This document shows positions 1 through 64,000 of a stretch of 64,000 bases of DNA, piece after piece. This stretch comes from Tubulanus polymorphus (lineage: Eukaryota; Animalia; Nemertea): contig NC_134030.1 in NCBI RefSeq assembly GCF_964204645.1, forward strand, positions 15,562,110 through 15,626,109, given 5' to 3'. Position 1 is the first letter of the stretch, and each line of letters starts with the position of its first letter. The notes under the pieces were generated by a model. It was given only the letters and a program-made list of their open reading frames with translations. It did no database searches and was not told the DNA's origin. The position numbers were made by a program, and so were the translations under genes.

Positions 1-205
1 TTTCGCGGGCGACAAAACCAAAATATTGAATTGTCGCGGGCGACAAAACCAAAAAAAGAATTGTCGGGGCGACAAAACCAAAATAATGAATTGTCGCGGG
101 CGATAAAACCAAAATAATGAATTGTCGCGGACGACAAAAACAAAATATTGAATTGTTGCGTGCGACAAAACCAAAATAATGAATTGTCGCGGGCAACAAA
201 ACCAA
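1..205. repeat. 31-bp satellite array (continues off the left edge)
   Basis: Tandem units GAATTGTCGCGGGCGACAAAACCAAAATAAT with variants. Confidence 0.95.
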
Positions 206-1437
206 ACTAGGGGTCCAGGGACACCATGCTCACTTGGGAAGTGGTTTCAAATGCTCAACAATCTAACAATTTCAATACATAACGCCCTCTAGTGACCATA
301 TACAAAAACCAATGACCTTGAAACCCACCACAATCATAGAACATGTGAGCAGCTATGATTTTGTAATCGATTGTGATAACAAAATATGCCTCGTTACCAA
401 TTTAATATGGAAATACTAAGTTATTCTACTATTCAACGCCCCCTGGTGACCATATGCAAAACCCAATGACCTTAAAACTCACCCCAATCGTAGTACATGT
501 CATAAAATACAACTTTGCAATTGATCATAGTAACAAAATATGCCTAGGTACCAATCTAAAAAGAAAATACTAAGACATTCTACTATTCAACGCCCCCTGG
601 TGACTATATGGAATAACTAATGTCCTTAAAAACTCACCACAATCATAGACGATGTCATGAACTACAACTTTGCAATAGATCATGGTAACAAAATATGCCT
701 TGGTACAAATATAGCAATACTAAGTTATTGTATATACATACAAAAACCAATGACCTTGAAACTCACCAAAATCATAGAACACGTTATGGGCTACAACTTT
801 CCAATTGAATATAGCAACACAATATGCTTAGGTATCAATTTAATGTGGAAAAACTTTTTCCCACCTCAGTACTGATGACACCAAGATGGCCGCCAATTGC
901 GTCATAATTGGCTGATCAAAGATACTTGTCCCAGGTATAAAACATCCCTCTCTAAAGAATACCCATCAGCAATTGCAATGAGAAATGGCAAACCAGTAGG
1001 AAGCTACGTGACCTAGAATTTTGGCCAAAATTGACATTTTTGGGCACTAAAAAGGTCATAGGACGGCCATCTTGAGTCAGATCGACCCAATTTTCTTATG
1101 CTGATGGGCCTTTGGTAGATTCAAATATAAACGAAAGATCAAGGTAATTGATCAAAGCGTCTTCAAAATTTCCCACGAAAACTTCGAAAATGTTTAAACA
1201 GTGCTGATTTTGGCAAACAACAATGGCTGCCAGTCGGCCATCTTGAATCTGATAGGGCCAGTTTTTGGGCTGACGATGTGTCTAGGGTAGATACATGTAT
1301 AAACCAAATATCAAGACATTACCTTGAAGTGTCTTCAAAACTTCCCAAAATAACTGGATTCCGTCTATGGACGGACCGACGGACGAAAAGTGAACGCAAT
1401 AGCCCGCTGGGACTAAAGTCCCAAGTGGACTGAAAAA
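204..1437 (-). mobile_element. Non-autonomous Helentron (HINE/DINE-like) element with internal ~155-bp tandem repeats
   Basis: Minus strand starts TTTTTCAGTCCACTTGGGACTTTAGTCCCAGCGGGCTATTGCG with a stem-loop, followed by a (CGTC/GTCC)n-like tract. It ends ...TCCCAAGTGAGCATGGTGTCCCTGGACCCCTAGTT. Subterminal inverted repeat CACTTGGGA (231-239)/TCCCAAGTG (1419-1427). Internal units begin AACGCCC at ~281, ~435 and ~589. Confidence 0.75.
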
Positions 1438-4400
1438 TAATTGTTGCGGGCGACAAAACCAAAATATTGAATTGTCGCGGGCGACAAAACCAAACTAATG
1501 AATTGTCGCGGGCGACAAAACCAAACTAATGAATTGTCGCGGGCGATAAAACCAAACTAATGAATTGTCGCGGGCGATAAAACAAAAATATTGAATCGTC
1601 TCGGGCGACAAAAACAAAATATTGAATCGTCGCGGGCGACAAAATCAAAATAATGAATTGTCGCGGGCGACAAAACCAAAATAATGAATTGTCGCGGGCG
1701 ATAAAACCAAAATAATGAATGGTCTCGGGCGACAAAACCAAAATAATGAATTGTCGCGGGCGATAAAACCAAAATATTGAATTGTCGCGGGCGACAAAAC
1801 CACAAAAAAAATTGGCACGGGCGATAAAAACAAAATATAAAACCAAAATAATGAATTGTCGTGGGCGATAAAACCAAAATATTGAATTGTCGCGGGCGAT
1901 AAAACCAAAATAACCAATTGTCGCGGGCGATAAAACCAAAATAATGAATTATCACGGGCGATAAAACCAAAATATTGAATTGTTGCGGGCGATTAAACCA
2001 AAATAATGAATTGTCTCGGGCGACAAAACCAAAATAATGAATTGTCGCGGGCGATAAAACCAAAATAATGAATTGTCGCGGGCGATAAAACCAAAATATT
2101 GAATTGTCGCGGCCGATAAAACAAAATTAATGAATTGTCGCGGGCGACTAAACCAAAATATTGAATTGTTGCGGGCGACAAAACAAAAATAATGAATTGT
2201 CGCGGGCGACAAAACCAAAATGGTGAATTGTCGCGGGCTACAAAACCAAATGGTGAATTGTCGCGAGCGACAAAACTAAAATAATGAATTGTCGCGGGCG
2301 ATAAAACCGTAATAATGAATTTTTCCGGGCGATAAAACAAAAATAATGAATTGTCTCAGGCGACAAAACAAAAATAATGAATAATCGCGGGCGATAAAAC
2401 AAAAATATTGAGTTGTCGCAGGCGATAAAACCAAAAAAGGAAATTGTCGCGGGCGACAAAAACAAAATATAAAACCAAAATAATGAATTGTCGCGGGCGA
2501 CAAAACCAAAATAATGAATTGTCGGTGGCGATAAAACCAAAGTAATGAATTGTCGCGGGCGATAAAACCAAAATATTGAATTTTCGTGGGCAACAAAACC
2601 AAAATATTGAATTGTCGCGGGCGACAAAACCAAACTAATGAATTTTCGAGGGCGACAAAACCAAACTAATGAATTGTCGCGGGCGACAAAACCAAAAAAA
2701 GAATTGTCGGGGCGACAAAACAAAAATAATGAATTGTCGCGGGCTATAAATCAAAATTAATGAATTGTCGCGGGCGACAAAACCAAAATATTGAATTGTC
2801 GCGGGCGACTAAACCAAAATATTGAATTGTTGCGGGCGACAAAACGAAAAAAAGAATTGTCGGGGCGACAAAACAAAAATAATGAATTGTCGCGGGCTAT
2901 AAATCAAAATTAATGAATTGTCGCGGGCGATAAAACCAAAATAATGAATTGTCGCGGGCGACAAAACCAAAATGGTGAATTGTCGCGGGCGACAAAACAA
3001 AAAAGGTGAATTGTCGCGGGCGACAAAACCAAAATGGTGAATTGTCGCGAGCAACAAAACTAAAATAATGAATTGTCGCGGGCGATAAAACCAAAATAAT
3101 GAATTGTCCCGGGCGATAAAACCAAAATATTGAATTGTCGCGGGCGACAAAACCACAAAAAAAATTGGCACGGGCGATAAAAACAAAATATAAAACCAAA
3201 ATAATGAATTGTCGTGGGCGATAAAACCAAAATATTGAATTGTCGCGGGCGATAAAACCAAAATAACCAATTGTCGCGGGCGATAAAACCAAAATAATGA
3301 ATTATCGCGGGCGATCAAACCAAAATATTGAATTGTTGCTGGCGATTAAACCAAAATAATGAATTGTCTCGGGCGACAAAACCAAAATAATGAATTGTCG
3401 CGGGCGATAAAACCAAAATAATGAATTGTCGCGGGCGATAAAACCAAAATATTGAATTGTCGCGGCCGATAAAACAAAATTAATGAATTGTCGCGGGCGA
3501 CTAAACCAAAATATTGAATTGTTGCGGGAGACAAAACCAAAAAAAGAATTGTCGGGACGACAAAACAAAAATAATGAATTGTCGCGGGCTATAAATCAAA
3601 ATTGATGAATTGTCGCGGGCGATAAAACCAAAATAATGAATTGTCGCGGGCGACCAAACCAAAATGGTGAATTGTCGCGGGCGACAAAACCAAAAAGGTG
3701 AATTGTCACGGGCGACAAAACCAAAATGGTGAATTGTCGCGAGCGACAAAACTAAAATAATGAATTGTCGCGGGCGATAAAACCGTAATAATGAATTGTC
3801 GCGGGCGATAAAACCAAAATAATGAATTGTCTCGTGGGACAAAAACAAAATATTGAATTGTCACGTGCGACAAAACCAAAATAATGAATTATCGCGGGCG
3901 ACAAAACCAAAATAATGAATTTTCGCGGGCGATAAAACCAAAATAATGAATTATCGCGGGCGATAAAACCAAAATATTGAATTGTCGCGGGCAACAAAAC
4001 CAAAATAATGAATTGTCGCGGGCGATAAAACCGTAATAATGAATTGTCGCGGGCGATAAAACCAAAATAATGAATTGTCTCGTGGGACAAAAACAAAATA
4101 TTGAATTGTCACGTGCGACAAAACCAAAATAATGAATTATCGCGGGCGACAAAACCAAAATAATGAATTTTCGCGGGCGATAAAACCAAAATAATGAATT
4201 ATCGCGGGCGATAAAACCAAAATATTGAATTGTCGCGGGCAACAAAACCAAAATAATGAATTGTCGCGGGCGATAAAACCGTAATAATGAATTGTCGCGG
4301 GCGATAAAACCAAAATAATGAATTGTCTCGTGGGACAAAAACAAAATATTGAATTGTCACGTGCGACAAAACCAAAATAATGAATTATCGCGGGCGACAA

Positions 4401-7035
4401 AACCAAAATAATGAATTTTCGCGGGCGATAAAACCAAAATAATGAATTATCGCGGGCGATAAAACCAAAATATTGAATTGTCGCGGGCAACAAAACCAAA
4501 ATATTGAATTTTCGCAGGCGATAAAACCAAAATTATGAATTGTCGCGGGCAACAAAACCAAAATAATGAATTGTCGCGGGCGATAAAACCGTAATAATGA
4601 ATTGTCGCGGGCGATAAAACCAAAATAATGAATTGTCTCGTGGGACAAAAACAAAATATTGAATTGTCACGTGCGACAAAACCAAAATAATGAATTATCG
4701 CGGGCGACAAAACCAAAATAATGAATTTTCGCGGGCGATAAAACCAAAATAATGAATTATCGCGGGCGATAAAACCAAAATATTGAATTGTCGTGGGCGA
4801 TAAAACCAAAATATTGAATTGTCGCGGGCGATAAAACCAAAATAACCAATTGTCGCGGGCGATAAAACCAAAATAATGAATTATCGCGGGCGATCAAACC
4901 AAAATATTGAATTGTTGCTGGCGATTAAACCAAAATAATGAATTGTCTCGGGCGACAAAACCAAAATAATGAATTGTCGCGGGCGATAAAACCAAAATAA
5001 TGAATTGTCGCGGGCGATAAAACCAAAATATTGAATTGTCGCGGCCGATAAAACAAAATTAATGAATTGTCGCGGGCGACTAAACCAAAATATTGAATTG
5101 TTGCGGGAGACAAAACCAAAAAAAGAATTGTCGGGACGACAAAACAAAAATAATGAATTGTCGCGGGCTATAAATCAAAATTGATGAATTGTCGCGGGCG
5201 ATAAAACCAAAATAATGAATTGTCGCGGGCGACAAAACCAAAATGGTGAATTGTCGCGGGCGACAAAACCAAAAAGGTGAATTGTCACGGGCGACAAAAC
5301 CAAAATGGTGAATTGTCGCGAGCGACAAAACTAAAATAATGAATTGTCGCGGGCGATAAAACCGTAATAATGAATTGTCGCGGGCGATAAAACCAAAATA
5401 ATGAATTGTCTCGTGGGACAAAAACAAAATATTGAATTGTCACGTGCGACAAAACCAAAATAATGAATTATCGCGGGCGACAAAACCAAAATAATGAATT
5501 TTCGCGGGCGATAAAACCAAAATAATGAATTATCGCGGGCGATAAAACCAAAATATTGAATTGTCGCGGGCAACAAAACCAAAATAATGAATTGTCGCGG
5601 GCGATAAAACCGTAATAATGAATTGTCGCGGGCGATAAAACCAAAATAATGAATTGTCTCGTGGGACAAAAACAAAATATTGAATTGTCACGTGCGACAA
5701 AACCAAAATAATGAATTATCGCGGGCGACAAAACCAAAATAATGAATTTTCGCGGGCGATAAAACCAAAATAATGAATTATCGCGGGCGATAAAACCAAA
5801 ATATTGAATTGTCGCGGGCAACAAAACCAAAATAATGAATTGTCGCGGGCGATAAAACCGTAATAATGAATTGTCGCGGGCGATAAAACCAAAATAATGA
5901 ATTGTCTCGTGGGACAAAAACAAAATATTGAATTGTCACGTGCGACAAAACCAAAATAATGAATTATCGCGGGCGACAAAACCAAAATAATGAATTTTCG
6001 CGGGCGATAAAACCAAAATAATGAATTATCGCGGGCGATAAAACCAAAATATTGAATTGTCGCGGGCAACAAAACCAAAATATTGAATTTTCGCAGGCGA
6101 TAAAACCAAAATTATGAATTGTCGCGGGCGATAAAACCAGAATAATGAATTTTTCGCGGGCGATAAAACAAAAATATTGAATTGTCGCAGGCGATAAAAC
6201 CAAAAAAGAAAATTGTCGCGGGCGACAAAAACAAAATATAAAACCAAAATAATGAATTGTCGCGGGCGACAAAACCAAAATAATGAATTGTCGGTGGCGA
6301 TAAAACCAAAGTAATGAATTGTCGCGGGCGATAAAACCAAAATATTGAATTTTCGTGGGCGACAAAACCAAAATATTGAATTTTCGCGGGCGACAAAACC
6401 AAACTAATGAATTGTCGAGGGCGACAAAACCAAACTAATGAATTGTCGCGGGCGACAAAACCAAAAAAAGAATTGTCGAGGCGACAAAACAAAAATAATG
6501 AATTGTCGCGGGCTATAAATCAAAATTAATGAATTGTCGCGGGCGACAAAACCAAAATATTGAATTGTCGTGGGCGACTAAACCAAAATATTGAATTGTT
6601 GCGGGCGACAAAACCAAAAAAAGAATTGTCGGGGCGACAAAACAAAATTAATGAATTGTCGCGGGCTATAAATCAAAATCAATGAATTGTCGCGGGCGAT
6701 AAAACCAAAATAATGAATTGTCGCGGGCGACAAAACTCAAAAGGTGAATTGTCGCGGGCGACAAAACCAAAATGGTGAATTGTCGCGAGCAACAAAACTA
6801 AAATAATGAATTGTCGCGGGCGATAAAACCAAAATAATGAATGGTCTCGGGCGACAAAGCCAAAATAATGAATTGTCGCGGGCGATAAAAACAAAATATT
6901 GAATTGTCCCGGGCGATAAAACCAAATTAATGAATTATCGCGGGCGATAAAACCAAAATATTGAATTGTCGCGGGCGATAAAACCAAAATAATGAATTGT
7001 CGCGGGCGACAAAACCAAAATATTGAATTGTCGCG
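1438..7035. repeat. 31-bp satellite array with 248-bp (8-mer) and ~1579-bp higher-order repeats
   Basis: Continuous tandem units. Identical variant runs recur 248 bp apart (ORFs starting 3848/4096/4344) and 1579 bp apart (identical ORFs at 3302 and 4881). Confidence 0.95.
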
Positions 7036-7341
7036 GAATGATGCAATCGTGAGTTGAAATAATACCTGAACAAATCGATGCACAGACATTTACTTATATA
7101 TCTACTTGAACAATCGAGCTTCTCAGTAATATACTCAGTTTTTACGAAACCTGGAGTTTTTGTTTCAGAGAAATTTGAGTATCAGTATCCGATGCTATAT
7201 ACTAACGTTAACGTTAGTTATCATCGCTCCGTCATGCTAAGTTATACATTTCATGTCAACCAGTATCTACAGGCAGCTGTACATTGTGTACACACTATAT
7301 CTGAATACGAGGCTGGAATAGCAGGCTCACTTCACGTAGGT

Positions 7342-7720
7342 TCATGATGAGGAGAAACTCGCAGCTGATCCCCGGAACGACGATGTAGTAACACACGTCG
7401 ATTCGTAGATGTTTACGGCTCGACAGTGCTTTTAAAATCTAAAGTAGTAAATTTCCAGTGTATCGGTAATATGATTTGATGAGGAAAATGGGCTATTGTT
7501 AAAATCACTGTTTGAAGACCGCGACTGAATGTGAAGTCTGCGGCAATAAATTAGTTCATTTATACTTGAATTGATAATCGAAGTGACAGTCAGCCTGCGG
7601 GTTGATTTCGGGATGACGACTCGAAAAACATGTCGCCCCATTGAATGGGGCTAAATTTTCGATGTTTACGGCCCGACAGCGCTTTTGTAACGATGATTCG
7701 TGAAAAAACACGCGGGCTAT
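7342..7720 (+). repeat. Dispersed repeat, near-identical to 28844-29222 (probably part of a non-autonomous transposon)
   Basis: TCATGATGAGGAGAAACTCGCAGCTGATCCCCGG...CGCGGGCTAT occurs at both loci; both are followed nearby by AGGGTTTTCTGT/ACAGAAAACCCT palindromic units. Confidence 0.85.
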
Positions 7721-7945
7721 TTGTAGATCTCAGTGAGCTGAACGATATTATATGGATTGTATATGAAACAGCGGTAAGGTAACAAAGCCTATGTTCTTTT
7801 GGTAAACATAGTGTGGAAGAAAATAATAATAATAATAATCACGCGGATATCAATAGGGTTTTCTGTGAAATAACAGAAAACCCTAAATATAGCTGCAAAG
7901 CAGCGATAACGGGTTTTCTGCACAGTCTTAGAATCCTGTTCAACG

Positions 7946-8180
7946 GTGGATTTCAACAAAGCATTTGATAAGGCTCAACATCAGCCATTACTAAACAGGC
8001 TATTAGGAAACAGTATCAATGATAGGTCGCCCAAATGGCTCAGCAGTTATCTCTGAACGGAAACTTGTAACCGAAATCAACGGAACGCCTCATCTTGGAA
8101 TTAGACGGTGTAACTAGTGGAGTCACGCAAGGTAGTATCCTAAGTCGTCTTCTGTTTAATCTCCTGACAATTGACATACA
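7946..8180 (+). pseudogene. Decayed non-LTR retrotransposon (CR1/L2-like) reverse transcriptase fragment
   Basis: Manual translation gives VDFNKAFDKAQHQPLLNRL...KWLSSYL* and later VTSGVTQGSILSRLLFNLL, matching the RT motifs DFxKAFD and SGVPQGSxLGPLLF; stop and indels present. Confidence 0.75.
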
Positions 8181-8267
8181 CAGTAATCCAAAATATACCA
8201 GACCGAGTAAATTTCCAAAACGACCTTAACACACTGTTCAATCAAAAAACTTAATGTTCCGCCAAAC

Positions 8268-8564
8268 CACGGGCGACAAAACCAAAATTATGAATTGTCG
8301 CGGGTGACAAAACCAAAATATTGAATTGTAACGGGTGACAAAACAAAAATAATGAATTGTCGCGGGCGATAAAACCAAAATAATGAATTGTCGCGGGCGA
8401 TAAAACCACAATAATGAATTGTCGCGAGCGTTAAAACCAAATTATTGAATCGTCCCGGGCGATAAAACCAAAATAATGAATTGTCGCGGACGGCAAAAAC
8501 AAAATAATGAATTGTTGCGTGCGACAAAACCAAAATAATGAATTGTCGCGGGCGACAAAACCAA
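8268..8564. repeat. 31-bp satellite array segment
   Basis: Tandem 31-bp units. Confidence 0.9.
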
Positions 8565-9718
8565 ACTTGGGGTCCAGGGACACCATGCTCACTTGGGAAG
8601 TGGTTTCAAATGCTCAACTATCTAACAATTTAAATACATAACGCCCTCTAGTGACCATATACAAAAACTAATGACCTTGAAACCCACCACAATCATAGAA
8701 CATGTGAGCAGCTATGATTTTGTAATTGATTGTGATAATAAAATATGCCTCGTTACCAATTTAATATGGAAATACTAAGTTATTCTACTATTCAACGCCC
8801 TCTGGTGACCATATGCAAAACCCAATGACCTTAAAACTCACCACAATCGTAGTACATGTCATGAAATTTTGCAATTGATCATAGTAACAAAATATAAGGA
8901 AATACTAAGCCTAGTAAATAAGGAAATACTAAGCCATTCTACTATTCAGCGCCCCCTGGTGACTATATGGAATAACTAATGTCCTTAAAAACTCACCACA
9001 ATCATAGACGATGTCATGAACTACAACTTAACAATGGATCATGGTAACAAACTATGCCTAGGTACCAATCTAATAAGGAAAAACTAAGCTTTTCTACTAT
9101 TCAACGCCCCCTTGTGACGATATGGATTAACTAATGTCCTTAAAAACTCACCACAATCATAGACGATGTCATGAACTACAACTTTGCAATTGATCATGGT
9201 AACAAAATATGCCTTGGTACAAATATAATATAGCGATACTAAGTTATTGTATTATTCAACGCCCCCTGATGGCCACATACAAAAACCAATGACCTTGAAA
9301 CTCACCAAAATCATAGAACACGTTATGGGCTACAACTTTCCAATTGAATATAGTAACACAATATGCTTAGGTATCGATTAATTGTGGAAAAACTTTTTCC
9401 CACCTACGAATGAGTACTGATGACACCAAGATGGCCGCCAATTGCGTCATAATTGGCTGATCAAAAATACCTGTCCCAGGTATAAAACATCCCTCTCTAA
9501 AGAATATCCATCAGCAATTGCAATGAGAAATGGCAATCCAGTAGGAAGCTACAGGACCTAGAACTCTGGCCAAAATTGACATTTTTGGGCACTAAAAAGG
9601 TCATAGGACGACCATCTTGAGTCAGATCGACCCAATTTTCTTATGCTGATGGGCCTTTGGTAGATTCAAATATAAACGAAAGATCAAGGTAATTGATCAA
9701 AGCGTCTTCAAAATTTTC
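8563..9718 (-). mobile_element. Second, truncated copy of the HINE element (lacks the 5' end present at ~1175-1437)
   Basis: Colinear with 204-1170, with an extra internal repeat unit; breaks off after GCGTCTTCAAAATTT. Confidence 0.75.
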
Positions 9719-9719
9719 T

Positions 9720-12587
9720 TTGGGCGGCAAAACCAAAATAATGAATTGTCGCGGGCGATAAAACCAAAATAATGAATTGTCTCGTGCGACAAAACCAAAA
9801 TAATAAATTGTCACAGGGCAATAAAACCAAAATAATGAATTATCGCGGGCGATAAAACCAAAATATTGAATTGTCGCAGGCGATAAAACCAAAATAATGA
9901 ATTGTCGCGGGCGACAAAACCAAAAAAAATTGTCGCGGGCGACAAAAACAAAATATAAAACCAAAATAATGAATTGTCGCGGGCGTCAAAATGAAAAGAA
10001 GAATTGTCGCGGGCGACAAAACCAAAATAATGAATTGTCGCTGGAGATAAAACCAAAATATTGAATTGTCGCGGGCGACAAAACCAAACTAATCAATTGT
10101 CGCGGGCGACAAAACCAAAAAAAGAATTGTGGGGGCAACAAAACCAAAATAATGAATTGTCGCGGGCGACAAAACCAAAATGGTGAATGGTCCAGGCGAC
10201 AAAACCAAAATGGTGAATTGTCGCGGGCGACAAAACCAAAATGGTGAATTGTCGCGGGCGACAAAACAAAAAAAGAAGAATTGTCGCGGTCGACAAAACC
10301 AAAATAATGAATTGTCACTGGCGATAAAACCAAAATGGTGAATTGTCCAGGCGACAAAACCAAAATTGTGAATTGTCGCGGGCGACAAAACCAAAATAAT
10401 GAATTGTCGCGGGCGATAAAACCAAAATAATGAATTGTCTCGGGTGACGAAACCAAAATAATGAATTGTCGCGGGCGATAAAACCAAAATAATGAATTGT
10501 CGCGGGCGATAAAACCGAAATAATGAATTGTCGCGGGCGACAAAACCAAAATGGGGAATTGTCGTGGGCGACAAAACCAAAATAATGAATTGTCGCGGGC
10601 GACAAAACCAAAAAAAAAATTGTCACGGGCGACTAAAACAAAATATAAAATCAAAATAATGAATTGTCGCGGGCGACACAACCAAAAAGAAGAATTGTCG
10701 CGGGCGACAAAACCAAAATAATGAATTGTAGCTGGAGATAAAACCAAAGTAATGAATTGCCGCAGGCGACAAAACCAAAATATTGAATTGTCGCGGGCGA
10801 CAAAACCAAACTAATGAATTGTAGCTGGAGATAAAACCAAAGTAATGAATTGTCGCAGGCGACAAAACCAAAATATTGAATTGTCGCGGGCGACAAAACC
10901 AAAGTAATGAATTGTCGCAGGCGACAAAACCAAAATATTGAATTGTCGCGGGCGACAAAACCAAAATAATGAAGTGTCGCGGGCGATAAAACCAAAATAA
11001 TGAATTGTCGCGGGCGATAAAACCAAAATAATGAATTGTCGCGGGCGACAAAACCAAAATGGGGAATTGTCACGGGCGACAAAACCAAAAAGAAGAATTG
11101 TCGCGGGCGACAAAACCAAAATAATGAATTGTCGCGGGCGATAAAACCAAAATATTGAATTTTCGCGGGCGACAAAACCAAAATATTGAATTTTCGCGGG
11201 CGTCAAATCCAAAATATTGAATTTTCGCGGGCGACAAAACCAAAATACTGAATTGTCGCGGGCGACAAAACCAAACTAATGAATTGTCGCGGGTGACAAA
11301 ACCAAAAAAAGAATTGTCGGGGGCGACAAAACCAAAATATTGAATTGTCGCGGGCGACAAAACCAAACTAATGAATTGTTGCGGGCGACAAAACCAAAAA
11401 AAGAATTGTCGGGCGACAAAACCAAAATAATGATTCGTCGCGGGCGATAAAACCAAAATAATGAATTGTCGCGGGCGACAAAACCAAAATGGTGAATTGT
11501 CCAGGCGACAAAACTAAAATGGTGAATTGTCGCGGGCGACAAAACCAAAATAATGAATTGTTGCGGGCGATAAAACCAAAATGATGAATTGTCTCGGGCG
11601 ACAAAACCAAAATAATGAATTGTCGCGGGCGACAAAACCAAAATATTGAATTGTCACGGGCGACAAAACCAAACTAATGAATTGTAGCTGGAGATAAAAC
11701 CAAAGTAATGAATTGTCGCGGGCGACAAAACCAAAATATTGAATTGTCGCGGGCGACAAAACCAAAATGGGGAATTGTCGCGGGCGACAAAACCAAAATA
11801 ATGAATTGTCGCGGGCGACAAAACCAAAAAAAAAATTGTCACGGGCGACTAAAACAAAATATAAAATCAAAATAATGAATTGTCGCGGGCGACACAACCA
11901 AAAAGAAGAATCGTCGTGGGCGACAAAACCAAAATAATGAATTGTAGCTGGAGATAAAACCAAAGTAATGAATTGCCGCAGGCGACAAAACCAAAATATT
12001 GAATTGTCGTGGGCGACAAAACCAAAATGGTGAATTGTCCAGGCGACAAAACTAAAATGGTGAATTGTCGCGGGCGACAAAACCAAAATAAAGAATTGTC
12101 GCGGGCGACAAAACCAAAATGGGGAATTGTCGCGGGCGACAAAACCAAAATAATGAATTGTCGCGGGCGACAAAACCAAAAAGAAGAATTGTCGCGGGCG
12201 ACAAAACCAAAATAATGAATTGTCGGGGGCGACAAAACCAAAATATTGATTTGTCGCGGGCGACAAAACAAAACTAATGAATTGTCGCAGGCGACAAAAC
12301 CAAAAAGAAGAATTGTCGCGGGCGACAAAACCAAAATAATGAATTGTCGCTGGAGATAAAACCAAAATGGTGAATTGTCGCCGGCGATAAAACCGTAATA
12401 ATGAATTGTCGCCGGCGATAAAACCGAAATAATGAATAGTCTCGGGCGACCTAACCGAAATAATGAATTATCGCGGGCGATAAAACCAAAATATTGAATT
12501 GTCGCGGGCGATAAAACCAAAATATTGAATTGTCGCGGGCGACAAAACCAAAAAAAAAATTGTCGCGGGCGACAAAAACAAAATATA
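9720..12587. repeat. 31-bp satellite array
   Basis: Tandem 31-bp units up to the Maverick terminus. Confidence 0.95.
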
Positions 12588-13120
12588 AGTAATAGGGATA
12601 ATAGGCTTTCAGATCAAAGGTCTAAGGGTCGAGCTCGTAAAAAAATGAAAATAATAATAATTTACAGCTGAATTAGTCGCGCACACTCCTAATTCAACTG
12701 TAAATTATTATTATTTTCATTTTTTACTCACTCACCCCTTCAACCTTTGATATGAAAGCCTATTATCCCTAATACTCCTAAAATATTCATATATATGAAT
12801 AAAATATAAATGAATAACTTCTAAAATCAATTTTAATAAAAAATTTGATATTAAAATGGAAACAAATAAGTACTACTGTCCAACATGTAATATCAATATA
12901 GATAAATCCCAAAAAGCAAGGCACAATAAAACTAAAACACATTTAGAGAATAAATTGAAACTAGAATATGAAGATGATATATTAGAAACTAAATTAGATG
13001 AATTAAAGAATGAAAAAGATACATATAAATGTGATACATGTAATCAATCATTCAGTGATAAAAGATATTTTAAAGAACATTTAAAATCTAAAAGTCATAT
13101 TAGAAATAAGAATAATGATA
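12588..13120 (+). repeat. Left TIR of element A (includes 189-bp hairpin 12588-12776, promoter region and first ~88 codons)
   Basis: Reverse complement of 27521-28053 with scattered substitutions. Confidence 0.93.
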
Positions 13121-13506
13121 ACTTATTTTCATTATTTAACATTAAAAATTATATCTCAGCAACAAATTTAGTGTATGGAAGACAATATAAAATTGATAAT
13201 ATTTCTATAATCAATCAAATATTATCAAATGAAGCATATTTAATTATTGAACTGATAGATAATGGAATCAAAAATCCTAACATATTTCATACAGTTTTAA
13301 ATCATAAAGGAACTTTAGATGAAAAAATGATAAATATTCTTGAAACTCCTTTCAATGATAGAAATGATGATTTAATACTTTCTAGAGGTTACAATAATTT
13401 GATTAACTTAAGAATTGATAAAAGACAATTATATTATTTAAATTTGATGATAAACCAATTATCTATAATGAAAATTCATCAAATATTGGTATTCAATGTG
13501 AATTAG
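12856..13506 (+). CDS. Zinc-finger protein whose N-terminus (two C2H2/U1-type fingers) is shared with pPolB through the TIR; probably frameshifted, with a further finger (LCNCGKYYTRSNKSHHLKSK) near 13597-13660
   Basis: First ~88 aa nearly identical to ORF 27785-; unique C-terminus. Confidence 0.7.
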   Translation: METNKYYCPTCNINIDKSQKARHNKTKTHLENKLKLEYEDDILETKLDELKNEKDTYKCDTCNQSFSDKRYFKEHLKSKSHIRNKNNDNLFSLFNIKNYISATNLVYGRQYKIDNISIINQILSNEAYLIIELIDNGIKNPNIFHTVLNHKGTLDEKMINILETPFNDRNDDLILSRGYNNLINLRIDKRQLYYLNLMINQLSIMKIHQILVFNVN

Positions 13507-13710
13507 ATAATAATAATTCTTATAAAGATATTGGAATTCAATGTAATTTAGATGATGAAATTGTTGCGCCTAAATATAATCCTAATGAAAGCGTTTTATG
13601 TAATTGTGGAAAATATTATACTCGAAGCAATAAATCACACCATCTTAAATCAAAATATCAAAATATAACTCCAAATATTAACCAATTTAGTAAAAAAATA
13701 CGTATAATAA

Positions 13711-14366
13711 ATGGAACCAGAACAACCACAAACTATCAATATTACAAATAACACTGGTGTTATAAATATATATTACAAGAAGTGTTCTAAATGTGAATTT
13801 GATAAATTAGCTTTAACAGAATTTAGTAAGCGTAAGATTAGCAAAGATGTTTTCAATATTGCTGTAAAACTTTTTTTAAACTATATACCAAACAATACCG
13901 AGAAGATAATATAGAACATTATAATTATTATATGGCAGAATATATGAGAGAAAGATATCAAACAGATCTTAATTTTAGATTGAAACAATGCTTAAGATCT
14001 AGATTAACACAATTATTCAACAAAGAAACGCATTCAGAAACACTATCTAATTTATTGGGTTGTTCAGATGAATTCTTAAAATCATGGATAATATTTCAAT
14101 TCGATGATAAAATGAATATAAATAATGATGGTAATTATTTTCATATTGATCATGTGTTGCCTATTTCTAAATTTGACATGAATGATGAATATGATAAAAA
14201 GTTAATTTGGAATTGGAAGAATTAAAGACCTCTTGAAAAGAAAGAAAATAAAATAAAATTTAATAAACTAGATTTACAGTTATATTTGGATCAATTAGAT
14301 AAAGCAAAGAAATTCATTGAATTATGGAATAATGATCAAAATAATGAACAATACGTTGAGTCTTAA
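13711..14366 (+). pseudogene. HNH endonuclease (large-DNA-virus/phage HIDH..P type) with N-terminal CxxC
   Basis: KKCSKC, LLGCS, FHIDHVLP...WNWKN*RPLEKKEN motifs; frameshift and premature stop. Confidence 0.7.
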
Positions 14367-14623
14367 ATGAGAGTTTGAAGAATAATAGAATTTAAATAAA
14401 ATATGATAAAAAAACAATAACTTTAACTGCTTGTGAATTCTATTATATGTTTAATATTTTCTTTTCAAAAAAGAATACTTTATATCACAAATAAAAAATA
14501 CTAAAAAACAATAACTAATACTAAAATTCTTTACCTTTTACTAAGCTAGTATTAATCTAAAGAGATACTGGTATCATTTTATAATACTTATAATATTTTT
14601 CTTATTAAATTTCTCTAATATAA

Positions 14624-15225
14624 ATGTCAAAGAAATCTAATAAGAATAATATTGATATTGAAAAGACATTAGATGATTTGGGTATAAGTGATAATAAAGA
14701 TACAGTTGTAACTAATTGTGCTCAAGTTAATTGTAATATAGATTATGAATACTATTTATATTGTAAACACCATCTAGAACTATTGATTGCCGGTGGAAAA
14801 ACTAAAGAGTTTTTAAATAGAATTATTACTTTTCAAGAATTAGACTCTATGAAACCCGATAAAGTAATAAAATATTTTAAGATTTTGGAGAGGCAAGATG
14901 AGCCCGAATAAATGATTCTATTTCAGATGGTATTGTCAAATGTTATTCTAAGTTATGTAACCAGTTAATACCAATTAATGATGAAAATAAATTATATAGT
15001 GATTTGAAAAATGACTATTTAGTTATGACTGAATTACAAAAATTGGTTGGTTATGCTTCATCTCAAATAGGATCGGTTATGACATTAATTTCTACTGGTG
15101 TCATAACATTTTCGAACATCAAGCCTATGGAATATAAATCAGGTAAGAACGAAACAGATGTACTACAACCAAACGTCGAAACAGAAAATGAATCAGAACA
15201 AAAATTAACTAAAATAAATGAGTGA
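14624..15225 (+). pseudogene. Conserved Maverick hypothetical protein (frameshifted; intact 201-aa homolog at 49588-50193)
   Basis: ORFs 14624-14911 and 15004-15225 align to one ORF in element C. Confidence 0.7.
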
Positions 15226-15577
15226 TAGCGTTAAGAAGAAGCCTAGATCCGAGAAACAAATTATATGGGCAAGAGAATTAGGTAAAAGATCTTCAGAATT
15301 AAAAAAAGCTAAGAAAAAGAAATTAACTGATATAAATGAATCACAGACTTTATCTGATATTGATTCAAATAATAATCCATCTAATTCTTCTAATGCTGGA
15401 AGTAATTATAAATTATATATTACAATTGGATCAGTAACAGTTATTATATTATCCGGCGTAATATATAAATCAAAATTCAAATCTGATGATAAAGATGATT
15501 CAAATGATAATAAACCTATTATACCAGAAAATAAGTCAAATCATAAAGTCATTGAAACTAAATCTAAATTATTATTA
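15218..15577 (+). CDS. Basic protein with one predicted transmembrane helix, in frame with the integrase in this copy
   Basis: Lys-rich N-terminus, hydrophobic LYITIGSVTVIILSGVIY; ATAAATG start; degraded homolog at 49238-49595. Confidence 0.55.
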
Positions 15578-16717
15578 ATGGATAAAAATAAGATGAAAAA
15601 AGAACAATATTTAAGAGAGTTATATTACAACCCAGAGAGTGAAGTATCATATTCTAACGTTTCAGAATTATGGAATAAAATTAAATCTGATAATGAAAAT
15701 GGTGCCGTACGGCACCCACATGGTGATATAAAATATAGTGAATTAAGATTATGGTTACAAAATCAACCAACATATCAAATCCACAAGAAAATGGATAAAA
15801 CTTATTTAACAAGGAAAGTTATGGTTTCATATATCGATCAACAATGGCAAGCAGATTTAATTGATATGAAGAACTTAGAGGAATACAACAAAGGATATTT
15901 CTGGATACTGAATGTTATAGACATATTCAGTAGATACGCATGGTCAATTCCAATCAAAAATAAAACTGGTATAGAATTGACAAATGCTTTTAAATCAATA
16001 TTTAAAGAAGCTATTCCAGATAAGATACAATTTGATGGAGGTAAAGAATTTTATAACAAACATTTTAAAAAACTATTATCTGATAACGATGTAGATTATT
16101 TTTCAACACATTCAGATAAAAAAGCATCTATTATAGAAAGATTTAATAAAACATTGAAAACTAGAATGTGGAAATATTTTACTGCTAATGAAACATAGAA
16201 ATATATCGATGAGTCTAAAAATATATTAGATGATTTAGTGAAAGGTTATAATAATTCTAAACATTCAAGTATTGGTATGAAACCTATACAAGCTAGAAAA
16301 GAAGATAATTCGGAAATAGTTTGGAATAATTTATATGGAGCGTTTGTTACACATGATTTCGGCGAACCTAAATTTAAAATTGGACAACACGTAAGAATAT
16401 CTAAATATAGAAAAACATTTTATAAAGGTTATACCCCAAATTTTACTGAAGAAATATTCAAGATTAAAAAGATAATATTAACTAAACCTTTTGTTTATAA
16501 ATTAGAAGATCTAAAAGATGAAGAAATATTAGGTTATTTCTATGAACAAGAATTATCACTTGTACCAAATCCAGATGAAATAGAATACAAAATAGAAAAA
16601 GTATTGAAAACAAAAACTCTTAAAGGAAAAAAGTATTCTTTGGTGAAATATAAAGGATACGATGATAAATTTAATGAATGGATTTTATCTAGTAAAATTA
16701 AAAGAATAAATGAATAA
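15578..16717 (+). pseudogene. int: Retroviral-like (rve/DDE) integrase with C-terminal chromodomain; premature stop at 16196-16198
   Basis: WQADLIDM, IDIFSRYAW, QFDGGKEF, IERFNKTLK; C-terminal YKIEKVL...LVKYKGYDDKFNEWI. Confidence 0.93.
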
Positions 16718-17276
16718 AGATTTATTTATATTTGAACCGCATAAAATGTTAGTTACTGGAGTAACAAACTGTGGTAAAACACATTTCATATTAGACTTGT
16801 TAGATACTATTTATAAGAATCATTTTGATAATATAATATTATTCTGCCCCACTTATGAAATGAATAAAACATATAATAGAGATATAGTTAAGATGAAAAA
16901 GTTTATTATATTAGATCCTAAAACAGTAAAAGAAAATTTAGATAATTGTATAAAAATAGCAATTGATACTTATAAAGGATCAAATACATTATTCATTATA
17001 GATGATTGCGCTAATTTACATGATTCAAAAGTGAGAGAAAGTGAGTTATGTTATCTAGCTTTCTCTGGGAGACATTTTGGGATAACAACATGGGTTTTAA
17101 ATCAAAAATATAATTCAATTGTTAAAGACTTTAGGGAGAATATAAGATTTCTAGTTTTATTTTATAACAAAGATAGAAAATGTATGCAACAATCATTGGA
17201 AGAAAATCAAATTATACCTACTGAGTTACATGATGTTCTAAAATCTAACCATAATGCATATTTATTACCGGTATAA
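16710..17276 (+). pseudogene. A32/FtsK-like packaging ATPase, 3'-truncated by a deletion
   Basis: Walker A GVTNCGKT, Walker B FIIDD, GRH motif; diverges from the element C copy after ~17233. Confidence 0.88.
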
Positions 17277-18308
17277 TAATAAATTTGATTAATGTTACAA
17301 TTTTCAGATGATTTTACTTTTTCATTCATAAAATGTTTTCTAATTTCTGGCCATTGATCAATCATTCTCATTCCTTGACAAAATATTTTATTTGCTATTC
17401 CTTCGATAGTTATTTCTACTTTTGTTATTTCAGGATTATAATAATTATCAACATTTATTGCGCCATTAGTATATGTTGCAATGGTAAAAAATATTAATAT
17501 GCCTTTAATAGATCTCCTTGGGAAGTTAATATTCTCATTAATTATTTCATCATTTGCATTAATAGTTACGGTTTTAAATTTATCAATATAATCATATAAT
17601 AATGAAAATCCTTGATTGTATTGAGTTTGAATTATACTTGAAATATTTTCATCAGTTACTGTGTCATATTCTAAACATATATTCGATAATTTATAACCCA
17701 TATCTTTAACAACGCTAGATATTACAATTTCATTTACAGGAGCAAATGTTATTTCGAATATAACGTCTTCTTGAATTGCATATTTATATAAAGGCGCATC
17801 ATTATTTATCAATTCAAAGTCTAATGGAATTTTATATTTGCTTCCATAAATCTTTTTTATCAAATTATCTGCGGTACGAGTTACTATTGCGTCATTAGCT
17901 CCTGATCTTAATTTATTATGGTTTTCTGATTGGATTCCTTGAAATATCGTATTATTTCTATTTTCTTTAGTTAACCATTAATCTTTATAATGCATAAATA
18001 AATTATAATCATCTAATGAGAAAACTGTTTCTGGACCAATCTTTATAGTTAATTTTTTAATCAAATATCTCCCAACATTATCAACAACATAATTATTATT
18101 ATTACCGATTACTTTTATATCGGCTGATAAATAAATACTATTTGGAACATAAAAAAGTATTTTGTGTTAATCTAGGAATTCTAACATATAAAGTTTCATC
18201 GGGATTAATATTAGAAGGATTATGAGTAATTATATGATGTGATCTTTCTGCTTTAATAGCATTAGATATTCTAGAAATCTTAGAAGGACTTATATAACTC
18301 CCACTCAT
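17207..18308 (-). pseudogene. Major capsid protein (double jelly-roll), frameshifted and 3'-truncated
   Basis: Colinear with 45272-46518; position and size in a Polinton gene set; beta-rich composition. Confidence 0.72.
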
Positions 18309-18328
18309 TTATTTAACAAAAAAATTAA

Positions 18329-19801
18329 TTATTTATTTTTTATTATTTTTTCTTGATATCTTTTTGATATCATATTCACTAACCCAAAAAAAATAGCACT
18401 TACAACTGTAATTAAAAATAAAATAATATGTTCAGCAGCAAAGTTAATAATGTTTCCTGCAGATTTCAATATAAAACCAACAATTGATGCAATAATTCCT
18501 GGTAATGCTGCAGCAGATTTTTTAGATAGTTCCCATAAATATTTTGCTAATTTCTTTAAACCATCCTTAACTTTATCTTGTATATAATTATTGTCATTCG
18601 GGGGTTTATCTGGTTTATTGGGAGTAGGAGTGGATTTCAGTGAATTTGATATTGCTAAACCTATTGTTGTAAATACCATAGTTACAGCTGTTAGAATTGA
18701 AAGAATTGTTATTCCTTCTAATTTAAATAATAACTTTATTCTATCTTTCAATGATATTTTAGAATTTGGTTTTAATAGATATCTTTTAAAAACATCTTTT
18801 AATCTTTTAAAATTATTACCAAATTCTTTTAATAATATATCTCTTTCACCTTTCAGTACTTCTAAATTATCTTTTAAATTATTAATTTTTTTAATTTTAA
18901 ATTATAAATTTTTTTAAACGCGATTCTTTTTGTCTATGTTCCATTTCATCAATTACTTGACGATCAAGACCAGACTTTAATTGTTCTATTTCTTTATTTT
19001 TATCAGTTAATTCTTTTTCTAAATTGTTAATTTTAATATCTCTTATACTTTTATTATGTGCAATTTTATCAGCTTCATTTCTTATACTAATAATTTCTCT
19101 AATTGCTTCATCAGAAAATATATTTAAATCTTCTAATTCTTGATCTGTTGCATCAAGTAATCCATTCGGTAAAAGTTTTTCAGTTTGAACTTCTCTTGAA
19201 TTAGGTTTACTAGTTTTGGAATTAATAACTTCTTTAGGAATTTTTTTTGTCTTAAATTTTCATTAATTATCTTAAAAAATTTAGCATTTCTTTGTTTAAA
19301 TTCTCTTCTATTATCAACTATCTCTTTTTCTGTAACATCAGTTATAACATCATTAATGATTTTCTTAATTCTATCTGGTTTAAATAAATTAAAAGTTGAT
19401 TGTGTTATTATTTTATCGTTACTTTTAAGATTTGAAATCTTAAAATAATAGTCGCCTTTCAATTTCCAATAATAATCACCATTAAAATATTTCAAATCTT
19501 TTACTAAATAATTCATACCTTTATTTGTTATATTGAAACCAGATCTTTTAAACATTGGTTTAAATTCATGAATAATTTCATTATATTTGTATTCTTTTTC
19601 TGTTATTTCTGGTACTTCATTTTCAATACTTATCTTTGAACGTGTTTTATCAATATATGGAGGTGTATTTAAATTAGAATTACGTCCTGGCTCATTACCG
19701 TCATTAAAACTTGTTTCATTAAAATCAGGTTGTTGTTCATCACTTATACCAGGTTCATCTAAAGGATCCAATGGAAAACCTTCTCCACCTTCTACATGCA
19801 T
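18329..19801 (-). pseudogene. Coiled-coil protein with C-terminal transmembrane helices (homolog 43999-45251)
   Basis: ORFs 19133-19801 and 18329-18751; C-terminal ~130 aa nearly identical to the element C copy. Confidence 0.65.
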
Positions 19802-19817
19802 TTATTTAATAAAGAAA

Positions 19818-21137
19818 TTAAAATTTAAAATATAATATTCCTCCGATTACAATTCCTATACAAGTTAAAGCTAATTTAGCATTTTCATGGGATTTATTAT
19901 CATCATTTAGTTTAATTATACCATGTTGAATAATATCAGTTCTAATATTTTCTGATGTATTGTAATCTTTTTATTTTAGAATCATTATTTAATTTGATAT
20001 TATTAGTTTTAGTTTCTGTTGATTGAATATGTTTTATATTTTTTTCACCTTCCATTAATTTTGGAGCAGTGATAATCTTTTTATTTATATCATTCAATCC
20101 AAATGAATTATGTATTGTTGCAGTTTTAATTAGATTATTGTAACCAATTATGTTTCCCATCTTTAATACTAAATCATTAGAAATAATTAATAGATTAGGG
20201 CCTATACAATAATTTAATCTAATATGTGATTCATCTAAATAGTTTTGATATCTTACAATGTTTTCTGGAATCGATCTATTTTTATCATTATGAATTGAAT
20301 CTTCAAATAATACTTTAAATTGTTTCTGCGCATCAAATGAAGTGTTATCATTTCCAACTATTGGGGATCTTGTTTCAACTTGTGCACCTAGAATACATAT
20401 CAAATAAGTTCTAATAGATTGATTTATTCTTTGTATACCAGCTTTAGTAAAACCTTCACTATTTTCTAAAATGAAATTAACCCAACCATTATTGTTTTGT
20501 TGTTGTATATTATTATAATATTTTGGTAATTCATTCCAATTTAGTGTTCTTATATCTGAATTTTTTCCAAATTCTTTAGTATATAATATTCCTAATCCAC
20601 CCATTGTTCCAATTTTTGCTCTAAAATCTTTATTTAAAATTAATATCAAATTCATTACATATTTTATAAAACTTAGAAAAATTAATATTATTATTCAATT
20701 CTTTAAAATATTTTGAACCTGGTAAATGACATTCTAATTCATCTAATATTAATTGTATTTGAAAATAAGTATGAAATCTAAAAAGTGATAACATCAATGG
20801 TAAACTTGGTTTGTTTAAATGATCATTCCAACTTATTCCACAACCTGTTGTTGCGCAATAAACAGCAAAATTTAATTGGTTCTGCCAATACTTCATATTA
20901 GATTTTAATAACCATTGTTTTGCCTCATTTAAATTTTTGAAATTAATTGTATACACATGAAATATATTTTCCACCTTTACATGGAAAATTATTACTTTCA
21001 GTAACATAAATATATAAATCAATTAATGAATTTAAAACTTCATTTCTATATGTAATATCTTTATTAAAATCTATTGCGGGAATATTATATTTAATTGATT
21101 TATTATATTGGAAAGCTTTTGGAAAACTATCTGCCAT
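19818..21137 (-). pseudogene. Conserved Maverick protein with KYWQNQLNFAVYCATTGCG motif and C-terminal TM anchor (438-aa homolog at 42667-43983)
   Basis: Three frameshifted ORF pieces align to the intact element C ORF. Confidence 0.7.
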
Positions 21138-21153
21138 TTATATAATTAAAAAA

Positions 21154-21588
21154 TTAATAATTTATTAATTCTTTTAATAATTTATCTTGTTCTTCAACTG
21201 TTATATGGCCATTTAGACTTATTATATAATCTAGTGTGTTCTTTAATTTATTAATTTCTTTTATATTAGTTTTAATTTTTTCTTTATCACTTTTTATATT
21301 TAATTTTGAACTTATACCAGTTTAAATACTTGAACTTAATCCTAATACACCAATTGATATAGCTAAAGGTGTTAATGGACTGAATATTGCTAGAAATGTT
21401 ATTACAGAACTAATTGTAACCGAACCACTTATAATCAAATAATATATAATTTTACTTTTTAAATATTTTTTCTTTTTTATCTTTAAGTCACTTTCAAATT
21501 CTAATATTTGTTTTTCTAAATATGTTTTTAATTTAGTTTTATTTATATCATGAGGAATAATATCAATATTATCAACTTTATCTTCCAT
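21154..21588 (-). pseudogene. Two-TM hypothetical protein (144-aa homolog at 42216-42650)
   Basis: Homology to the element C ORF; hydrophobic segments. Confidence 0.65.
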
Positions 21589-21606
21589 ATATTTAGAAAA
21601 AAATTA

Positions 21607-22000
21607 CTAATTAGTAAATTTATATGCTACAAATATAACAATAACAGTTCTGTTGTTCTTTACTTTGGGTATAATAATCTGATAATTTAGGTTTGTATAG
21701 ATGTAATTTTTCTTTATTTGTTACTGCGTTATATAAACTCATTGCATCATCAACTGATTGAAAATCTCTATGTGAAATCTTCTGATCATATAATTCCTTG
21801 TTAATATAATCCATATAGTTTTGTCTCTTTTCTCTATATTCTTCTGCTGCTTTATTGTATTTCTCTAATGCTAAGTGATGTCTTTTTTGTTCTGTTAATG
21901 ATCCATTTTTATCAATATGTTTAAATAAATAACCACCACCAGTAAATGCTAAATCGTTAACAATTTCCGATCCTATAATAGTTATAATTGCAGAAGCCAT
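21607..22000 (-). pseudogene. Membrane-associated hypothetical protein (MASAIITIIG...LAFTGGGYLF)
   Basis: Homologs at 41775-42197 and 58031-58444; small deletion near the 3' end. Confidence 0.65.
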
Positions 22001-22024
22001 TTATTTACTAAAATAATTACGCAT

Positions 22025-22246
22025 TTATATGGGAGGAATATATTTTTGTTTTTCTAAATAATCAATAGTTAAATTAGATAAACTAACTGCTAATGTTAAT
22101 TTTAAAATATCATTTATATCAAATCTATCAACATTAACACTTCCCATTTTAAATACTTTTTTTAATACCATTGAATAACCAACGGTTCCAACTGATAGTA
22201 ATTCTCCATTATATAATCCAGTTATTATCCACTTATTATCACTCAT
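22025..22246 (-). CDS. 73-aa hydrophobic hypothetical protein
   Basis: Near-identical intact ORF at 41529-41750; ATAAATG start. Confidence 0.7.
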   Translation of the reverse strand: MSDNKWIITGLYNGELLSVGTVGYSMVLKKVFKMGSVNVDRFDINDILKLTLAVSLSNLTIDYLEKQKYIPPI

Positions 22247-22585
22247 TTATTTATCAAAAAAATTACTATCATCAAAATATTTAGTTAACTTATTTATGAT
22301 TAATTCAACATTTATTTCATTACTAGTTTCATTTGTATATATTTCAATTATTATTTTTTTAATGTCATCGATGATAAAATCTTCATGTAATTCATAAAAT
22401 CTTAAAGATTCTCTAATTAAATTAGTAATCTTTTCTACATTTAAAGTTTCTTTATCTATTGTTGTTTCATTAGAAAATGTAATATTTTTGATATGTGTAA
22501 TTACATCATTAATGTTAAATTTCATTTCTTTCTCACGTTTAAAATCAAATCCAAAACATATACTCGGTCCAACAGTTATATTCAT
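22247..22585 (-). CDS. 112-aa hypothetical protein
   Basis: Homolog at 41171-41527; ATAAATG start. Confidence 0.65.
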   Translation of the reverse strand: MNITVGPSICFGFDFKREKEMKFNINDVITHIKNITFSNETTIDKETLNVEKITNLIRESLRFYELHEDFIIDDIKKIIIEIYTNETSNEINVELIINKLTKYFDDSNFFDK

Positions 22586-22658
22586 TTATATAGTGAAAAA
22601 AATTACTCTTTTCATCTTATAACTAATTCATATATTACAGGAAAGTTATTCAAATAAA

Positions 22659-23354
22659 TTAAATAACCATTATGATTTCTAATTTCAAATTATTGAAATG
22701 TGGAATACAAGGATTAAAATCACATTCAGCTAAATTATAATTTATTTGCGTTCCAAATTGTTTAACATTCTTCAATGGTAAAATGTTAAGTAAACCAGAA
22801 TTACAAGTTATATCTTTAGTTGCTTCAAATGTTTTTGGAGGATCGATTAAATTGCAATAAATATAAAAATGTGTAAAAGGTATTATATTTGAATTACCGT
22901 CTACGTTTCCTGTAACAGTTTGTGGTTTAATTCCTAACAGTTTAGCTAAAGGTTTCCTTACCATAAATGCATGTTTGCTTTCATCACCTAACTCTATTTT
23001 AATCTTATCAGAACTATCACTTTTTATAAATCTAATTGAAAATTTATCTTCACTTTCAAGTTTTAATCGTGCTTTCCGATTAATTTCTTGGGCTAATGTT
23101 TCTAAATTATATAACCCTGGTTTTAAAAAGAGATGAAACCATTTATCTACATTTCTAATATGAATTAAAAAGACTTTATGTTCGAGAGTTTTATCCGATA
23201 TATTATAAAAAGAATTACATAAACTTATATTAACTAATTTTAAATCTACACAATTCTTAAATTCTCTATCTAATTGTACTAGTAAATTATGAGATTTATA
23301 ATTTGTAAGTCTTCTTGAATCAACAAATATTCTGTATTCTTTTAATTCTACCAT
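22659..23354 (-). CDS. Minor capsid protein (penton, single jelly-roll), small 3' lesion
   Basis: IFVDSR, LVNISLCNSFYNI, PGLYN, LLGI, FYIYCNLI, LLNILP pattern typical of Polinton/virophage mCP. Confidence 0.7.
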   Translation of the reverse strand: MVELKEYRIFVDSRRLTNYKSHNLLVQLDREFKNCVDLKLVNISLCNSFYNISDKTLEHKVFLIHIRNVDKWFHLFLKPGLYNLETLAQEINRKARLKLESEDKFSIRFIKSDSSDKIKIELGDESKHAFMVRKPLAKLLGIKPQTVTGNVDGNSNIIPFTHFYIYCNLIDPPKTFEATKDITCNSGLLNILPLKNVKQFGTQINYNLAECDFNPCIPHFNNLKLEIIMVI

Positions 23355-23371
23355 TTATTTTACATATTTTC

Positions 23372-23725
23372 TTATTCGAAATCTATTTCATGGTGCCCTT
23401 TTTCATTCTTACCTTTGTATACGAAATAGAAATCACCAGAACATAATTCTTCTAGATCTTCACTTGATAATCTATGAAATCTATCGGGTAAATATGTTCT
23501 GAATTTATATGTATTTCCTTTTAATCCTTCATATTCTAAGTGTATAACTAATTTATCTCCATATTTGTTAGTAACTCTATCAATATTTGTAATTAGATAT
23601 TTCTTGTGGATTATTAATTCTTTTAACTTCTTAAATTTATAATCTACTGATTTGACATTTGAAGTATATTTTATTCTATCTAGAAATGATTTGTTGTTCT
23701 CACTGTGTGTTTGTTTACTCTCCAT
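23372..23725 (-). CDS. 117-aa hypothetical protein downstream of pPolB (possibly an OB-fold ssDNA-binding protein)
   Basis: Conserved in A, C and D; beta-strand pattern; function is inference only. Confidence 0.6.
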   Translation of the reverse strand: MESKQTHSENNKSFLDRIKYTSNVKSVDYKFKKLKELIIHKKYLITNIDRVTNKYGDKLVIHLEYEGLKGNTYKFRTYLPDRFHRLSSEDLEELCSGDFYFVYKGKNEKGHHEIDFE

Positions 23726-23754
23726 TTATAATACATATTTTTATTAAAATTTGA

Positions 23755-26700
23755 TTAACACGTTAGAATTCTTTTCATTATCTCGTTCTCTTTTGTTTCT
23801 TCTCTTTTAAATTTTAAGTATTCATCTAAATTACATCCATAAGCAACTGTATGAATTCCATCATCTAAAATATATCTTTTATCATCAAATGGGTTTAGAC
23901 TTATCTTTTCAATTTCTTCAATAAACATTTCATGATCTTCAGATCTTAAACATCTCATTTTATGTTTTCTAACTTCTTCATTGAATATACAATTGATGTA
24001 ATCTTTGAAATGAATATTCTTTTCTACCACATTTTTGGTTTTTCCTTTTAACTTTTTAGCTTCATGTTCTTTAGTTTTATATGAATACATTTTAGATCTA
24101 ATACCAATGAATTCAATCATTTCTTCGCCACCTAATTCATCTTTGAATTTACCGGGAACTTTTTTATTATCATTGCTAAAAAATTCATGATCTTTAGGAT
24201 AGTTACTAAAATCAAAATGATGTTTTAATGTTTTTAAATCATCTGTTATGTTATCAGTTTTTATCTTTAATATGTAACTGTCAGTATCAAAATATAATAT
24301 TTCTATATGTTTTTCTCCAAAAAGTAGTTGTAATATATTATAATAGAATTCATACATTAGTAATTTTGATAATTCTAAAACTGATGCGCCAACATAGATT
24401 GGTTTATTAAATTTCATTGATGTTCTTCTCATTTTAACTGCAGCTAAATTTTCATCAAATATCCTGTTACCTATAAATTTAGGATATGATTGTAAATGTC
24501 TAATTCTTTTACCATTACTAACTAACTCAATATCATTTCTATTTCTAATATTTTCACAAGTCTTACCATAGAATGCATTGTTCATTAACTTGAAGAAATC
24601 TTTTTCGAAATCAGTTTTAGCTTCAGTTCTCTGTTTGGTGTTAAAATCTATATATTTTTCTAACCATTTAGATTGACTAAATGAAATATATCTATGTACT
24701 TTTTTTAGAACCATTCCTTGATTCAAATAAAACTTTAACATTCTATAATGTACTACATAATTATATTTATCTTTTTGAGTTACCATTAACTTTTCTGTAT
24801 GAATATGATTTTCGGGTTTAATTCTTTTTTGGTAATTTGATAATTCTTCATGAGTTACAGTTTTATGTTCGGGACAGTATGCTAGATTTCTAGATTTAAA
24901 TTTTTTATCTTCAGGATATTCTAAATCTACAACAAAGAAGTAACCAGTATCTGAATCATCTGCAATATCTAGAATTCTTTTCTTCCAATCAAATTTATCA
25001 TTATTTTCATTCTGTAAAACTTCAGTTAATTCAAATACTCCATAAGGTTGTGGTTCCATCATTGCCCAACCATACAAATTATTTGCATCTATATATAATA
25101 ACTTATATCCAGGGTTATCATTTACATTGAAATATCTATCCCCTAATACACCTGAAACACCTCCTCTTATAGATTTTTCAAATAATAGTAATTGATCTAT
25201 ATTTGTTAACAAATCCATTTTTATATCCGTAAATTTTAATCCACAATCCCATGTTAAACCTGGTGATGAATAACAATGACATGGATCAATATTAAAATAT
25301 TTTAGGTTAACATCTCTAAACCTTTCGAATATATCGGTTAATAATAATACATCTGATTTTAGAAATCTACTTATTGTCCATGATTTGTTATTTTAAAATG
25401 ATTCCAAATGTTCAATGTTCTGTTATAGACTTCATCTTTAACATATTCATTTTTTAATTCATCATAGAATTGTTCTTTTAATAATTCAGTTATGTTAAAA
25501 TCATTATGATTTTTATAGAAAGAATATGGAATTGCTCCTTTATATCTCATTAATTGGAAATCATCATTATTTGGGTAGTGTTGTTTTAATATTTTCAATT
25601 CATCATCAACTAATGATTTTGATAAGTTATCTAATGAACTATTTAAAAATCTATATGAATCTATAAATCTTAGACAACCAAATTGGAATGATATATAATT
25701 CTCAGATGTTTTAGCTAACATTCTAAATTTATAAGTTGGTATTTTATCTTTTGATCTATTTGAATTTAATCTTTCTATTTCGTTATTAATTTCTTCTATT
25801 TTATGGCATAACTGTTTGATGAATAAATGTGCATCATATCCTGATAGATTATGAAATATAACTGGTACAAAATTAATTTTCTTAGCTTGTAAGTTACAAT
25901 TCTCATGTGCAGCGCCTCTAAACTTTCCGTTCAAATGATCATGGTCTCTTACTTTTTTATCTTTATAATTAAATATCTTTTCACAATAATAACATTTATC
26001 TGCAAACGCAAATGCTTCTTTATCTTCTTCTGTCATTATAATTTCTATATTTGTATTCAATAATTTACTAAATCTTATTTCATATTCAATTAATAAGTCA
26101 CAAAAATGATTGATAACATTTTCAATTCTGTAATTATAATATTCACTTTCAATTAGTTCTGGATAATCAGATTTAATATATAACCCGAAAGCAGCAGCTG
26201 ATTGATGAATCTTTTTAATAGTATTTGTTTTTGGTGGTTCATCTGAAAAATCATTTTCATTAGAATTTAATTTCTTTCTTTTATAATATATTTCTTTTCT
26301 ATCTTGATCAGTTAGTTCTTTATTTAATGATTCAAAATCTCCATATATAACAAATGGATCTTCATTTTTGTAATCATATTTTTTGAATTCTAATATTTTA
26401 TCTTTTTCATTTGGTAAAACTAATTTACAATAATCATGATTTTCACATAATTGTTTATGATTCAATAATGTACTTTCATTACTGAATCTATGTAAACATT
26501 TTCTACAAAGATATATTTTATTATGGTGATCACTTTCCGTTCTAAAGAATAAATCTATTTGTTTAATCCACATATAATGATTCTCATAATATAATATATC
26601 TATAACATCATTTGAATCATAATCTTTTGATAGATATAAAGGTTCTAATGTATAATGTTTTATATTGTTACCTTTTGTATTTGGTAATTTGATTAAATCA

Positions 26701-27785
26701 AATACGTTTATTCTTAAATTATTATCTCTTTCTATTTTTGGGATGTTTTTGATTATAACAGGATACTTATCTATCTTATAATTATTTTCAAATGGTTTAT
26801 AATGAGTTAATCTACAAATATTATAAGTTGCAGGATGTAAACAACTTATTATAGCCCATAGAAAACATTTATCATCTTCATTTTGTACATTTATTACAGC
26901 TTTAGTTTTAAATGGTAGTTTAATATAACTCGATGCTTCAATATCTGGTTCTTTATGATATGATACATTATTTTCATCAATTGGTTTTGATTTAGTTAAC
27001 TTATTACATTTTGTGTTATAAACATGTAAAGTCATAAATATTATTTCATCAAATATTAAACCAGATCCTTCAAAAAATTTCTCTTCTATTTTAGTTTTTA
27101 CTTCATTATAACATTTATCTAATTTATCATCTATATGTTGTTTTGAAATAATATGTTGTGAATGAGAATTTATATTATATATTGGTTTATCTTCAGATTT
27201 TATGAATTTAACTTTTGATGAAATACTTATTTTAGGATATTCAACATCAGTTATTATTTTTATTATTTCTTTCATATTTTCTAAATGTTTTTTATTTTCT
27301 TCTAATGTTTTTCCTTTATGAAATTTAAACTCGATAGCTGCTGGGCCAATATCACTTTTAAATGCTTCGGTTATCTCTATATCTTTTTTATTATCTAATG
27401 AATTAATATATTTTCTTACATCTTCCATGTATGGTCTTTTATTGTTTAATTTATTTTGTATGCTTTTAATTGTCTTCTGTTTCTTATCATTATCTTTATC
27501 AAAATAATCTTCACCTAAAATATCATTATTCATATTTCTAATATGACTTATAGATTTTAAATGTTCTTTATAATATCTTTTATCACTGAATGATTGATTA
27601 CATGTATCACATTTATATGTTTCTTTTTCATTCTTTAATTCATCTAATTTAGTTTCTAATATATCATCTTCATATTCTAGTTTCAATTTATTGTCTAAAT
27701 GTGTTTTAGTTTTATTGTGTCTTGCTTTTTGGGATTTATCTATATTGATATTACATGTTGGACAGTAGTACTTATTTGTTTCCAT
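23755..27785 (-). pseudogene. polB: Protein-primed family B DNA polymerase (pPolB) with ZnF, OTU-like and EndoVII/HNH inserts; disrupted near 25371
   Basis: ExoI YGDFES, ExoII FHNLSGYD, motif A YIDANNLYGWAM, motif B KLMNNAFYGK, motif C YFDTDS; KVRDHDHLNGKFRGAAHENCNL. Confidence 0.95.
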
Positions 27786-28053
27786 TTTAATATCAAATTT
27801 TTTATTAAAATTGATTTTAGAAGTTAATCATTTATATTTAATTCATATATATGAATATTTTAAGAGTAATAGGGATAATAGGCTTTCAGGTTAAAGGTTG
27901 AAGGGGCGAGTGAGTAAAAAATGAAAATAATAATAATTTACAGTTGAATTAGGAGTGTGCGCGACTAATTCAACTGTAAATTATTATCATTTTCATTTTT
28001 TTACGAGCTCGACCCTTCGACCTTTGATCTGAAAGCCTATTATCCCTATTACT
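27521..28053 (-). repeat. Right TIR of element A (hairpin 27865-28053)
   Basis: Inverted copy of 12588-13120. Confidence 0.93.
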
Positions 28054-28350
28054 TATACAAAACCAAAATAATGAATTGTCGCGGGCGACAAAACAAAAAA
28101 GAAGAATTGTCGCGGGCGACAAAACCAAAATAATGAATTGTCGCTGGCGATAAAACCAAAGTAGTGAATTGTCGTGGGCGATAAAACCAAAATATTGAAT
28201 TTTCGCGGGCGACAAAACCAAAATAATGAATTGTCGCAAGCGATAAAAGCAAAATAATGAATTGTCGCGGGCTATAAAACCAAAATATTGAATTCTCGCG
28301 TGTGACAAAATCAAAATCATTGTTTTCTCGCGTTATTTTAGTTTTGTCGT
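28054..28350. repeat. End of the 31-bp satellite array, closed by an inverted partial unit
   Basis: Tandem units resume after element A; TTATTTTAGTTTTGTCG at ~28333-28349 is an inverted unit. Confidence 0.85.
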
Positions 28351-28843
28351 CATGTCGCCCTCATTTGCATAATCTTATCAGCCACCATACTAAAGCCTTA
28401 AGGTCGCGTAAAACTCGATAAACACTTCAAGCGACACAGCGAACGATCTCCTTTCCCCCACAGCGAACGCTTACTCCGAATGTCAAGTGTGAGTCCAGCA
28501 TACGGATAGGAGTGTGTTATATACTTGTATTTAGTAAATACCTTGTGCATTTGACAATGATCGGTATGTACTGTAGGAAATATAGAGTATTGATATAGAG
28601 GCCCGCGGCCGAATAAAGTAATATATTCTTTTATTTTGATACCTCGTCGACATAACAGCTTTTCTCCGCTATATCTCTTCGGCGTGTTTAGTTTAGGCCT
28701 ACGACTCCCCGGTACACTAAAGATTTATCTTAGTAAATACACGGTTAATTCGGTAAAGAAAAAGAGGTATTGTTAAACTAACTCCTTGAAACCCGCAGCC
28801 AAATCACTGGTAGTAATAAATTAATTTGTACTCGATTCGATTC

Positions 28844-29356
28844 TCATGATGAGGAGAAACTCGCAGCTGATCCCCGGAACGACGATGTAGTAACACACGT
28901 CGATTCGTCGATGTTTACGGCTCGACAGTGCTTTTAAAATCTAAAGTAGTAAATTTCCAGTGTATCGGTAATATGATCTGATGAGGAAAGTGGGCTATTG
29001 TTAAAATCACTGTTTGAAGACCGCGACTGAATGTGAAGTCTGCGGCAATAAATTAGTTCATTTATACTTGAATTGATAATCGAAGTGACAGTCGGCCTGC
29101 GGGTTGATTTCGGGATGACGACTCGAAAAACATGTCGCCCCTGTGAATGGGGCTAAATTTTCGATGTTTACGGCCCGACAGTGCTTTTGTAACGATGATT
29201 CGTGAAAAAAAACGCGGGCTATAACAGAAATAACAGAAAACCCTAATAAGAAACACGCGAATCTCAATAGGGTTTTCTGTGATGTAACAGAAAACCCTAA
29301 TAAGAAACATGCGAATCTCAATGGGGTTTTCTGTGATGTAACAGAAAACCCTAATT
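28844..29356 (+). repeat. Dispersed repeat (copy of 7342-7720) followed by a 54-bp palindromic tandem repeat
   Basis: Identity to 7342-7720; AACAGAAAACCCTAATAAGAAACACGCGAATCTCAATAGGGTTTTCTGTGATGT in about 2.3 copies. Confidence 0.8.
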
Positions 29357-29389
29357 ATTCCATCAACATTTAACACACAAGAAAAGAAA

Positions 29390-29764
29390 ATGTATTTATA
29401 TTTATTATTTAACGATTATTATAAAAAACCTAAATTAACAGAAAAAGATATGGAAAATATAAAATACATATTTAAACAAATATTAAGATATTATGTGGAT
29501 AATAGAATAACAGATTCAATTAATTATGAATTCTTTTTAAATAAGATTGTAAATTATTTAAACATCGATATTATAATTCCATTTGATGAATTAACAAACA
29601 AAAAGAAACAAAGAGAGCGAGATGAAATATGGTACAAGATAGAACTTTATTTAAATGAGAAAAATGAAATGGAAGAACCTAAACAAATTATACAAGAACA
29701 ATTAAATAAAAAAGAAGAAACCAATAGTGATTTCGAGTTTGATGACATTGATTTTATGTCTTAA
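29390..29764 (+). CDS. 124-aa hypothetical AT-rich ORF, convergent with pPolB-B (stops overlap on TTAA)
   Basis: Open frame with element-like codon usage and acidic tail. Confidence 0.45.
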   Translation: MYLYLLFNDYYKKPKLTEKDMENIKYIFKQILRYYVDNRITDSINYEFFLNKIVNYLNIDIIIPFDELTNKKKQRERDEIWYKIELYLNEKNEMEEPKQIIQEQLNKKEETNSDFEFDDIDFMS

Positions 29765-32700
29765 TAACCATAAGGTAATGTTTTTATACCATCATCTAAA
29801 ATATGCCTTTTATCATCAAATGGATTCAAACTAGTTTTTTCAACTTCATTAATGTACATCTCGTGATCTTTTGATCTTAAACAATTCATTTTATGTTTCA
29901 TTACAATTGAGTTGTATAAACACTGAATATAATCTTGAAATTCTATATGTTTATCAACCACATTTTTTGTTATTCCTTTTAACTTTTTAGCTTCATGATC
30001 TTTTGTTCTGTAACTATACATTTTACTTCTTATCCCAACAAATTCAATCATTTCATCACCCCCTAATTCATCTTTAAATTTACCAGGAATCTTTTTATTA
30101 TCATTGCTAAATAGTTCGTGATCTTTAGGATAATTGCTAAAATCAAAATGATGTTTTAATGTTTTTAAGTCTTTTGTTATGTCATTTGTCTTGATTTTTA
30201 GTATGTAACGGTAAGTATTTTTGGCTATTAATGGAAATCCACAGTTAAATGTGCCATCTTCAGTTGATAAATCATAAACATAATCTGTTGGGTTACATAT
30301 TTCAAATAAATCTTTAACTTCTTCAGTTAAATCTTTTTCTGTATGCCTTAAATTAAAACAATTTGGCTTAGATTTAATTAATTCTATATTCATATTAAAT
30401 CCTAATGAACTGCATAATATATTCAATCCTGATATAGCAACTTTTCCTTTTTGTGCAAAGGTTATCTTTTTATACTTAATAAATTTTTTAGTACCATCTG
30501 CTGCGTAGAATCCAATGAAGAACCATTTTCTTAAATTATCTTTTGCATTTAATACATAATCTGGAACTATCTTTTCTTTTGTTGAAGTATTACTTTTCAC
30601 TATTGCATGAATATAGAATTCATCATTATATTTTATAGCAAAATCTTTAGGATTATTTACAAGTAATCTATAAACTGCTGATGATTTCATAACATCCATG
30701 ATTCTAAATGTTTTTTGTGAATAAACTTCTTCACAAAATTTCTTAATTCTTTCTAATAATTTCAAGTCTTGATTGCATAAATACCAACAATATTTATTAC
30801 CCCAAACGTAATTATACACACCTGCTGAACCATCACCCATGAAAAATCCTTTGATAAAATATTCTTTTTCTTCTAATGTTTCAGGTTCTATATTATAAAT
30901 ATTATCAATAATTTCGTCGAATGACATATGATTCATTCTTTGGAAAAATCTTTTATGTAATAATTTATCTCCAATTTTTATATCAGTTGGTTTTATTTCA
31001 TCACCATTTCGTTTAATTAAACTATGATCTTCTGTATCATCTACAAACCCTAATTTAGTTCTAACTCTATAGATTTTCTTATTTGTTTTATGCCTAATAA
31101 TATTCTTTAATTTTTTCCATCCATTTCTTGTCCAAACATCCATTAGACCATTTATTTGTATTAATTCTTTTTCACCATACGAAATATATAGTTCGTTTTG
31201 TTTTGGAATTATTTCTGAAATTCTTCTTATCAATATTTTATTATTACATTTTTAATAATATTGGGGTGTCAGCTGTTACAGAATCAAAATATAATATTTC
31301 AATATGCTTTTCCCCAAAAATTGGTTGTAAAACATTATAATAAAAATCATACATTAATAATTTTGTTACTTCTAAAACAGTTGAACCAATGAATATAGGT
31401 TTATTAAATTTCATTGACGTTCTTTTTAATTTAACTGCTGTTAAATAATCTTAAATAATCGTAAATCTTTTATTTCCTAGGTGTCTAGGACTTGAATGTA
31501 GGTGTCTTAATCTTTCAGAATTATTTACTAATTCAATATCATTTCTATTTCTAATATGTTCACATGTTTTACCATAAAAACTATTATTCATTAATTTGAA
31601 GAAATCTTTTTCAAATCTGTTTTTGATATGGTTCTCTGTTGAGTATTGAAATCTATATATTTTTCTAACCACTTCGATTGATTAAATTCAATATATCTAT
31701 GTACTTTCTTTAATTTCATTCCTTGTTTTAGATAAAATTTTAACATTCTATAATGAACGATATAATTGTATTTATTATTTTGAGTTAGTATTAATTTTTC
31801 TGTAAAAACACGATCTTTCGGTTTTATTTTCTTCTGGTATTCACTTAAATAACTATCATCTACGGTTAAATGTTCTGGGCAATAAGGTAAGTTTCTTGTT
31901 TTAAACTTTATATTTTCAGGATATTCTAAATCAACTACAAAGAAATAACCAATTGGTGTTTCATCTTTTAAACTCGTAATTGCGCTTTCCCAATCAGTTT
32001 TATCGCCATTTTCAACTTCTGTTAATATAAAATGTTTGTATGGTTGAGGTTGCATCATTGCCCAACCATATAAATTATTGGCGTCAATATATAATAATTT
32101 ATATTCATCATTTGCTTTAAAATATCTATCTCCCATAACACCACTAATTCCACCTCTAATTGATTTTTCAAATACTAAAACCATGTCTGGTTCTTTTAAT
32201 AAATCTAATTCTACATTTGTGTATTTTAAACCACATTGCCAGGTTAAACCAGGACTAGAGTAGCAATAACAAGGATCAACATTAAAATGATTCAAATTAA
32301 CTTCTCTAAATTTTTCAAATATGTCAGCCAATATCATAACATCTGATTTTAAATATAAATCAACTAATTCACCATGATTTTTCATCTTAAAATGGTTCCA
32401 AATATTTAATCTTCTATTAAACACTTCATCTTTCACATACTCCTCTTTTAATTGATCATAAAATTGATCTTTTAATAATTCTGTTACATTAAAATCATTG
32501 TGTGTTTTATAAAATGAATAAGGAATTGCACCTTTATATCTCAATAATTTAAAATCTTGTTCATTTGAATAATAATATCGAGTTATAACAAAATCATTGT
32601 CAACTAAACTTTTTGCTAAATTATCTAATGAACTTGCTAGAAATCTATAAGAATCTAAAAATCTAATGCAACCAAATTGAAATGAAATATAATTTTCGGA

Positions 32701-34839
32701 TGTCTTAGCTAATATTTTTAAATCATATTTTCTTACATTTGTACTATTCATAGCATTATATTCTTCTATTTCTTGATTAATTGAGCCCAATTTTCCTGAT
32801 AATTGTTTTATAAATAGATGAGTATCATAGCCCGATAAATTGTATGAAATATCATTGGTACGAAATTAACTTTTTTAGCTTGTAAATTGCAATCTTCATG
32901 AGCAGCTCCGCGGTATTTTGAATTTAAATGATCATGATCTCTAACTTTTTTATCAAATGAATAAAAACGTTTTTCACAATAACAACAATGAGTTGCATAA
33001 TTAAAATCAATTTCATCTTCTTTTGTCATAACTATTCTTTTATTTTTGTTTAATAATTCTGCAAAATCACTTTCTAATTCAATTATTTTGTTACAAAAAT
33101 TATTAACTACGTCTTCACCTCTAAAAGAAATATATTGACTTTCATATAATTCAGGATAATTTGATTTTATATAAATTCCGTAAGCAGCAGCTCTTTGATG
33201 AACTTTTTTAATTGTATTTATAATTGGCGGGTCTTGTATTGTGTCTTCATTTAATTCATTTCCTTTATCCATTGATTTTAATAATTGCTTTTTGTTATAT
33301 ATTTCTGTTCTATCTTGATCAGTTAATTCTTTATTCAACGATTCAAAATCCCCATAAATTACAAATGGAACAATATTCTTAAATTTATGATTATTAAATT
33401 TCAATTTATAATCTTTTTCTGTTGGTATTATTGATTTACAAAAATCTTTATTATCACATAATTCTTTATGTTTTAATAATGTATTCTCAGTCATAAATTT
33501 AGATAAACATTTTCTACGATAAATTTTAAGATGATGATCACTTTCTGTTCTAAAGAATAAATCAATTTGTTTTAACCACATATAATGTTCATTTTCATCT
33601 TTTTTTGTAACATAAAAAATCTATAGCATTTTCATCATCATAATATTCTGTTAAATATAAAGCTTCCAATGTATAATCTTTAATATTTTCACCTTTTGTC
33701 TTTGGTAATTGCATTAATTCGAATACATTTATTTTTCAATTATTAACTTTTTCTATTTTAGGAATCATTATTATAGTTACTGGATATTGATCAATTTTAT
33801 ATAATGTTTCATATTTCCGGTAATTTGTTATTCTAAAACTATGTGTAATATCTTCTGTTGGATGTAAACAAGTAATAATTGTCCATAGAAAACATTTATT
33901 ATCTTCATTTTGATCATTTATTACTGCTTTTGTTGTAAATGGCAATTTAATATAACTTGATGCTTTAATATCCTTTTCTGTTGTAAAGTTGGAATCATTT
34001 TTAAACATTTTATTACTTTTTGATGTTTTATTTCTTTTTGTATTATAAACATTTAAATCTAAATATATAATTTCATTTAATGATAAGCTAGAACCTTCAA
34101 AATATCTTTCTTCAATATGACGTTTAAATTCATTAAATATTTTTTCTAACTTCTCTTTTATTTGTGTTTTTGAAATTATTTCTTCAGAGTGTGTTTGAAT
34201 ATTATAATCCATTTTATCTTCTGACTTTAAAAATCTTACTTTCCCAGAGATACTAATTTTTGGATATTCAACATCTGTTATCAAATCTAGTATTTTTTCT
34301 ATTATTTCATTAAATTTACTATAATCTTCTATTGTTGTACCTTTAAAAAATCTAAATATAATAGCTGCAGGACCAATTTTACTACGTAATGTTTCTAATA
34401 TTTCAATTGTATCTTTTATTTCTAGTGAATCGATATAATTTCTAACATTTTCCATGTAAGGTTTATTTGAAATGGATTTAGTTTTTGAAGTTGATTTTTT
34501 TACTTGTTGAGGTTTATCATCAAAATAATCTTTTCCTAAAACATTATTACTCAAATTTTGATGGTGTTTTTGTGATTCGAGATGTCTTTTATAATTCCAT
34601 TTTACTATAAATTCATTACAAACTTCACATTTTATTTCATCCACAATCATATCATCTAATCGTTCTTTTCTTTCATTGGAATTTTCTGGAGTTTCAAAAT
34701 CTATTACATTATTTATATGATTTGCAGATTTTTCGTGTTTAGATTTATTAGATTTATCGATGTATTTTTTACAATATGGACAATAATATTGATTTTTATT
34801 GACATTATTGTTTTCTATATGTTGTTCATTCTCCCCCAT
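29761..34839 (-). pseudogene. polB: pPolB of element B, intein-containing, with several frameshifts
   Basis: ORFs 33736-34839, 32808-33581, 31591-32790, 31451-31672 and 29761-31233 carry the pPolB motifs in order. Confidence 0.93.
30217..31282 (-). mobile_element. Intein with LAGLIDADG homing endonuclease in pPolB motif C (~355 aa, one frameshift near its start)
   Basis: YFD|SVTADTPILL start; block B TEDHSL; LAGLIDADG helices FIKGFFMGDGS and FFIGFYAADGT; block F DYVYDLSTEDGTF; block G LIAKN|T. Confidence 0.92.
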
Positions 34840-36229
34840 TTATTAGGGAAAAAAATTACTTGTGGTGATGAGTGGTGTCTCGTACTCTCGTACTCTGGTA
34901 TGAAACCCACATCTTCCAATTACTGTCAGCGTTGTGATAACCTTTGATCTGTGGTCAGTGGACAGCAGCTACGAAACATTTAAAACTACTACATTATCAT
35001 TCCATCTATATTCATATATATGATATGATATGATATCTTCTTTAATCTTCCGTTTAAAAGTCTTGAACGTAAAAGTTCGATAAGTTTCGCATGTTGGTAC
35101 CGATACGCACGTTCATGCGAGTGAAATGTGCACGTTACAGGCTCAAATGCGCACGTTACAATAACAAATCGAAACGTTGTTCGTTTAAAACCCTACATAA
35201 AAATCTTATGCATTTAGTGAGAAATTTCAAAGTTTCAAAGTTCGCTCGCTACCTACAACAAAAATCGGACAAGACTTTTCAAGCGACAAAGTTAAATGTA
35301 AGAGCTAGTAGTACTAACAAAGGATTCAGGCAATACCCGTGTCATTTCTAAAACATTCAACCGGTAAATAGACAGAACTGATGTAGCTTGTACAGGTAAA
35401 AAGAAGAGTTGTTATATTTACGTTCAGGCCAAATGAAATCATTTGATACCAGACACGACTAAGTTGTTTCCGAAACAGATCCATATAGCTATGTGGTCAG
35501 TATTGGTCAAAAATTGGTCAGTTAAATAGTTGTTTGATCATAGCCCGCACCATATCTAGTCGCTCGACGCCCAAACACGATTTTATGGCTTTACTAAACA
35601 TATAAATTACTTATGGTGGGCTCTGGTTAGCACTGGTAACTGGTCAGTATTGGTGAAGCATTGGTCAGTTAAACAATTTTTAGATTAATGTCCACATCAT
35701 ATCTAGTTATTGACACCAAACAAATATATTGATTGCAAAACAAATAATTTACTATATGGCTAGTACCGGGTACTGGTCATGCATTGGCCAGTTAATAGAC
35801 AAGGTCCACGGCACGAGTTATTTGATACCAAACATGATTGGATTGTGTCGTTTCGAAAATTTATCTGTTGGGCAATTTGACTGTGGTCTGCCCTGGTTCG
35901 TGAGGTTCTTATTTTGCCGGCATTTTATCTCGAACACCGAAAGACTAAATTACTAATTAATTCAACAGATCATTAATCAATGGAAATGAAGATCAGTGTT
36001 TAACTAATAGTCCTTATTCTGAATAAATGTCTCTGGTATGGGTGCTATGGTGCTTGGAATCAGGTCCTTAACTGTACACCGTACTGTATCTTTGTACTGT
36101 ATCTTTTTATTTTCACTACTACCGTAATTGACTATGATGTTTTCAAGTGGTCTTAAGTACCGCTAATAGCCGAAAGTCGTTGATTTATGTGAAATTTACA
36201 TACAGCGCCACCCGTTGGTAGTAAAACTA

Positions 36230-36264
36230 ACCCGAGCAATACGGGTGTTAAATAGATACGCTAG
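36230..36264 (+). mobile_element. Possible Helitron 3' end signature
   Basis: Hairpin ACCCGAGCAATACGGGT followed 14 nt later by CTAG; 5' end not identified. Confidence 0.35.
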
Positions 36265-36814
36265 CAAACCGGCATTCTCATAATGTACATTTATAATTCA
36301 TAGATTATCAGCTGATTTACTGTAATCAATCATTCCTTTGCGATTTTGATATTACTCTAGTAATAGGGATAATAGGCTTTCAAGCCAAAGGTCGAGAGGT
36401 CGAGAAATTTTCCAAATATGAAAATAACAATAATTTCTAGTTGAATTAGTCGCGCACACTCATAATTCAACTAGAAATTATTGTAGTTTTTTCATATTTG
36501 TAAAATTTCTCAACCTCTCAACCTTTAGCTTGAAAGCCTGTTATCCCTATTACTCTTAAAATATTCATATACATGAATAAAATATATATGAATAACATAT
36601 AAAAGTAATAGGAAAAGTGGGGTTTCAGATCAGAGGACGGAGGACGAGCCATTATAAATAGATATATAGATATATTTTTAACATATTTCAATATTTATAT
36701 TTGTATGAGTTAGATTTTTAAACATAAAAAGTGTGAGTAAAGTGTGATTGAAATAATTCATATTTAAATCATTGAACTTCTAAAATCAATTTAAGAAAAA
36801 AATTTAGTATTAAA

Positions 36815-39800
36815 ATGGAAGCAAATAAGTACTACTGTTCAACATGTAATATCAATATAGATAAATCTCAAAAAGCAAGACACAATAAAACTAAAACGCA
36901 TTTAGAAAATAAATTAAAGTTAAAATATAAAGATGATATATTAGAAACTAAATTAGATGAATTAAAGAATGAAAAAGAAACATACAAATGTGATACATGT
37001 AATCAATCATTCAGTGATAAAAGATATTATGATGAAAATTTAAAATCTAAAAGCCATATTAGAAATAAGATTAATGATATTTTAGGTGAAGATTATTTTG
37101 ATAATGATAATGATAAGAAACAGAAGACAATTAAAAGAATAAGAAATAAATTAAACAATAAAAGACCATACATGGAAGATGTAAGAATTATTATAATTCA
37201 TTAGATAATAAAAAAGATATAGAAATAACCGAAGCATTTAAAAGTGATATTGGTCCAGCAGCTATTGAGTTTAAATTTCATAAAGGTAAAACGTTAGAAG
37301 AAAATAAGAAACATTTAGATAGAAAATATGAAGAATATTATAAAAATAATAACTGATGTTGAATACCCTAAAATTAGTATATCTTCTAAAGTAAAGTTTA
37401 TAAAATCTGAAGATAAACCAATATATAATATAAATTCTCATTCACAACATATTATTTCAAAACAACATATAGATGATAAATTAGATAAATGTTATGATGA
37501 AGTAAAAACTAAAATAGAAGAGAAATATTTTGAAGGGTCTGGTTTAATATTTGATGAGATAATATTTATGACTTTACATGTTTATAACACAAAATATAAT
37601 AAGTTAACTAAATCAAAACCAATAGATGAAAATAATGTATCATATTATAAAGAACCAGATATTGAAACATCGAGTTATATTAAACTACCATTTAAAACTA
37701 ATGTTGTAATAAATGTACAAAATTTTGATGATAAATGTTTTCTATGGGCTATAATAAGTTGCTTACACCCAGTTGAAGATTATAAAGAACATAGTTTAAG
37801 ATTAACACATTATAAACCATTTGAAAATAATTATAAGATATATAATTATCCTGTTAGAATTAAAAATATCCCAAAAATAGAAAGAGATAATAATTTAAGA
37901 ATAAATGTATTTGATTTAATCAAATTACCAAAAACAAAAGGTAACAATATAAAACATTATACATTAGAACCTTTATACCTATCAAAAGATTATGATTCAA
38001 ATGATGTTATAGATATACTATATTATGAAAATCATTATATGTGGATTAAACAAATCGATTTATTCTTTAGAACAGAAAGTGATCACCATAATAAAATATA
38101 TCTATGTAGAAAATGTTTACATAAATTCAGTAATGAAAGTACATTATTAAATCATAAACAATTATGTGATAATCATGATTATTGTAAATTAGTTTTACCA
38201 AATGAAAAAGATAAAATATTAGAATTTAAAAAATATGATTACAAAAATAAAGTACCATTCGTTATATATGGAGATTTTGAATCATTAAATAAAGAATTAA
38301 CTGATCAAGATAGAAAAGAAATATATTATAAAAGAAAGAAATTAGATTCTAATGAAAATGATTTTTCAGATGAACCACCAAAAACAAATACAATTGAAAA
38401 GATTCATCAATCAGCTGCTGCTTTCGGGTTATATATAAAATCTGATTATCCAGAACTAATTGAAAGTGAATATTATAATTACAGAAATGAAAATGTTATC
38501 AATCATTTTTGTGACTTATTAATTGAATATGAAATAAGATTTAGTAAATTATTGAATACAAATATAGAAATTATAATGACAGAAGAAGATAAAGAAGAAT
38601 TTGAGTTTGCAGATAAATGTTATTATTGTGAAAAGATATTTAATTATAAAGACAAAAAAGTAAGAGACCATGATCATTTGAATGGAAAGTTAAGAGGCGC
38701 TGCGCATGAGAATTGTAATTTGCAAGGAAAGAAAATCAATTTTATACCAGTTTTACTTCATAATCTATCCGGATATGATGCACATTTATTTATCAAACAG
38801 TTATGTCATAAAATAGAAGAAATTAATAATTAAATAGAAAGATTAAATTCAAATAGATCATAAGATACAATACCAACTTATAAATTTAAAATGTTAGCTA
38901 GAACATCTGAGAATTATATATCATCCCAATTTGGGTGTTTAAGATTTATAGATTCATATAGATTTTTAAATAGTTCATTAGATAACTTATCAAAATCATT
39001 ACTTGATGATGAATTAAAAATATTAAAGCAACACTATCTAATTCTAAAAAAGTACATAGATATATTTCATTTAGTCAATCTAAGTGGTTAGAAAAATATA
39101 TAGATTTTAACACCAAACAGAGAACTGAAGCTAAAACTGATTTTGAGAAAGATTTCTTCAAGTTAATGAATAATGCATTCTATGGTAAGACTTGTGAAAA
39201 TATTAGAAATAGAAATGATATTGAGTTAGTTAGTAATGGTAAAAAATTAGACATTTACAAACATATCCTAAATTTATAGGTAACAGAATATTTGATGAAA
39301 ATTTAGCTGCAGTTAAAATGAGAAGCACATCTATGAAATTTAATAAACCAATTTATGTTGGTGCTTCAGTTTTAGAATTATCAAAGTTATTAATGTATGA
39401 ATTCTATTATAATGTATTACAACCTCATTTTGGAGAAAAACATGTAGAAATCTTATACTTTGATACTGACAGTTACATATTAAAGATAAAAACTAATAAC
39501 ATAACTGATGATTTAAAAACATTAAAACATCATTTTGATTTCAGTAACTATCCTAAAGATCATGAATTGTTTAGCAATGATAATAAAAAAGTTCCTGGTA
39601 AATTCAAAGATGAATTAGGTGGTGAAGAAATGATTGAATTCATTGGTATTAGATCTAAAATGTATTCATATAAAACTAAAGAACATGAAGCTAAAAAGTT
39701 AAAAGGAATTACCAAAAGCGTTGTTGAAAAGAATATTCATTTCAAAGATTACATCAATTGTATATTCAATGAAGAAGTTAGAAAACATAAGATGAGGTGT

Positions 39801-39995
39801 TTAAGATCTGAAGATCATGAAATGTTTATTGAAGAGATAGAAAAGATAAGTCTAAACCCATTTGATGATAAAAGATATATTCTGGATGATGGAATTCATA
39901 CAGTTGCATATGGTTGCAATTTAGATGAATACTTAAAATTTAAAAGAGAAGAAACAAAAGAGAACGAGATTATGAACAGGATTCTAACGTGTTAA
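36815..39995 (+). pseudogene. polB: pPolB of element C; frameshifts, stops and an internal deletion at ~39038 removing ExoIII and motif A
   Basis: ORFs 36815-37204, 37328-38833, 38891-39091 and 39318-39995; KQHY-encoding DNA joined directly to the ILKKVHRY-encoding region. Confidence 0.92.
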
Positions 39996-40024
39996 TCAAA
40001 TTTTAATAAAAATATGTTATCAAA

Positions 40025-40378
40025 ATGGAGAGTAAACAAGCGCACAGTTAGTACAACAAAATATTTCTAGATAGAATAAAAGATACTTCAAATGTCAAAT
40101 CAGATGATTATAAGTTTAAGAAGTTAAAAGAATTAACGATCCATAAGAAATATCTAATTACAAATATTGATAAAGTTACTTATAGATATGGTAGTAAATT
40201 AGTTATCCACTTAGAATATGAAGGATTAAAAGGAAATACATATAAATTCAGAACATATTTACCAGATAGATTTCATAGATTATCAAGTGAAGATTTAGAA
40301 GAATTACGTTCTGGAGATTTCTATTTCATATACAAAGGTAAGAATGAAAAAGGGCACCATGAAATAGATTTCGAATAA
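40025..40378 (+). pseudogene. Homolog of the 117-aa protein, early stop codon
   Basis: Colinear with 23372-23725 and 56778-57131. Confidence 0.65.
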
Positions 40379-40392
40379 ATTATGTAAAATAA

Positions 40393-41130
40393 ATGGTAGA
40401 ATTAAAAGAATACAGAATATTTGTTGATTCTAGAAGACTTACAAATTATAAATCACATAATTTACTAGGACAATTAGATAGAGAATTTAAGAATTGTGTA
40501 GATTTAAAATTAGTTAATATAAGTTTATGTAATTCTTTTTATAATGTATCGGATAAAAGTCTTGATCATAATTCTTTTATGATTCATGTAAGGAGAAATA
40601 ATAAATGGTATCATCTATATTCAAGACCAGGATTATATAATTTAGAGACTTTAGCGCAAGAAATTAATAGAAAAGCTAAAACAAAAATGAGCGCGGCTGC
40701 TGGATTTTGAATTAAATTTTTAAAAAGTGATAATAATAATAAATTAAGAATAAAGTTAGCTAATGAAGAACAACAGAAATTTATAGTGAGAAAACCATTA
40801 TCGATACTGTTAGGAATTACACCAAATAAACTTTATTCAAATGTTGATTCTACACCAAATATAATGCACATTTTTACACATTTGTGTATTTATTGCAATT
40901 TAATTGATCCTACAAAAACATTTGAAGCAACTAAAGATACAACATGTAATTCTAGTATATTAAATATTTTACCATTGAAGAATGTTAAACAATTTGGAAC
41001 TCAAATAAATTATAATTTAGCTGAATGTGATTTTAAACCTTGTATACCACAATTTAATAATTTTAAATTAGAAATAAGAAATCATAATGAATATTTAATT
41101 GATTTAAATAACTTTCCTGTAATTTATTAA
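40393..41130 (+). pseudogene. Minor capsid protein (penton) with an in-frame stop
   Basis: ORFs 40393-40710 and 40786-41130 are in one frame; homologous to the A and D copies. Confidence 0.7.
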
Positions 41131-41170
41131 TTAGTTATAAGATGTAGAGAGTAATTTTTTTATTATATAA

Positions 41171-41527
41171 ATGAATATAACTGTTGGACCGAGTATATGT
41201 TTTGGGTTTGATTTTAAACGTGAGAAAGAAATGAAATTTAACATTAATGATGTAATTATACATATTAAAAATATTGCATTTTCTAATGAAACAACATTTG
41301 AGTATGAAAAAACAATAAATAAAGAAACTTCAAATGTAGAAAAGATTACTAATTTAATTAGAGAATCTTTAAGATTTTATATAATTAGATGAAGATTTTA
41401 TCATCGATGATATTAAAGAAATAATAATTGAAATATATACAAATGAAACTAGTAATGAAATAAATGTTGAATTAATCATAAATAAGTTAACTAAATATTT
41501 TGAAGAAGGTTATTTTTTTGATAGATA
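41171..41527 (+). pseudogene. Homolog of the 112-aa hypothetical protein
   Basis: Colinear with 22247-22585; frameshift. Confidence 0.6.
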
Positions 41528-41528
41528 A

Positions 41529-41750
41529 ATGAGTGATAATAAGTGGATAATAACTGGTTTATATAATGGAGCATTATTATCAGTGGGAACTGTTGGTTAT
41601 TCAATGGTATTAAAAAAAGTATTCAAAATGGGAAGTGTTAATGTTGATAGATTTGATATAAATGATATCTTAAAATTAACATTAGCAGTTACTTTATCTA
41701 ATTTAACTATTGATTATTTGGAAAAACAAAAATATATTCCTCCCATATAA
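41529..41750 (+). CDS. 73-aa hydrophobic hypothetical protein
   Basis: Intact, conserved with A. Confidence 0.7.
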   Translation: MSDNKWIITGLYNGALLSVGTVGYSMVLKKVFKMGSVNVDRFDINDILKLTLAVTLSNLTIDYLEKQKYIPPI

Positions 41751-41774
41751 ATGCGTAATTATTTTAGTAAATAA

Positions 41775-42197
41775 ATGGCTTCTGCAATTATAACTATTAT
41801 AGGATCGGCAATTGTTAACGCTTTAGCATTTACTGGTGGTGGTTATTTATTTAAGCATGTTGATAAAAATAGTTCATTAGGATAACAAAGAAGACATAAC
41901 TTAGCATTAGAGAAATACAATAAAGCTGCAGAAGAATATAGAGAAAAGAGACAAAACTATATGGATTATATTAACAAAGAATTATATGATCAGAAGATTT
42001 CACATAGAGATTTTCAATCAGTTGATGATGCAATGAGTTTATATAACGCGGTAACCAATAAAGAAAAATTACATCTATACAAACCTAAATTATCAGATTA
42101 TTATACCCCAAGTAAAGAACAACAGAAATATGAAATAATTTGGATTTTAGGCGGAACAGTTATTGTTATATTTGTAGCATATAAATTTACTAATTAG
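41775..42197 (+). pseudogene. Membrane-associated hypothetical protein (MASAIITIIG...), disrupted
   Basis: Homolog of 58031-58444. Confidence 0.65.
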
Positions 42198-42215
42198 TAA
42201 TTTTTTGCTAAATAA

Positions 42216-42650
42216 ATGGATGATAAAGTTGATAATATTGATACGATTCCTCATGATATAAATAAAACTAAATTAAAAATATATTTAGAAAAACAAATAT
42301 TAGAATTTGAAAATGATTTAAAAGTTAAAAAGAAAAAATATTTAAAAAGTAAAATTATATATTATTTTATTATCAGTGGTTCGGTTACAATTAGTTCTGT
42401 AATAATATTTCTAGCAATATTCAGTCCATTAACACCTTTAGCTATATCAATTGGTGTATTAGGATTAAGTTCAAGTGGTTTAACCGGTATAAGTTCAAAA
42501 TTAAATATAAAAAGTAATAAAGAAAAAATTAAAACTAATATAAAAGAAATTAATAAATTAAAAAATACACTAGATTATATAATGAGTTTAAATGGCCATA
42601 TAACAGTTGAAGAACAAGATAAATTATTTAAAGAATTAATAAATTATTAA
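42216..42650 (+). CDS. 144-aa two-TM hypothetical protein
   Basis: Intact ORF with two hydrophobic helices flanked by coiled-coil-like segments. Confidence 0.7.
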   Translation: MDDKVDNIDTIPHDINKTKLKIYLEKQILEFENDLKVKKKKYLKSKIIYYFIISGSVTISSVIIFLAIFSPLTPLAISIGVLGLSSSGLTGISSKLNIKSNKEKIKTNIKEINKLKNTLDYIMSLNGHITVEEQDKLFKELINY

Positions 42651-42666
42651 TTTTTTTATTATATAA

Positions 42667-43983
42667 ATGGGGTTTCCAAAAGCTTTCCAATATAATAAAT
42701 CAATAAAATATAATATTCCTGCAATAGATTTTAACAAAAATATTACATATAAAAATGTAGTTTTAAATTCATTAACTAATTTAGAAATTTATGTTACTGA
42801 ATCACAGTTTTTTATTTCTAAAATTGAAAATATATTTAATACATATGAAGTTACTTTTACTCGAGATGAATATCATATATATCAAGTAAAATCTAATATG
42901 AAATATTGGCAGAACCAATTAAATTTTGCTGTTTATTGTGCAACAACTGGTTGTGGTATAAGTTGGAATGATCATTTAAATAACTTAGATAAAAATTTGA
43001 ATTATTCTGATTTAAAATTGATTCACACAATATTTAGATTTCACACATATTTTCAAATTAGAATAATATTAAATGAATTAGAATGTCCTTTACCCGGATC
43101 TAAATATTTTAAAGAATTGGACAATAATATTAATCTATCTAAGTTTTATAAAATATGTAATGAATTTAATATAAATATTAAATCCGATTTTAGAGCGCAT
43201 GGTAAATTGCAAGGTATTGGTGAACAGTATGAAATAAAAAGAATTGATGATATAAGAAAAGATTATATGCATAGAATTGGAGCTTATCATAATTATAAAA
43301 TTGATAATAATAATGATTGGGTTGATTTCATTTTAGAAAATAGTGAAGGTTTTACAAAATCAGGTATACAAAGAATAAATCAATCTATTAGAACTTATTT
43401 GATATGTATTTTAGGTGCGCAAGTTGAAACAAGATCCCCAATAATTGGAAATTTAAATACATCATTTGATACACAGAAACAATTCAAAGTATTATTTGAA
43501 GATTCAATTCATAATGATAAAAATAGATCGATTCCAGAAAACATTGTAAGATATCAAAATTATTTAGATAAATCTCATGTAAGACTAAATTATTCTATAG
43601 GCCCTAATCTATTTATTATTTCTAATGATTTAGTATTAAAGATGGGAAATATAATTGGTTATAATAATCTAATTAAAACTGCAACAATAATTAATACATT
43701 TGGATTAAATGATATAAATAAAAAGATTATTACTCCTCCAAAATTAATGGAAGGTGAAAAAAATAAAAAACATATTCAATCAACAGAAACTAAAACTAAG
43801 AATATTAGATTAAATAATGATTCTAAAATAAAAGATTACAATACATCAGGAAATATAAAAACTAATAATATTCAAGATGATATAATTAAAACTAATGATG
43901 ATAATAAATCCCATGAAAATGTTAAATTAGCTTTAACTTGTATAGGAATTGTTATAGGAGGAATATTATATTTTGAATTTTAA
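42667..43983 (+). CDS. 438-aa conserved Maverick protein with C-terminal TM anchor
   Basis: Intact ORF; homologs in A and D. Confidence 0.75.
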   Translation: MGFPKAFQYNKSIKYNIPAIDFNKNITYKNVVLNSLTNLEIYVTESQFFISKIENIFNTYEVTFTRDEYHIYQVKSNMKYWQNQLNFAVYCATTGCGISWNDHLNNLDKNLNYSDLKLIHTIFRFHTYFQIRIILNELECPLPGSKYFKELDNNINLSKFYKICNEFNINIKSDFRAHGKLQGIGEQYEIKRIDDIRKDYMHRIGAYHNYKIDNNNDWVDFILENSEGFTKSGIQRINQSIRTYLICILGAQVETRSPIIGNLNTSFDTQKQFKVLFEDSIHNDKNRSIPENIVRYQNYLDKSHVRLNYSIGPNLFIISNDLVLKMGNIIGYNNLIKTATIINTFGLNDINKKIITPPKLMEGEKNKKHIQSTETKTKNIRLNNDSKIKDYNTSGNIKTNNIQDDIIKTNDDNKSHENVKLALTCIGIVIGGILYFEF

Positions 43984-43998
43984 TTTTTTATTATATAA

Positions 43999-45251
43999 AT
44001 GGAAGAAGATAAGATATTCCAATGGATACTTTTGGTGACGCCCCCGGTATAAGTGATGAACCACAACCTGATTTTAATGAAACTAATATTGATAATGATG
44101 ATGAATCAGCATATAATACTAATTTAGGTGAAGATGATTCATGGTTTTATAAAGTTGAATTAAATAACGAAACTGTATCAATTCAATTATCTAAAATGGG
44201 ACAAGAAGGTCGGTACCATCCTGAAATGCGTGCAGGATCTTCAATTGAACGTTCAAAAGGTGGTAGAGAATTTCTCAGAATTATATGGAATGCAATCGAT
44301 AGAATAAATGAAGAAGAACCAATTCCTAAAATTGATATTAACAAATATTCACCATTTAAAAATCCAAATTTAAATCCTCCTGATGATGATCCAGAAATGG
44401 AAGAGTATGGAGATCGATTAGATAAATTAAGATCTTCAACACCCGAAACATCGAGAAGAGATATTCAACAAATTGATAATGATCCAAGTCAATTACAATT
44501 AGTAAAACATTTTGATAGCATGTTAGATATAATTCATTCATTTGAAGTAGAGATGAATAGTGCTTTAGATACACCCGGTGCTGAAACTGGAATAAATCGA
44601 ATACAATCTTTACTAGAAAAAGGATTATTTGATTTAAATGATGATGAATTAGAAGCATTTCCTGAACAAGCGCGTAGGGAAATTAAAGGTATGCAAGAAT
44701 CAGCTGTTAAAATTGCGCATGAAAAAAGTAAAAGAGATATTAAAATTAGATTTTTAGAAAAAGATAGAACTGATAAAATTAAAGAAATAGAACAACTAAA
44801 ATTAGATAGAGATAATAAAGTTATTGAAGAAATTGAATTTAAAAAAAGAAATGCATATTTTTTAACAATAACAATTCTTTCAATTCTAACAGCTGTAACT
44901 ATGGTATTCACAACAATACGTTTAGCAATATCAAATTCACTGAAATCTACGCCTACTCCCAATAAACCGGATAAACCCCCGAATGATAATAATTCTATAC
45001 AAGATAAAGTTAAAGATCGTTTAAAGAAATTAGCAAAATATTTATGGGAACTATCTAAAAAATCTGCTGCAGCTTTACCAGGAATTATTGCATCAATTGT
45101 TGGTTTTATATTGAAATCTGCAGGGAATATTCTTAACTTTGCTGCTGAACATGTTATTTTATTTTTAATTACAGTTGTAAGTGCAATTATTTTTGTATTA
45201 GTGAATATGATATCAAAAAATTATCAAGTAAACATGATAAAAAATAAATAA
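43999..45251 (+). pseudogene. Acidic/coiled-coil protein with C-terminal TM helices (main ORF 44022-45251)
   Basis: The ATAAATG start at 43999 is out of frame with the 409-aa ORF; C-terminus shared with A. Confidence 0.65.
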
Positions 45252-45271
45252 TTAAATGTTTTGTTAAATAA

Positions 45272-46518
45272 ATGAGTGAAAGTTATATAAATCCTTCTAA
45301 GAATCATAGAATATCTAATGCTATTAAAGCAGAAAGATCACATCATATAATTACTCATAACCCTTCTAATATTAATCCTGATGAAACTTTATATGTTAGA
45401 ATTCCTCGATTAACAGAAAATACTTTTTATGTTCCAAATAGTATTTATTTATCAGCTGATATAAAAGTAACCGGTAATAATAATTATGTTGTTGATAATG
45501 TTGGAAGATATTTGATTAAAAAATTAACTATAAAGATTGGTCCAGAAACAGTTTTCTCATTAGATGATTATAATTTATTTATGCATTATAAAGATTTATG
45601 GTTAACAAAGGAAAATAGAAATAATATGATATTTCAAGGAATCCAATCAGAAAACCAAAATAAATTAAGATCAGAAGTCAATAATGCAGTAGTAGCCAAT
45701 GATGTAGATAATTTGAAAAAAAAAAGATTTATGGAAGCAAATATAAAATTCCATTAGATTTTGAATTGATAAATAATAATGCACCTTTGTATAAATACGC
45801 AATTCAAGAAGATGTTATATTTGAGATAACTTTTGCTCCTGTTAATGAAATTTTAATATCAAGTATAAGTAAAGATATGAGTTATAAATTATCGAATATA
45901 TGTTTAGAATATGATACGTTAACTGATGAAAATATTGCTAACACAATTCAAACTCAATACAATCAAGGATTTTCATTATTATATGATTATATTGATAAAT
46001 TTTAAACTCTAACTATTAATGGAAGTGATGAAATTATTAATGAGAATATTAACTTCCCAAGAAGATCTATTAAAGGTATATTAATATTTTTTACCATTGC
46101 AACATATACTAATGGCGCAATACAGGTTGATAAGTATTATAATCCTGAAATAACAAAAGTAGAAATAACTATCGAAGGAATAGCAAATAAAATATTTTGT
46201 CAAGGAATGAGAATGATAGATCAATGGCCAGAAATTAGAAAACATTTTATGAATGAAAAAGTAAAATCATCTGAAAATTGTAATATTAATCAAATTGATT
46301 ATTATACCGGCAATAAATATGCATTATGGTTAGATTTTAGAACAACAGAGGATAATTCATTACATGGTTCTGGAAAAAAACTACAGAACAATAAAGATGG
46401 AATACAATTATTCATGGCAAAGAAAAGAGGAGACAAAAATTTCAAAATGCACATTTATATTATATCTGACGCACAATTAAATATTGTAAATTCTCAATTA
46501 AATAGTGTTATGTATTAG
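45272..46518 (+). pseudogene. Major capsid protein (double jelly-roll), frameshift and stop
   Basis: ORFs 45272-45757, 45766-46005 and 46207-46518 form one ~415-codon gene. Confidence 0.72.
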
Positions 46519-46550
46519 AATTTTAATTTCAATAAAAATTTATATAATAA

Positions 46551-47414
46551 ATGGAAGGAGTTAAAGTATATAAACATATTCCATACATCGATACACATGA
46601 AAATAATGATGGCTTATATTATGTAATACCTTGTAATATAGCTTTGATATTTGATCCTATTTTCAAAATTTATAAAACTAAACTAATAGAAATCGATAAT
46701 AATAAAAGTGGTGTTGTTGATAATTTAAGTAATGTAATTGATAATAATGTAATACCTTCTACATCTAATAATGTTATACCTTCTACATCTAATAATGTAA
46801 TACCTTCTACGTCTAATAATGTTTTACCTTCTACATCTAATAATATAATACCTTCTACATCTAATAATGTTTAACCTTCTACATCTAATAATGAAATAAT
46901 ATTAAATATTAGTAAAAATAGAAATTATTGTGGATATTGTAATGGTGAATTTTCAAACGCTCCATCAAATTGGAATAAACATATGAATACAAAGGTACAT
47001 ATGACTAATGTAATAGAACGTGTTGGTTTAAGAGAATTTATAGAACACCCATTTATATATGTTACAAAGTTTGTTTCAAATAAAAAAGTAAATGGTAAAG
47101 ATTGATATGAAGATTTATTATTAGCAACACCTAATAAAGATGAATTAGATTTAACCGATGCTAATAAAATATTAGGATTAAACATTGTAAATGAAATGTT
47201 GGAGTCAAACACTAAGAAAGATGATTATGAAAATATAGTTACGGGAAAGCGTATTGATAATAAAGATTCTATGAAACGTGAAGTAGAAAATAAAGATACA
47301 GTTTGGATGAATAAGTATATCAATAAAACAACTATTGATGATGATACGGTAGAGAGTTTGAATAAATTGTTAGGGCCTGATAGTGAAAGTGATTCAGATA
47401 TTAATTATATTTAA
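46551..47414 (+). pseudogene. Zinc-finger protein with NNVIPSTS tandem repeats; two in-frame stops
   Basis: 24-bp repeat at ~46743-46892; read-through gives YCGYCNGEFSNAPSNWNKHMNTKVH; same frame as 47196-47414. Confidence 0.6.
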
Positions 47415-47471
47415 CTCAAATAATAATGTTGGTTGAAAATTGTATAAAATGATAGTTAATAAAAAAGGGCT

Positions 47472-48146
47472 TTATGTATTAGGGTATCTAATAGGGTATC
47501 TACTAGGGTATCTAATACATAGGTATATAAATAGTAATTTTATAAATTTATATTTATATGGAAATTGTAGTCTCAGTAATAATTTTGAACCTTTACTATT
47601 CTTTAATTCATTCATATATTCATCCTGTAATTCAATAGGTATAATTTGATTTTCTTCTAATGATTGTTGCATAGATTTTCTATCTTTGTTATAAAATAAA
47701 ACAAGAAATCTTATATTCTCCCTAAAGTCTTTAACAATTGAATTATATTTTTGATTTAAAACCCATGTTGTTATCCCGAAATGTCTCCCAGAGAAAGCTA
47801 AATAACATAACTCACTTTCTCTCACTTTTGAATCATGTAAATTTGCGCAATCATCTATAATGAATAATGTATTTAATGCTTTATAAGTATCAATTGCTAT
47901 TTTAATACAATTATCTAAATTTTCTTTTACTGTTTTAGGATCTAATATAATAAACTTTTTTATCTTAACAATATCTCTATTATATTTTTTATTCATTTCA
48001 TATGTAGGACAGAATAATATTATATTATCAAAATGATTCTTATAAATAGTTTCTAACAAATCTAATATGAAATGTGTTTTACCACAGTTGGTTACCCCAG
48101 TAACAAACATATTATGCGGTTCAAATATAAATAAATCTTTATTCAT
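47472..48146 (-). CDS. A32/FtsK-like packaging ATPase
   Basis: GVTNCGKT, FIIDD, GRH motifs. Confidence 0.9.
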   Translation of the reverse strand: MNKDLFIFEPHNMFVTGVTNCGKTHFILDLLETIYKNHFDNIILFCPTYEMNKKYNRDIVKIKKFIILDPKTVKENLDNCIKIAIDTYKALNTLFIIDDCANLHDSKVRESELCYLAFSGRHFGITTWVLNQKYNSIVKDFRENIRFLVLFYNKDRKSMQQSLEENQIIPIELQDEYMNELKNSKGSKLLLRLQFPYKYKFIKLLFIYLCIRYPSRYPIRYPNT

Positions 48147-49237
48147 TTATTCTTTTAATTTTACTAGATAAAATCCATTCATTAAATTTATCATCATACC
48201 CTTTATATTTCACCAAAGAATACTTTTTTCCTTTAAGAGTTTTTGTTTTCAATACTTTTTCTATTTTATATTCTATATCGTCTGGATTTGGTACAAGTGA
48301 TAATTCTTGTTCATAGAAATAACCTAATATTTCTTCATCTTTTATATCTTCTAATTTATAAACAAAAGGTTTAGTTAATATTATCTTTTTAATCTTGAAT
48401 ATATCTTCAGTAAAATTAGGGGTATAACCTTTGTAAAAGGTTTTTCGATATTTAGATATTCTAACGTGTTGTCCAATTTCAAATCTAGGTTCGCCGAAAT
48501 CATGTGTAACAAACGCACCATATAAATTATTCCAAACTATTTCTGAATTATCTTCTTTTCTGGCTTGTATAGGTTTCATATTTATAGAACTATGTTTAGA
48601 ATTATTATAACCTTTCACTAAATCATCTAACACATCGATATAATTATATGTTTCATTAGCAGTAAAATATTTCCACATTCTAGTTTTCAATGTTTTATTG
48701 AATCTTTCTATAATAGATGCTTTTTTATCTGAATGTGTTGAAAAATATTTTACATCGTTATCAGATAATAGTTTTTTGAAATGTTTATTATAGAATTCCT
48801 TACCTTCATCAAATTGTATCTTATCTGGAAGAGCTTCTTTAAATATTGATTTAAAAGCATTTGTTACTTCTATACCAGTTTTATTTTTGATTGGAATTGA
48901 CCATGCGTATCTACTGAATATGTCTATAACATTTAATATCCAGAAATATCCTTTGTTGTGTTCTTCTAAGTTCTTCAAGTCAATTAAATCAGCTTGCCAT
49001 TGTTGATCGCTATATGAAACCATAACTTTTCTTTAAATAAGTTTTATCCATTTTCGCGTGGATTTGATATGTTGGTTGATTTTGTAACCATGATTTTAAT
49101 TCACTATATTTTATATTTTCATTATCAGATTTAATTTTATTCCATAATTCTGAAACGTTAGAATATGATACTTCACTTTCTGGGTTATAATATAAATCTC
49201 TTAAATATTGATCTTTTTTCATCTTATTTAAATCCAT
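48139..49237 (-). pseudogene. int: Chromodomain integrase, frameshift near 49020
   Basis: DDE motifs and chromodomain in 48139-49023; N-terminus in 49010-49237. Confidence 0.92.
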
Positions 49238-49587
49238 TAATAATAATTTAGATTTAATTTAGAATTTATGAGTTGACTTATTTTCTGGTATAATAGGTTT
49301 ATTATCATTGGAATCATCTTTATCATCAGATTTGAATTTTGATTTATATATTACACCAGATAATATAATAATTGTGATTAACCCAATTGTAATATATAAG
49401 TAATTATTTCTTCCAGCATTAGAAGAATTAGATGGATTGTTATTTGAATCAATATCAGATAATTTCTGTGATTCCTTTATATCAGTTAATTTCTTTTTCT
49501 TAGCTTTTTTTTAATTCTGCAGATCTTTTACCTAATTCCCTTGCCCATTTAATTTGTTTCTCGGATCTAGGCTTATTCTTAACGCCA

Positions 49588-50193
49588 TCACTCATTTATT
49601 TTAGTTAATTTTTGTTCCGATTCATTTTCTGTTTCGCCGTTTGGTTGTAGTACAGCGCCATCTGCTTCGTTCTTACCTGATTTATATTCCATAGGTTTGA
49701 TATTCGAAAATGTTATGACACCATTAGAAATTAATGTCATAACCGTTCCTAATTGGAATGAAGCATATCCGACCCATTTTTGTAATTCAGTCATAACTAA
49801 ATAGTCATTTTTCAAATCAGTAGATAATTCATTTTCATCATCAATTGACATTAACCGGTTACATAACTTAGAATAACATTTGACAATACCATCTGAAATA
49901 GAATCATTTACTCTAGCTAATCTAGCTTCATAAATCTTAAAATATTTTATTACTTTATCTGGTTTCATAGAATCTAATTCTTGAAAAGTTATTATTTTCC
50001 CGATAAACTGATTACATTTACCACTAGCAATTAATAATTCTAGATGGTGCTTACAATATAAGTAGTATTCATAATCAATATTGTTATTAACTTGAATAGA
50101 ATTAGAAACAACTGGATCCTTATTATCACTTATACCCAAATCATCTATTGTTTTTTCAATATCAATACTATTCTTACTCGATTTCTTTGACAT
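49588..50193 (-). CDS. 201-aa conserved Maverick hypothetical protein
   Basis: Intact ORF, ATAAATG start, homolog in A. Confidence 0.7.
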   Translation of the reverse strand: MSKKSSKNSIDIEKTIDDLGISDNKDPVVSNSIQVNNNIDYEYYLYCKHHLELLIASGKCNQFIGKIITFQELDSMKPDKVIKYFKIYEARLARVNDSISDGIVKCYSKLCNRLMSIDDENELSTDLKNDYLVMTELQKWVGYASFQLGTVMTLISNGVITFSNIKPMEYKSGKNEADGAVLQPNGETENESEQKLTKINE

Positions 50194-50410
50194 TTATATT
50201 AGAGAAATTTAATAAGAAAAATATTATAAGTATTATAAAATGATACTAGTATCTCTTTAGCTTAATACTAAATTGACTAGGTTAGTTAAAGTTAAAGAAT
50301 TTCTATTCAATCTAGTGTCAATTAGAATTACCAAAAGGAAATATTAAAATTATAATAGAATTCACTAGCTAGTTGAAGTAATTGTTTTTTAAATACTTTT
50401 TATTTAAATT

Positions 50411-51952
50411 AGGATTTAATATCTCACTACTATTGTTTATCTATTAGGAGCAGTAATTATAACTGTCCAGATAAGTCATTTCGGATTCTCGATAATAAAT
50501 CCTCAAACTGAAAATAAATTCAAAGAAACGACTGGTGGAAATACTATTTCATAAACACATATATATTATTCTACAATCATTATCGATTTCCACATTCCAA
50601 GCCGCTCCTGAGAGGAGCGGTAAGGCATGCGTGGAATGCAGGAATCAATAAAGTACAATACAACATCTGTCACTGCGATATTAACAATAGCTGAATATAG
50701 AATAATAGAAAATGCAATTAGGGTAAATATAATACAAATACAAAAAATCTATATAGTATGAAAAATTGTTAACTAAACAAACAAATCATCATTGGGATTT
50801 TATAATTCCGACCAGAATTCTTTGATTTCGGGGTAATTTTCAAACATTTTTTCGATTTCTGCCAAATGATTAATAACGGTAGACCCAATAATTGAAATTT
50901 TCAAAATGAATTTAATTTCCCAATCCCTCTAAGTTTTCTTTCATACCCGACACTAATATGTATATTTTCTTTAACCCAATTAGCCCATGAAATATTTATA
51001 GCTTGAGTCGAATGAAAAAGAACAAACCCTTTATTCAAGGAATTCCCAAAAATTATAAAATCCCAAAGATGATTTGTTTGTTTCGTTAACAATTTTTCAT
51101 ACTCGATTACCAGTAAGCCACTAATTTCTGAAAATAAATGCGCGTCTATTTCACTAAAGTTCGATAAATCTCTATGATCCAGTAATTTTGATTTTAAATA
51201 TTCGTGTAGTTCACAACCGCTCAATTTGATTCTATTTTCTTTAAGTCCTAATAATGTTTTTAAACTTGGTGTTGGTATTTTTGGTAATTCTTGTATCTTT
51301 GATTGTTTGGTTGTAATTACTTCGTCCAAAATTGACACTAATTGTTTATAATAATCCATATGTTTCCTGATTTTTTCGATATTTTTGGCTTCTATATCTA
51401 TTACAGTCTCTTGTGATGGTGTGTTGACATCCATACATTCTGGCTCCTCACTTTCTTGCGTTAGATTTGGAGTAGATGGTGGAGTTCTTGATCTGTATGA
51501 CATTTTTTTTACCAAATATCTAGAATGAAGAATAAAACTAACTTGAAGTTGTAGTTTTCAAATAAGATTAATACACTTAAACATGTTTAACGTTTCCCGG
51601 CGTCTTAATAACAACAAAAATAGTACTTACATTTATAACTGTAAACTCCTAATTGTGTTTCTAGAGAAAAATCTTATACGTTCTATATATTCCGTCTGTT
51701 CAGTTCGGATGTTGTAATGCGTTTGCGCTCAATACGCCCAGGCACTGTCTGTCTAAGCAACAGATGTTCCTTTGTGATGTAATTGATTAATCCTTTTCAA
51801 CTGAAATAGCACATTCGATCAATATTCAAATGAGGTACACCCCATTCAACTGAATATAAAATGCGGCACAGATGTTTTTTTGTACAGCTAACCTATTACA
51901 ATTACATATAGGCAGTTTGACATAGATTGAGAGTAACCGGTTTTCTAAGCGC
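50411..51952. mobile_element. ~1.5-kb insertion in element C absent from A, carrying ORF 50901-51515 (-)
   Basis: A-homologous sequence stops at ~50410 and resumes at the HNH stop codon (51953); insert is less AT-rich. Confidence 0.55.
50901..51515 (-). CDS. 204-aa hypothetical protein (probably continues past a frameshift to ~50800)
   Basis: Long ORF with a W..WV..N..IS..Y..KLR helix pattern; function unknown. Confidence 0.5.
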   Translation of the reverse strand: MVKKMSYRSRTPPSTPNLTQESEEPECMDVNTPSQETVIDIEAKNIEKIRKHMDYYKQLVSILDEVITTKQSKIQELPKIPTPSLKTLLGLKENRIKLSGCELHEYLKSKLLDHRDLSNFSEIDAHLFSEISGLLVIEYEKLLTKQTNHLWDFIIFGNSLNKGFVLFHSTQAINISWANWVKENIHISVGYERKLRGIGKLNSF

Positions 51953-52279
51953 TTAAGCTTCAACGTATTTTTCATTATGTGTTGAGTTCCATAATTCAAC
52001 AAATGTCTTTGCTTTAACCAGTTGATCTAAATATAACTGTAAATCTAGTTTATTAGATTTAATTATGTTTTCCTTCTTTTCTAAAGGTCTTAAATTTCTC
52101 CAGCTCCATATTAGCTTCTTATTATAATCATCACTCATGTCAAATTTAGAAATCGGCAACACGTGATCAATATGAGAGTATTCACCATAATTATCTATAT
52201 TCATTTTATTGTCGAATTGATATATTATCCAAAAATATATTATTAAAAAATTGTGTTAATCTAGACCTTAAACATTGTT
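51953..52279 (-). pseudogene. 3' part of the element C HNH endonuclease gene, cut by the element D insertion
   Basis: HIDHVLP...LRPLEKKENIIKSNK; homologous to 13985-14366. Confidence 0.75.
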
Positions 52280-52727
52280 AGTAATAGGGATAATAGGCTT
52301 TCATACCAAAGGTCGAAAGGTCGAGAAATTTTCCAAATGTGAAAATAACAATAATTTCTACTTGAATTAGTCGCGTACACTCCTAATTCAAGTAGAAATT
52401 ATTATTATTTTAACTTTTGGAAAATTTCTCAACCTCTCAACCATTGATATGAAAGCCCTATTACTCTTAAAATATTCATATACATGAATAAAATATAAAT
52501 GAATAACATATATAAGTAATTAGAAATTGTGGCTTTCAGATCAGAGTACGAGAGTACGAGCTCTTATAAAATAGATATATAGATATATTTTAAACATATT
52601 TCAATATTTATATTTGTATGAGTTAGATTTTTAAACATAAAAAGTGTGAGTAAAGTGTGATTGAAATAATTCATATTTAAATCATTGAACTTCTAAAATC
52701 AATTTTTAAAAGAAATTTAGTATTAAA

Positions 52728-55700
52728 ATGGAAGCAAATAAGTACTACTGTTCAACATGTAATATCAATATAGATAAATCCCAAAAAGCAAGACACAATA
52801 AAACTAAAACGCATTTAGAAAATAAATTAAAGTTAAAATATGAAGATGATATATTAGAAACTAAATTAGATGAATTAAAGAATGAAAAAGAAACATACAA
52901 ATGTGATACATGTAATCAATCATTCAGTGATAAAAGATATTATAATGAACATTTAAAATCTAAAAGCCATATTAGAAATATGAATAATGATATTTTAGGT
53001 GAAGATTATTTTGACAATGATAAGAAACATAAGACAATTTAAAGAATAAGAAATAAATTAATCAATAAAAGACCATACATGGAAGATGTAAGAAATTATA
53101 TTAATTCATTAGATAATAAAAAAGATATAGAAATAACCGAAGCATTTAAAAGTGATATTGGTCCAGCTGCTATTGAGTTTAAATTTCATAAAGGAAAAAC
53201 ATTAGAAGAAAATAAAAAACATTTAGAAAATATGAAAAATATTAAAAAAATAAATAACTGATGTTGAATACCCTAAAATTAGTATATCTTCTAAAGTAAA
53301 GTTTATAAAATCTGAAGATAAACCAATATATAATATAAATTCTCATTCACAACATATTATATCTAAACAACATATAGATGAAAAATTAGATAAATATTAT
53401 AATGAAGTAAAAACTAAAATAGAAGAGAAATATTTTGAAGGGTCTGGTTTAATATTTGATGAGATAATATTTATGACTTAAAATGTTTATAACACAAAAT
53501 ATAATAAGTTAACTAAATCAAAACCAATTGATGAAAATAATGTATAATATTATAAAGATGATAGTATAAATGGAACAAGTTATATTAAACTACCATTTAA
53601 AACTAATGCTGTAATAAATGTACAAAATTTTGATGATAAATGTTTTCTATGGACAATTATAAGTTGCTTACATCCAACAGAAGATATTACACATAGTTTT
53701 AGATTAACACATTATAAACCATTTGAAAATAATTATAAGATATATAATTATCCTGTTAGAATTAAAAATATCCCAAAAATAGAAAGAGATAATAATCTAA
53801 GAATAAATGTATTTGATTTAATCAAATTACCAAATACAAAAGGTAACAATATAAAACATTATACATTAGAACCTTTATACCTATCAAAAGATTATAATTC
53901 AAACGATGTTATAGATATACTATATTATGAGAATCATTATATGTGGATTAAACAAATAGATTTATTTTTTGAACAGAAAGTGATCACCATAATAAAATAT
54001 ATCTATGTAGAAAATGTTTACATAAATTCAGTAATGAAAGTACATTATTAAATCATAAACAATTATGTGAAAATCATGATTATTGTAAATTAGTTTTACC
54101 AAATGAAAAGGATAAAATATTAGAATTAAAAAAATATGATTACAAAAATAAAGTACCAATTGTTATATATGGAGATTTTGAATCATTAAATAAAGAATTA
54201 ACTGATCAAGATAGAAAAGAAATATATTGTAAAAGAAAGAAATTAAATTCTAATGAAAATGATTTTTCAGATGAAACACAAAAAACAAATACAATTAAAA
54301 AGATTCATCAATCAGCTGCTGCTTTTGGATTATATATAAAATCTGATTATCCAGAACTAATTAAAAGTGAATATTATCATTATAGAAATGAAAATGTTAT
54401 CAATCATTTTTTTGACTTATTAATTGAATATGAAATAAAATTTAATGAAAAGTTAAATGAAAATATAGAAATTATAATGACAGAAGAAGATAAAGAAGCA
54501 TTTGCGTTTGCAGATAAATGTTATTATTGTGAAAAGATATTTAATTATAAAGATAAAAAAGTAAGAGACCATGATCATTTGAACGGAAAGTTTAGAGGCG
54601 CTGCACATGAGAATTGTAACTTACAAGCTAAGAAAATTAATTTTGTACCAGTTATATTTCATAATCTATCAGGATATGATGCACATTTATTCATCAAACA
54701 GTTATGCCATAAAATAGAAGAAATTAATAACGAAATAGAAAGATTAAATTCAAATAGATCAAAAGATAAAATACCAACTTATAAATTTAGAATGTTAGCT
54801 AAAACATCTGAGAATTATATATCATTCCAATTTGGTTGTCTAAGATTTATAGATTCATATAGATTTTTAAATAGTTCATTAGATAACTTATCAAAATGAT
54901 TAGTTGATGATGAATTAAAAATATTAAAACAACATTATCCAAATAATGATGATTTTCAATTAATGAGATATAAAGGAGCGATTCCATATTCTTTCTATAA
55001 AAATCATAATGATTTCAATATAACTGAATTATTGAAAGAACAATTCTATGATGAATTAAAAAATGAATATGTTAAAGACAAAGTATATAATAGAACATTG
55101 AATATTTGGAATCATTTTGGAATGAAAAATCATGGACAATTAGTAGATTTATATTTAAAATCAGATGTATTATTATTATCGGATATATTCGAAAGGTTTA
55201 GAGATGTAAACCTAAAACATTTCAATATTGATCCTTGTCATTGTTATTCTATTCCAGGTTTAACATGGGATTTACAGATATAAAAATGGATTTGTTAACA
55301 AATATAGATCAATTATTATTATTTGAAAAATCTATAAGAGGAGGAGTTTCAGGTGTATTAGGCGATAGATATTTCAATGTAAATGATAACCCTGGATATA
55401 AGTTATTATATATAGATGCAAATAATCTTTATGGTTGGGCAATGGTGGAACCACAACCTTATGGAGTATTTGAAATAAGTGAAGTTTTACAGCATCAAAA
55501 AATTATAAATTTGATTGGAAGAAAAGAATCCTAGATATTGCAGATGATTCAGATACTGGTTACTTCTTCGTTGTAGACTTGGAATATCCTGAAGATAAAA
55601 TATTTAAATCTAGAAATCTAGCATACTGTCCAGAACATAAAACTGTAACACATGAAGAATTATCAAGTTATCAAAAAAGAATTAAACCCGAAAATCATAT

Positions 55701-56748
55701 TCATACAGAAAAGTTAATGGTAACTCAAAAAGATAAATATAATTATGTAGTACATTATAGAATGTTGAAGTTTTATTTAGATCAAGGAATGATTCTAAAA
55801 AAAGTACATAGATATATTTCATTTAGTCAATCTAAGTGGTTAGAAAAATATATAGATTTTAACACCAAGCAGAGAACTGAAGCTAAAACTGATTCCGAGA
55901 AGGATTTCTTCAAGTTAATGAATAATGCATTCTATGGTAAGACTTGTGAAAATATTAGAAATAGAAATGATATTGAGTTAGTTAGTAATGGTAAAAGAAT
56001 TAGGCATTTACAAACATATCCTAAATTTATAGGTAACAGAATATTTGATGAAAATTTAGCTGCAGTTAAAATGAGAAGAACATCTATGAAATTTAATAAA
56101 CCAATTTATGTTGGAGCATCAGTTTTAGAATTATCAAAATTACTAATGTATGAATTCTATTATAATGTATTACAACCTCATTTTGGAGAAAAACATATAG
56201 AAATCTTATATTTTGATACTGACAGTTACATATTAAAGATAAAAACTAATAACATAACTGATGATTTAAAAACATTTAAACATCATTTTGATTTCAGTAA
56301 TTATCCTAAAAATCATGAATTCTTTAGCAATGATAATAAAAAGCGACCCGGTGAATTCAAAGATGAATTAGGTGGTGAAGAAATGATAGAATTCATTGGT
56401 ATTCGATCTAAAATGTATTCATATAAAACTAAAGAACATGAAGCTAAAAAGTTAAAAGGAATAACCAAAAGTGTAGTAGAAAAGAATATTCATTTCAAAG
56501 ATTACATCAATTGTATATTCAATGAAGAAGTTAGAAAACATTAGATGAGATGTTCAAGATCAGAAGATCACGAGATGTTTATTGAAGAAATTGAAAAGGT
56601 TAGTTTGAATCAATTTGATGATAAAAGATATATTTTAGATGATGGAATTCATACAGTTGATTATGGTTGCAATTTAGATGAATACTTAAAATTTTAAAGA
56701 GAAGAAACAAAAGAGAACGAGATTATGAACAGGATTCTAACGTGTTAA
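52728..56748 (+). pseudogene. polB: pPolB of element D, with multiple stops and frameshifts
   Basis: ORF fragments carry the pPolB motifs; empty YFDTDS site. Confidence 0.92.
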
Positions 56749-56777
56749 TCAAATGTTAATAAAAATATGTTATTAAA

Positions 56778-57131
56778 ATGCAGAGTAAACAAACACACAG
56801 TGAGAACAACAAATTATTTCTAGATAGAATAAAAGATACTTCAAATGTCAAATCAGTAGATTATAAATTTAAGAAGTTAAAAGAATTAACAATCCATAAG
56901 AAATATCTAATTACAGATATTGTTACAGTTACTAACAAATATGGAGATAAATTAGTTATACACTTAGAATATGAAGGATTAAAAGGAAATACATATAAAT
57001 TCAGAACATATTTACCCGATAGATTTCATAGATTATCAAGTGAAGATTTAGAAGAATTATGTTCTGGAGATTTCTATTTCGTATACAAAGGTAAGAATGA
57101 AAAAGGGCACCATGAAATAGATTTCGAATAA
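56778..57131 (+). CDS. 117-aa hypothetical protein
   Basis: Intact homolog of 23372-23725. Confidence 0.65.
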   Translation: MQSKQTHSENNKLFLDRIKDTSNVKSVDYKFKKLKELTIHKKYLITDIVTVTNKYGDKLVIHLEYEGLKGNTYKFRTYLPDRFHRLSSEDLEELCSGDFYFVYKGKNEKGHHEIDFE

Positions 57132-57148
57132 GAAAATATGTAAAATAA

Positions 57149-58006
57149 ATGGTAGAATTAAAAGAATACAGAATATTTGTTGATTCTAGAAGACTTACAA
57201 ATTATAAATCACATAATTTACTTGTACAGTTAGATAGAGAATTCAAGAATTGTGTTGATTTAAAATTAGTTAATATAAGTTTATGTAATTCTTTTTATAA
57301 TATATCGAATAGAACTATTGAACATAGAGCCTTTTTAATTCTTGATAAAGGTAAAAATGAATGGTCTTATATATATTTAAAACCGGGGTTATATAATTTA
57401 GATACATTAGCACAAGAAATTAATAGAAAAGCCTTGCACAAATTAGGTAGTAACTCCGGGTTTAGTATTAGATTTTTAAAAAGTGATTGTTCTGATAGAA
57501 TAAAGATAAGGTTGTCTAATAGTGAAAAACATAAATTTATGGTAAAAAAACCTATAGCTAAACTGTTAGGAATTCTTCCAGATAGATCTTTTAAAAATAT
57601 TGATGCTGTTACACCAAACTTAATACCTTACACGCATTTTTATATTTATTGCAATTTAATCGATCCTACAAAAACATTCGAAGCAACTAAAGATATAACT
57701 TGTAATTCTGGTTTATTAAACATTTTACCATTGAAGAATGTTAAAGAATTTGGAACACAAATAAATTATAATTTAACAGAATGTGATTTCAAACCATGCA
57801 TTCCTCGTTTTAATAATTTTAGATTAGAAATTAGAAATCACAATGGATACTTAATTGATTTAAATAATTTAGAAATATTTAAAATGGGAAGTGTTAATGT
57901 TGATAAATTTGATATCAATGATATTCTAAAATTAACATTAGCAGTTACTTTATCTAATTTAACTATTGATTATTTGGAAAAACAAAAATATATTCCTCCT
58001 ATATAA
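57149..58006 (+). CDS. Minor capsid protein fused in frame (by deletion) to the C-terminus of the 73-aa protein
   Basis: mCP up to IDLNN, then IFKMGSVNVDKF...KYIPPI. Confidence 0.7.
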   Translation: MVELKEYRIFVDSRRLTNYKSHNLLVQLDREFKNCVDLKLVNISLCNSFYNISNRTIEHRAFLILDKGKNEWSYIYLKPGLYNLDTLAQEINRKALHKLGSNSGFSIRFLKSDCSDRIKIRLSNSEKHKFMVKKPIAKLLGILPDRSFKNIDAVTPNLIPYTHFYIYCNLIDPTKTFEATKDITCNSGLLNILPLKNVKEFGTQINYNLTECDFKPCIPRFNNFRLEIRNHNGYLIDLNNLEIFKMGSVNVDKFDINDILKLTLAVTLSNLTIDYLEKQKYIPPI

Positions 58007-58030
58007 ATGCATAATTATTTTACTAAATAA

Positions 58031-58444
58031 ATGGCTTCTGCAGTTATAACTATTATAGGATCGGCAATTGTTAACGCTTTAGCATTTACTGGTGGTGGTT
58101 ATTTATCTAAACATATTGATAAAAATGGATCATTAACAGAACAAAAAAGACATAACTTAGCATTAGAGAAATACAATAAAGATTCAGAAGAATATAGAGA
58201 AAAAAGGCAAAACTATATTAACAAGGAATTATATGATCAGAAGATTTCACATAGAGATTTTCAATCAGTTGATGATGCAATGAGTTTATATAACGCGGTA
58301 ACCAATAGAGAAAAATTACATCTATACAAACCTAATTTATCAGATTATTATACCCCAAGTAAAGAACAACAGAAATATGAAATAATATGGATTTTAGGCG
58401 GAACTGTTATTGTTATATTTGTAGCGTATAGATTTACTAATTAG
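58031..58444 (+). CDS. 137-aa membrane-associated hypothetical protein
   Basis: Hydrophobic N- and C-termini; homologs in A and C. Confidence 0.68.
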   Translation: MASAVITIIGSAIVNALAFTGGGYLSKHIDKNGSLTEQKRHNLALEKYNKDSEEYREKRQNYINKELYDQKISHRDFQSVDDAMSLYNAVTNREKLHLYKPNLSDYYTPSKEQQKYEIIWILGGTVIVIFVAYRFTN

Positions 58445-58464
58445 TTACTTTTTTTGCTAAATAA

Positions 58465-58889
58465 ATGGATGGTAATATTGATATTATACCTCATGATATA
58501 AATAAAACTAAATTAGAAATATATTTAGAAAAACAAATATTAGAATTTGAAAGTGACTTAAAGATAAAAAAGAAAAAATATTTAAAAAGTAAAATTATAT
58601 ATTATTTTATTATAAGTGGTTCGGTTACAATTAGTTCTGTAATAACATTTTAGCAATATTCAGTCCATTAACACCTCTAGCTATATCGATTGGTGTATTA
58701 GGATTAAGTTCAAGTGTATTAACTGGTATAAGTTCAAAATTAAATATAAAAAGTAATAAAGAAAAAATTAAAACTAATATAAAAGAAATTAATAAATTGA
58801 AGAATACACTAGATTATATAATAAGTTTAAATGGCCATATAACAGTTGAAGAACAAGATAAATTATTAAAAGAATTAATAAATTATTAG
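58465..58889 (+). pseudogene. Two-TM hypothetical protein, frameshifted
   Basis: Homolog of 42216-42650. Confidence 0.62.
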
Positions 58890-58916
58890 TTAATTATTAA
58901 TTTTTTAATTATATAA

Positions 58917-60195
58917 ATGGGGTTTCCAAAAGCTTTCCAATATAATAAATCAATTAAATATAATATTCCTGCAATAGATTTTTAAAAAAATATTACATAT
59001 AAAAATTTAGTTTTAAATTCATTAACTAATTTAGAAATTTATGTTACTGAATCACAGTTTTTATTTCTAAAATGGAAAATATATTTAATACATATGAAGT
59101 TACTTTTACTCGAGATGAATATCATATATATAAAGTAAAATCTAATATGAAATATTGGCAGAATCAATTAAATTTTGCTGTTTATTGTGCGACAACTGGT
59201 TGTGGTATAAGTTGGAATGATCATTGAAATAACTTAGATAAAAATTTGAATTATTCTGATTTAAAATTAATTCACACAATATTTAGATTTCACACATATT
59301 TTCAAATCAGAATAATATCAAATGAATTAGAATGTCCTTTACCCGGATCTAAATATTTTAAAGAATTGGATAATAATATTAATCTATCTAAGTTTTATAA
59401 AATATGTAATGAATTTAATATGAATATTAAATCCAATTGCAAGGTATTGGTGAAGAGTATGAAATAAAAAGAATTGATTATATGCATAGAATTTCAGCTT
59501 ATCATAATTATAAAATTGATAATAATAATGGTTGGATTAATTTCATTTTAGAAAATAGTGTAGGTTTTACTAAAGCTGGAATACAAAGAATAAATCAATC
59601 TATTAGAACTTATTTGATATGTATTCTAGGTGCGCAAGTTGAAACAAGATCACCAATAGTTGGAAATAACACTTCATTCGATGCGCAGAAACAATTCAAA
59701 GTATTATTTGAAGATTCAATTCATAATGATAAAAATAGATCGATTCCAGAAAACATTGTAAGATATCAAAATTATTTAGATAAATCACATATTAGATTAA
59801 ATAATGGTATAGGCCCTAATCTATTAATTATTTCTAATGATTTAGTATTAAAGATGGGAAATATAATTGGTTATAATAATTTAATTAAAACTGCAACAAT
59901 AAATAATTCATTTGGATTGAATGATATAAATAAAAAGATTATTACTGCTCCAAAATTAATGGAAGGTGAAAAAAATAAAAAACATATTCAATCAACAGAA
60001 ACTAAAACTAAGAATATTAAATTGAATAATGATTCTAAAATAAAAGATTACAATACATCAGAAAATATAAAAACTGATAATATTCAACATGATATAATTA
60101 AAACTAATGATGATAATAAATCCCATGAAAATGCTAAATTAGCTATAACTTGTATAGGAATTGTAATAGGAGGAATATTATATTTTAAATTTTAA
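58917..60195 (+). pseudogene. Homolog of the 438-aa protein, disrupted
   Basis: ORFs 59246-59467 and 59437-60195 align to 42667-43983. Confidence 0.68.
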
Positions 60196-60254
60196 TTTTT
60201 TTATTTTATAGATGGAAGTAGAAAGGATTGAAATGGATCATTTAGATGAGCCTG

Positions 60255-63200
60255 AGTAATAGGGGTAATAGGCTTTCAAGCCAAAGGTCGAACGGTCGAG
60301 CTCGTAAAAAATGAAAAAACATAAAAATAATTACAATTTCTACTTGAATTACTCGCAAAACTCATAAAAATGAAAAATAAATTCTCACACGCTCGAATTT
60401 ATTTTTCATTTTATGAGTTTCACTCCTAATTCAAGTAGAAATTGTAATTATTTTTATGTTTTTTCATTTTTACTCACCCGCCCGTTCAACCTTTAGCTTG
60501 AAAGCCTATTACCCCTATTACTCTTAAAATATTCATTTAAATCATTGAACTTCTAAAATCAATTTTAATAAAAAATTTAGTATTAAAATGGAAGCAAATA
60601 AGTACTACTGCCCAACATGTAATATCGATATAGATAAATCCCAAAAAGCAAGACACAATAAAACTAGAACACATTTAGAGAATAAATTGAAACTAGAATA
60701 TAAAGATGATATATTAGAAACTAAATTAGAAGAATTAAAGGATGAAAAAGAAACATACAAATGTGATACATGTAATCAATCATTCAGTGATAAAAGATAT
60801 TATAAAGAACATTTAAAATCTATAAGTCATATTAGAAATAAGAATAATGATATTTTAGGTGAAGATTATTTTGATAATGATAACGATAAGAAACAGAAGA
60901 CAATTAAAAGAATAAAAAATAAATTAAACAATAAAAGACCATATATGGAAGATGTAAGAAATCATATTAATTCATTAGATAATAAAAAAGATATAGAGAT
61001 AACCGAAGCATTTAAAAGTGATATTGGTCCAGCAGCTATCGAGTTTAAATTTCATAAAGGAAAAACAATAGAAGAAAATAAAAAACATTTAGAAAATATG
61101 AAAGAAATAATAAAAATAATTACAGATGTTGAATATCCTAAAATAAGTATATCAGTTAAAGTAAAGTTTATAAAATCTGAAGATAAACCAATATATAATA
61201 TAAATTCTCATTCATAACATATTATATCTAAACAACATATAGATGATAAATTAAATAAATGTTATAATGAAATAAAAACTAAAATAGAAGAGAAATATTT
61301 TGAAGGATCTGGTTTAATATTTGATGAAATAATATTTATGACTTTACATGTTTATAACACAAAATATAATAAGTTAACTAAATCAAAACCAATAGATGAA
61401 AATAATTTATCATATTATAAAGATGATAGTATAAATGGAACAAGTTATATTAAACTACCATTTAAAACTAATGGTGTAATAAATATACAAAATTTTGATA
61501 ATAAATGTTTTATATGGGCTATAATAAGTTGTTTACACCCAGTTGAAGATTATAAACAACATAGTTTTAGATTAACTCATTATAAACAATTTGAAAATAA
61601 TTATAAGATAGATAAGTATCCTGTTAGAATTAAAAATATTCCAAAAATAGAAAGAGATAATAATTTAAAGATAAATGATAAATTGATTTAATCAAATTAC
61701 CAAATACAAAAGGAAATAATATTAAACATTATACATTAGAACCTTTATACCTATCAAAAGATTCTGATTCAAATGATGTTATAGATATATTATATTATGA
61801 GAATCATTATATGTGGATTAAACAAATAGATTTATTTTTTAGAACAGAAAGTGATCACCATAATAAAATATATCTATGTAGAAAATGTTTACATAAATTT
61901 AGTAATGAAAGTACATTATTAAATCATAAACAACTATGTGATAATCATGATTATTGTAAATTAGTTTTACCAAATGAAAAGGATAAAATATTAGAATTCA
62001 AAAAATATGATTACAAAAATAAAGTACCATTTGTAATATATGGAGATTTTGAATCATTAAATAAAGAATTAACAGATAAAGATAGAAAAGATATATATTA
62101 TAAAAGAAAGAAATTAAATCTAATGAAAGTGATTATTCAGAAGAACCACCAAAAACAAATACTATTAAAAAGATTCATCAATCAGCTGCAGCTTTCGGGT
62201 TATATATTAAATCTAATTATCCAGAACTAATTGAAAGTGAATATTATAATTACAGAAATGAAAATGTTATCAATCATTTTTGTGACTTATTAATTGAATA
62301 TGAAATAAAATTTAATGAAAAGTTGAATAAAAATATAGAAATAATTATGACAGAAGAAGATAAAGAAGAATTTGAGTTTGCAGATAAATGTTATTATTGT
62401 GAAAAGATATTTAATTATAAAGATAAAAAAGTAAGAGACCATGATCATTTGAATGGAAAGTTTAGAGGCGCTGCACATGAGAATTGTAACTTACAAGCTA
62501 AGAAAATTAACTTTGTACCAGTTATATTTCATAACCTATCAGGATATGATGCACATTTATTTATCAAACAGCTATGTCATAAAATAGAAGAAATCAATAA
62601 TGAAATAGAAATATTAAATTCAAATAGATCAAAAGATAAAATACCAACTTATAAATTTAGAATGTTAGCTAAAACATCTGAGAATTATATATCATTCCAA
62701 TTTGGTTGTCTAAGATTTATAGATTCATATAGATTTTTAAATAGTTCATTAGATAACTTATCAAAATCATTAGTTGATGATGAATTGAAGATATTAAAAG
62801 AATATTACCCAAATAATGATGATTTTCAATTAATGAGATATAAAGGCGCAATTCCATATTCTTTCAATAAAAATCATAATGATTTTAAAATAACTGAATT
62901 ATTGAAAGAACAATTTTATGATGAATTAAAAAATGAATATGTTAAAGATGAAGTCTATAATAGAACATTGAATATTTGGAATCATTTCAAAATAGAAAAT
63001 CATGGGCAATTAGTAGATTTATATTTAAAATCAGATGTATTATTATTAACCGATATATTCGAAAGGTTTAGAGATGTAAACCTAAAATATTTCAATATTG
63101 ATCCTTGTCATTGTTATTCATCACCAGGATTAACATGGGATTGTGGATTAAAATTTACAGATATAAAAATGGATTTGTTAACAAATATAGATCAATTATT

Positions 63201-64000
63201 ATTATTTGAAAAATCTATAAGAGGAGGTGTTTCAGGTGTATTGGGTGATAGATATTTCAATGTAAATGATAATCCTGGATATAAATTATTATACATAGAT
63301 GCAAATAATCTTTATGGTTGGGCAATGATGGAACCACAACCTTATGGGATGTTTGAAATAACTGAAGTTTTACAAATTGATAAATTTGATTGGAAGAAAA
63401 GAATTCTAGATATTGCAGATGGTTCAGATACTGGTTACTTCTTTGTTGTAGATTTAGAATACCCTGAAAATATTAAATTCAAATCTAGAAATCTAGCATA
63501 TTGTCCCGAACATAAAACTGTTAAACATGAAGAATTATCAAATTATCAAAAAAGAATTAAACCCGATAATCATATTCATACTGAAAAGTTAATGGTAACT
63601 CAAGAAGATACATATAATTATGTAGTACATTATAGAATGTTGAAGTTTTATTTGAGACAAGGAATGATATTAAAAAAAGTACATAGATATATTTCATTCA
63701 GTCAATCTAAATGGTTAAAAAAATATATAGATTTTAATACTACACAGAGAACTAAATCTAAAACTGATTTTGAAAAAGATTTTTTTAAGTTAATGAATAA
63801 TGCATTCTATGGTAAGACTTGTGAAAATATTAGAAATAGAAATGATATTGAGTTAGTTAGTAATGGTAAAAGGATAAGGCATTTACAATCATATCCTAAG
63901 TTTATAGGTAACAGAATATTTGATGAAAATTTAGCTGCAGTTAAAATGAGGAGAACGTCTATTAAATTCAATAAACCTATATTTATTGGTTCGACTGTTT
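60255..64000 (+). mobile_element. Maverick/Polinton element E, inserted in D; runs off the window
   Basis: AGTAATAGGGG terminus with 268-bp hairpin (60255-60522) followed by pPolB. Confidence 0.92.
60588..64000 (+). pseudogene. polB: pPolB of element E (stop and frameshifts in the 5' half; incomplete at the window edge)
   Basis: ZnF, OTU-like, ExoI, EndoVII, motif A YIDANNLYGWAM and motif B KLMNNAFYGK visible. Confidence 0.92.

Follow-up and report, generated by a model that had tools for sequence, protein, structure and literature searches.

Long imperfect palindromes with co-varying arms at the termini of a Maverick/Polinton lineage in the nemertean Tubulanus polymorphus

Mavericks/Polintons are modelled as purely protein-primed replicons, although experiments have yet to establish how they replicate. 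Their terminal inverted repeats (TIRs) reportedly extend over several hundred bp, start with a 5′-AG tip and are usually accompanied by a 6-bp duplication. In the window, by which we mean the whole 64,000-nt stretch of Tubulanus polymorphus DNA under study, there are five imperfect palindromes of 186–268 bp, each sharing its first base with a Maverick/Polinton copy that opens with AGTAAT... (Table 1). An earlier sequence-only reading had proposed five fold-back termini; all are present at the positions that it gave, and so are the bounding strings that it quoted (AGTAATAGGG...CCCTA(T/A)TACT). The repeat search recovered the arms of all five independently, with 84–92% complementarity, and folding of the + strand as single-stranded DNA gave −64.6, −75.3, −73.0, −54.4 and −101.8 kcal/mol in coordinate order. 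The first 150 nt of the left-end palindrome of A (12588–12776) reached −33.6 kcal/mol against −8.4 ± 1.9 kcal/mol for 200 dinucleotide shuffles (z = −13.2), none of which folded as well. The 24-nt tip has nine matches in the window at ≤3 mismatches, where 100 shuffles gave an expectation of zero, and these nine are five outer and four inner arms, all inside the five hairpins. A chance origin of the palindromes was rejected on this z-score and this excess of tip matches. The 12-nt loop TCGCGCACACTC occurs in C and at both ends of A, the right end showing it reverse-complemented when the + strand is read, while D has TCGCGTACACTC, one transition away. A shared loop had been described for every terminus except that of E, and this is what we see: in E a nested, nearly perfect palindrome (60361–60417), with its own loop TCACACGCTC, separates the loop halves TCGC... 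and ...CACTC. The hairpins are A/T-rich and incompletely paired, with kept mismatches, and in A they form the outermost 189 bp of each ~540-bp TIR.

Table 1. Positions of the palindromes, elements, genes and simple termini in the window
Feature	Position	Strand	Description
Left-end palindrome of A	12588..12776	+	outer arm 12588–12676, loop TCGCGCACACTC at 12677–12688, inner arm 12689–12776
Right-end palindrome of A	27865..28053	-	left palindrome reverse-complemented; oriented alike with respect to the tip
Palindrome of C, PolB-side end	36359..36554	+	repeat search, fold
Palindrome of D, PolB-side end	52280..52465	+	inner arm lacks 8 nt
Palindrome of E, PolB-side end	60255..60522	+	268 nt; loop split by nested palindrome
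Left TIR of A	12588..13125	+	~540 bp, 96% to right TIR; hairpin, 80-bp spacer, first codons of zinc-finger ORF
Right TIR of A	27516..28053	-	96% match to left TIR
A, rve integrase	15218..16198	+	Pfam
A, chromodomain ORF	16277..16717	+	Pfam
A, A32-like packaging ATPase	16710..17276	+	Pfam
A, PolB N-terminal ORF (804 aa)	25371..27785	-	C2H2 zinc fingers, Exo I, EndoVII-like insert, Exo II
A, EndoVII-like insert (PolB residues 584–633)	25887..26036	-	between Exo I and Exo II
Element C	36359 to ~52231		without far end
Element D	52280..60254		blastn against A
Element E	60255 to window end		blastn against A
Copy B terminus, simple, non-palindromic	34850..34924	-	inward AGTAATTGG... then tandem GAGTACGA units; 85 bp from PolB start
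Third, diverged B-like terminus in C (AGTAATAGG...)	36604..36649	+	50 bp inside hairpin, direct orientation
Third, B-like terminus in D	52515..52560	+	50 bp inside hairpin

Judged from their sequences, the elements that carry the palindromes are proviruses of one Maverick/Polinton lineage. Element A spans 12588–28053 (15,466 bp) and is embedded in a 31-bp satellite. A Pfam scan of 28 ORFs identified an organellar/viral-type PolB, an A32-like ATPase and an rve integrase accompanied by a chromodomain, and capsid proteins were matched weakly. The PolB profile was matched at E = 3.2e-17 in copy E and 5.6e-13 in copy B, the rve integrase (PF00665) at 36.3 and 40.2 bits (cut-off 32.6) with a chromodomain alongside, and the Pox_A32 packaging ATPase at 45.7 bits; among the window ORFs Capsid_N reached 19.7 bits against a cut-off of 24, and no protease family was found by Pfam among the 36 window ORFs and two ORFs of L001, a metagenome locus described below. 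In A, the remainder of PolB is a separate ORF (23755–25218, 487 aa). These elements resemble known Mavericks/Polintons in their long TIRs, their 5′-AG tip, the combination of a protein-primed PolB (pPolB) with an rve integrase and an A32 ATPase, and a PolB that adjoins one end. They differ from described Mavericks in that the outermost 186–268 bp of the TIR are palindromic from base 1, with co-varying arms, and in that the flanks of A have only TATA in common, 4 bp that are their own reverse complement, in place of the usual 6-bp duplication. Elements C, D and E, which were found by blastn against A, each have one end in the window and begin at the PolB-side tip in the same orientation. Their arrangement is best read as nesting, with E apparently inserted in D and D in C, so that four independent insertions, including A, would be represented. 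Coding sequence is part of the TIR of A, and for this reason a left-end zinc-finger ORF of 216 aa (12856–13506, +) has its first ~90 codons in common with the right-end PolB ORF on the − strand.

According to the sequence-only reading, the arms differ between copies and yet stay complementary. All the arm variants that it gave (TTTACAGTTG/CAACTGTAAA, TTTCTAGTTG/CAACTAGAAA, TTTCTACTTG/CAAGTAGAAA and AGGGGTAAT/ATTACCCCT) were found, and covariation was assessed on an alignment of the five window termini, each read from the tip inward, for which RNAalifold predicts 82 pairs. Seventeen of the 82 stem pairs were changed on both sides with pairing kept, against 8.8 ± 1.7 in shuffles; the five termini come from four elements, which share ancestry with one another and with the one outside relative. 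Double-change cells numbered 27 against 10.4 ± 2.2, and 95.3% of 400 cells were paired against 89.3 ± 0.8%; on each of the three measures, none of 500 shuffles scored as high. When the partners were slid by 1–3 columns as a control, 0–2 double-changed pairs were left. The arms have thus diverged and kept their complementarity, above the level of both shuffles and slid controls. The left and right ends of A differ by six one-sided changes and no compensated ones, whereas any two elements differ by 4–11 compensated pairs as well as 4–11 one-sided changes, which indicates that compensation takes place during propagation and that decay after insertion goes uncompensated. In addition, the hairpins are 78–83% identical between lineages (89% for C versus D), compared with 86–94% for long matches elsewhere in the elements; they diverge faster than the rest and still pair, so pairing has been kept through fast change.

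Compensated changes are found over the full 88 nt of the arm, the A/T-rich stretch beside the loop being no exception, and the covarying pairs are clustered (columns 25–27 and 86–89). This clustering fits patchwise copying from arm to arm as well as it fits selection. Copying of this kind is central to an explanation in which the hairpin is a by-product without a role: the terminus would have been duplicated once in inverted orientation, and its arms would since have been homogenised by panhandle or fold-back repair or by gene conversion among the four arm copies. Terminus duplications do occur in the lineage, a third copy being found inside C, D and L001, the 96% likeness of A's TIRs over 540 bp implies that some homogenising process exists, and the covarying pairs do come in runs. 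We nevertheless regard this explanation as unlikely, because the loop is conserved and because two further properties of the stems speak against it.

The first is a C·A mismatch (GGTCGA against TCAACC), which had been noted as persisting across copies and is indeed present in 5/5 termini, at alignment columns 35 and 236 (12622/12742 at the left end of A). It lies 35 nt from the tip, and the pairs on both sides of it have co-varied while the mismatch itself was kept. The second is a strand bias of the imperfect positions. When every mismatch site is given a single count, 11 have C opposite A or A opposite C in the 5′-ended strand, and hence a G·T wobble in the 3′-ended one, versus two of the opposite kind, a bias that undirected copying between arms does not predict; a further 11 sites are of transversion type. 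The raw tally of mismatches in six hairpins, which takes in the columns next to the loop, is 35 versus 2, and the stems of L001 have the same bias (3 versus 0, in an alignment read by eye). Consistent with these counts, the 3′-ended strand, which terminates in the tip, has the more stable fold in 5/5 window hairpins, by 4.4–10.1 kcal/mol; in L001 there is no strand difference, with −70.0 kcal/mol on both. The bias fits selection on the 3′-ended strand, or single-strandedness of that strand. It would also suit an RNA of the outward-reading strand, in which the G·T excess would reflect tolerance of G·U; transcripts running outward would then fold into a hairpin, for example as a small-RNA precursor. 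Such an RNA is very unlikely in our view, since no Rfam family was matched in the window, an outward promoter would be required at both ends, and there would be no explanation for palindrome and element sharing the same first base.

Sequencing reads allowed us to examine the left end of A in other data from the same species label. We inspected reads on 12480–12900 from one size-fractionated library of a 2026 Illumina DNA run, together with Logan contigs from three other runs. The hairpin was covered throughout, at a depth of ~1000–2700 (mate directions summed), compared with ~1300–2100 for the interior and ~68,000 for the satellite. The possibility that the hairpins are an assembly artefact was rejected, as Illumina reads cover the whole structure including the loop and an independent assembly has the same architecture. 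Loose ends just before 12588 were seen in 1506 reads, and their flanks disagreed (consensus agreement 0.34), from which it follows that the family is inserted at many sites and that the element starts at 12588; among the rows listed there were no loose ends at 12776. Complementary variants occurred at similar frequencies on the two arms: A>G at 12598 in 37% and T>C at the paired 12766 in 47% of reads, A>G at 12603 in 34% and T>C at 12761 in 35%, and A>G at 12613 in 37% and T>C at 12751 in 34%, with similar shares also for the pairs 12655/12710 and 12664/12701, all of these being per-position shares and not linkage. At three positions where A-left has a private, pair-breaking letter (12623, 12668 and 12772), 98–99% of reads carry the letter that pairs.

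Flip and flop isomers of the loop, which had been suggested as something to look for, did not appear. All six termini (the five in the window and that of L001) have one orientation, and among the 40 listed of 151 read differences there are no letters expected of a loop inversion. Symmetric hairpin transfer as in AAV or poxviruses, from which both flip and flop arise, is therefore not supported. The single orientation fits asymmetric resolution or, alternatively, linear protein-primed copying in which the fold is a signal for origin function, packaging or protection. No pile-up of molecule starts or ends at 12588 was reported in the Illumina library, and thus no free linear form was seen in it.

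The same data bear on whether the hairpin is part of the Maverick at all. It has the tip–arm–loop–arm–tip layout of a miniature inverted-repeat element, and might be conceived of as a small non-autonomous fold-back unit, two Maverick tips placed back to back, that was inserted beside Maverick ends. This we consider highly improbable: the hairpin has the same position in each of four independent insertions and occurs at either end of A, with the flanks diverging exactly at its outer base; its read depth is not far above that of the interior; and no solo copy exists in the window, where 9/9 tip matches fall within the five hairpins. What lends the idea some colour is the structure of the inner termini. 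Copy B (~29.4–34.9 kb, 73–80% identical to A), whose PolB contains an intein, has a simple end, and the hairpin is consequently not universal in the clade. A B-like terminus also lies inward of the hairpins of C and D, which makes it seem that a simple end came first and later acquired the hairpin module on its outer side. A and E are without this inner segment; from a reading of the sequences, they probably lost it through deletions between short similar strings.

A further source of comparison is provided by relatives outside the window. The nearest proteins to PolB are metagenome sequences at 65–72% identity, and a metagenome scan for PolB relatives yielded six loci, among which a comparable end was found only in L001. 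This locus encodes a 71% identical PolB as a single, intact ORF of 1363 aa. The L001 element begins at 190 with AGTAATGG, and its 257-nt terminal palindrome (−70 kcal/mol) ends at 446 with CCATTACT. Both of its arms have changed relative to the window copies and still pair, the orientation is that seen in the window, a third copy of the tip is present at 948, and the centre of the palindrome holds a GC-rich mini-hairpin. Between the palindrome and the tip copy at 948 lies a 121-aa ORF (571–936) without a convincing family, which the window copies do not have at that place. In L004 (PolB 39% identical), about ten tandem 61-bp units, each a palindrome with a 15-bp stem, are located upstream of PolB (2546–3250), which amounts to a different TIR architecture made of repeated hairpins, and no inverted repeat of at least 20 nt was found in L005; in L002, L003 and L006 the match lies too close to the contig edge for the upstream end to be included. 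The exact 24-nt tip had no match in the viral contig collection, PolB relatives were absent from the viral contigs in both single-protein and alignment searches, and none was found in the genome contigs. Taken together, the compensated differences, the fixed mismatch and a diverged palindrome that is still paired in a relative with 71% PolB identity bear out the proposal that the hairpin is kept as a structure.

The termini also contain what could be binding sites. Tandem 8-mers are present as GGTCGAGA in the outer arm, GAGTACGA in B and GGGCGAGA in L001, and together with the AGTAAT tip they recur in all terminus copies, as one might expect of sites for a protein. The two arms could on that account be a pair of inverted sites for the integrase or the terminal protein that change together to fit the same protein, the DNA never being folded. 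We think this decidedly unlikely. Compensation extends over the whole 88-nt arm, its A/T-rich, loop-side part included, and nowhere in the hairpins is pairing poorer than in the 8-mer region, which is imperfect in L001 too (GGGCGAGA versus CTCAACC...), with a C·A. Moreover, the growth of the centre is itself palindromic, as in the nested palindrome of E and the mini-hairpin of L001, which is predicted by a structure and not by paired protein sites.

We therefore conclude that the structure is maintained, and we consider a function in end replication likely but unproven. The reading that we prefer, to which we assign a probability of roughly 0.5, is that selection has preserved the palindromes as snap-back hairpins of the 3′ strand, which would serve end replication beside the protein-primed polymerase. 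The 3′-ended strand would become single-stranded, either by being displaced in strand-displacement synthesis or after unwinding of the end; its last ~190 nt would fold on themselves, and the paired 3′-OH could prime synthesis of the complementary strand. Alternatively, the fold could be used as an origin or packaging structure that is read by the complex of PolB and terminal protein. Since the palindrome stays complete in the chromosome after rve-type integration, the integrating form would have to be an unfolded duplex that carries the outer arm at its tip. A self-primed hairpin might, speculatively, be reopened by a nick close to the kept mismatch, for which the EndoVII-like insert of PolB might be responsible. 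Against hairpin priming counts the fact that a protein-primed PolB needs no hairpin.

The nuclease invoked here would be the EndoVII-like domain that had been recognised in pPolB from the sequence. It scores above the Pfam cut-off of 23.6 in A (26.4 bits) and C (24.3 bits) and just below it in E (23.2 bits), with a motif that reads CxxC...DHDH...N, and it is plausibly a structure-specific nuclease, as predicted from these matches. A PDB sequence search with the 804-aa PolB ORF returned C2H2 zinc-finger matches only and no EndoVII structure. The domain is annotated on 12/48 PolB relatives, a wide distribution that provides no specific link to hairpins. A fully hybrid mode of end replication, in which the 3′ strand primes itself on the palindrome and the EndoVII-like nuclease nicks at the kept C·A so that the end is reopened in one fixed orientation, appears to us quite unlikely. 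If true, it would constitute a polymerase-borne counterpart of asymmetric hairpin resolution in parvoviruses and would give PolB viruses another route to end replication, making two in all.

In parvoviruses, as exemplified by the ITR of AAV, the outer part of the ITR is palindromic, the 3′ end pairs with itself, and rolling-hairpin replication with the HUH protein Rep/NS1 produces flip and flop forms. The ends described here are similar in that the palindrome extends to the very 3′ end, so that the 3′-OH would be paired, and in that imperfect pairing is kept. They differ in belonging to a 15.5-kb double-stranded DNA provirus with its own PolB, in having flop in 0/6 termini, and in their gene content, no HUH nickase (Rep/NS1) being found by Pfam among the 36 window ORFs and two L001 ORFs.

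Adenovirus and other protein-primed replicons use a protein-primed family B polymerase and have identical inverted ends, and their ITRs are not self-complementary. Our elements share with adenovirus a protein-primed PolB, inverted ends and a short direct repeat at the tip (GTAATAGG / ATAATAGG) of the jumping-back kind; unlike adenovirus ITRs, their ends are self-complementary. In the accessible parts of the respective papers, bidnavirus ITRs are described as forming no parvovirus-like hairpins (PMC4061559), and ITRs of adintoviruses are mentioned without hairpins (PMC8502044).

Another parallel comes from endogenous virophages and one PLV subtype in Halocafeteria seosinensis, in which, according to the available portion of a preprint, palindromes lie within TIRs adjoining target-site duplications, an example being 52 nt long (bioRxiv 10.64898/2026.07.28.741278). 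There the palindromes are found preferentially with non-pPolB replication genes, and hairpin priming was proposed, with accidental annealing as the alternative (10.64898/2026.07.28.741278). The palindrome within a TIR at the element edge is common to both cases as far as that portion goes, whereas the ends reported here are 186–268 nt long, go with a pPolB, and have covariation, a kept mismatch and a strand bias. Full-text literature searches turned up no account of pPolB Mavericks with self-complementary ends of ~200 bp; the founding papers, which lay outside the scope of these searches, may bear on this. The earlier claim that these ends are unlike those of described Mavericks is supported by these searches only, and 52-nt palindromes had already been reported in virophages and PLVs. 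The long, covarying palindromes of pPolB elements extend to true Mavericks an idea that, going by the part of the preprint available, had so far been proposed only for non-pPolB virophages and PLVs.

In vaccinia virus, mismatches in the hairpin matter for packaging or virion maturation rather than DNA synthesis, as stated in the accessible text of PMC8956199. The hairpins in the window are like the telomeres of poxviruses and asfarviruses, so far as that text describes them, in being A/T-rich and incompletely paired; in those telomeres the mismatches are functional and structure counts over sequence. Covalently closed ends with flip and flop are, however, what defines poxvirus and asfarvirus telomeres, and here only integrated copies were seen, in one orientation. 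No RuvC-type resolvase was found by Pfam among the window ORFs, the EndoVII-like insert of PolB being present instead. If the hairpin does serve the copying of ends, a hairpin step would be added to a group thought to use protein priming alone. The palindromes are in any case candidates for a concrete cis element by which a pPolB element might replicate its ends, be packaged or be excised. The hairpin, the mismatch, the loop and the EndoVII-like insert are defined biochemical substrates, and the very many copies of the family in this organism suit a genome-wide comparison.

Several other features of the locus were observed. The intein of copy B (29761–31143, −) matched Intein_splicing at E = 6.9e-7 (29.6 bits, cut-off 35.8) and LAGLIDADG_3 at E = 1.4e-5, and had no match in the scanned ORFs of A, C, D and E. 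Beside B, a 124-aa ORF (29390–29764, +) matched VLTF3, a poxvirus late transcription factor (E = 2.8e-7, 30.9 bits, cut-off 25), and the truncated edge of B (29231–29355) consists of 2.3 tandem copies of a 54-bp palindromic unit (ACAGAAAACCCTA...TAGGGTTTTCTGT) that may be the end of another element. Inside C, a 53-nt inverted repeat (96%) surrounds 243 bp (50755–51103) and may represent a small inserted inverted-repeat element. The 31-bp satellite (unit AATTGTCGCGGGCGACAAAACCAAAATAATG, with higher-order periods of 62 and 93 bp) flanks A at 1–12587 and 28054–28320, and a 154/155-bp satellite is interspersed at 281–710 and 8640–9394. The Illumina depth of the 31-bp satellite is ~25–70 times that of the Maverick hairpin, and this satellite is therefore a major component of the genome.

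Follow-up and report, generated by a model that had tools for sequence, protein, structure and literature searches.

Nearly all genes of a capsid-encoding viral element in the window (the whole stretch of DNA analysed here, 64 kb) open at TAAATG, preceded at a set spacing by a T-rich or an A-rich block. The motif with this spacing is restricted to gene starts, is conserved in relatives of differing GC content, and comes in two flavours that follow gene blocks. TAAATG with its T-rich or A-rich block is probably a transcription start signal. The full reading that we favour, at a probability of roughly 40%, is that these are compact promoters of poxvirus design, read by a poxvirus-type polymerase from a helper virus. 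Each gene would carry one such promoter, with the T- or A-rich block lying ~10–17 nt upstream of TAAATG, after the pattern of the late and intermediate classes of poxviruses. Initiation is predicted within TAAAT, giving mRNAs that are leaderless or carry 5′ poly(A) leaders made by slippage, and a large DNA virus infecting the same cell would provide the RNA polymerase.

The element and its copies

Element A is a Maverick/Polinton. It has pPolB, an rve integrase with a chromodomain, an A32-like ATPase, a double-jelly-roll capsid protein, long TIRs and a 5-bp target duplication, the set found in polintoviruses and adintoviruses. The TIRs are ~540 nt long and 96% complementary (96.8% identical over 537 nt, self-BLAST). 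Element A is flanked on both sides by a 31-bp satellite, and the target duplication, CAAAA, is present on both flanks. Its GC content is 23%, versus 39% for the flanking satellite. The element occurs in many diverged copies inserted in satellite DNA. The features of A and of the related elements B, C and D are listed below; the promoters are candidates, and L002 is an intact relative used for mapping genes by homology.

12584..28057: element A, a complete but decayed Maverick/Polinton-like copy (self-BLAST, inverted repeat, junction sequences)
12584..13125: left TIR, with an A-rich promoter and the first codons of the ORF starting at 12856 (TTAAAATG)
13684..13713, plus: orf13711 promoter, A-rich class, with ATAAATG
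14597..14626, plus: g13 promoter with ATAAATG; g13 is a homolog of a 206-aa gene of L002
15191..15220, plus: integrase promoter, A-rich class, with ATAAATG
15218..16717, plus: rve integrase with C-terminal chromodomain (Pfam rve 7.1e–9, Chromo 2.9e–5; tblastn to the L002 integrase)
16683..16712, plus: ATPase promoter, A-rich class, with ATAAATG; its TAA is the integrase stop codon
16710..17276, plus: A32-like packaging ATPase (Pfam Pox_A32 7.4e–12)
17231..18308, minus: g9, double-jelly-roll major capsid protein gene by structure model; frameshifted in A (tblastn to L002)
18306..18335, minus: capsid gene promoter, T-class (TAATTTTTTT, spacer, ATAAATG)
19799..19828, minus: g8 promoter, T-class, with ATAAATG
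19821..21137, minus: g7, a conserved ~440-aa, mostly helical protein; in four pieces in A, intact in C at 42667–43983
21135..21164, minus: g7 promoter, T-class, with ATAAATG
21586..21615, minus: g6 promoter, T-class, initiator mutated in A (TATATG; start 21588)
21998..22027, minus: g5 promoter, T-class, with ATAAATG
22244..22273, minus: g4 promoter, T-class, with ATAAATG, inside the 3′ coding end of g3; its TAA is the g3 stop
22583..22612, minus: g3 promoter, T-class, with ATAAATG
23352..23381, minus: g2 promoter, A-rich class, with ATAAATG
23723..23752, minus: g1 promoter, A-rich class, with ATAAATG
23755..27785, minus: pPolB gene with N-terminal zinc fingers, Endonuclease VII/HNH insert and polymerase (Pfam)
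27516..28057: right TIR, with the same promoter as the left TIR, driving pPolB (start 27785, TTAAAATG)
29390..29764, plus: VLTF3-like ORF of the related element B (Pfam Pox_VLTF3 2.8e–7, profile positions 83–163 of 168)
34837..34866, minus: pPolB promoter of element B, T-class, with ATAAATG
36755..52279: element C, inverted relative to A; start motifs at, e.g., 41171, 41529, 41775, 42216, 42667 and 45272 (self-BLAST)
52661..64000: element D, partial, running off the window; start motifs at 57149, 58031, 58465 and 58917 (self-BLAST)

The integrase of copy A is frameshifted near 16200, and its pPolB is split at about 25218–25371. The ORF of A pPolB is 69% identical to polB of B (74.6% nucleotide identity), and Pfam DNA_pol_B_2 matches at 3.2e–17 in copy D and 5.6e–13 in B. 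An AF2 model of the L002 ortholog of g9 (pLDDT 87.5) retrieved capsid proteins of SGIV (iridovirus), PBCV-1, mavirus and Sputnik with Foldseek (E 3e–16 to 1e–10); by this structural evidence the g9 product is a double-jelly-roll major capsid protein. Neither an adenain-like maturation protease nor a penton protein had a Pfam or PHROGs match among the remaining ORFs (sequence profiles only). The element differs from described Mavericks/Polintons in its candidate TAAATG start-codon promoter: we found no publication that reports one for that group or that connects Mavericks with promoters of this kind.

No RNA polymerase family was detected among the 28 ORFs of A and B (all of at least 100 aa) or among the L002 genes. 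The VLTF3-like ORF of B matches only the C-terminal half of the profile; there is no second copy in the window, and the gene is absent from A, C and D. A full VLTF3-like gene is present in a distant relative, L040, whose start context differs.

The motif marks gene starts

A preliminary description of this DNA had placed ATAAATG at 12 gene starts of element A, and we found it in place and on the right strand at 12/12. The same description's account of the motif at the B polymerase start (34839), of its recurrence in C and D (seen at, e.g., 41171 and 57149), of TIR-driven starts reading TTAAAATG (n = 2 in A) and of short intergenic gaps (0–53 nt among minus-strand genes of A) was likewise borne out. 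Site 18308, which completes the 12, begins a 56-aa ORF, the 5′ remnant of the disrupted capsid gene.

The suggested comparison with composition-matched background confirmed that ATAAATG is enriched over dinucleotide and Markov shuffles. The 64-kb window contains 83 ATAAATG sites, while dinucleotide shuffles of it average 50.5 (sd 6.5, max 65) and none of 100 reached 83. In element A, 11 of the 23 ORFs of at least 60 aa open with ATAAATG, compared with 29/635 (4.6%) of all ATGs being preceded by ATAA (binomial test, P = 1.5e–9) and with a base rate of 6.4% at ORF starts in Markov shuffles (P = 4.9e–8). When genes were mapped by homology to L002, the motif was present at 12 of 15 real gene starts of A, against a chance expectation of about 5–7%. 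The remaining three are the mutated g6 copy and the two inverted-repeat-driven starts; the g6 start keeps ATAAATG in copies C (42216) and D (58465). Most motif-less ORFs of A are the downstream parts of genes split by frameshifts (e.g. 25218, internal to pPolB).

Under a strict definition of the two-part signal (at least five T at –12 to –7 plus TAAATG), all sites on both strands of the 15.5-kb element are gene starts (6/6, a number of sites also reached by 1 of 300 Markov shuffles), as are 10 of 12 sites in L002. The candidate promoters sit within upstream coding sequence.

Conservation in relatives and two candidate promoter classes

Comparison with relatives modified the definition of the motif. 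The overlap of TAAATG with the start codon stands, but the 7-mer ATAAATG is not the core: what is conserved is TAAATG plus a T block 9–11 nt upstream of it, and in GC-richer relatives the base preceding TAAATG is mostly T. Relatives keeping TAAATG starts range from GC 20% to 39%. Among ORFs of at least 100 aa, TAAATG opens 13/14 in L002 (GC 0.20), 4/4 in L003, 7/7 in L010 (GC 0.38), 6/8 in L007 (GC 0.39) and 3/3 in L057 (P from 5e–8 to 3e–14 versus shuffles). On the g7 tree, the TAAATG state appears in at least three separate, well-supported clades, and start contexts in sister clades differ (e.g. AAAAATG, TATAG-ATG). Such differences could reflect adaptation to the respective host or, equally, to the respective helper.

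The T block distinguishes gene starts from other occurrences of the same hexamer. In relatives of GC 31–39%, T is found at –11/–10/–9 in 84/58/84% of gene-start TAAATG sites but in 44/40/30% of other TAAATG sites of the same DNA; at gene starts of L001–L004 the values are 78/96/83%. Overall, T frequencies at –11 to –9 are 58–96% at gene-start sites versus 30–48% elsewhere. The genes of A form two promoter classes. The T-rich class comprises the capsid block (g3–g9, including the capsid gene), and the A-rich class comprises pPolB, integrase, ATPase, g1 and g2, with an A run at about –17 to –10.

Likeness to poxvirus promoters

Poxvirus late promoters are described as a TAAAT that generally runs into a G, so that it overlaps the ATG, and that has T's upstream, of which the one at the 10th nucleotide is conserved, and intermediate promoters as TAAA with an A-preferring AT-rich stretch upstream (PMC11980589; PMC5294985). 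The vaccinia TAAA initiator is reported to be read directly by the viral polymerase core (PMC12917281). The similarity to late promoters noted in the preliminary description is real and more specific than it had claimed, as it extends to the T block some 10 nt before TAAAT. As in the post-replicative promoters of vaccinia and mpox (late and intermediate), the initiator TAAAT mostly precedes a G and so overlaps the start codon, and one class has T's clustered around a point ~10 nt upstream; the AT-rich block of the other class, farther upstream and biased towards A, is a possible counterpart of the intermediate core. The element also shares with these promoters their total length of ~30 nt, their occurrence once per gene and their possible location inside the upstream gene. 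By analogy, the T-rich and A-rich flavours appear to mirror the published vaccinia late and intermediate promoters, with the A-rich block lying at about –17 to –10 here whereas the published intermediate core spans –26 to –13 (PMC12917281).

An IMG/VR scan with the T-class consensus returned at least 120 loci, and among the matches listed a chordopoxvirus A11–A17 block was alone in having most of its ORF starts at TAAATG (5/6). A weight matrix built from only nine chordopoxvirus gene starts separated start from non-start TAAATG sites of Mavericks with AUC 0.75 (P-value 2.6e–4), 0.79 (P-value 2.5e–5) and a modest 0.65 in GC-richer relatives (P-value 0.012). In contrast to poxviruses, the promoters lie here on a 15.5-kb integrating Maverick without RNA polymerase, capping enzyme or VLTF set, and initiation in TAAAT and 5′ poly(A) leaders are predictions from sequence. 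Of the listed sequencing runs that contain this DNA, none is recorded as RNA.

Alternative readings of the signal

An AT-rich element (23% GC) with TAA as its commonest stop, in which TAA precedes 7.9% of all ATGs in A, might be expected to produce the motif as a by-product of an ORF rule that takes the first ATG following a stop. However, the same ORF rule gives 3.6–7.4% in composition-matched shuffles versus 48–100% observed. Furthermore, the motif persists at GC 38–39% and is missing from equally AT-rich relatives (e.g. L013, GC 0.28, 0/5 ORFs). TAAATG starts are absent in 55 of 80 related loci; this, together with their retention at GC 20–39%, means that base composition is no explanation. 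Shuffle rates, persistence across GC and absence in AT-rich relatives thus refute the artefact. It is also improbable that the signal operates in RNA, either by stop-start (termination-reinitiation) on a polycistronic mRNA or as an AATAAA/ATTAAA-type polyadenylation signal of the upstream gene. The TAA is indeed an in-frame stop immediately 5′ of the ATG and serves as the upstream gene's stop, or lies one codon past it, at g3/g4 and integrase/ATPase in A and at three L002 junctions. The hexamer ending at the A of the ATG is often AATAAA, TATAAA or ATTAAA, which are known poly(A) signal variants. However, at 17 of 41 TAAATG starts in relatives the preceding 400 nt do not contain the end of any ORF of 100 aa or more in the same orientation; 8 of the 17 belong to divergent gene pairs, so that there is no preceding mRNA to be terminated or to resume translation on. 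Most junctions have gaps of 17–53 nt, a 3′-end signal would not need to overlap the next ATG exactly and invariably, and the fixed-distance T block is specific to gene-start copies.

A stronger candidate, though still a somewhat doubtful one, is that host RNA polymerase II reads the two-part signal as a minimal core promoter and initiator, with no helper virus needed. TBP would then bind the AT-rich block or TAAAT, possibly with an element-encoded factor, and mRNAs would have next to no 5′ leader, as happens in protists whose untranslated regions are very short. This reading stays a live rival because the element has the appearance of a standard nuclear Maverick that integrates itself (rve-chromodomain integrase, 5-bp duplication, insertion in satellite, many diverged copies). 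Many of the start contexts contain TATAAA or AATAAA, and TBP is reported to target vaccinia intermediate and late promoter elements (work cited in PMC5294985). Start contexts also vary by g7 clade, as expected if each tracks its own host. On the other hand, the motif is the same in relatives of GC 20–39% that probably have different hosts, and T at –3 is uncommon at Pol II genes, as is an initiator that directly abuts the ATG. Moreover, searches of the A, C, D and L002 proteins, also with permissive thresholds, detected neither TBP nor TFIIB nor any other transcription-factor family, and the layout matches poxvirus promoters position by position.

For the reading with a poxvirus-type polymerase, external supply is predicted because the element has no RNA polymerase of its own. 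Scanning ribosomes make poor use of starts with T at –3 (Kozak rule), so these starts would be easier to explain if the mRNA begins at TAAAT. With a capsid gene but no RNA polymerase gene, the element may reasonably be read as virophage-like in lifestyle, and helper dependence is plausible.

Similarity to virophages and yeast linear plasmids

A point against the poxvirus-type reading is that known poxviruses infect animals and that we know of no virophage of poxviruses. Virophages and polinton-like viruses are reported to share promoter motifs with their giant viruses (CroV: PMC5294985). As far as the described pairs go (mavirus/EMALEs-CroV, Sputnik-mimivirus, PgVV-14T-PgV), they resemble our element in being small and capsid-encoding, with pPolB and rve integrase, in integrating into host genomes, in having a short virus-type motif before every gene and no polymerase of their own, and in a GC content below that of flanking host DNA. 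However, the known cases, as described, use mimivirid-type motifs (e.g. TCTA, the mimivirus late motif) and have identified helpers, whereas here the motif is of poxvirus type, no helper is known and the promoters match a chordopoxvirus record.

Yeast cytoplasmic linear plasmids, or virus-like elements (pGKL1/2), are also described as AT-rich linear elements with TIRs, a protein-primed polymerase and a TAAAN initiator-like motif at gene starts (PMC6211774). According to the same source they have their own RNA polymerase and capping enzyme, are cytoplasmic and do without integrase and capsid, whereas the element described here is chromosomal, with integrase and capsid and without RNA polymerase. 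Slippage is reported to add 5′ poly(A) leaders to pGKL1/2 transcripts, as it does in poxviruses (PMC6211774).

A two-part start signal at the genes of element A

Element A is one of three copies (A, C and D) of a Maverick/Polinton family in the window, which also holds a copy of a related family (B).

Elements in the window
12584-28057: element A; bounds from self-comparison, TIRs of about 540 nt, satellite again beyond the far end
about 28.3-36.4 kb: element B; related family, with about 74% identity over the polymerase region
about 36755-52279: element C; inverted, about 90-94% identical to A
52661 to window end: element D; about 90-94% identical to A

According to the preliminary description, ATAAATG heads nearly every gene start of A. 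The motif is indeed present at all 12 A sites listed there and at the B polymerase start. It occurs 83 times in the window, compared with a mean of 50.5 (sd 6.5) in shuffled sequence, and none of 100 shuffles reaches 83. We found ATAAATG at the start of 11 of the 23 A ORFs of at least 60 aa, while ATAA precedes only 4.6% of 635 ATGs (P-value 1.5e-9); the ORF rule alone, applied to Markov shuffles, yields an ATAAATG rate of 6.4% (P-value 4.9e-8 for the 11/23 of A). Most ORFs of A that lack the motif are fragments from the interior of broken genes. To identify the real genes we used a tblastn map made with L002, an intact metagenome relative (11.5 kb, GC 0.20); several of the mapped genes are frameshifted in A.

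Genes of element A (tblastn with L002)
minus strand: pPolB (protein-primed polymerase), g1-g8, g9
plus strand: orf13711, g13, integrase, ATPase

On this map 12 of 15 real starts carry ATAAATG, in line with the original claim. The g6 start of A is a mutated copy, TATATG, with ATAAATG kept in C and D. The TIR-driven starts differ, as had been described, and both read TTAAAATG. Gaps between genes are as short as reported, at 0-53 nt. What did not hold is the 7-mer itself: in GC-richer relatives the base before TAAATG is usually T, so that conservation covers TAAATG but not the A in front of it. Between g4 and g5 (22000-22028, minus strand), the g4 stop forms an extra ATAAATG that opens a 7-codon mini-ORF ending in the TAA of the g5 ATAAATG, an arrangement also seen in copies C and D.

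The second part of the signal lies upstream. In relatives of GC 31-39%, T is found at -11/-10/-9, counted from the T of TAAAT, at 84/58/84% of gene-start TAAATG sites versus 44/40/30% of other TAAATG sites in the same DNA. For gene starts the same positions give 78/96/83% in the related loci L001-L004, and the window has T at 72% for -10 and at 100% for -9. A strict two-part signal, TAAATG preceded by five or more T within -12 to -7, occurs six times on both strands of A, each time at a gene start (g3, g4, g5, g7, g8, g9), and Markov shuffles of A contain 1.3 such sites on average (maximum of 300 shuffles, 6). L002 has 12 strict sites, 10 of them gene starts.

The upstream block comes in two flavours. 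In the T class, TAATTTTTTT is followed by a 5-6 nt spacer and ATAAATG; g3-g9 (including the capsid gene), g13 and the B polymerase belong here. The A class has an A run, often followed by TG, and comprises pPolB/TIR, orf13711, the integrase, the ATPase, g1 and g2. The putative promoters span at most about 30 nt and often lie within the coding end of the upstream gene.

Conservation of the signal among relatives

We scanned metagenome contigs with an alignment of g7, a conserved protein, which gave 80 related loci, and scored ORFs of at least 100 aa for a TAAATG start. Such starts dominate in L002 (13/14), L003 (4/4), L001 (2/2), L004 (2/3), L010 (7/7, GC 0.38), L007 (6/8, GC 0.39), L057 (3/3) and L043 (2/2), and are found at 2/3 ORFs each in L009, L014 and L029. 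They are absent from 55 of the 80 loci and limited to scattered single cases in 13. Other start contexts include AAAAATG in AT-rich relatives such as L013 (GC 0.28) and TATAG-ATG in the distant relative L040. On the g7 tree, the TAAATG state falls in at least three separate, well-supported clades, needing 6 changes, while shuffled labels need 15.7 on average. The start motif is not explained by base composition. Overall, the original observation holds and resolves into a two-part, two-flavour and clade-conserved start signal.

A clade of GC ~47% (L046, L050, L051, L059, L063, L064, L078, L079) has a different, nearly invariant box of ~25 nt that abuts the g7 start, a candidate for a separate lineage-specific promoter.

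Comparison with poxvirus promoters

Vaccinia late promoters are described as TAAAT, typically followed by a G overlapping the start codon, in which the T ten nucleotides upstream is conserved and the T's around it less so (PMC11980589); in a 2017 review the late design consists of a core containing T, a spacer of 5-7 bp and TAAAT(G/A) (PMC5294985). The Maverick T class agrees with this published design position by position, which bears out the likeness to poxvirus late promoters first proposed from the sequence. Intermediate promoters of vaccinia combine TAAA with an upstream AT-rich, A-preferring stretch (PMC11980589). The Maverick A class is similar, but its A run is nearer, at about -17 to -10. 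Early vaccinia promoters are given as A-rich with a TG interruption (PMC11980589; 2025 review). Related designs are on record elsewhere: AAAAT/TAAAT motifs near iridovirus starts and the CroV late motif TCTA (PMC5294985), and a TAAAN initiator in yeast cytoplasmic linear plasmids, whose transcripts acquire 5' poly(A) leaders from slippage (PMC6211774). According to a 2026 structure paper, the viral polymerase core itself reads the TAAA initiator, and a TBP/TFIIB-like factor binds an AT-rich core at -26 to -13 (PMC12917281).

A scan of IMG/VR with the T-class consensus returned at least 120 loci. Among the matches listed, one locus has TAAATG at 5 of 6 ORF starts and the next best at 2 of 7; by Pfam, the former is a chordopoxvirus A11-A17 block. 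Its late-gene contexts look interchangeable with the Maverick ones. In 20 kb of the chordopoxvirus record, TAAATG heads 9 of the 22 ORFs. We built a weight matrix from the 20 nt upstream of these nine starts and used it to separate Maverick gene starts from other TAAATG sites, with AUC 0.75 in the window (P-value 2.6e-4), 0.79 in L001-L004 (P-value 2.5e-5) and 0.65 in GC 31-39% relatives (P-value 0.012). Because the training set is small (9 sites), the matrix is supporting and not decisive. In the open-access full texts searched, we met no report tying Mavericks, Polintons or virophages to TAAATG or TAAAT promoters.

What reads the signal

We infer that the two-part TAAATG motif is probably a transcription start signal, a reading that is well supported. 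A role as a 3'-end or reinitiation signal is improbable: AATAAA or ATTAAA is often the hexamer ending in the A of the ATG, as a 3'-end signal might be, but 17 of 41 TAAATG starts in relatives have no co-oriented ORF upstream, eight of these 17 are in divergent pairs (for example 3589/3627 of locus L007, with a common 37-nt gap), and the invariant ATG overlap would be left without a reason. A Kozak-type context is unlikely because the base at -3 is T, which runs counter to the Kozak rule. The T run was also considered as a splice acceptor or trans-splicing site and ruled out, since no AG follows it. With regard to an alternative-code reading of TAA, full-length alignments of the capsid and other proteins with their relatives are obtained under the standard stops.

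As for the polymerase, we prefer a poxvirus-type enzyme supplied by a putative helper virus, to which, for the whole chain, we assign a probability of about 0.4. Host Pol II is a strong competitor with only slightly lower odds; in its make-up the element is a typical Maverick of the nuclear, integrating kind, and TATAAA lies within many of the start contexts. No RNA polymerase family was matched by the 28 ORFs of A and B (all of at least 100 aa) or by L002 genes, and searches of A, C, D and L002 (Pfam, E up to 5; PHROGs) gave neither a transcription factor nor an RNA polymerase. An extension of the helper-virus reading, which we consider doubtful, is that this clade of capsid-encoding Mavericks represents integrated virophages of poxvirus-lineage viruses, with true late and intermediate poxvirus-type promoters. 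Their genes would then stay silent in the chromosome until a poxvirus-lineage virus enters the cell, and the polymerase of the infecting virus would transcribe them into mRNAs with poly(A) leaders.

Whether Mavericks/Polintons are self-sufficient viruses or rely on helpers matters to how virophages, adenoviruses and giant viruses arose. A promoter at the start codon is a testable handle: it predicts transcript start points and the form of the 5' end, early versus late gene blocks, and the kind of polymerase that reads them. If a helper exists, virophage biology reaches the poxvirus branch, beyond mimivirus relatives; were the virophage reading true, that branch would gain its first satellite virus, and possibly a heritable antiviral defence would be at hand. 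If there is no helper, the TAAAT initiator design would predate poxviruses and yeast linear plasmids and reach beyond them, which would bear on their proposed Polinton-like ancestry.

Gene content

Pfam searches identified in A an rve integrase with chromodomain, an A32-like packaging ATPase and, in the large TIR-starting ORF, an Endonuclease VII/HNH module with zinc fingers. In B the searches gave a protein-primed polymerase and an intein that contains a LAGLIDADG domain. They also gave a VLTF3-like ORF, of which the window has no second copy. In copy D the HNH module and DNA_pol_B_2 (E 3.2e-17) are parts of one polymerase gene, whose C-terminal part in A is the 487-aa ORF, 69% identical to B. 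The TIRs hold the pPolB promoter and the first ~90 codons, the zinc-finger part; therefore, a second ORF (216 aa, 12856-13506) with the polymerase N-terminus in common lies at the left end, the pPolB ORF itself being at 25371-27785.

Judged by its AlphaFold model (pLDDT 87.5), g9 is the major capsid protein: Foldseek matches the model to double-jelly-roll capsid proteins of iridovirus, PBCV-1, mavirus and Sputnik (E 3e-16 to 1e-10). Capsid proteins ~55% identical to that of L002 (P0206, P0260-P0267) also occur in nine assemblies labelled Bartonella sp. CLxxQHWL, on contigs of 0.5-1.6 kb where length is given; these are most likely eukaryotic or viral contamination of the assemblies.

The g7 protein (438 aa) is widely conserved, with 123 relatives; the gene is intact at 42667-43983 and broken in A at 19821-21137. 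We considered g7 as a capsid protein and ruled it out, its model being mostly helical and without a PDB match. No match to g7 was found in Pfam, PDB sequences or Foldseek, nor any relative in IMG/VR with either the protein or the alignment. In one clade g7 stands head to head with the packaging ATPase. For g2 only four relatives were found, none annotated. In L040 a full-length VLTF3-like gene (3644-4288, Pfam 1.2e-19) adjoins the g7 homolog. L002 carries a deoxynucleoside kinase gene (10340-10981, minus strand; Pfam dNK 1.7e-31) under a T-class TAAATG promoter; the top PDB hits of its product also carry the label deoxynucleoside kinase (E 1.7e-14), and element A has no such gene.

Genomic setting

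The first ~12 kb of the window is a 31-bp satellite (GC about 39%), broken up by a 154-bp satellite at 281-710 and 8640-9394. From 12584 on, the window is made up of copies of a single AT-rich element family (about 23% GC). A sits inside the 31-bp satellite and has a 5-bp target duplication, CAAAA, at its junctions (12540-12600, 28040-28120); the insertion site and the chromodomain of the integrase point to targeting of heterochromatin or satellite DNA. Immediately upstream of the VLTF3-like fragment, where B is truncated, there is a 54-bp tandem repeat (29231-29355) of 2.3 copies with 97% matches.

We compared four public read sets with the stretch; X6 and X7 (the latter guessed to be RNA) gave no match. 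Coverage of A by public DNA reads from the same organism is deep, mostly at 90-99% identity, and the element is therefore a multi-copy family with many diverged copies. At several frameshift places of A (13848, 14885, 18151, 19968, 20983), most of these reads differ from A by one base in length. The breaks appear private to copy A, and other copies may be open at these places.

Follow-up and report, generated by a model that had tools for sequence, protein, structure and literature searches.

A LAGLIDADG intein in the catalytic motif of a Polinton-type DNA polymerase: a broken copy, its open relatives and their predicted homing

Certain Polinton DNA polymerases most probably carry, at the active site itself, a LAGLIDADG intein that is predicted to be self-splicing and likely homes between Polinton copies; the copy present in the window, that is, the whole 64,000-nucleotide stretch of DNA analysed, is dead. 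There, the intein interrupts motif C of the polymerase of a Polinton segment, element B, between Asp and Thr (YFD|T), as an insert of 1,066 bp (355 codons plus one base) located at 30217-31282 on the minus strand and delimited by translation, Pfam, BLASTN, alignment and Foldseek. When element B is compared by BLASTN with uninterrupted copies, the alignment stops precisely at 30218 and 31279.

All features of the insert lie on the minus strand. In the six-frame translation, YFD is found at 31291-31283 and is followed from 31282 by SVTADTPILL, the block A sequence (31253-31282) starting with the Ser1 nucleophile, a residue present in the eight intact Polinton-type relatives (8/8). A T-run (31249-31253) holds a frame break that is seen in the translation and that, according to the reads, only a minority of copies share. 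Beyond it, an open frame of 496 codons (29761-31251) spans the sequence from TEDH to IAKN and continues with T-Y-R and the remaining polymerase. Translation and alignment place in this frame block B, a T-x-x-H motif (TEDH, 31024-31035, read from 31035), and two LAGLIDADG helices, each with its acidic catalytic residue. The first (FIKGFFMGDGS, 30826-30858, with GFFMGDG from 30849) corresponds to a modelled helix at residues 126-139 and the second (FFIGFYAADGT, 30490-30522, with GFYAADG from 30513), also recognized by Pfam, to a modelled helix at residues 238-250, both with a pLDDT of about 90. Block F (DYVYDLSTEDGTF, 30247-30285) is supported by translation, alignment and profile comparison, and block G (30217-30222), with a penultimate Lys and a terminal Asn, by translation and comparison with the intact relatives. 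The first C-extein residues, TYR (30208-30216; translation and reads), keep Thr+1 and lack the second catalytic Asp of motif C. A preliminary description of this DNA had reported the split of YFDTDS after YFD by about 355 codons, the series of motifs from SVTADTPILL to IAKN and T, an early one-base frame shift, the decay of TDS into TYR and the uninterrupted YFDTDS of the neighbouring elements A, C and D; every one of these observations was recovered, the frame shift being now assigned to the T-run.

On the grounds of its sequence and modelled fold, the insert is a class 1 LAGLIDADG homing-endonuclease intein with predicted splicing and cutting activities. Of the class 1 residues, the window intein has Ser1, TEDH, VYDL with the block F Asp, the terminal Asn and Thr+1; its penultimate residue, for which class 1 specifies His, is Lys. 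The penultimate His of inteins is known not to be obligatory. This position is occupied by His in five of the eight intact relatives, by Lys in two and by Ser in one, and Lys is common among giant-virus relatives. As expected for an intein, the insertion occurs in a conserved motif of the host protein and is absent from homologues, with a frame that is open in the eight intact relatives and broken in the window copy. The two helices with their acidic catalytic residues identify, at the sequence level, a dodecapeptide endonuclease; both catalytic acidic residues, the block B His and the block F Asp are conserved in all eight aligned rows, at 40-64% identity. The site (YxD|TD) and the kinship with inteins at the same site point to the pol-c allele, as defined for archaeal and Mimivirus PolB (PMC549080), the trees on which this kinship is based being built without archaeal pol-c inteins. 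Thus, the earlier proposal of a pol-c homing-endonuclease intein in a Polinton-type protein-primed polymerase agrees with site, residues and fold alike.

A profile search had been suggested as a check on this proposal, and its outcome was mixed for the window piece. LAGLIDADG_3 (PF14528) was matched above the curated cut-off (E 1.1e-5), whereas Intein_splicing (E 3.3e-7, 30.7 bits) remained under its cut-off of 35.8 for this piece devoid of block A, though the intact relatives P0002 and P0003 pass it. An AlphaFold model of the native open piece of the window intein (pLDDT 74, pTM 0.77) aligns with solved inteins across their full length, consistent with a Hint fold. In Foldseek, the first 12 ranks listed are all homing-endonuclease inteins, the best being TliVMA (E 1.3e-12), and the matches of the model also include I-DmoI.

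The window copy is dead and could not be translated from end to end: its frame is broken at 31249-31253, the second catalytic Asp that should follow the insert is lost, and the N-extein is interrupted at additional points (the element B polymerase is broken near 31460, 31612 and 32841). Its family is in a better state, as the suggested search of reads for intein-bearing copies revealed. Raw reads of run X5, which bears the same organism label and comes from another study, were compared at an 88% cut-off and cover the whole of element B at a depth of 110-410 from 12% of the run, so that element B is multi-copy. The depth across the intein is about 0.65 of that of the flanks, a ratio blurred by cross-mapping and by the 88% cut-off. 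At the frame break (31249), 168 of 211 reads disagree with the window sequence, as do 136 of 137 at the damaged motif position (30213); these breaks are therefore confined to few copies. Moreover, seven reads skip precisely the insert, and empty alleles of the element B family thus exist. In this species, the family is mostly intein-bearing and mostly free of the breaks of the window copy, with a few precisely empty alleles. Among the 11 polymorphic intein sites listed between 30235 and 30288 in X5, nine fall on the third base of a codon (binomial p about 0.001), an excess indicating that the diverged intein copies have been under purifying selection.

The window itself opens with 12.5 kb of satellites, with repeat units of 31 and 154 bp, after which come five Polinton-type segments of about 23% G+C. 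Elements A, C and D and a fifth copy form one family, mostly 86-94% identical, and element B represents a second one, with 73-80% nucleotide identity to A, C and D. Element B (about 29340-34900) is present over about 5.5 kb only, including the polymerase and a VLTF3-like gene. Its N-extein (31283-34830, minus strand, approximate start) was delineated by Pfam and BLASTN and contains a zinc finger, an endonuclease-VII-like domain and DNA_pol_B_2, with several breaks; the DNA_pol_B_2 match (E 3.4e-13) characterizes a protein-primed polymerase of Polintons. The C-extein (29761-30216, minus strand) is 79-80% identical to the A and C proteins in protein comparison. The VLTF3-like gene (29390-29764, plus strand; Pox_VLTF3, E 4.3e-7) is convergent with the polymerase, displays a similar read depth and is without homologue among the other elements of the window. 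A short repeat starting with AGAG just upstream of the polymerase (34879-34897, minus strand) is, from repeat comparison, the probable terminus of the element; a matching second end was searched for and not found. No integrase, ATPase or capsid gene lies within these 5.5 kb, and a protease match was not found.

Matches to such hallmark genes come from the sister elements A and C, where Pfam recognizes rve, Pox_A32 and, weakly, Capsid_N. Element A (12588-28053), with integrase, A32 ATPase and capsid-like genes, is bounded by terminal inverted repeats of 537 bp, without a clean 6-bp target duplication. By translation and BLASTN, the empty YFDTDS motif is located at 24277-24294 on the minus strand in element A (read from 24294; also supported by Pfam), at 39456-39473 on the plus strand in element C (36359 to about 52230) and at 56209-56226 on the plus strand in element D (52280-60254). 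The fifth copy (60255-64000) leaves the window before reaching the polymerase site. The intein resembles its exteins in composition, with a G+C of 0.25 vs 0.23-0.26 and a GC3 of 0.15 vs 0.15-0.19. Pfam matches such as Med25 and Clavanin on satellite frames are repeat artefacts and were rejected, no Rfam family was found in the window, and 27 flank and unassigned frames gave neither a useful Pfam family nor a host gene.

Open versions of the intein are known from other sequences. In a long-protein search, the best 8 of 87 matches are open inteins, 40-64% identical, inserted in the same motif of Polinton-type protein-primed polymerases. The intein junction is displayed by 14 sequence clusters of related polymerases, two of which have 136 and 121 members; the first of these occurs on contigs reaching 1 Mb in length, which would fit repetitive elements in the genome of a eukaryote. 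Judged on the polymerase alone, the intact relatives would be Polintons. DNA-locus scans for Polinton-type relatives returned one weak locus, the 160 others all corresponding to other viral-type polymerases, and an atlas search with the intein retrieved only phage, prokaryote and giant-virus clusters and no eukaryotic one.

Outside Polintons, the closest relatives are PolB inteins of large DNA viruses at the YGD|TDS site, as the preliminary description had supposed. Indeed, 221 of the 260 non-Polinton relatives with defined ends are inserted at YGD|TD, and 152 of 161 fetched loci have an open intein, all at YGD|TD and several in giant-virus MAG contigs. In an unrooted tree, the nine Polinton-type inteins stand on one side of a branch (100/100) vs the 36 closest others, these being the best-scoring ones kept from 197 de-duplicated non-Polinton inteins. 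The comparison with giant-virus-type PolB inteins that had been called for thus yields a separate Polinton clade, whose members also stay together in two quick trees with outgroups (92 and 99 SH-aLRT). Rooting with topoisomerase-II and phage-type inteins gave no stable sister group. No specific donor family or direction of transfer is claimed, because the sister group changed between unrooted trees; a giant-virus origin is nevertheless suggested since the diversity lies among inteins of the large-DNA-virus type.

The intein seems to have been a long-standing passenger of these polymerases. For eight of nine lineages, the intein and polymerase trees agree in their groupings, and the window sequence shares 62% of intein and 60% of extein residues with P0001, and 48 and 46% with P0002; a further pair gives 40 vs 48%. 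Since intein and extein distances match, the intein would be an old resident of the whole polymerase clade. The idea that a Polinton acquired a virus-type intein is accordingly retained as regards kinship and abandoned as regards a recent pick-up. The ninth lineage, P0004, departs from this pattern: the identity of its polymerase domain to those of the other lineages is 19-23%, whereas its intein is 40-47% identical and nested in the clade (98/92), which requires a lateral move between polymerase classes, the "different class" being named here from the 19-23% identity. This history would be explained by a single ancient entry into the polymerase lineage, most likely from a nucleocytoplasmic large DNA virus, followed by inheritance with the polymerase, repeated loss or evasion, and at least one jump to a very different protein-primed polymerase.

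The host of the Polinton intein is probably an invertebrate animal. It is a less likely, though serious, alternative that the same intein resides in a protist or a fungus with Polintons, in which case only the Polinton claim would remain. The flanks offer no host gene, RNA family or diagnostic protein to decide the matter; moreover, Polinton-type polymerases also occur outside animals (PMC8502044; 10.1101/2023.08.22.554363), and the nuclear inteins reported in the available text of a survey are all from fungi and protists (PMC5784728). Against this alternative, the atlas neighbourhood of the family-A polymerase is 94-100% eukaryotic, with Arthropoda as the commonest assignment, these taxa being drawn from few records. 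P0006, a relative catalogued as a gill symbiont of a lucinid clam, would most simply be host DNA in that bin, and the sole named relative of the polymerase, 33% identical, comes from a scallop. Kilobase satellite arrays adjoin the elements, and the runs containing the window DNA share one organism label.

According to standard class 1 chemistry, splicing of an intact copy would begin with an N-O shift at Ser1 aided by the Thr and His of block B. Thr+1 would then take the N-extein and the terminal Asn would cyclize, rejoining the polymerase motif, so that an intact carrier would still replicate. The freed intein may cut the empty YxD|TDS sites of related copies; with a filled copy as the repair template, the cut site and a short stretch on its flanks would be converted. 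The empty targets could be supplied by the many copies present in each nucleus or by co-infecting virions.

Footprints of such a process are visible in the P0002 cluster, for which 13 members long enough for the site were compared, from 15 listed and 136 in all. Leaving the intein aside, these full-length members, seven filled and six empty, share 94-99% identity, and each of the 10 fixed differences that separate the two states is found within -6 to +44 residues of the site (1,191 columns), a clustering equalled in none of 10,000 permutations, which ignore relatedness. The diversity among empty alleles reaches 0.17 at the site vs 0.02 elsewhere, that is, about eight times more, and their motifs include YTDCDS, YFDTDA and YGDTDA. 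Site-centred differences would be expected from cut-and-repair conversion, whichever way it ran, and from empty copies evading the cut; intein invasion with co-conversion of flanking residues has been documented in archaea (PMC10643990). In the P0005 cluster, the filled P0105 and the empty P0108 are 99.7% identical over 742 extein residues.

Part of these data would also be compatible with an intein that still splices and whose endonuclease no longer homes, being passively carried by amplifying Polintons, with empty alleles arising by precise loss or by recombination with empty relatives. The concordance of intein and extein trees for eight of nine lineages is in line with such carriage. The filled members of the P0002 cluster likewise form one clade on the extein tree (100/99), a branch resting largely on the flanking tract, and a single filled clade would also be given by vertical descent. 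In the window, elements A, C and D are still empty beside B: their 30-bp sites match that of B at 28, 26 and 27 positions, respectively, and all three are empty, so that homing across families is not evident in this genome. Repair may fail across a flanking divergence of 20-27%, or the enzyme may not cut these sites. However, passive carriage is rather improbable in view of the conservation of both LAGLIDADG helices and their acidic residues in 8/8 rows at 40-64% identity. Endonucleases that are no longer used usually decay. Many giant-virus relatives are indeed shortened to 200-280 residues; the filled/empty differences are tightly clustered at the site, and P0004 needs a lateral jump. Homing among Polinton copies is thus preferred as the reading of these footprints.

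The hypothesis that the insert is a host-derived, Hedgehog-like Hint domain, contamination from a giant virus or a chimera created during assembly, to which the subthreshold Intein_splicing score of the window piece and the existence of animal-encoded Hint domains (PMC5784728) could be credited, has a negligible probability and is refuted by the LAGLIDADG domain, the terminal Asn and the Thr+1 at a catalytic motif, by the similar G+C and GC3 of intein and exteins, by independent reads and contigs crossing both junctions, by the same fusion in open proteins from other sources, and by the Foldseek matches to inteins.

The most extended version of the scenario has about even chances of being right. 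In it, animal genomes would harbour a living lineage of self-splicing homing inteins that Polintons captured long ago from giant viruses and brought into the germ line of several groups of invertebrates. There it would still operate like a natural gene drive, moving between the numerous Polinton copies of a nucleus, while empty copies would escape via changed active-site sequences of their polymerase. At a more restricted level, what has been identified is a Polinton-borne lineage of predicted homing inteins, broader than a single element and not previously found in the literature searched. This clade would constitute a route for inteins into probable animal chromosomes. It also provides direct sequence evidence for DNA exchange, both between Polintons and giant viruses and between distant Polinton classes, and such exchange requires a shared cell. 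In families whose filled and empty alleles lie in one genome, sequence comparison is enough to measure homing, co-conversion and target escape. The intact relatives are, in addition, new candidate meganucleases shaped by evolution inside a eukaryotic nucleus.

The literature search, which covered neither supplements nor Repbase and InBase, brought up no account of an intein in a Polinton or in an animal nucleus. In its available text, a 2018 survey of eukaryotic inteins covers fungi, algae, protists and large DNA viruses, and none of its cases comes from an animal nucleus (PMC5784728). The word intein is absent from the main texts of the adintovirus and coral polintovirus papers, and no such intein is described in the accessible parts of PMC12220804, PMC3671162, PMC13768754, PMC5718144 and PMC10991399.

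The closest known systems are the Mimivirus PolB pol-c intein (Ogata et al. 2005, PMC549080) and other PolB inteins of Nucleocytoviricota. They share with the Polinton inteins the motif C site (YxD|TDS), a length of about 350 residues, Ser1, the block B Thr and His, the terminal Asn, Thr+1 and the dodecapeptide endonuclease, the likeness to Mimivirus being drawn from the published description. Giant-virus-type relatives are mostly 30-45% identical, and 29 of 413 end in G-[FY]-P, as the Polinton clade does. Unlike NCLDV PolB, the host protein in Polintons is protein-primed (PF03175 type), with almost no likeness outside the motif, and the carrier is an integrated multi-copy element in chromosomal DNA, the inteins forming a separate clade. 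Among solved structures, TliVMA (7qsu/7qss), PhoVMA (7qst), PI-PkoII (2cw7) and PI-SceI (1vde) have the same combination of a Hint domain with a two-fold LAGLIDADG endonuclease (Foldseek E 1e-12 to 1e-7; PI-PkoII also matched by profile, E 3e-9), whereas identity to these archaeal and yeast inteins is 10-18% and their host proteins and sites are different.

Inteins in virus-like polymerases have also been described on nuclear scaffolds of Klebsormidium, Tetrabaena and a labyrinthulid (Gallot-Lavallee et al. 2023, PMC10710043), in a paper whose main text does not contain the words polinton, maverick, animal or metazoa. In those cases as in the present one, the intein enters the eukaryotic nucleus within an integrated viral polymerase gene, and in the window it resides in a proviral gene, not in a host gene. 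In contrast to the two green algae and the labyrinthulid, the carrier is here a transposon-virus present in many copies, whose filled and empty alleles occur side by side in the same genome. Finally, HNH and VSR insertions are known in Polinton polymerases (Jeong et al., 10.1101/2023.08.22.554363, whose main text contains neither "homing" nor "LAGLIDADG"), and such nuclease insertions have been suggested to derive from intein invasions (Krupovic et al. 2024, PMC11161782). These also place an endonuclease within a Polinton polymerase. However, whereas the HNH, VSR and GIY-YIG domains of these reports, as far as their available texts describe them, come without a splicing domain, the window intein combines complete Hint and LAGLIDADG parts in the catalytic motif, and its clade supplies the complete intein that the 2024 paper had only inferred for Polinton polymerases.

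In the intein-bearing element B, a VLTF3-like gene (29390-29764) lies convergent with the polymerase gene. As mentioned in PMC11131425, some polintoviruses are already known to carry VLTF3, a giant-virus core gene; judged from its sequence, this gene is a second giant-virus connection within the element B family, besides the intein. Polymerases with an endonuclease-VII-like domain (PF02945) upstream of the polymerase core are located at 25374-27827, 32811-33620, 37319-38830, and 53973-54896, and this domain is common to the copies filled by the intein and to the empty ones. The left edge of element B is marked by a 54-bp tandem repeat (29231-29355; 2.3 copies, 97%), directly upstream of the VLTF3-like gene. 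A CpG-rich, dispersed 379-bp repeat, perhaps a small non-autonomous transposon, is found at 7342-7720 within a satellite block and at 28844-29222 adjoining the same left end, with 98% identity between copies.

Satellites of 31 bp (with higher-order variants) and 154 bp occupy 1-12585 and 28057-28332, and the 31-bp array is the insertion location of element A. The terminal inverted repeat of this element (12584-13120 and 27521-28057) takes in the start of the polymerase gene, and thus a zinc-finger frame (12814-13506) is present twice, the second time at the far end; no clean 6-bp target duplication was found at the element A ends. Near-perfect palindromes of 185-270 bp each constitute the family-A ends (12588-12776, 27865-28053, 36359-36554, 52280-52463, and 60255-60522). 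One long DNA hairpin is predicted per end; folding of four ends gave raw energies between -53 and -102 kcal/mol, calculated without shuffle control, and such hairpins may possibly act as a replication origin structure. Elements C, D, and the fifth copy follow one another head to tail (36359-64000), D and the fifth copy being truncated, in a layout like that of a concatemer or nested array.

Related inteins are held by type II topoisomerases, where they are inserted between DQD and TDG (proteins P0035, P0037, P0355, P0360-P0362, P0366, P0368, and P0369). Because this site mimics the polymerase intein site, sequence comparison suggests that the intein moved between polymerase and type II topoisomerase genes by a non-allelic jump. 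The annotation assigns a Polinton-type polymerase with an intein (P0006, NCBI MBV2113503.1) to the MAG of a bacterial symbiont; the sequence of this polymerase is probably host DNA within the symbiont bin. Another intein-bearing family is the P0380 cluster (55 members; P0443-P0453), in which several of the members listed are truncated and no longer have the catalytic Asp that follows the junction, a decay that parallels that of the intein copy in element B.
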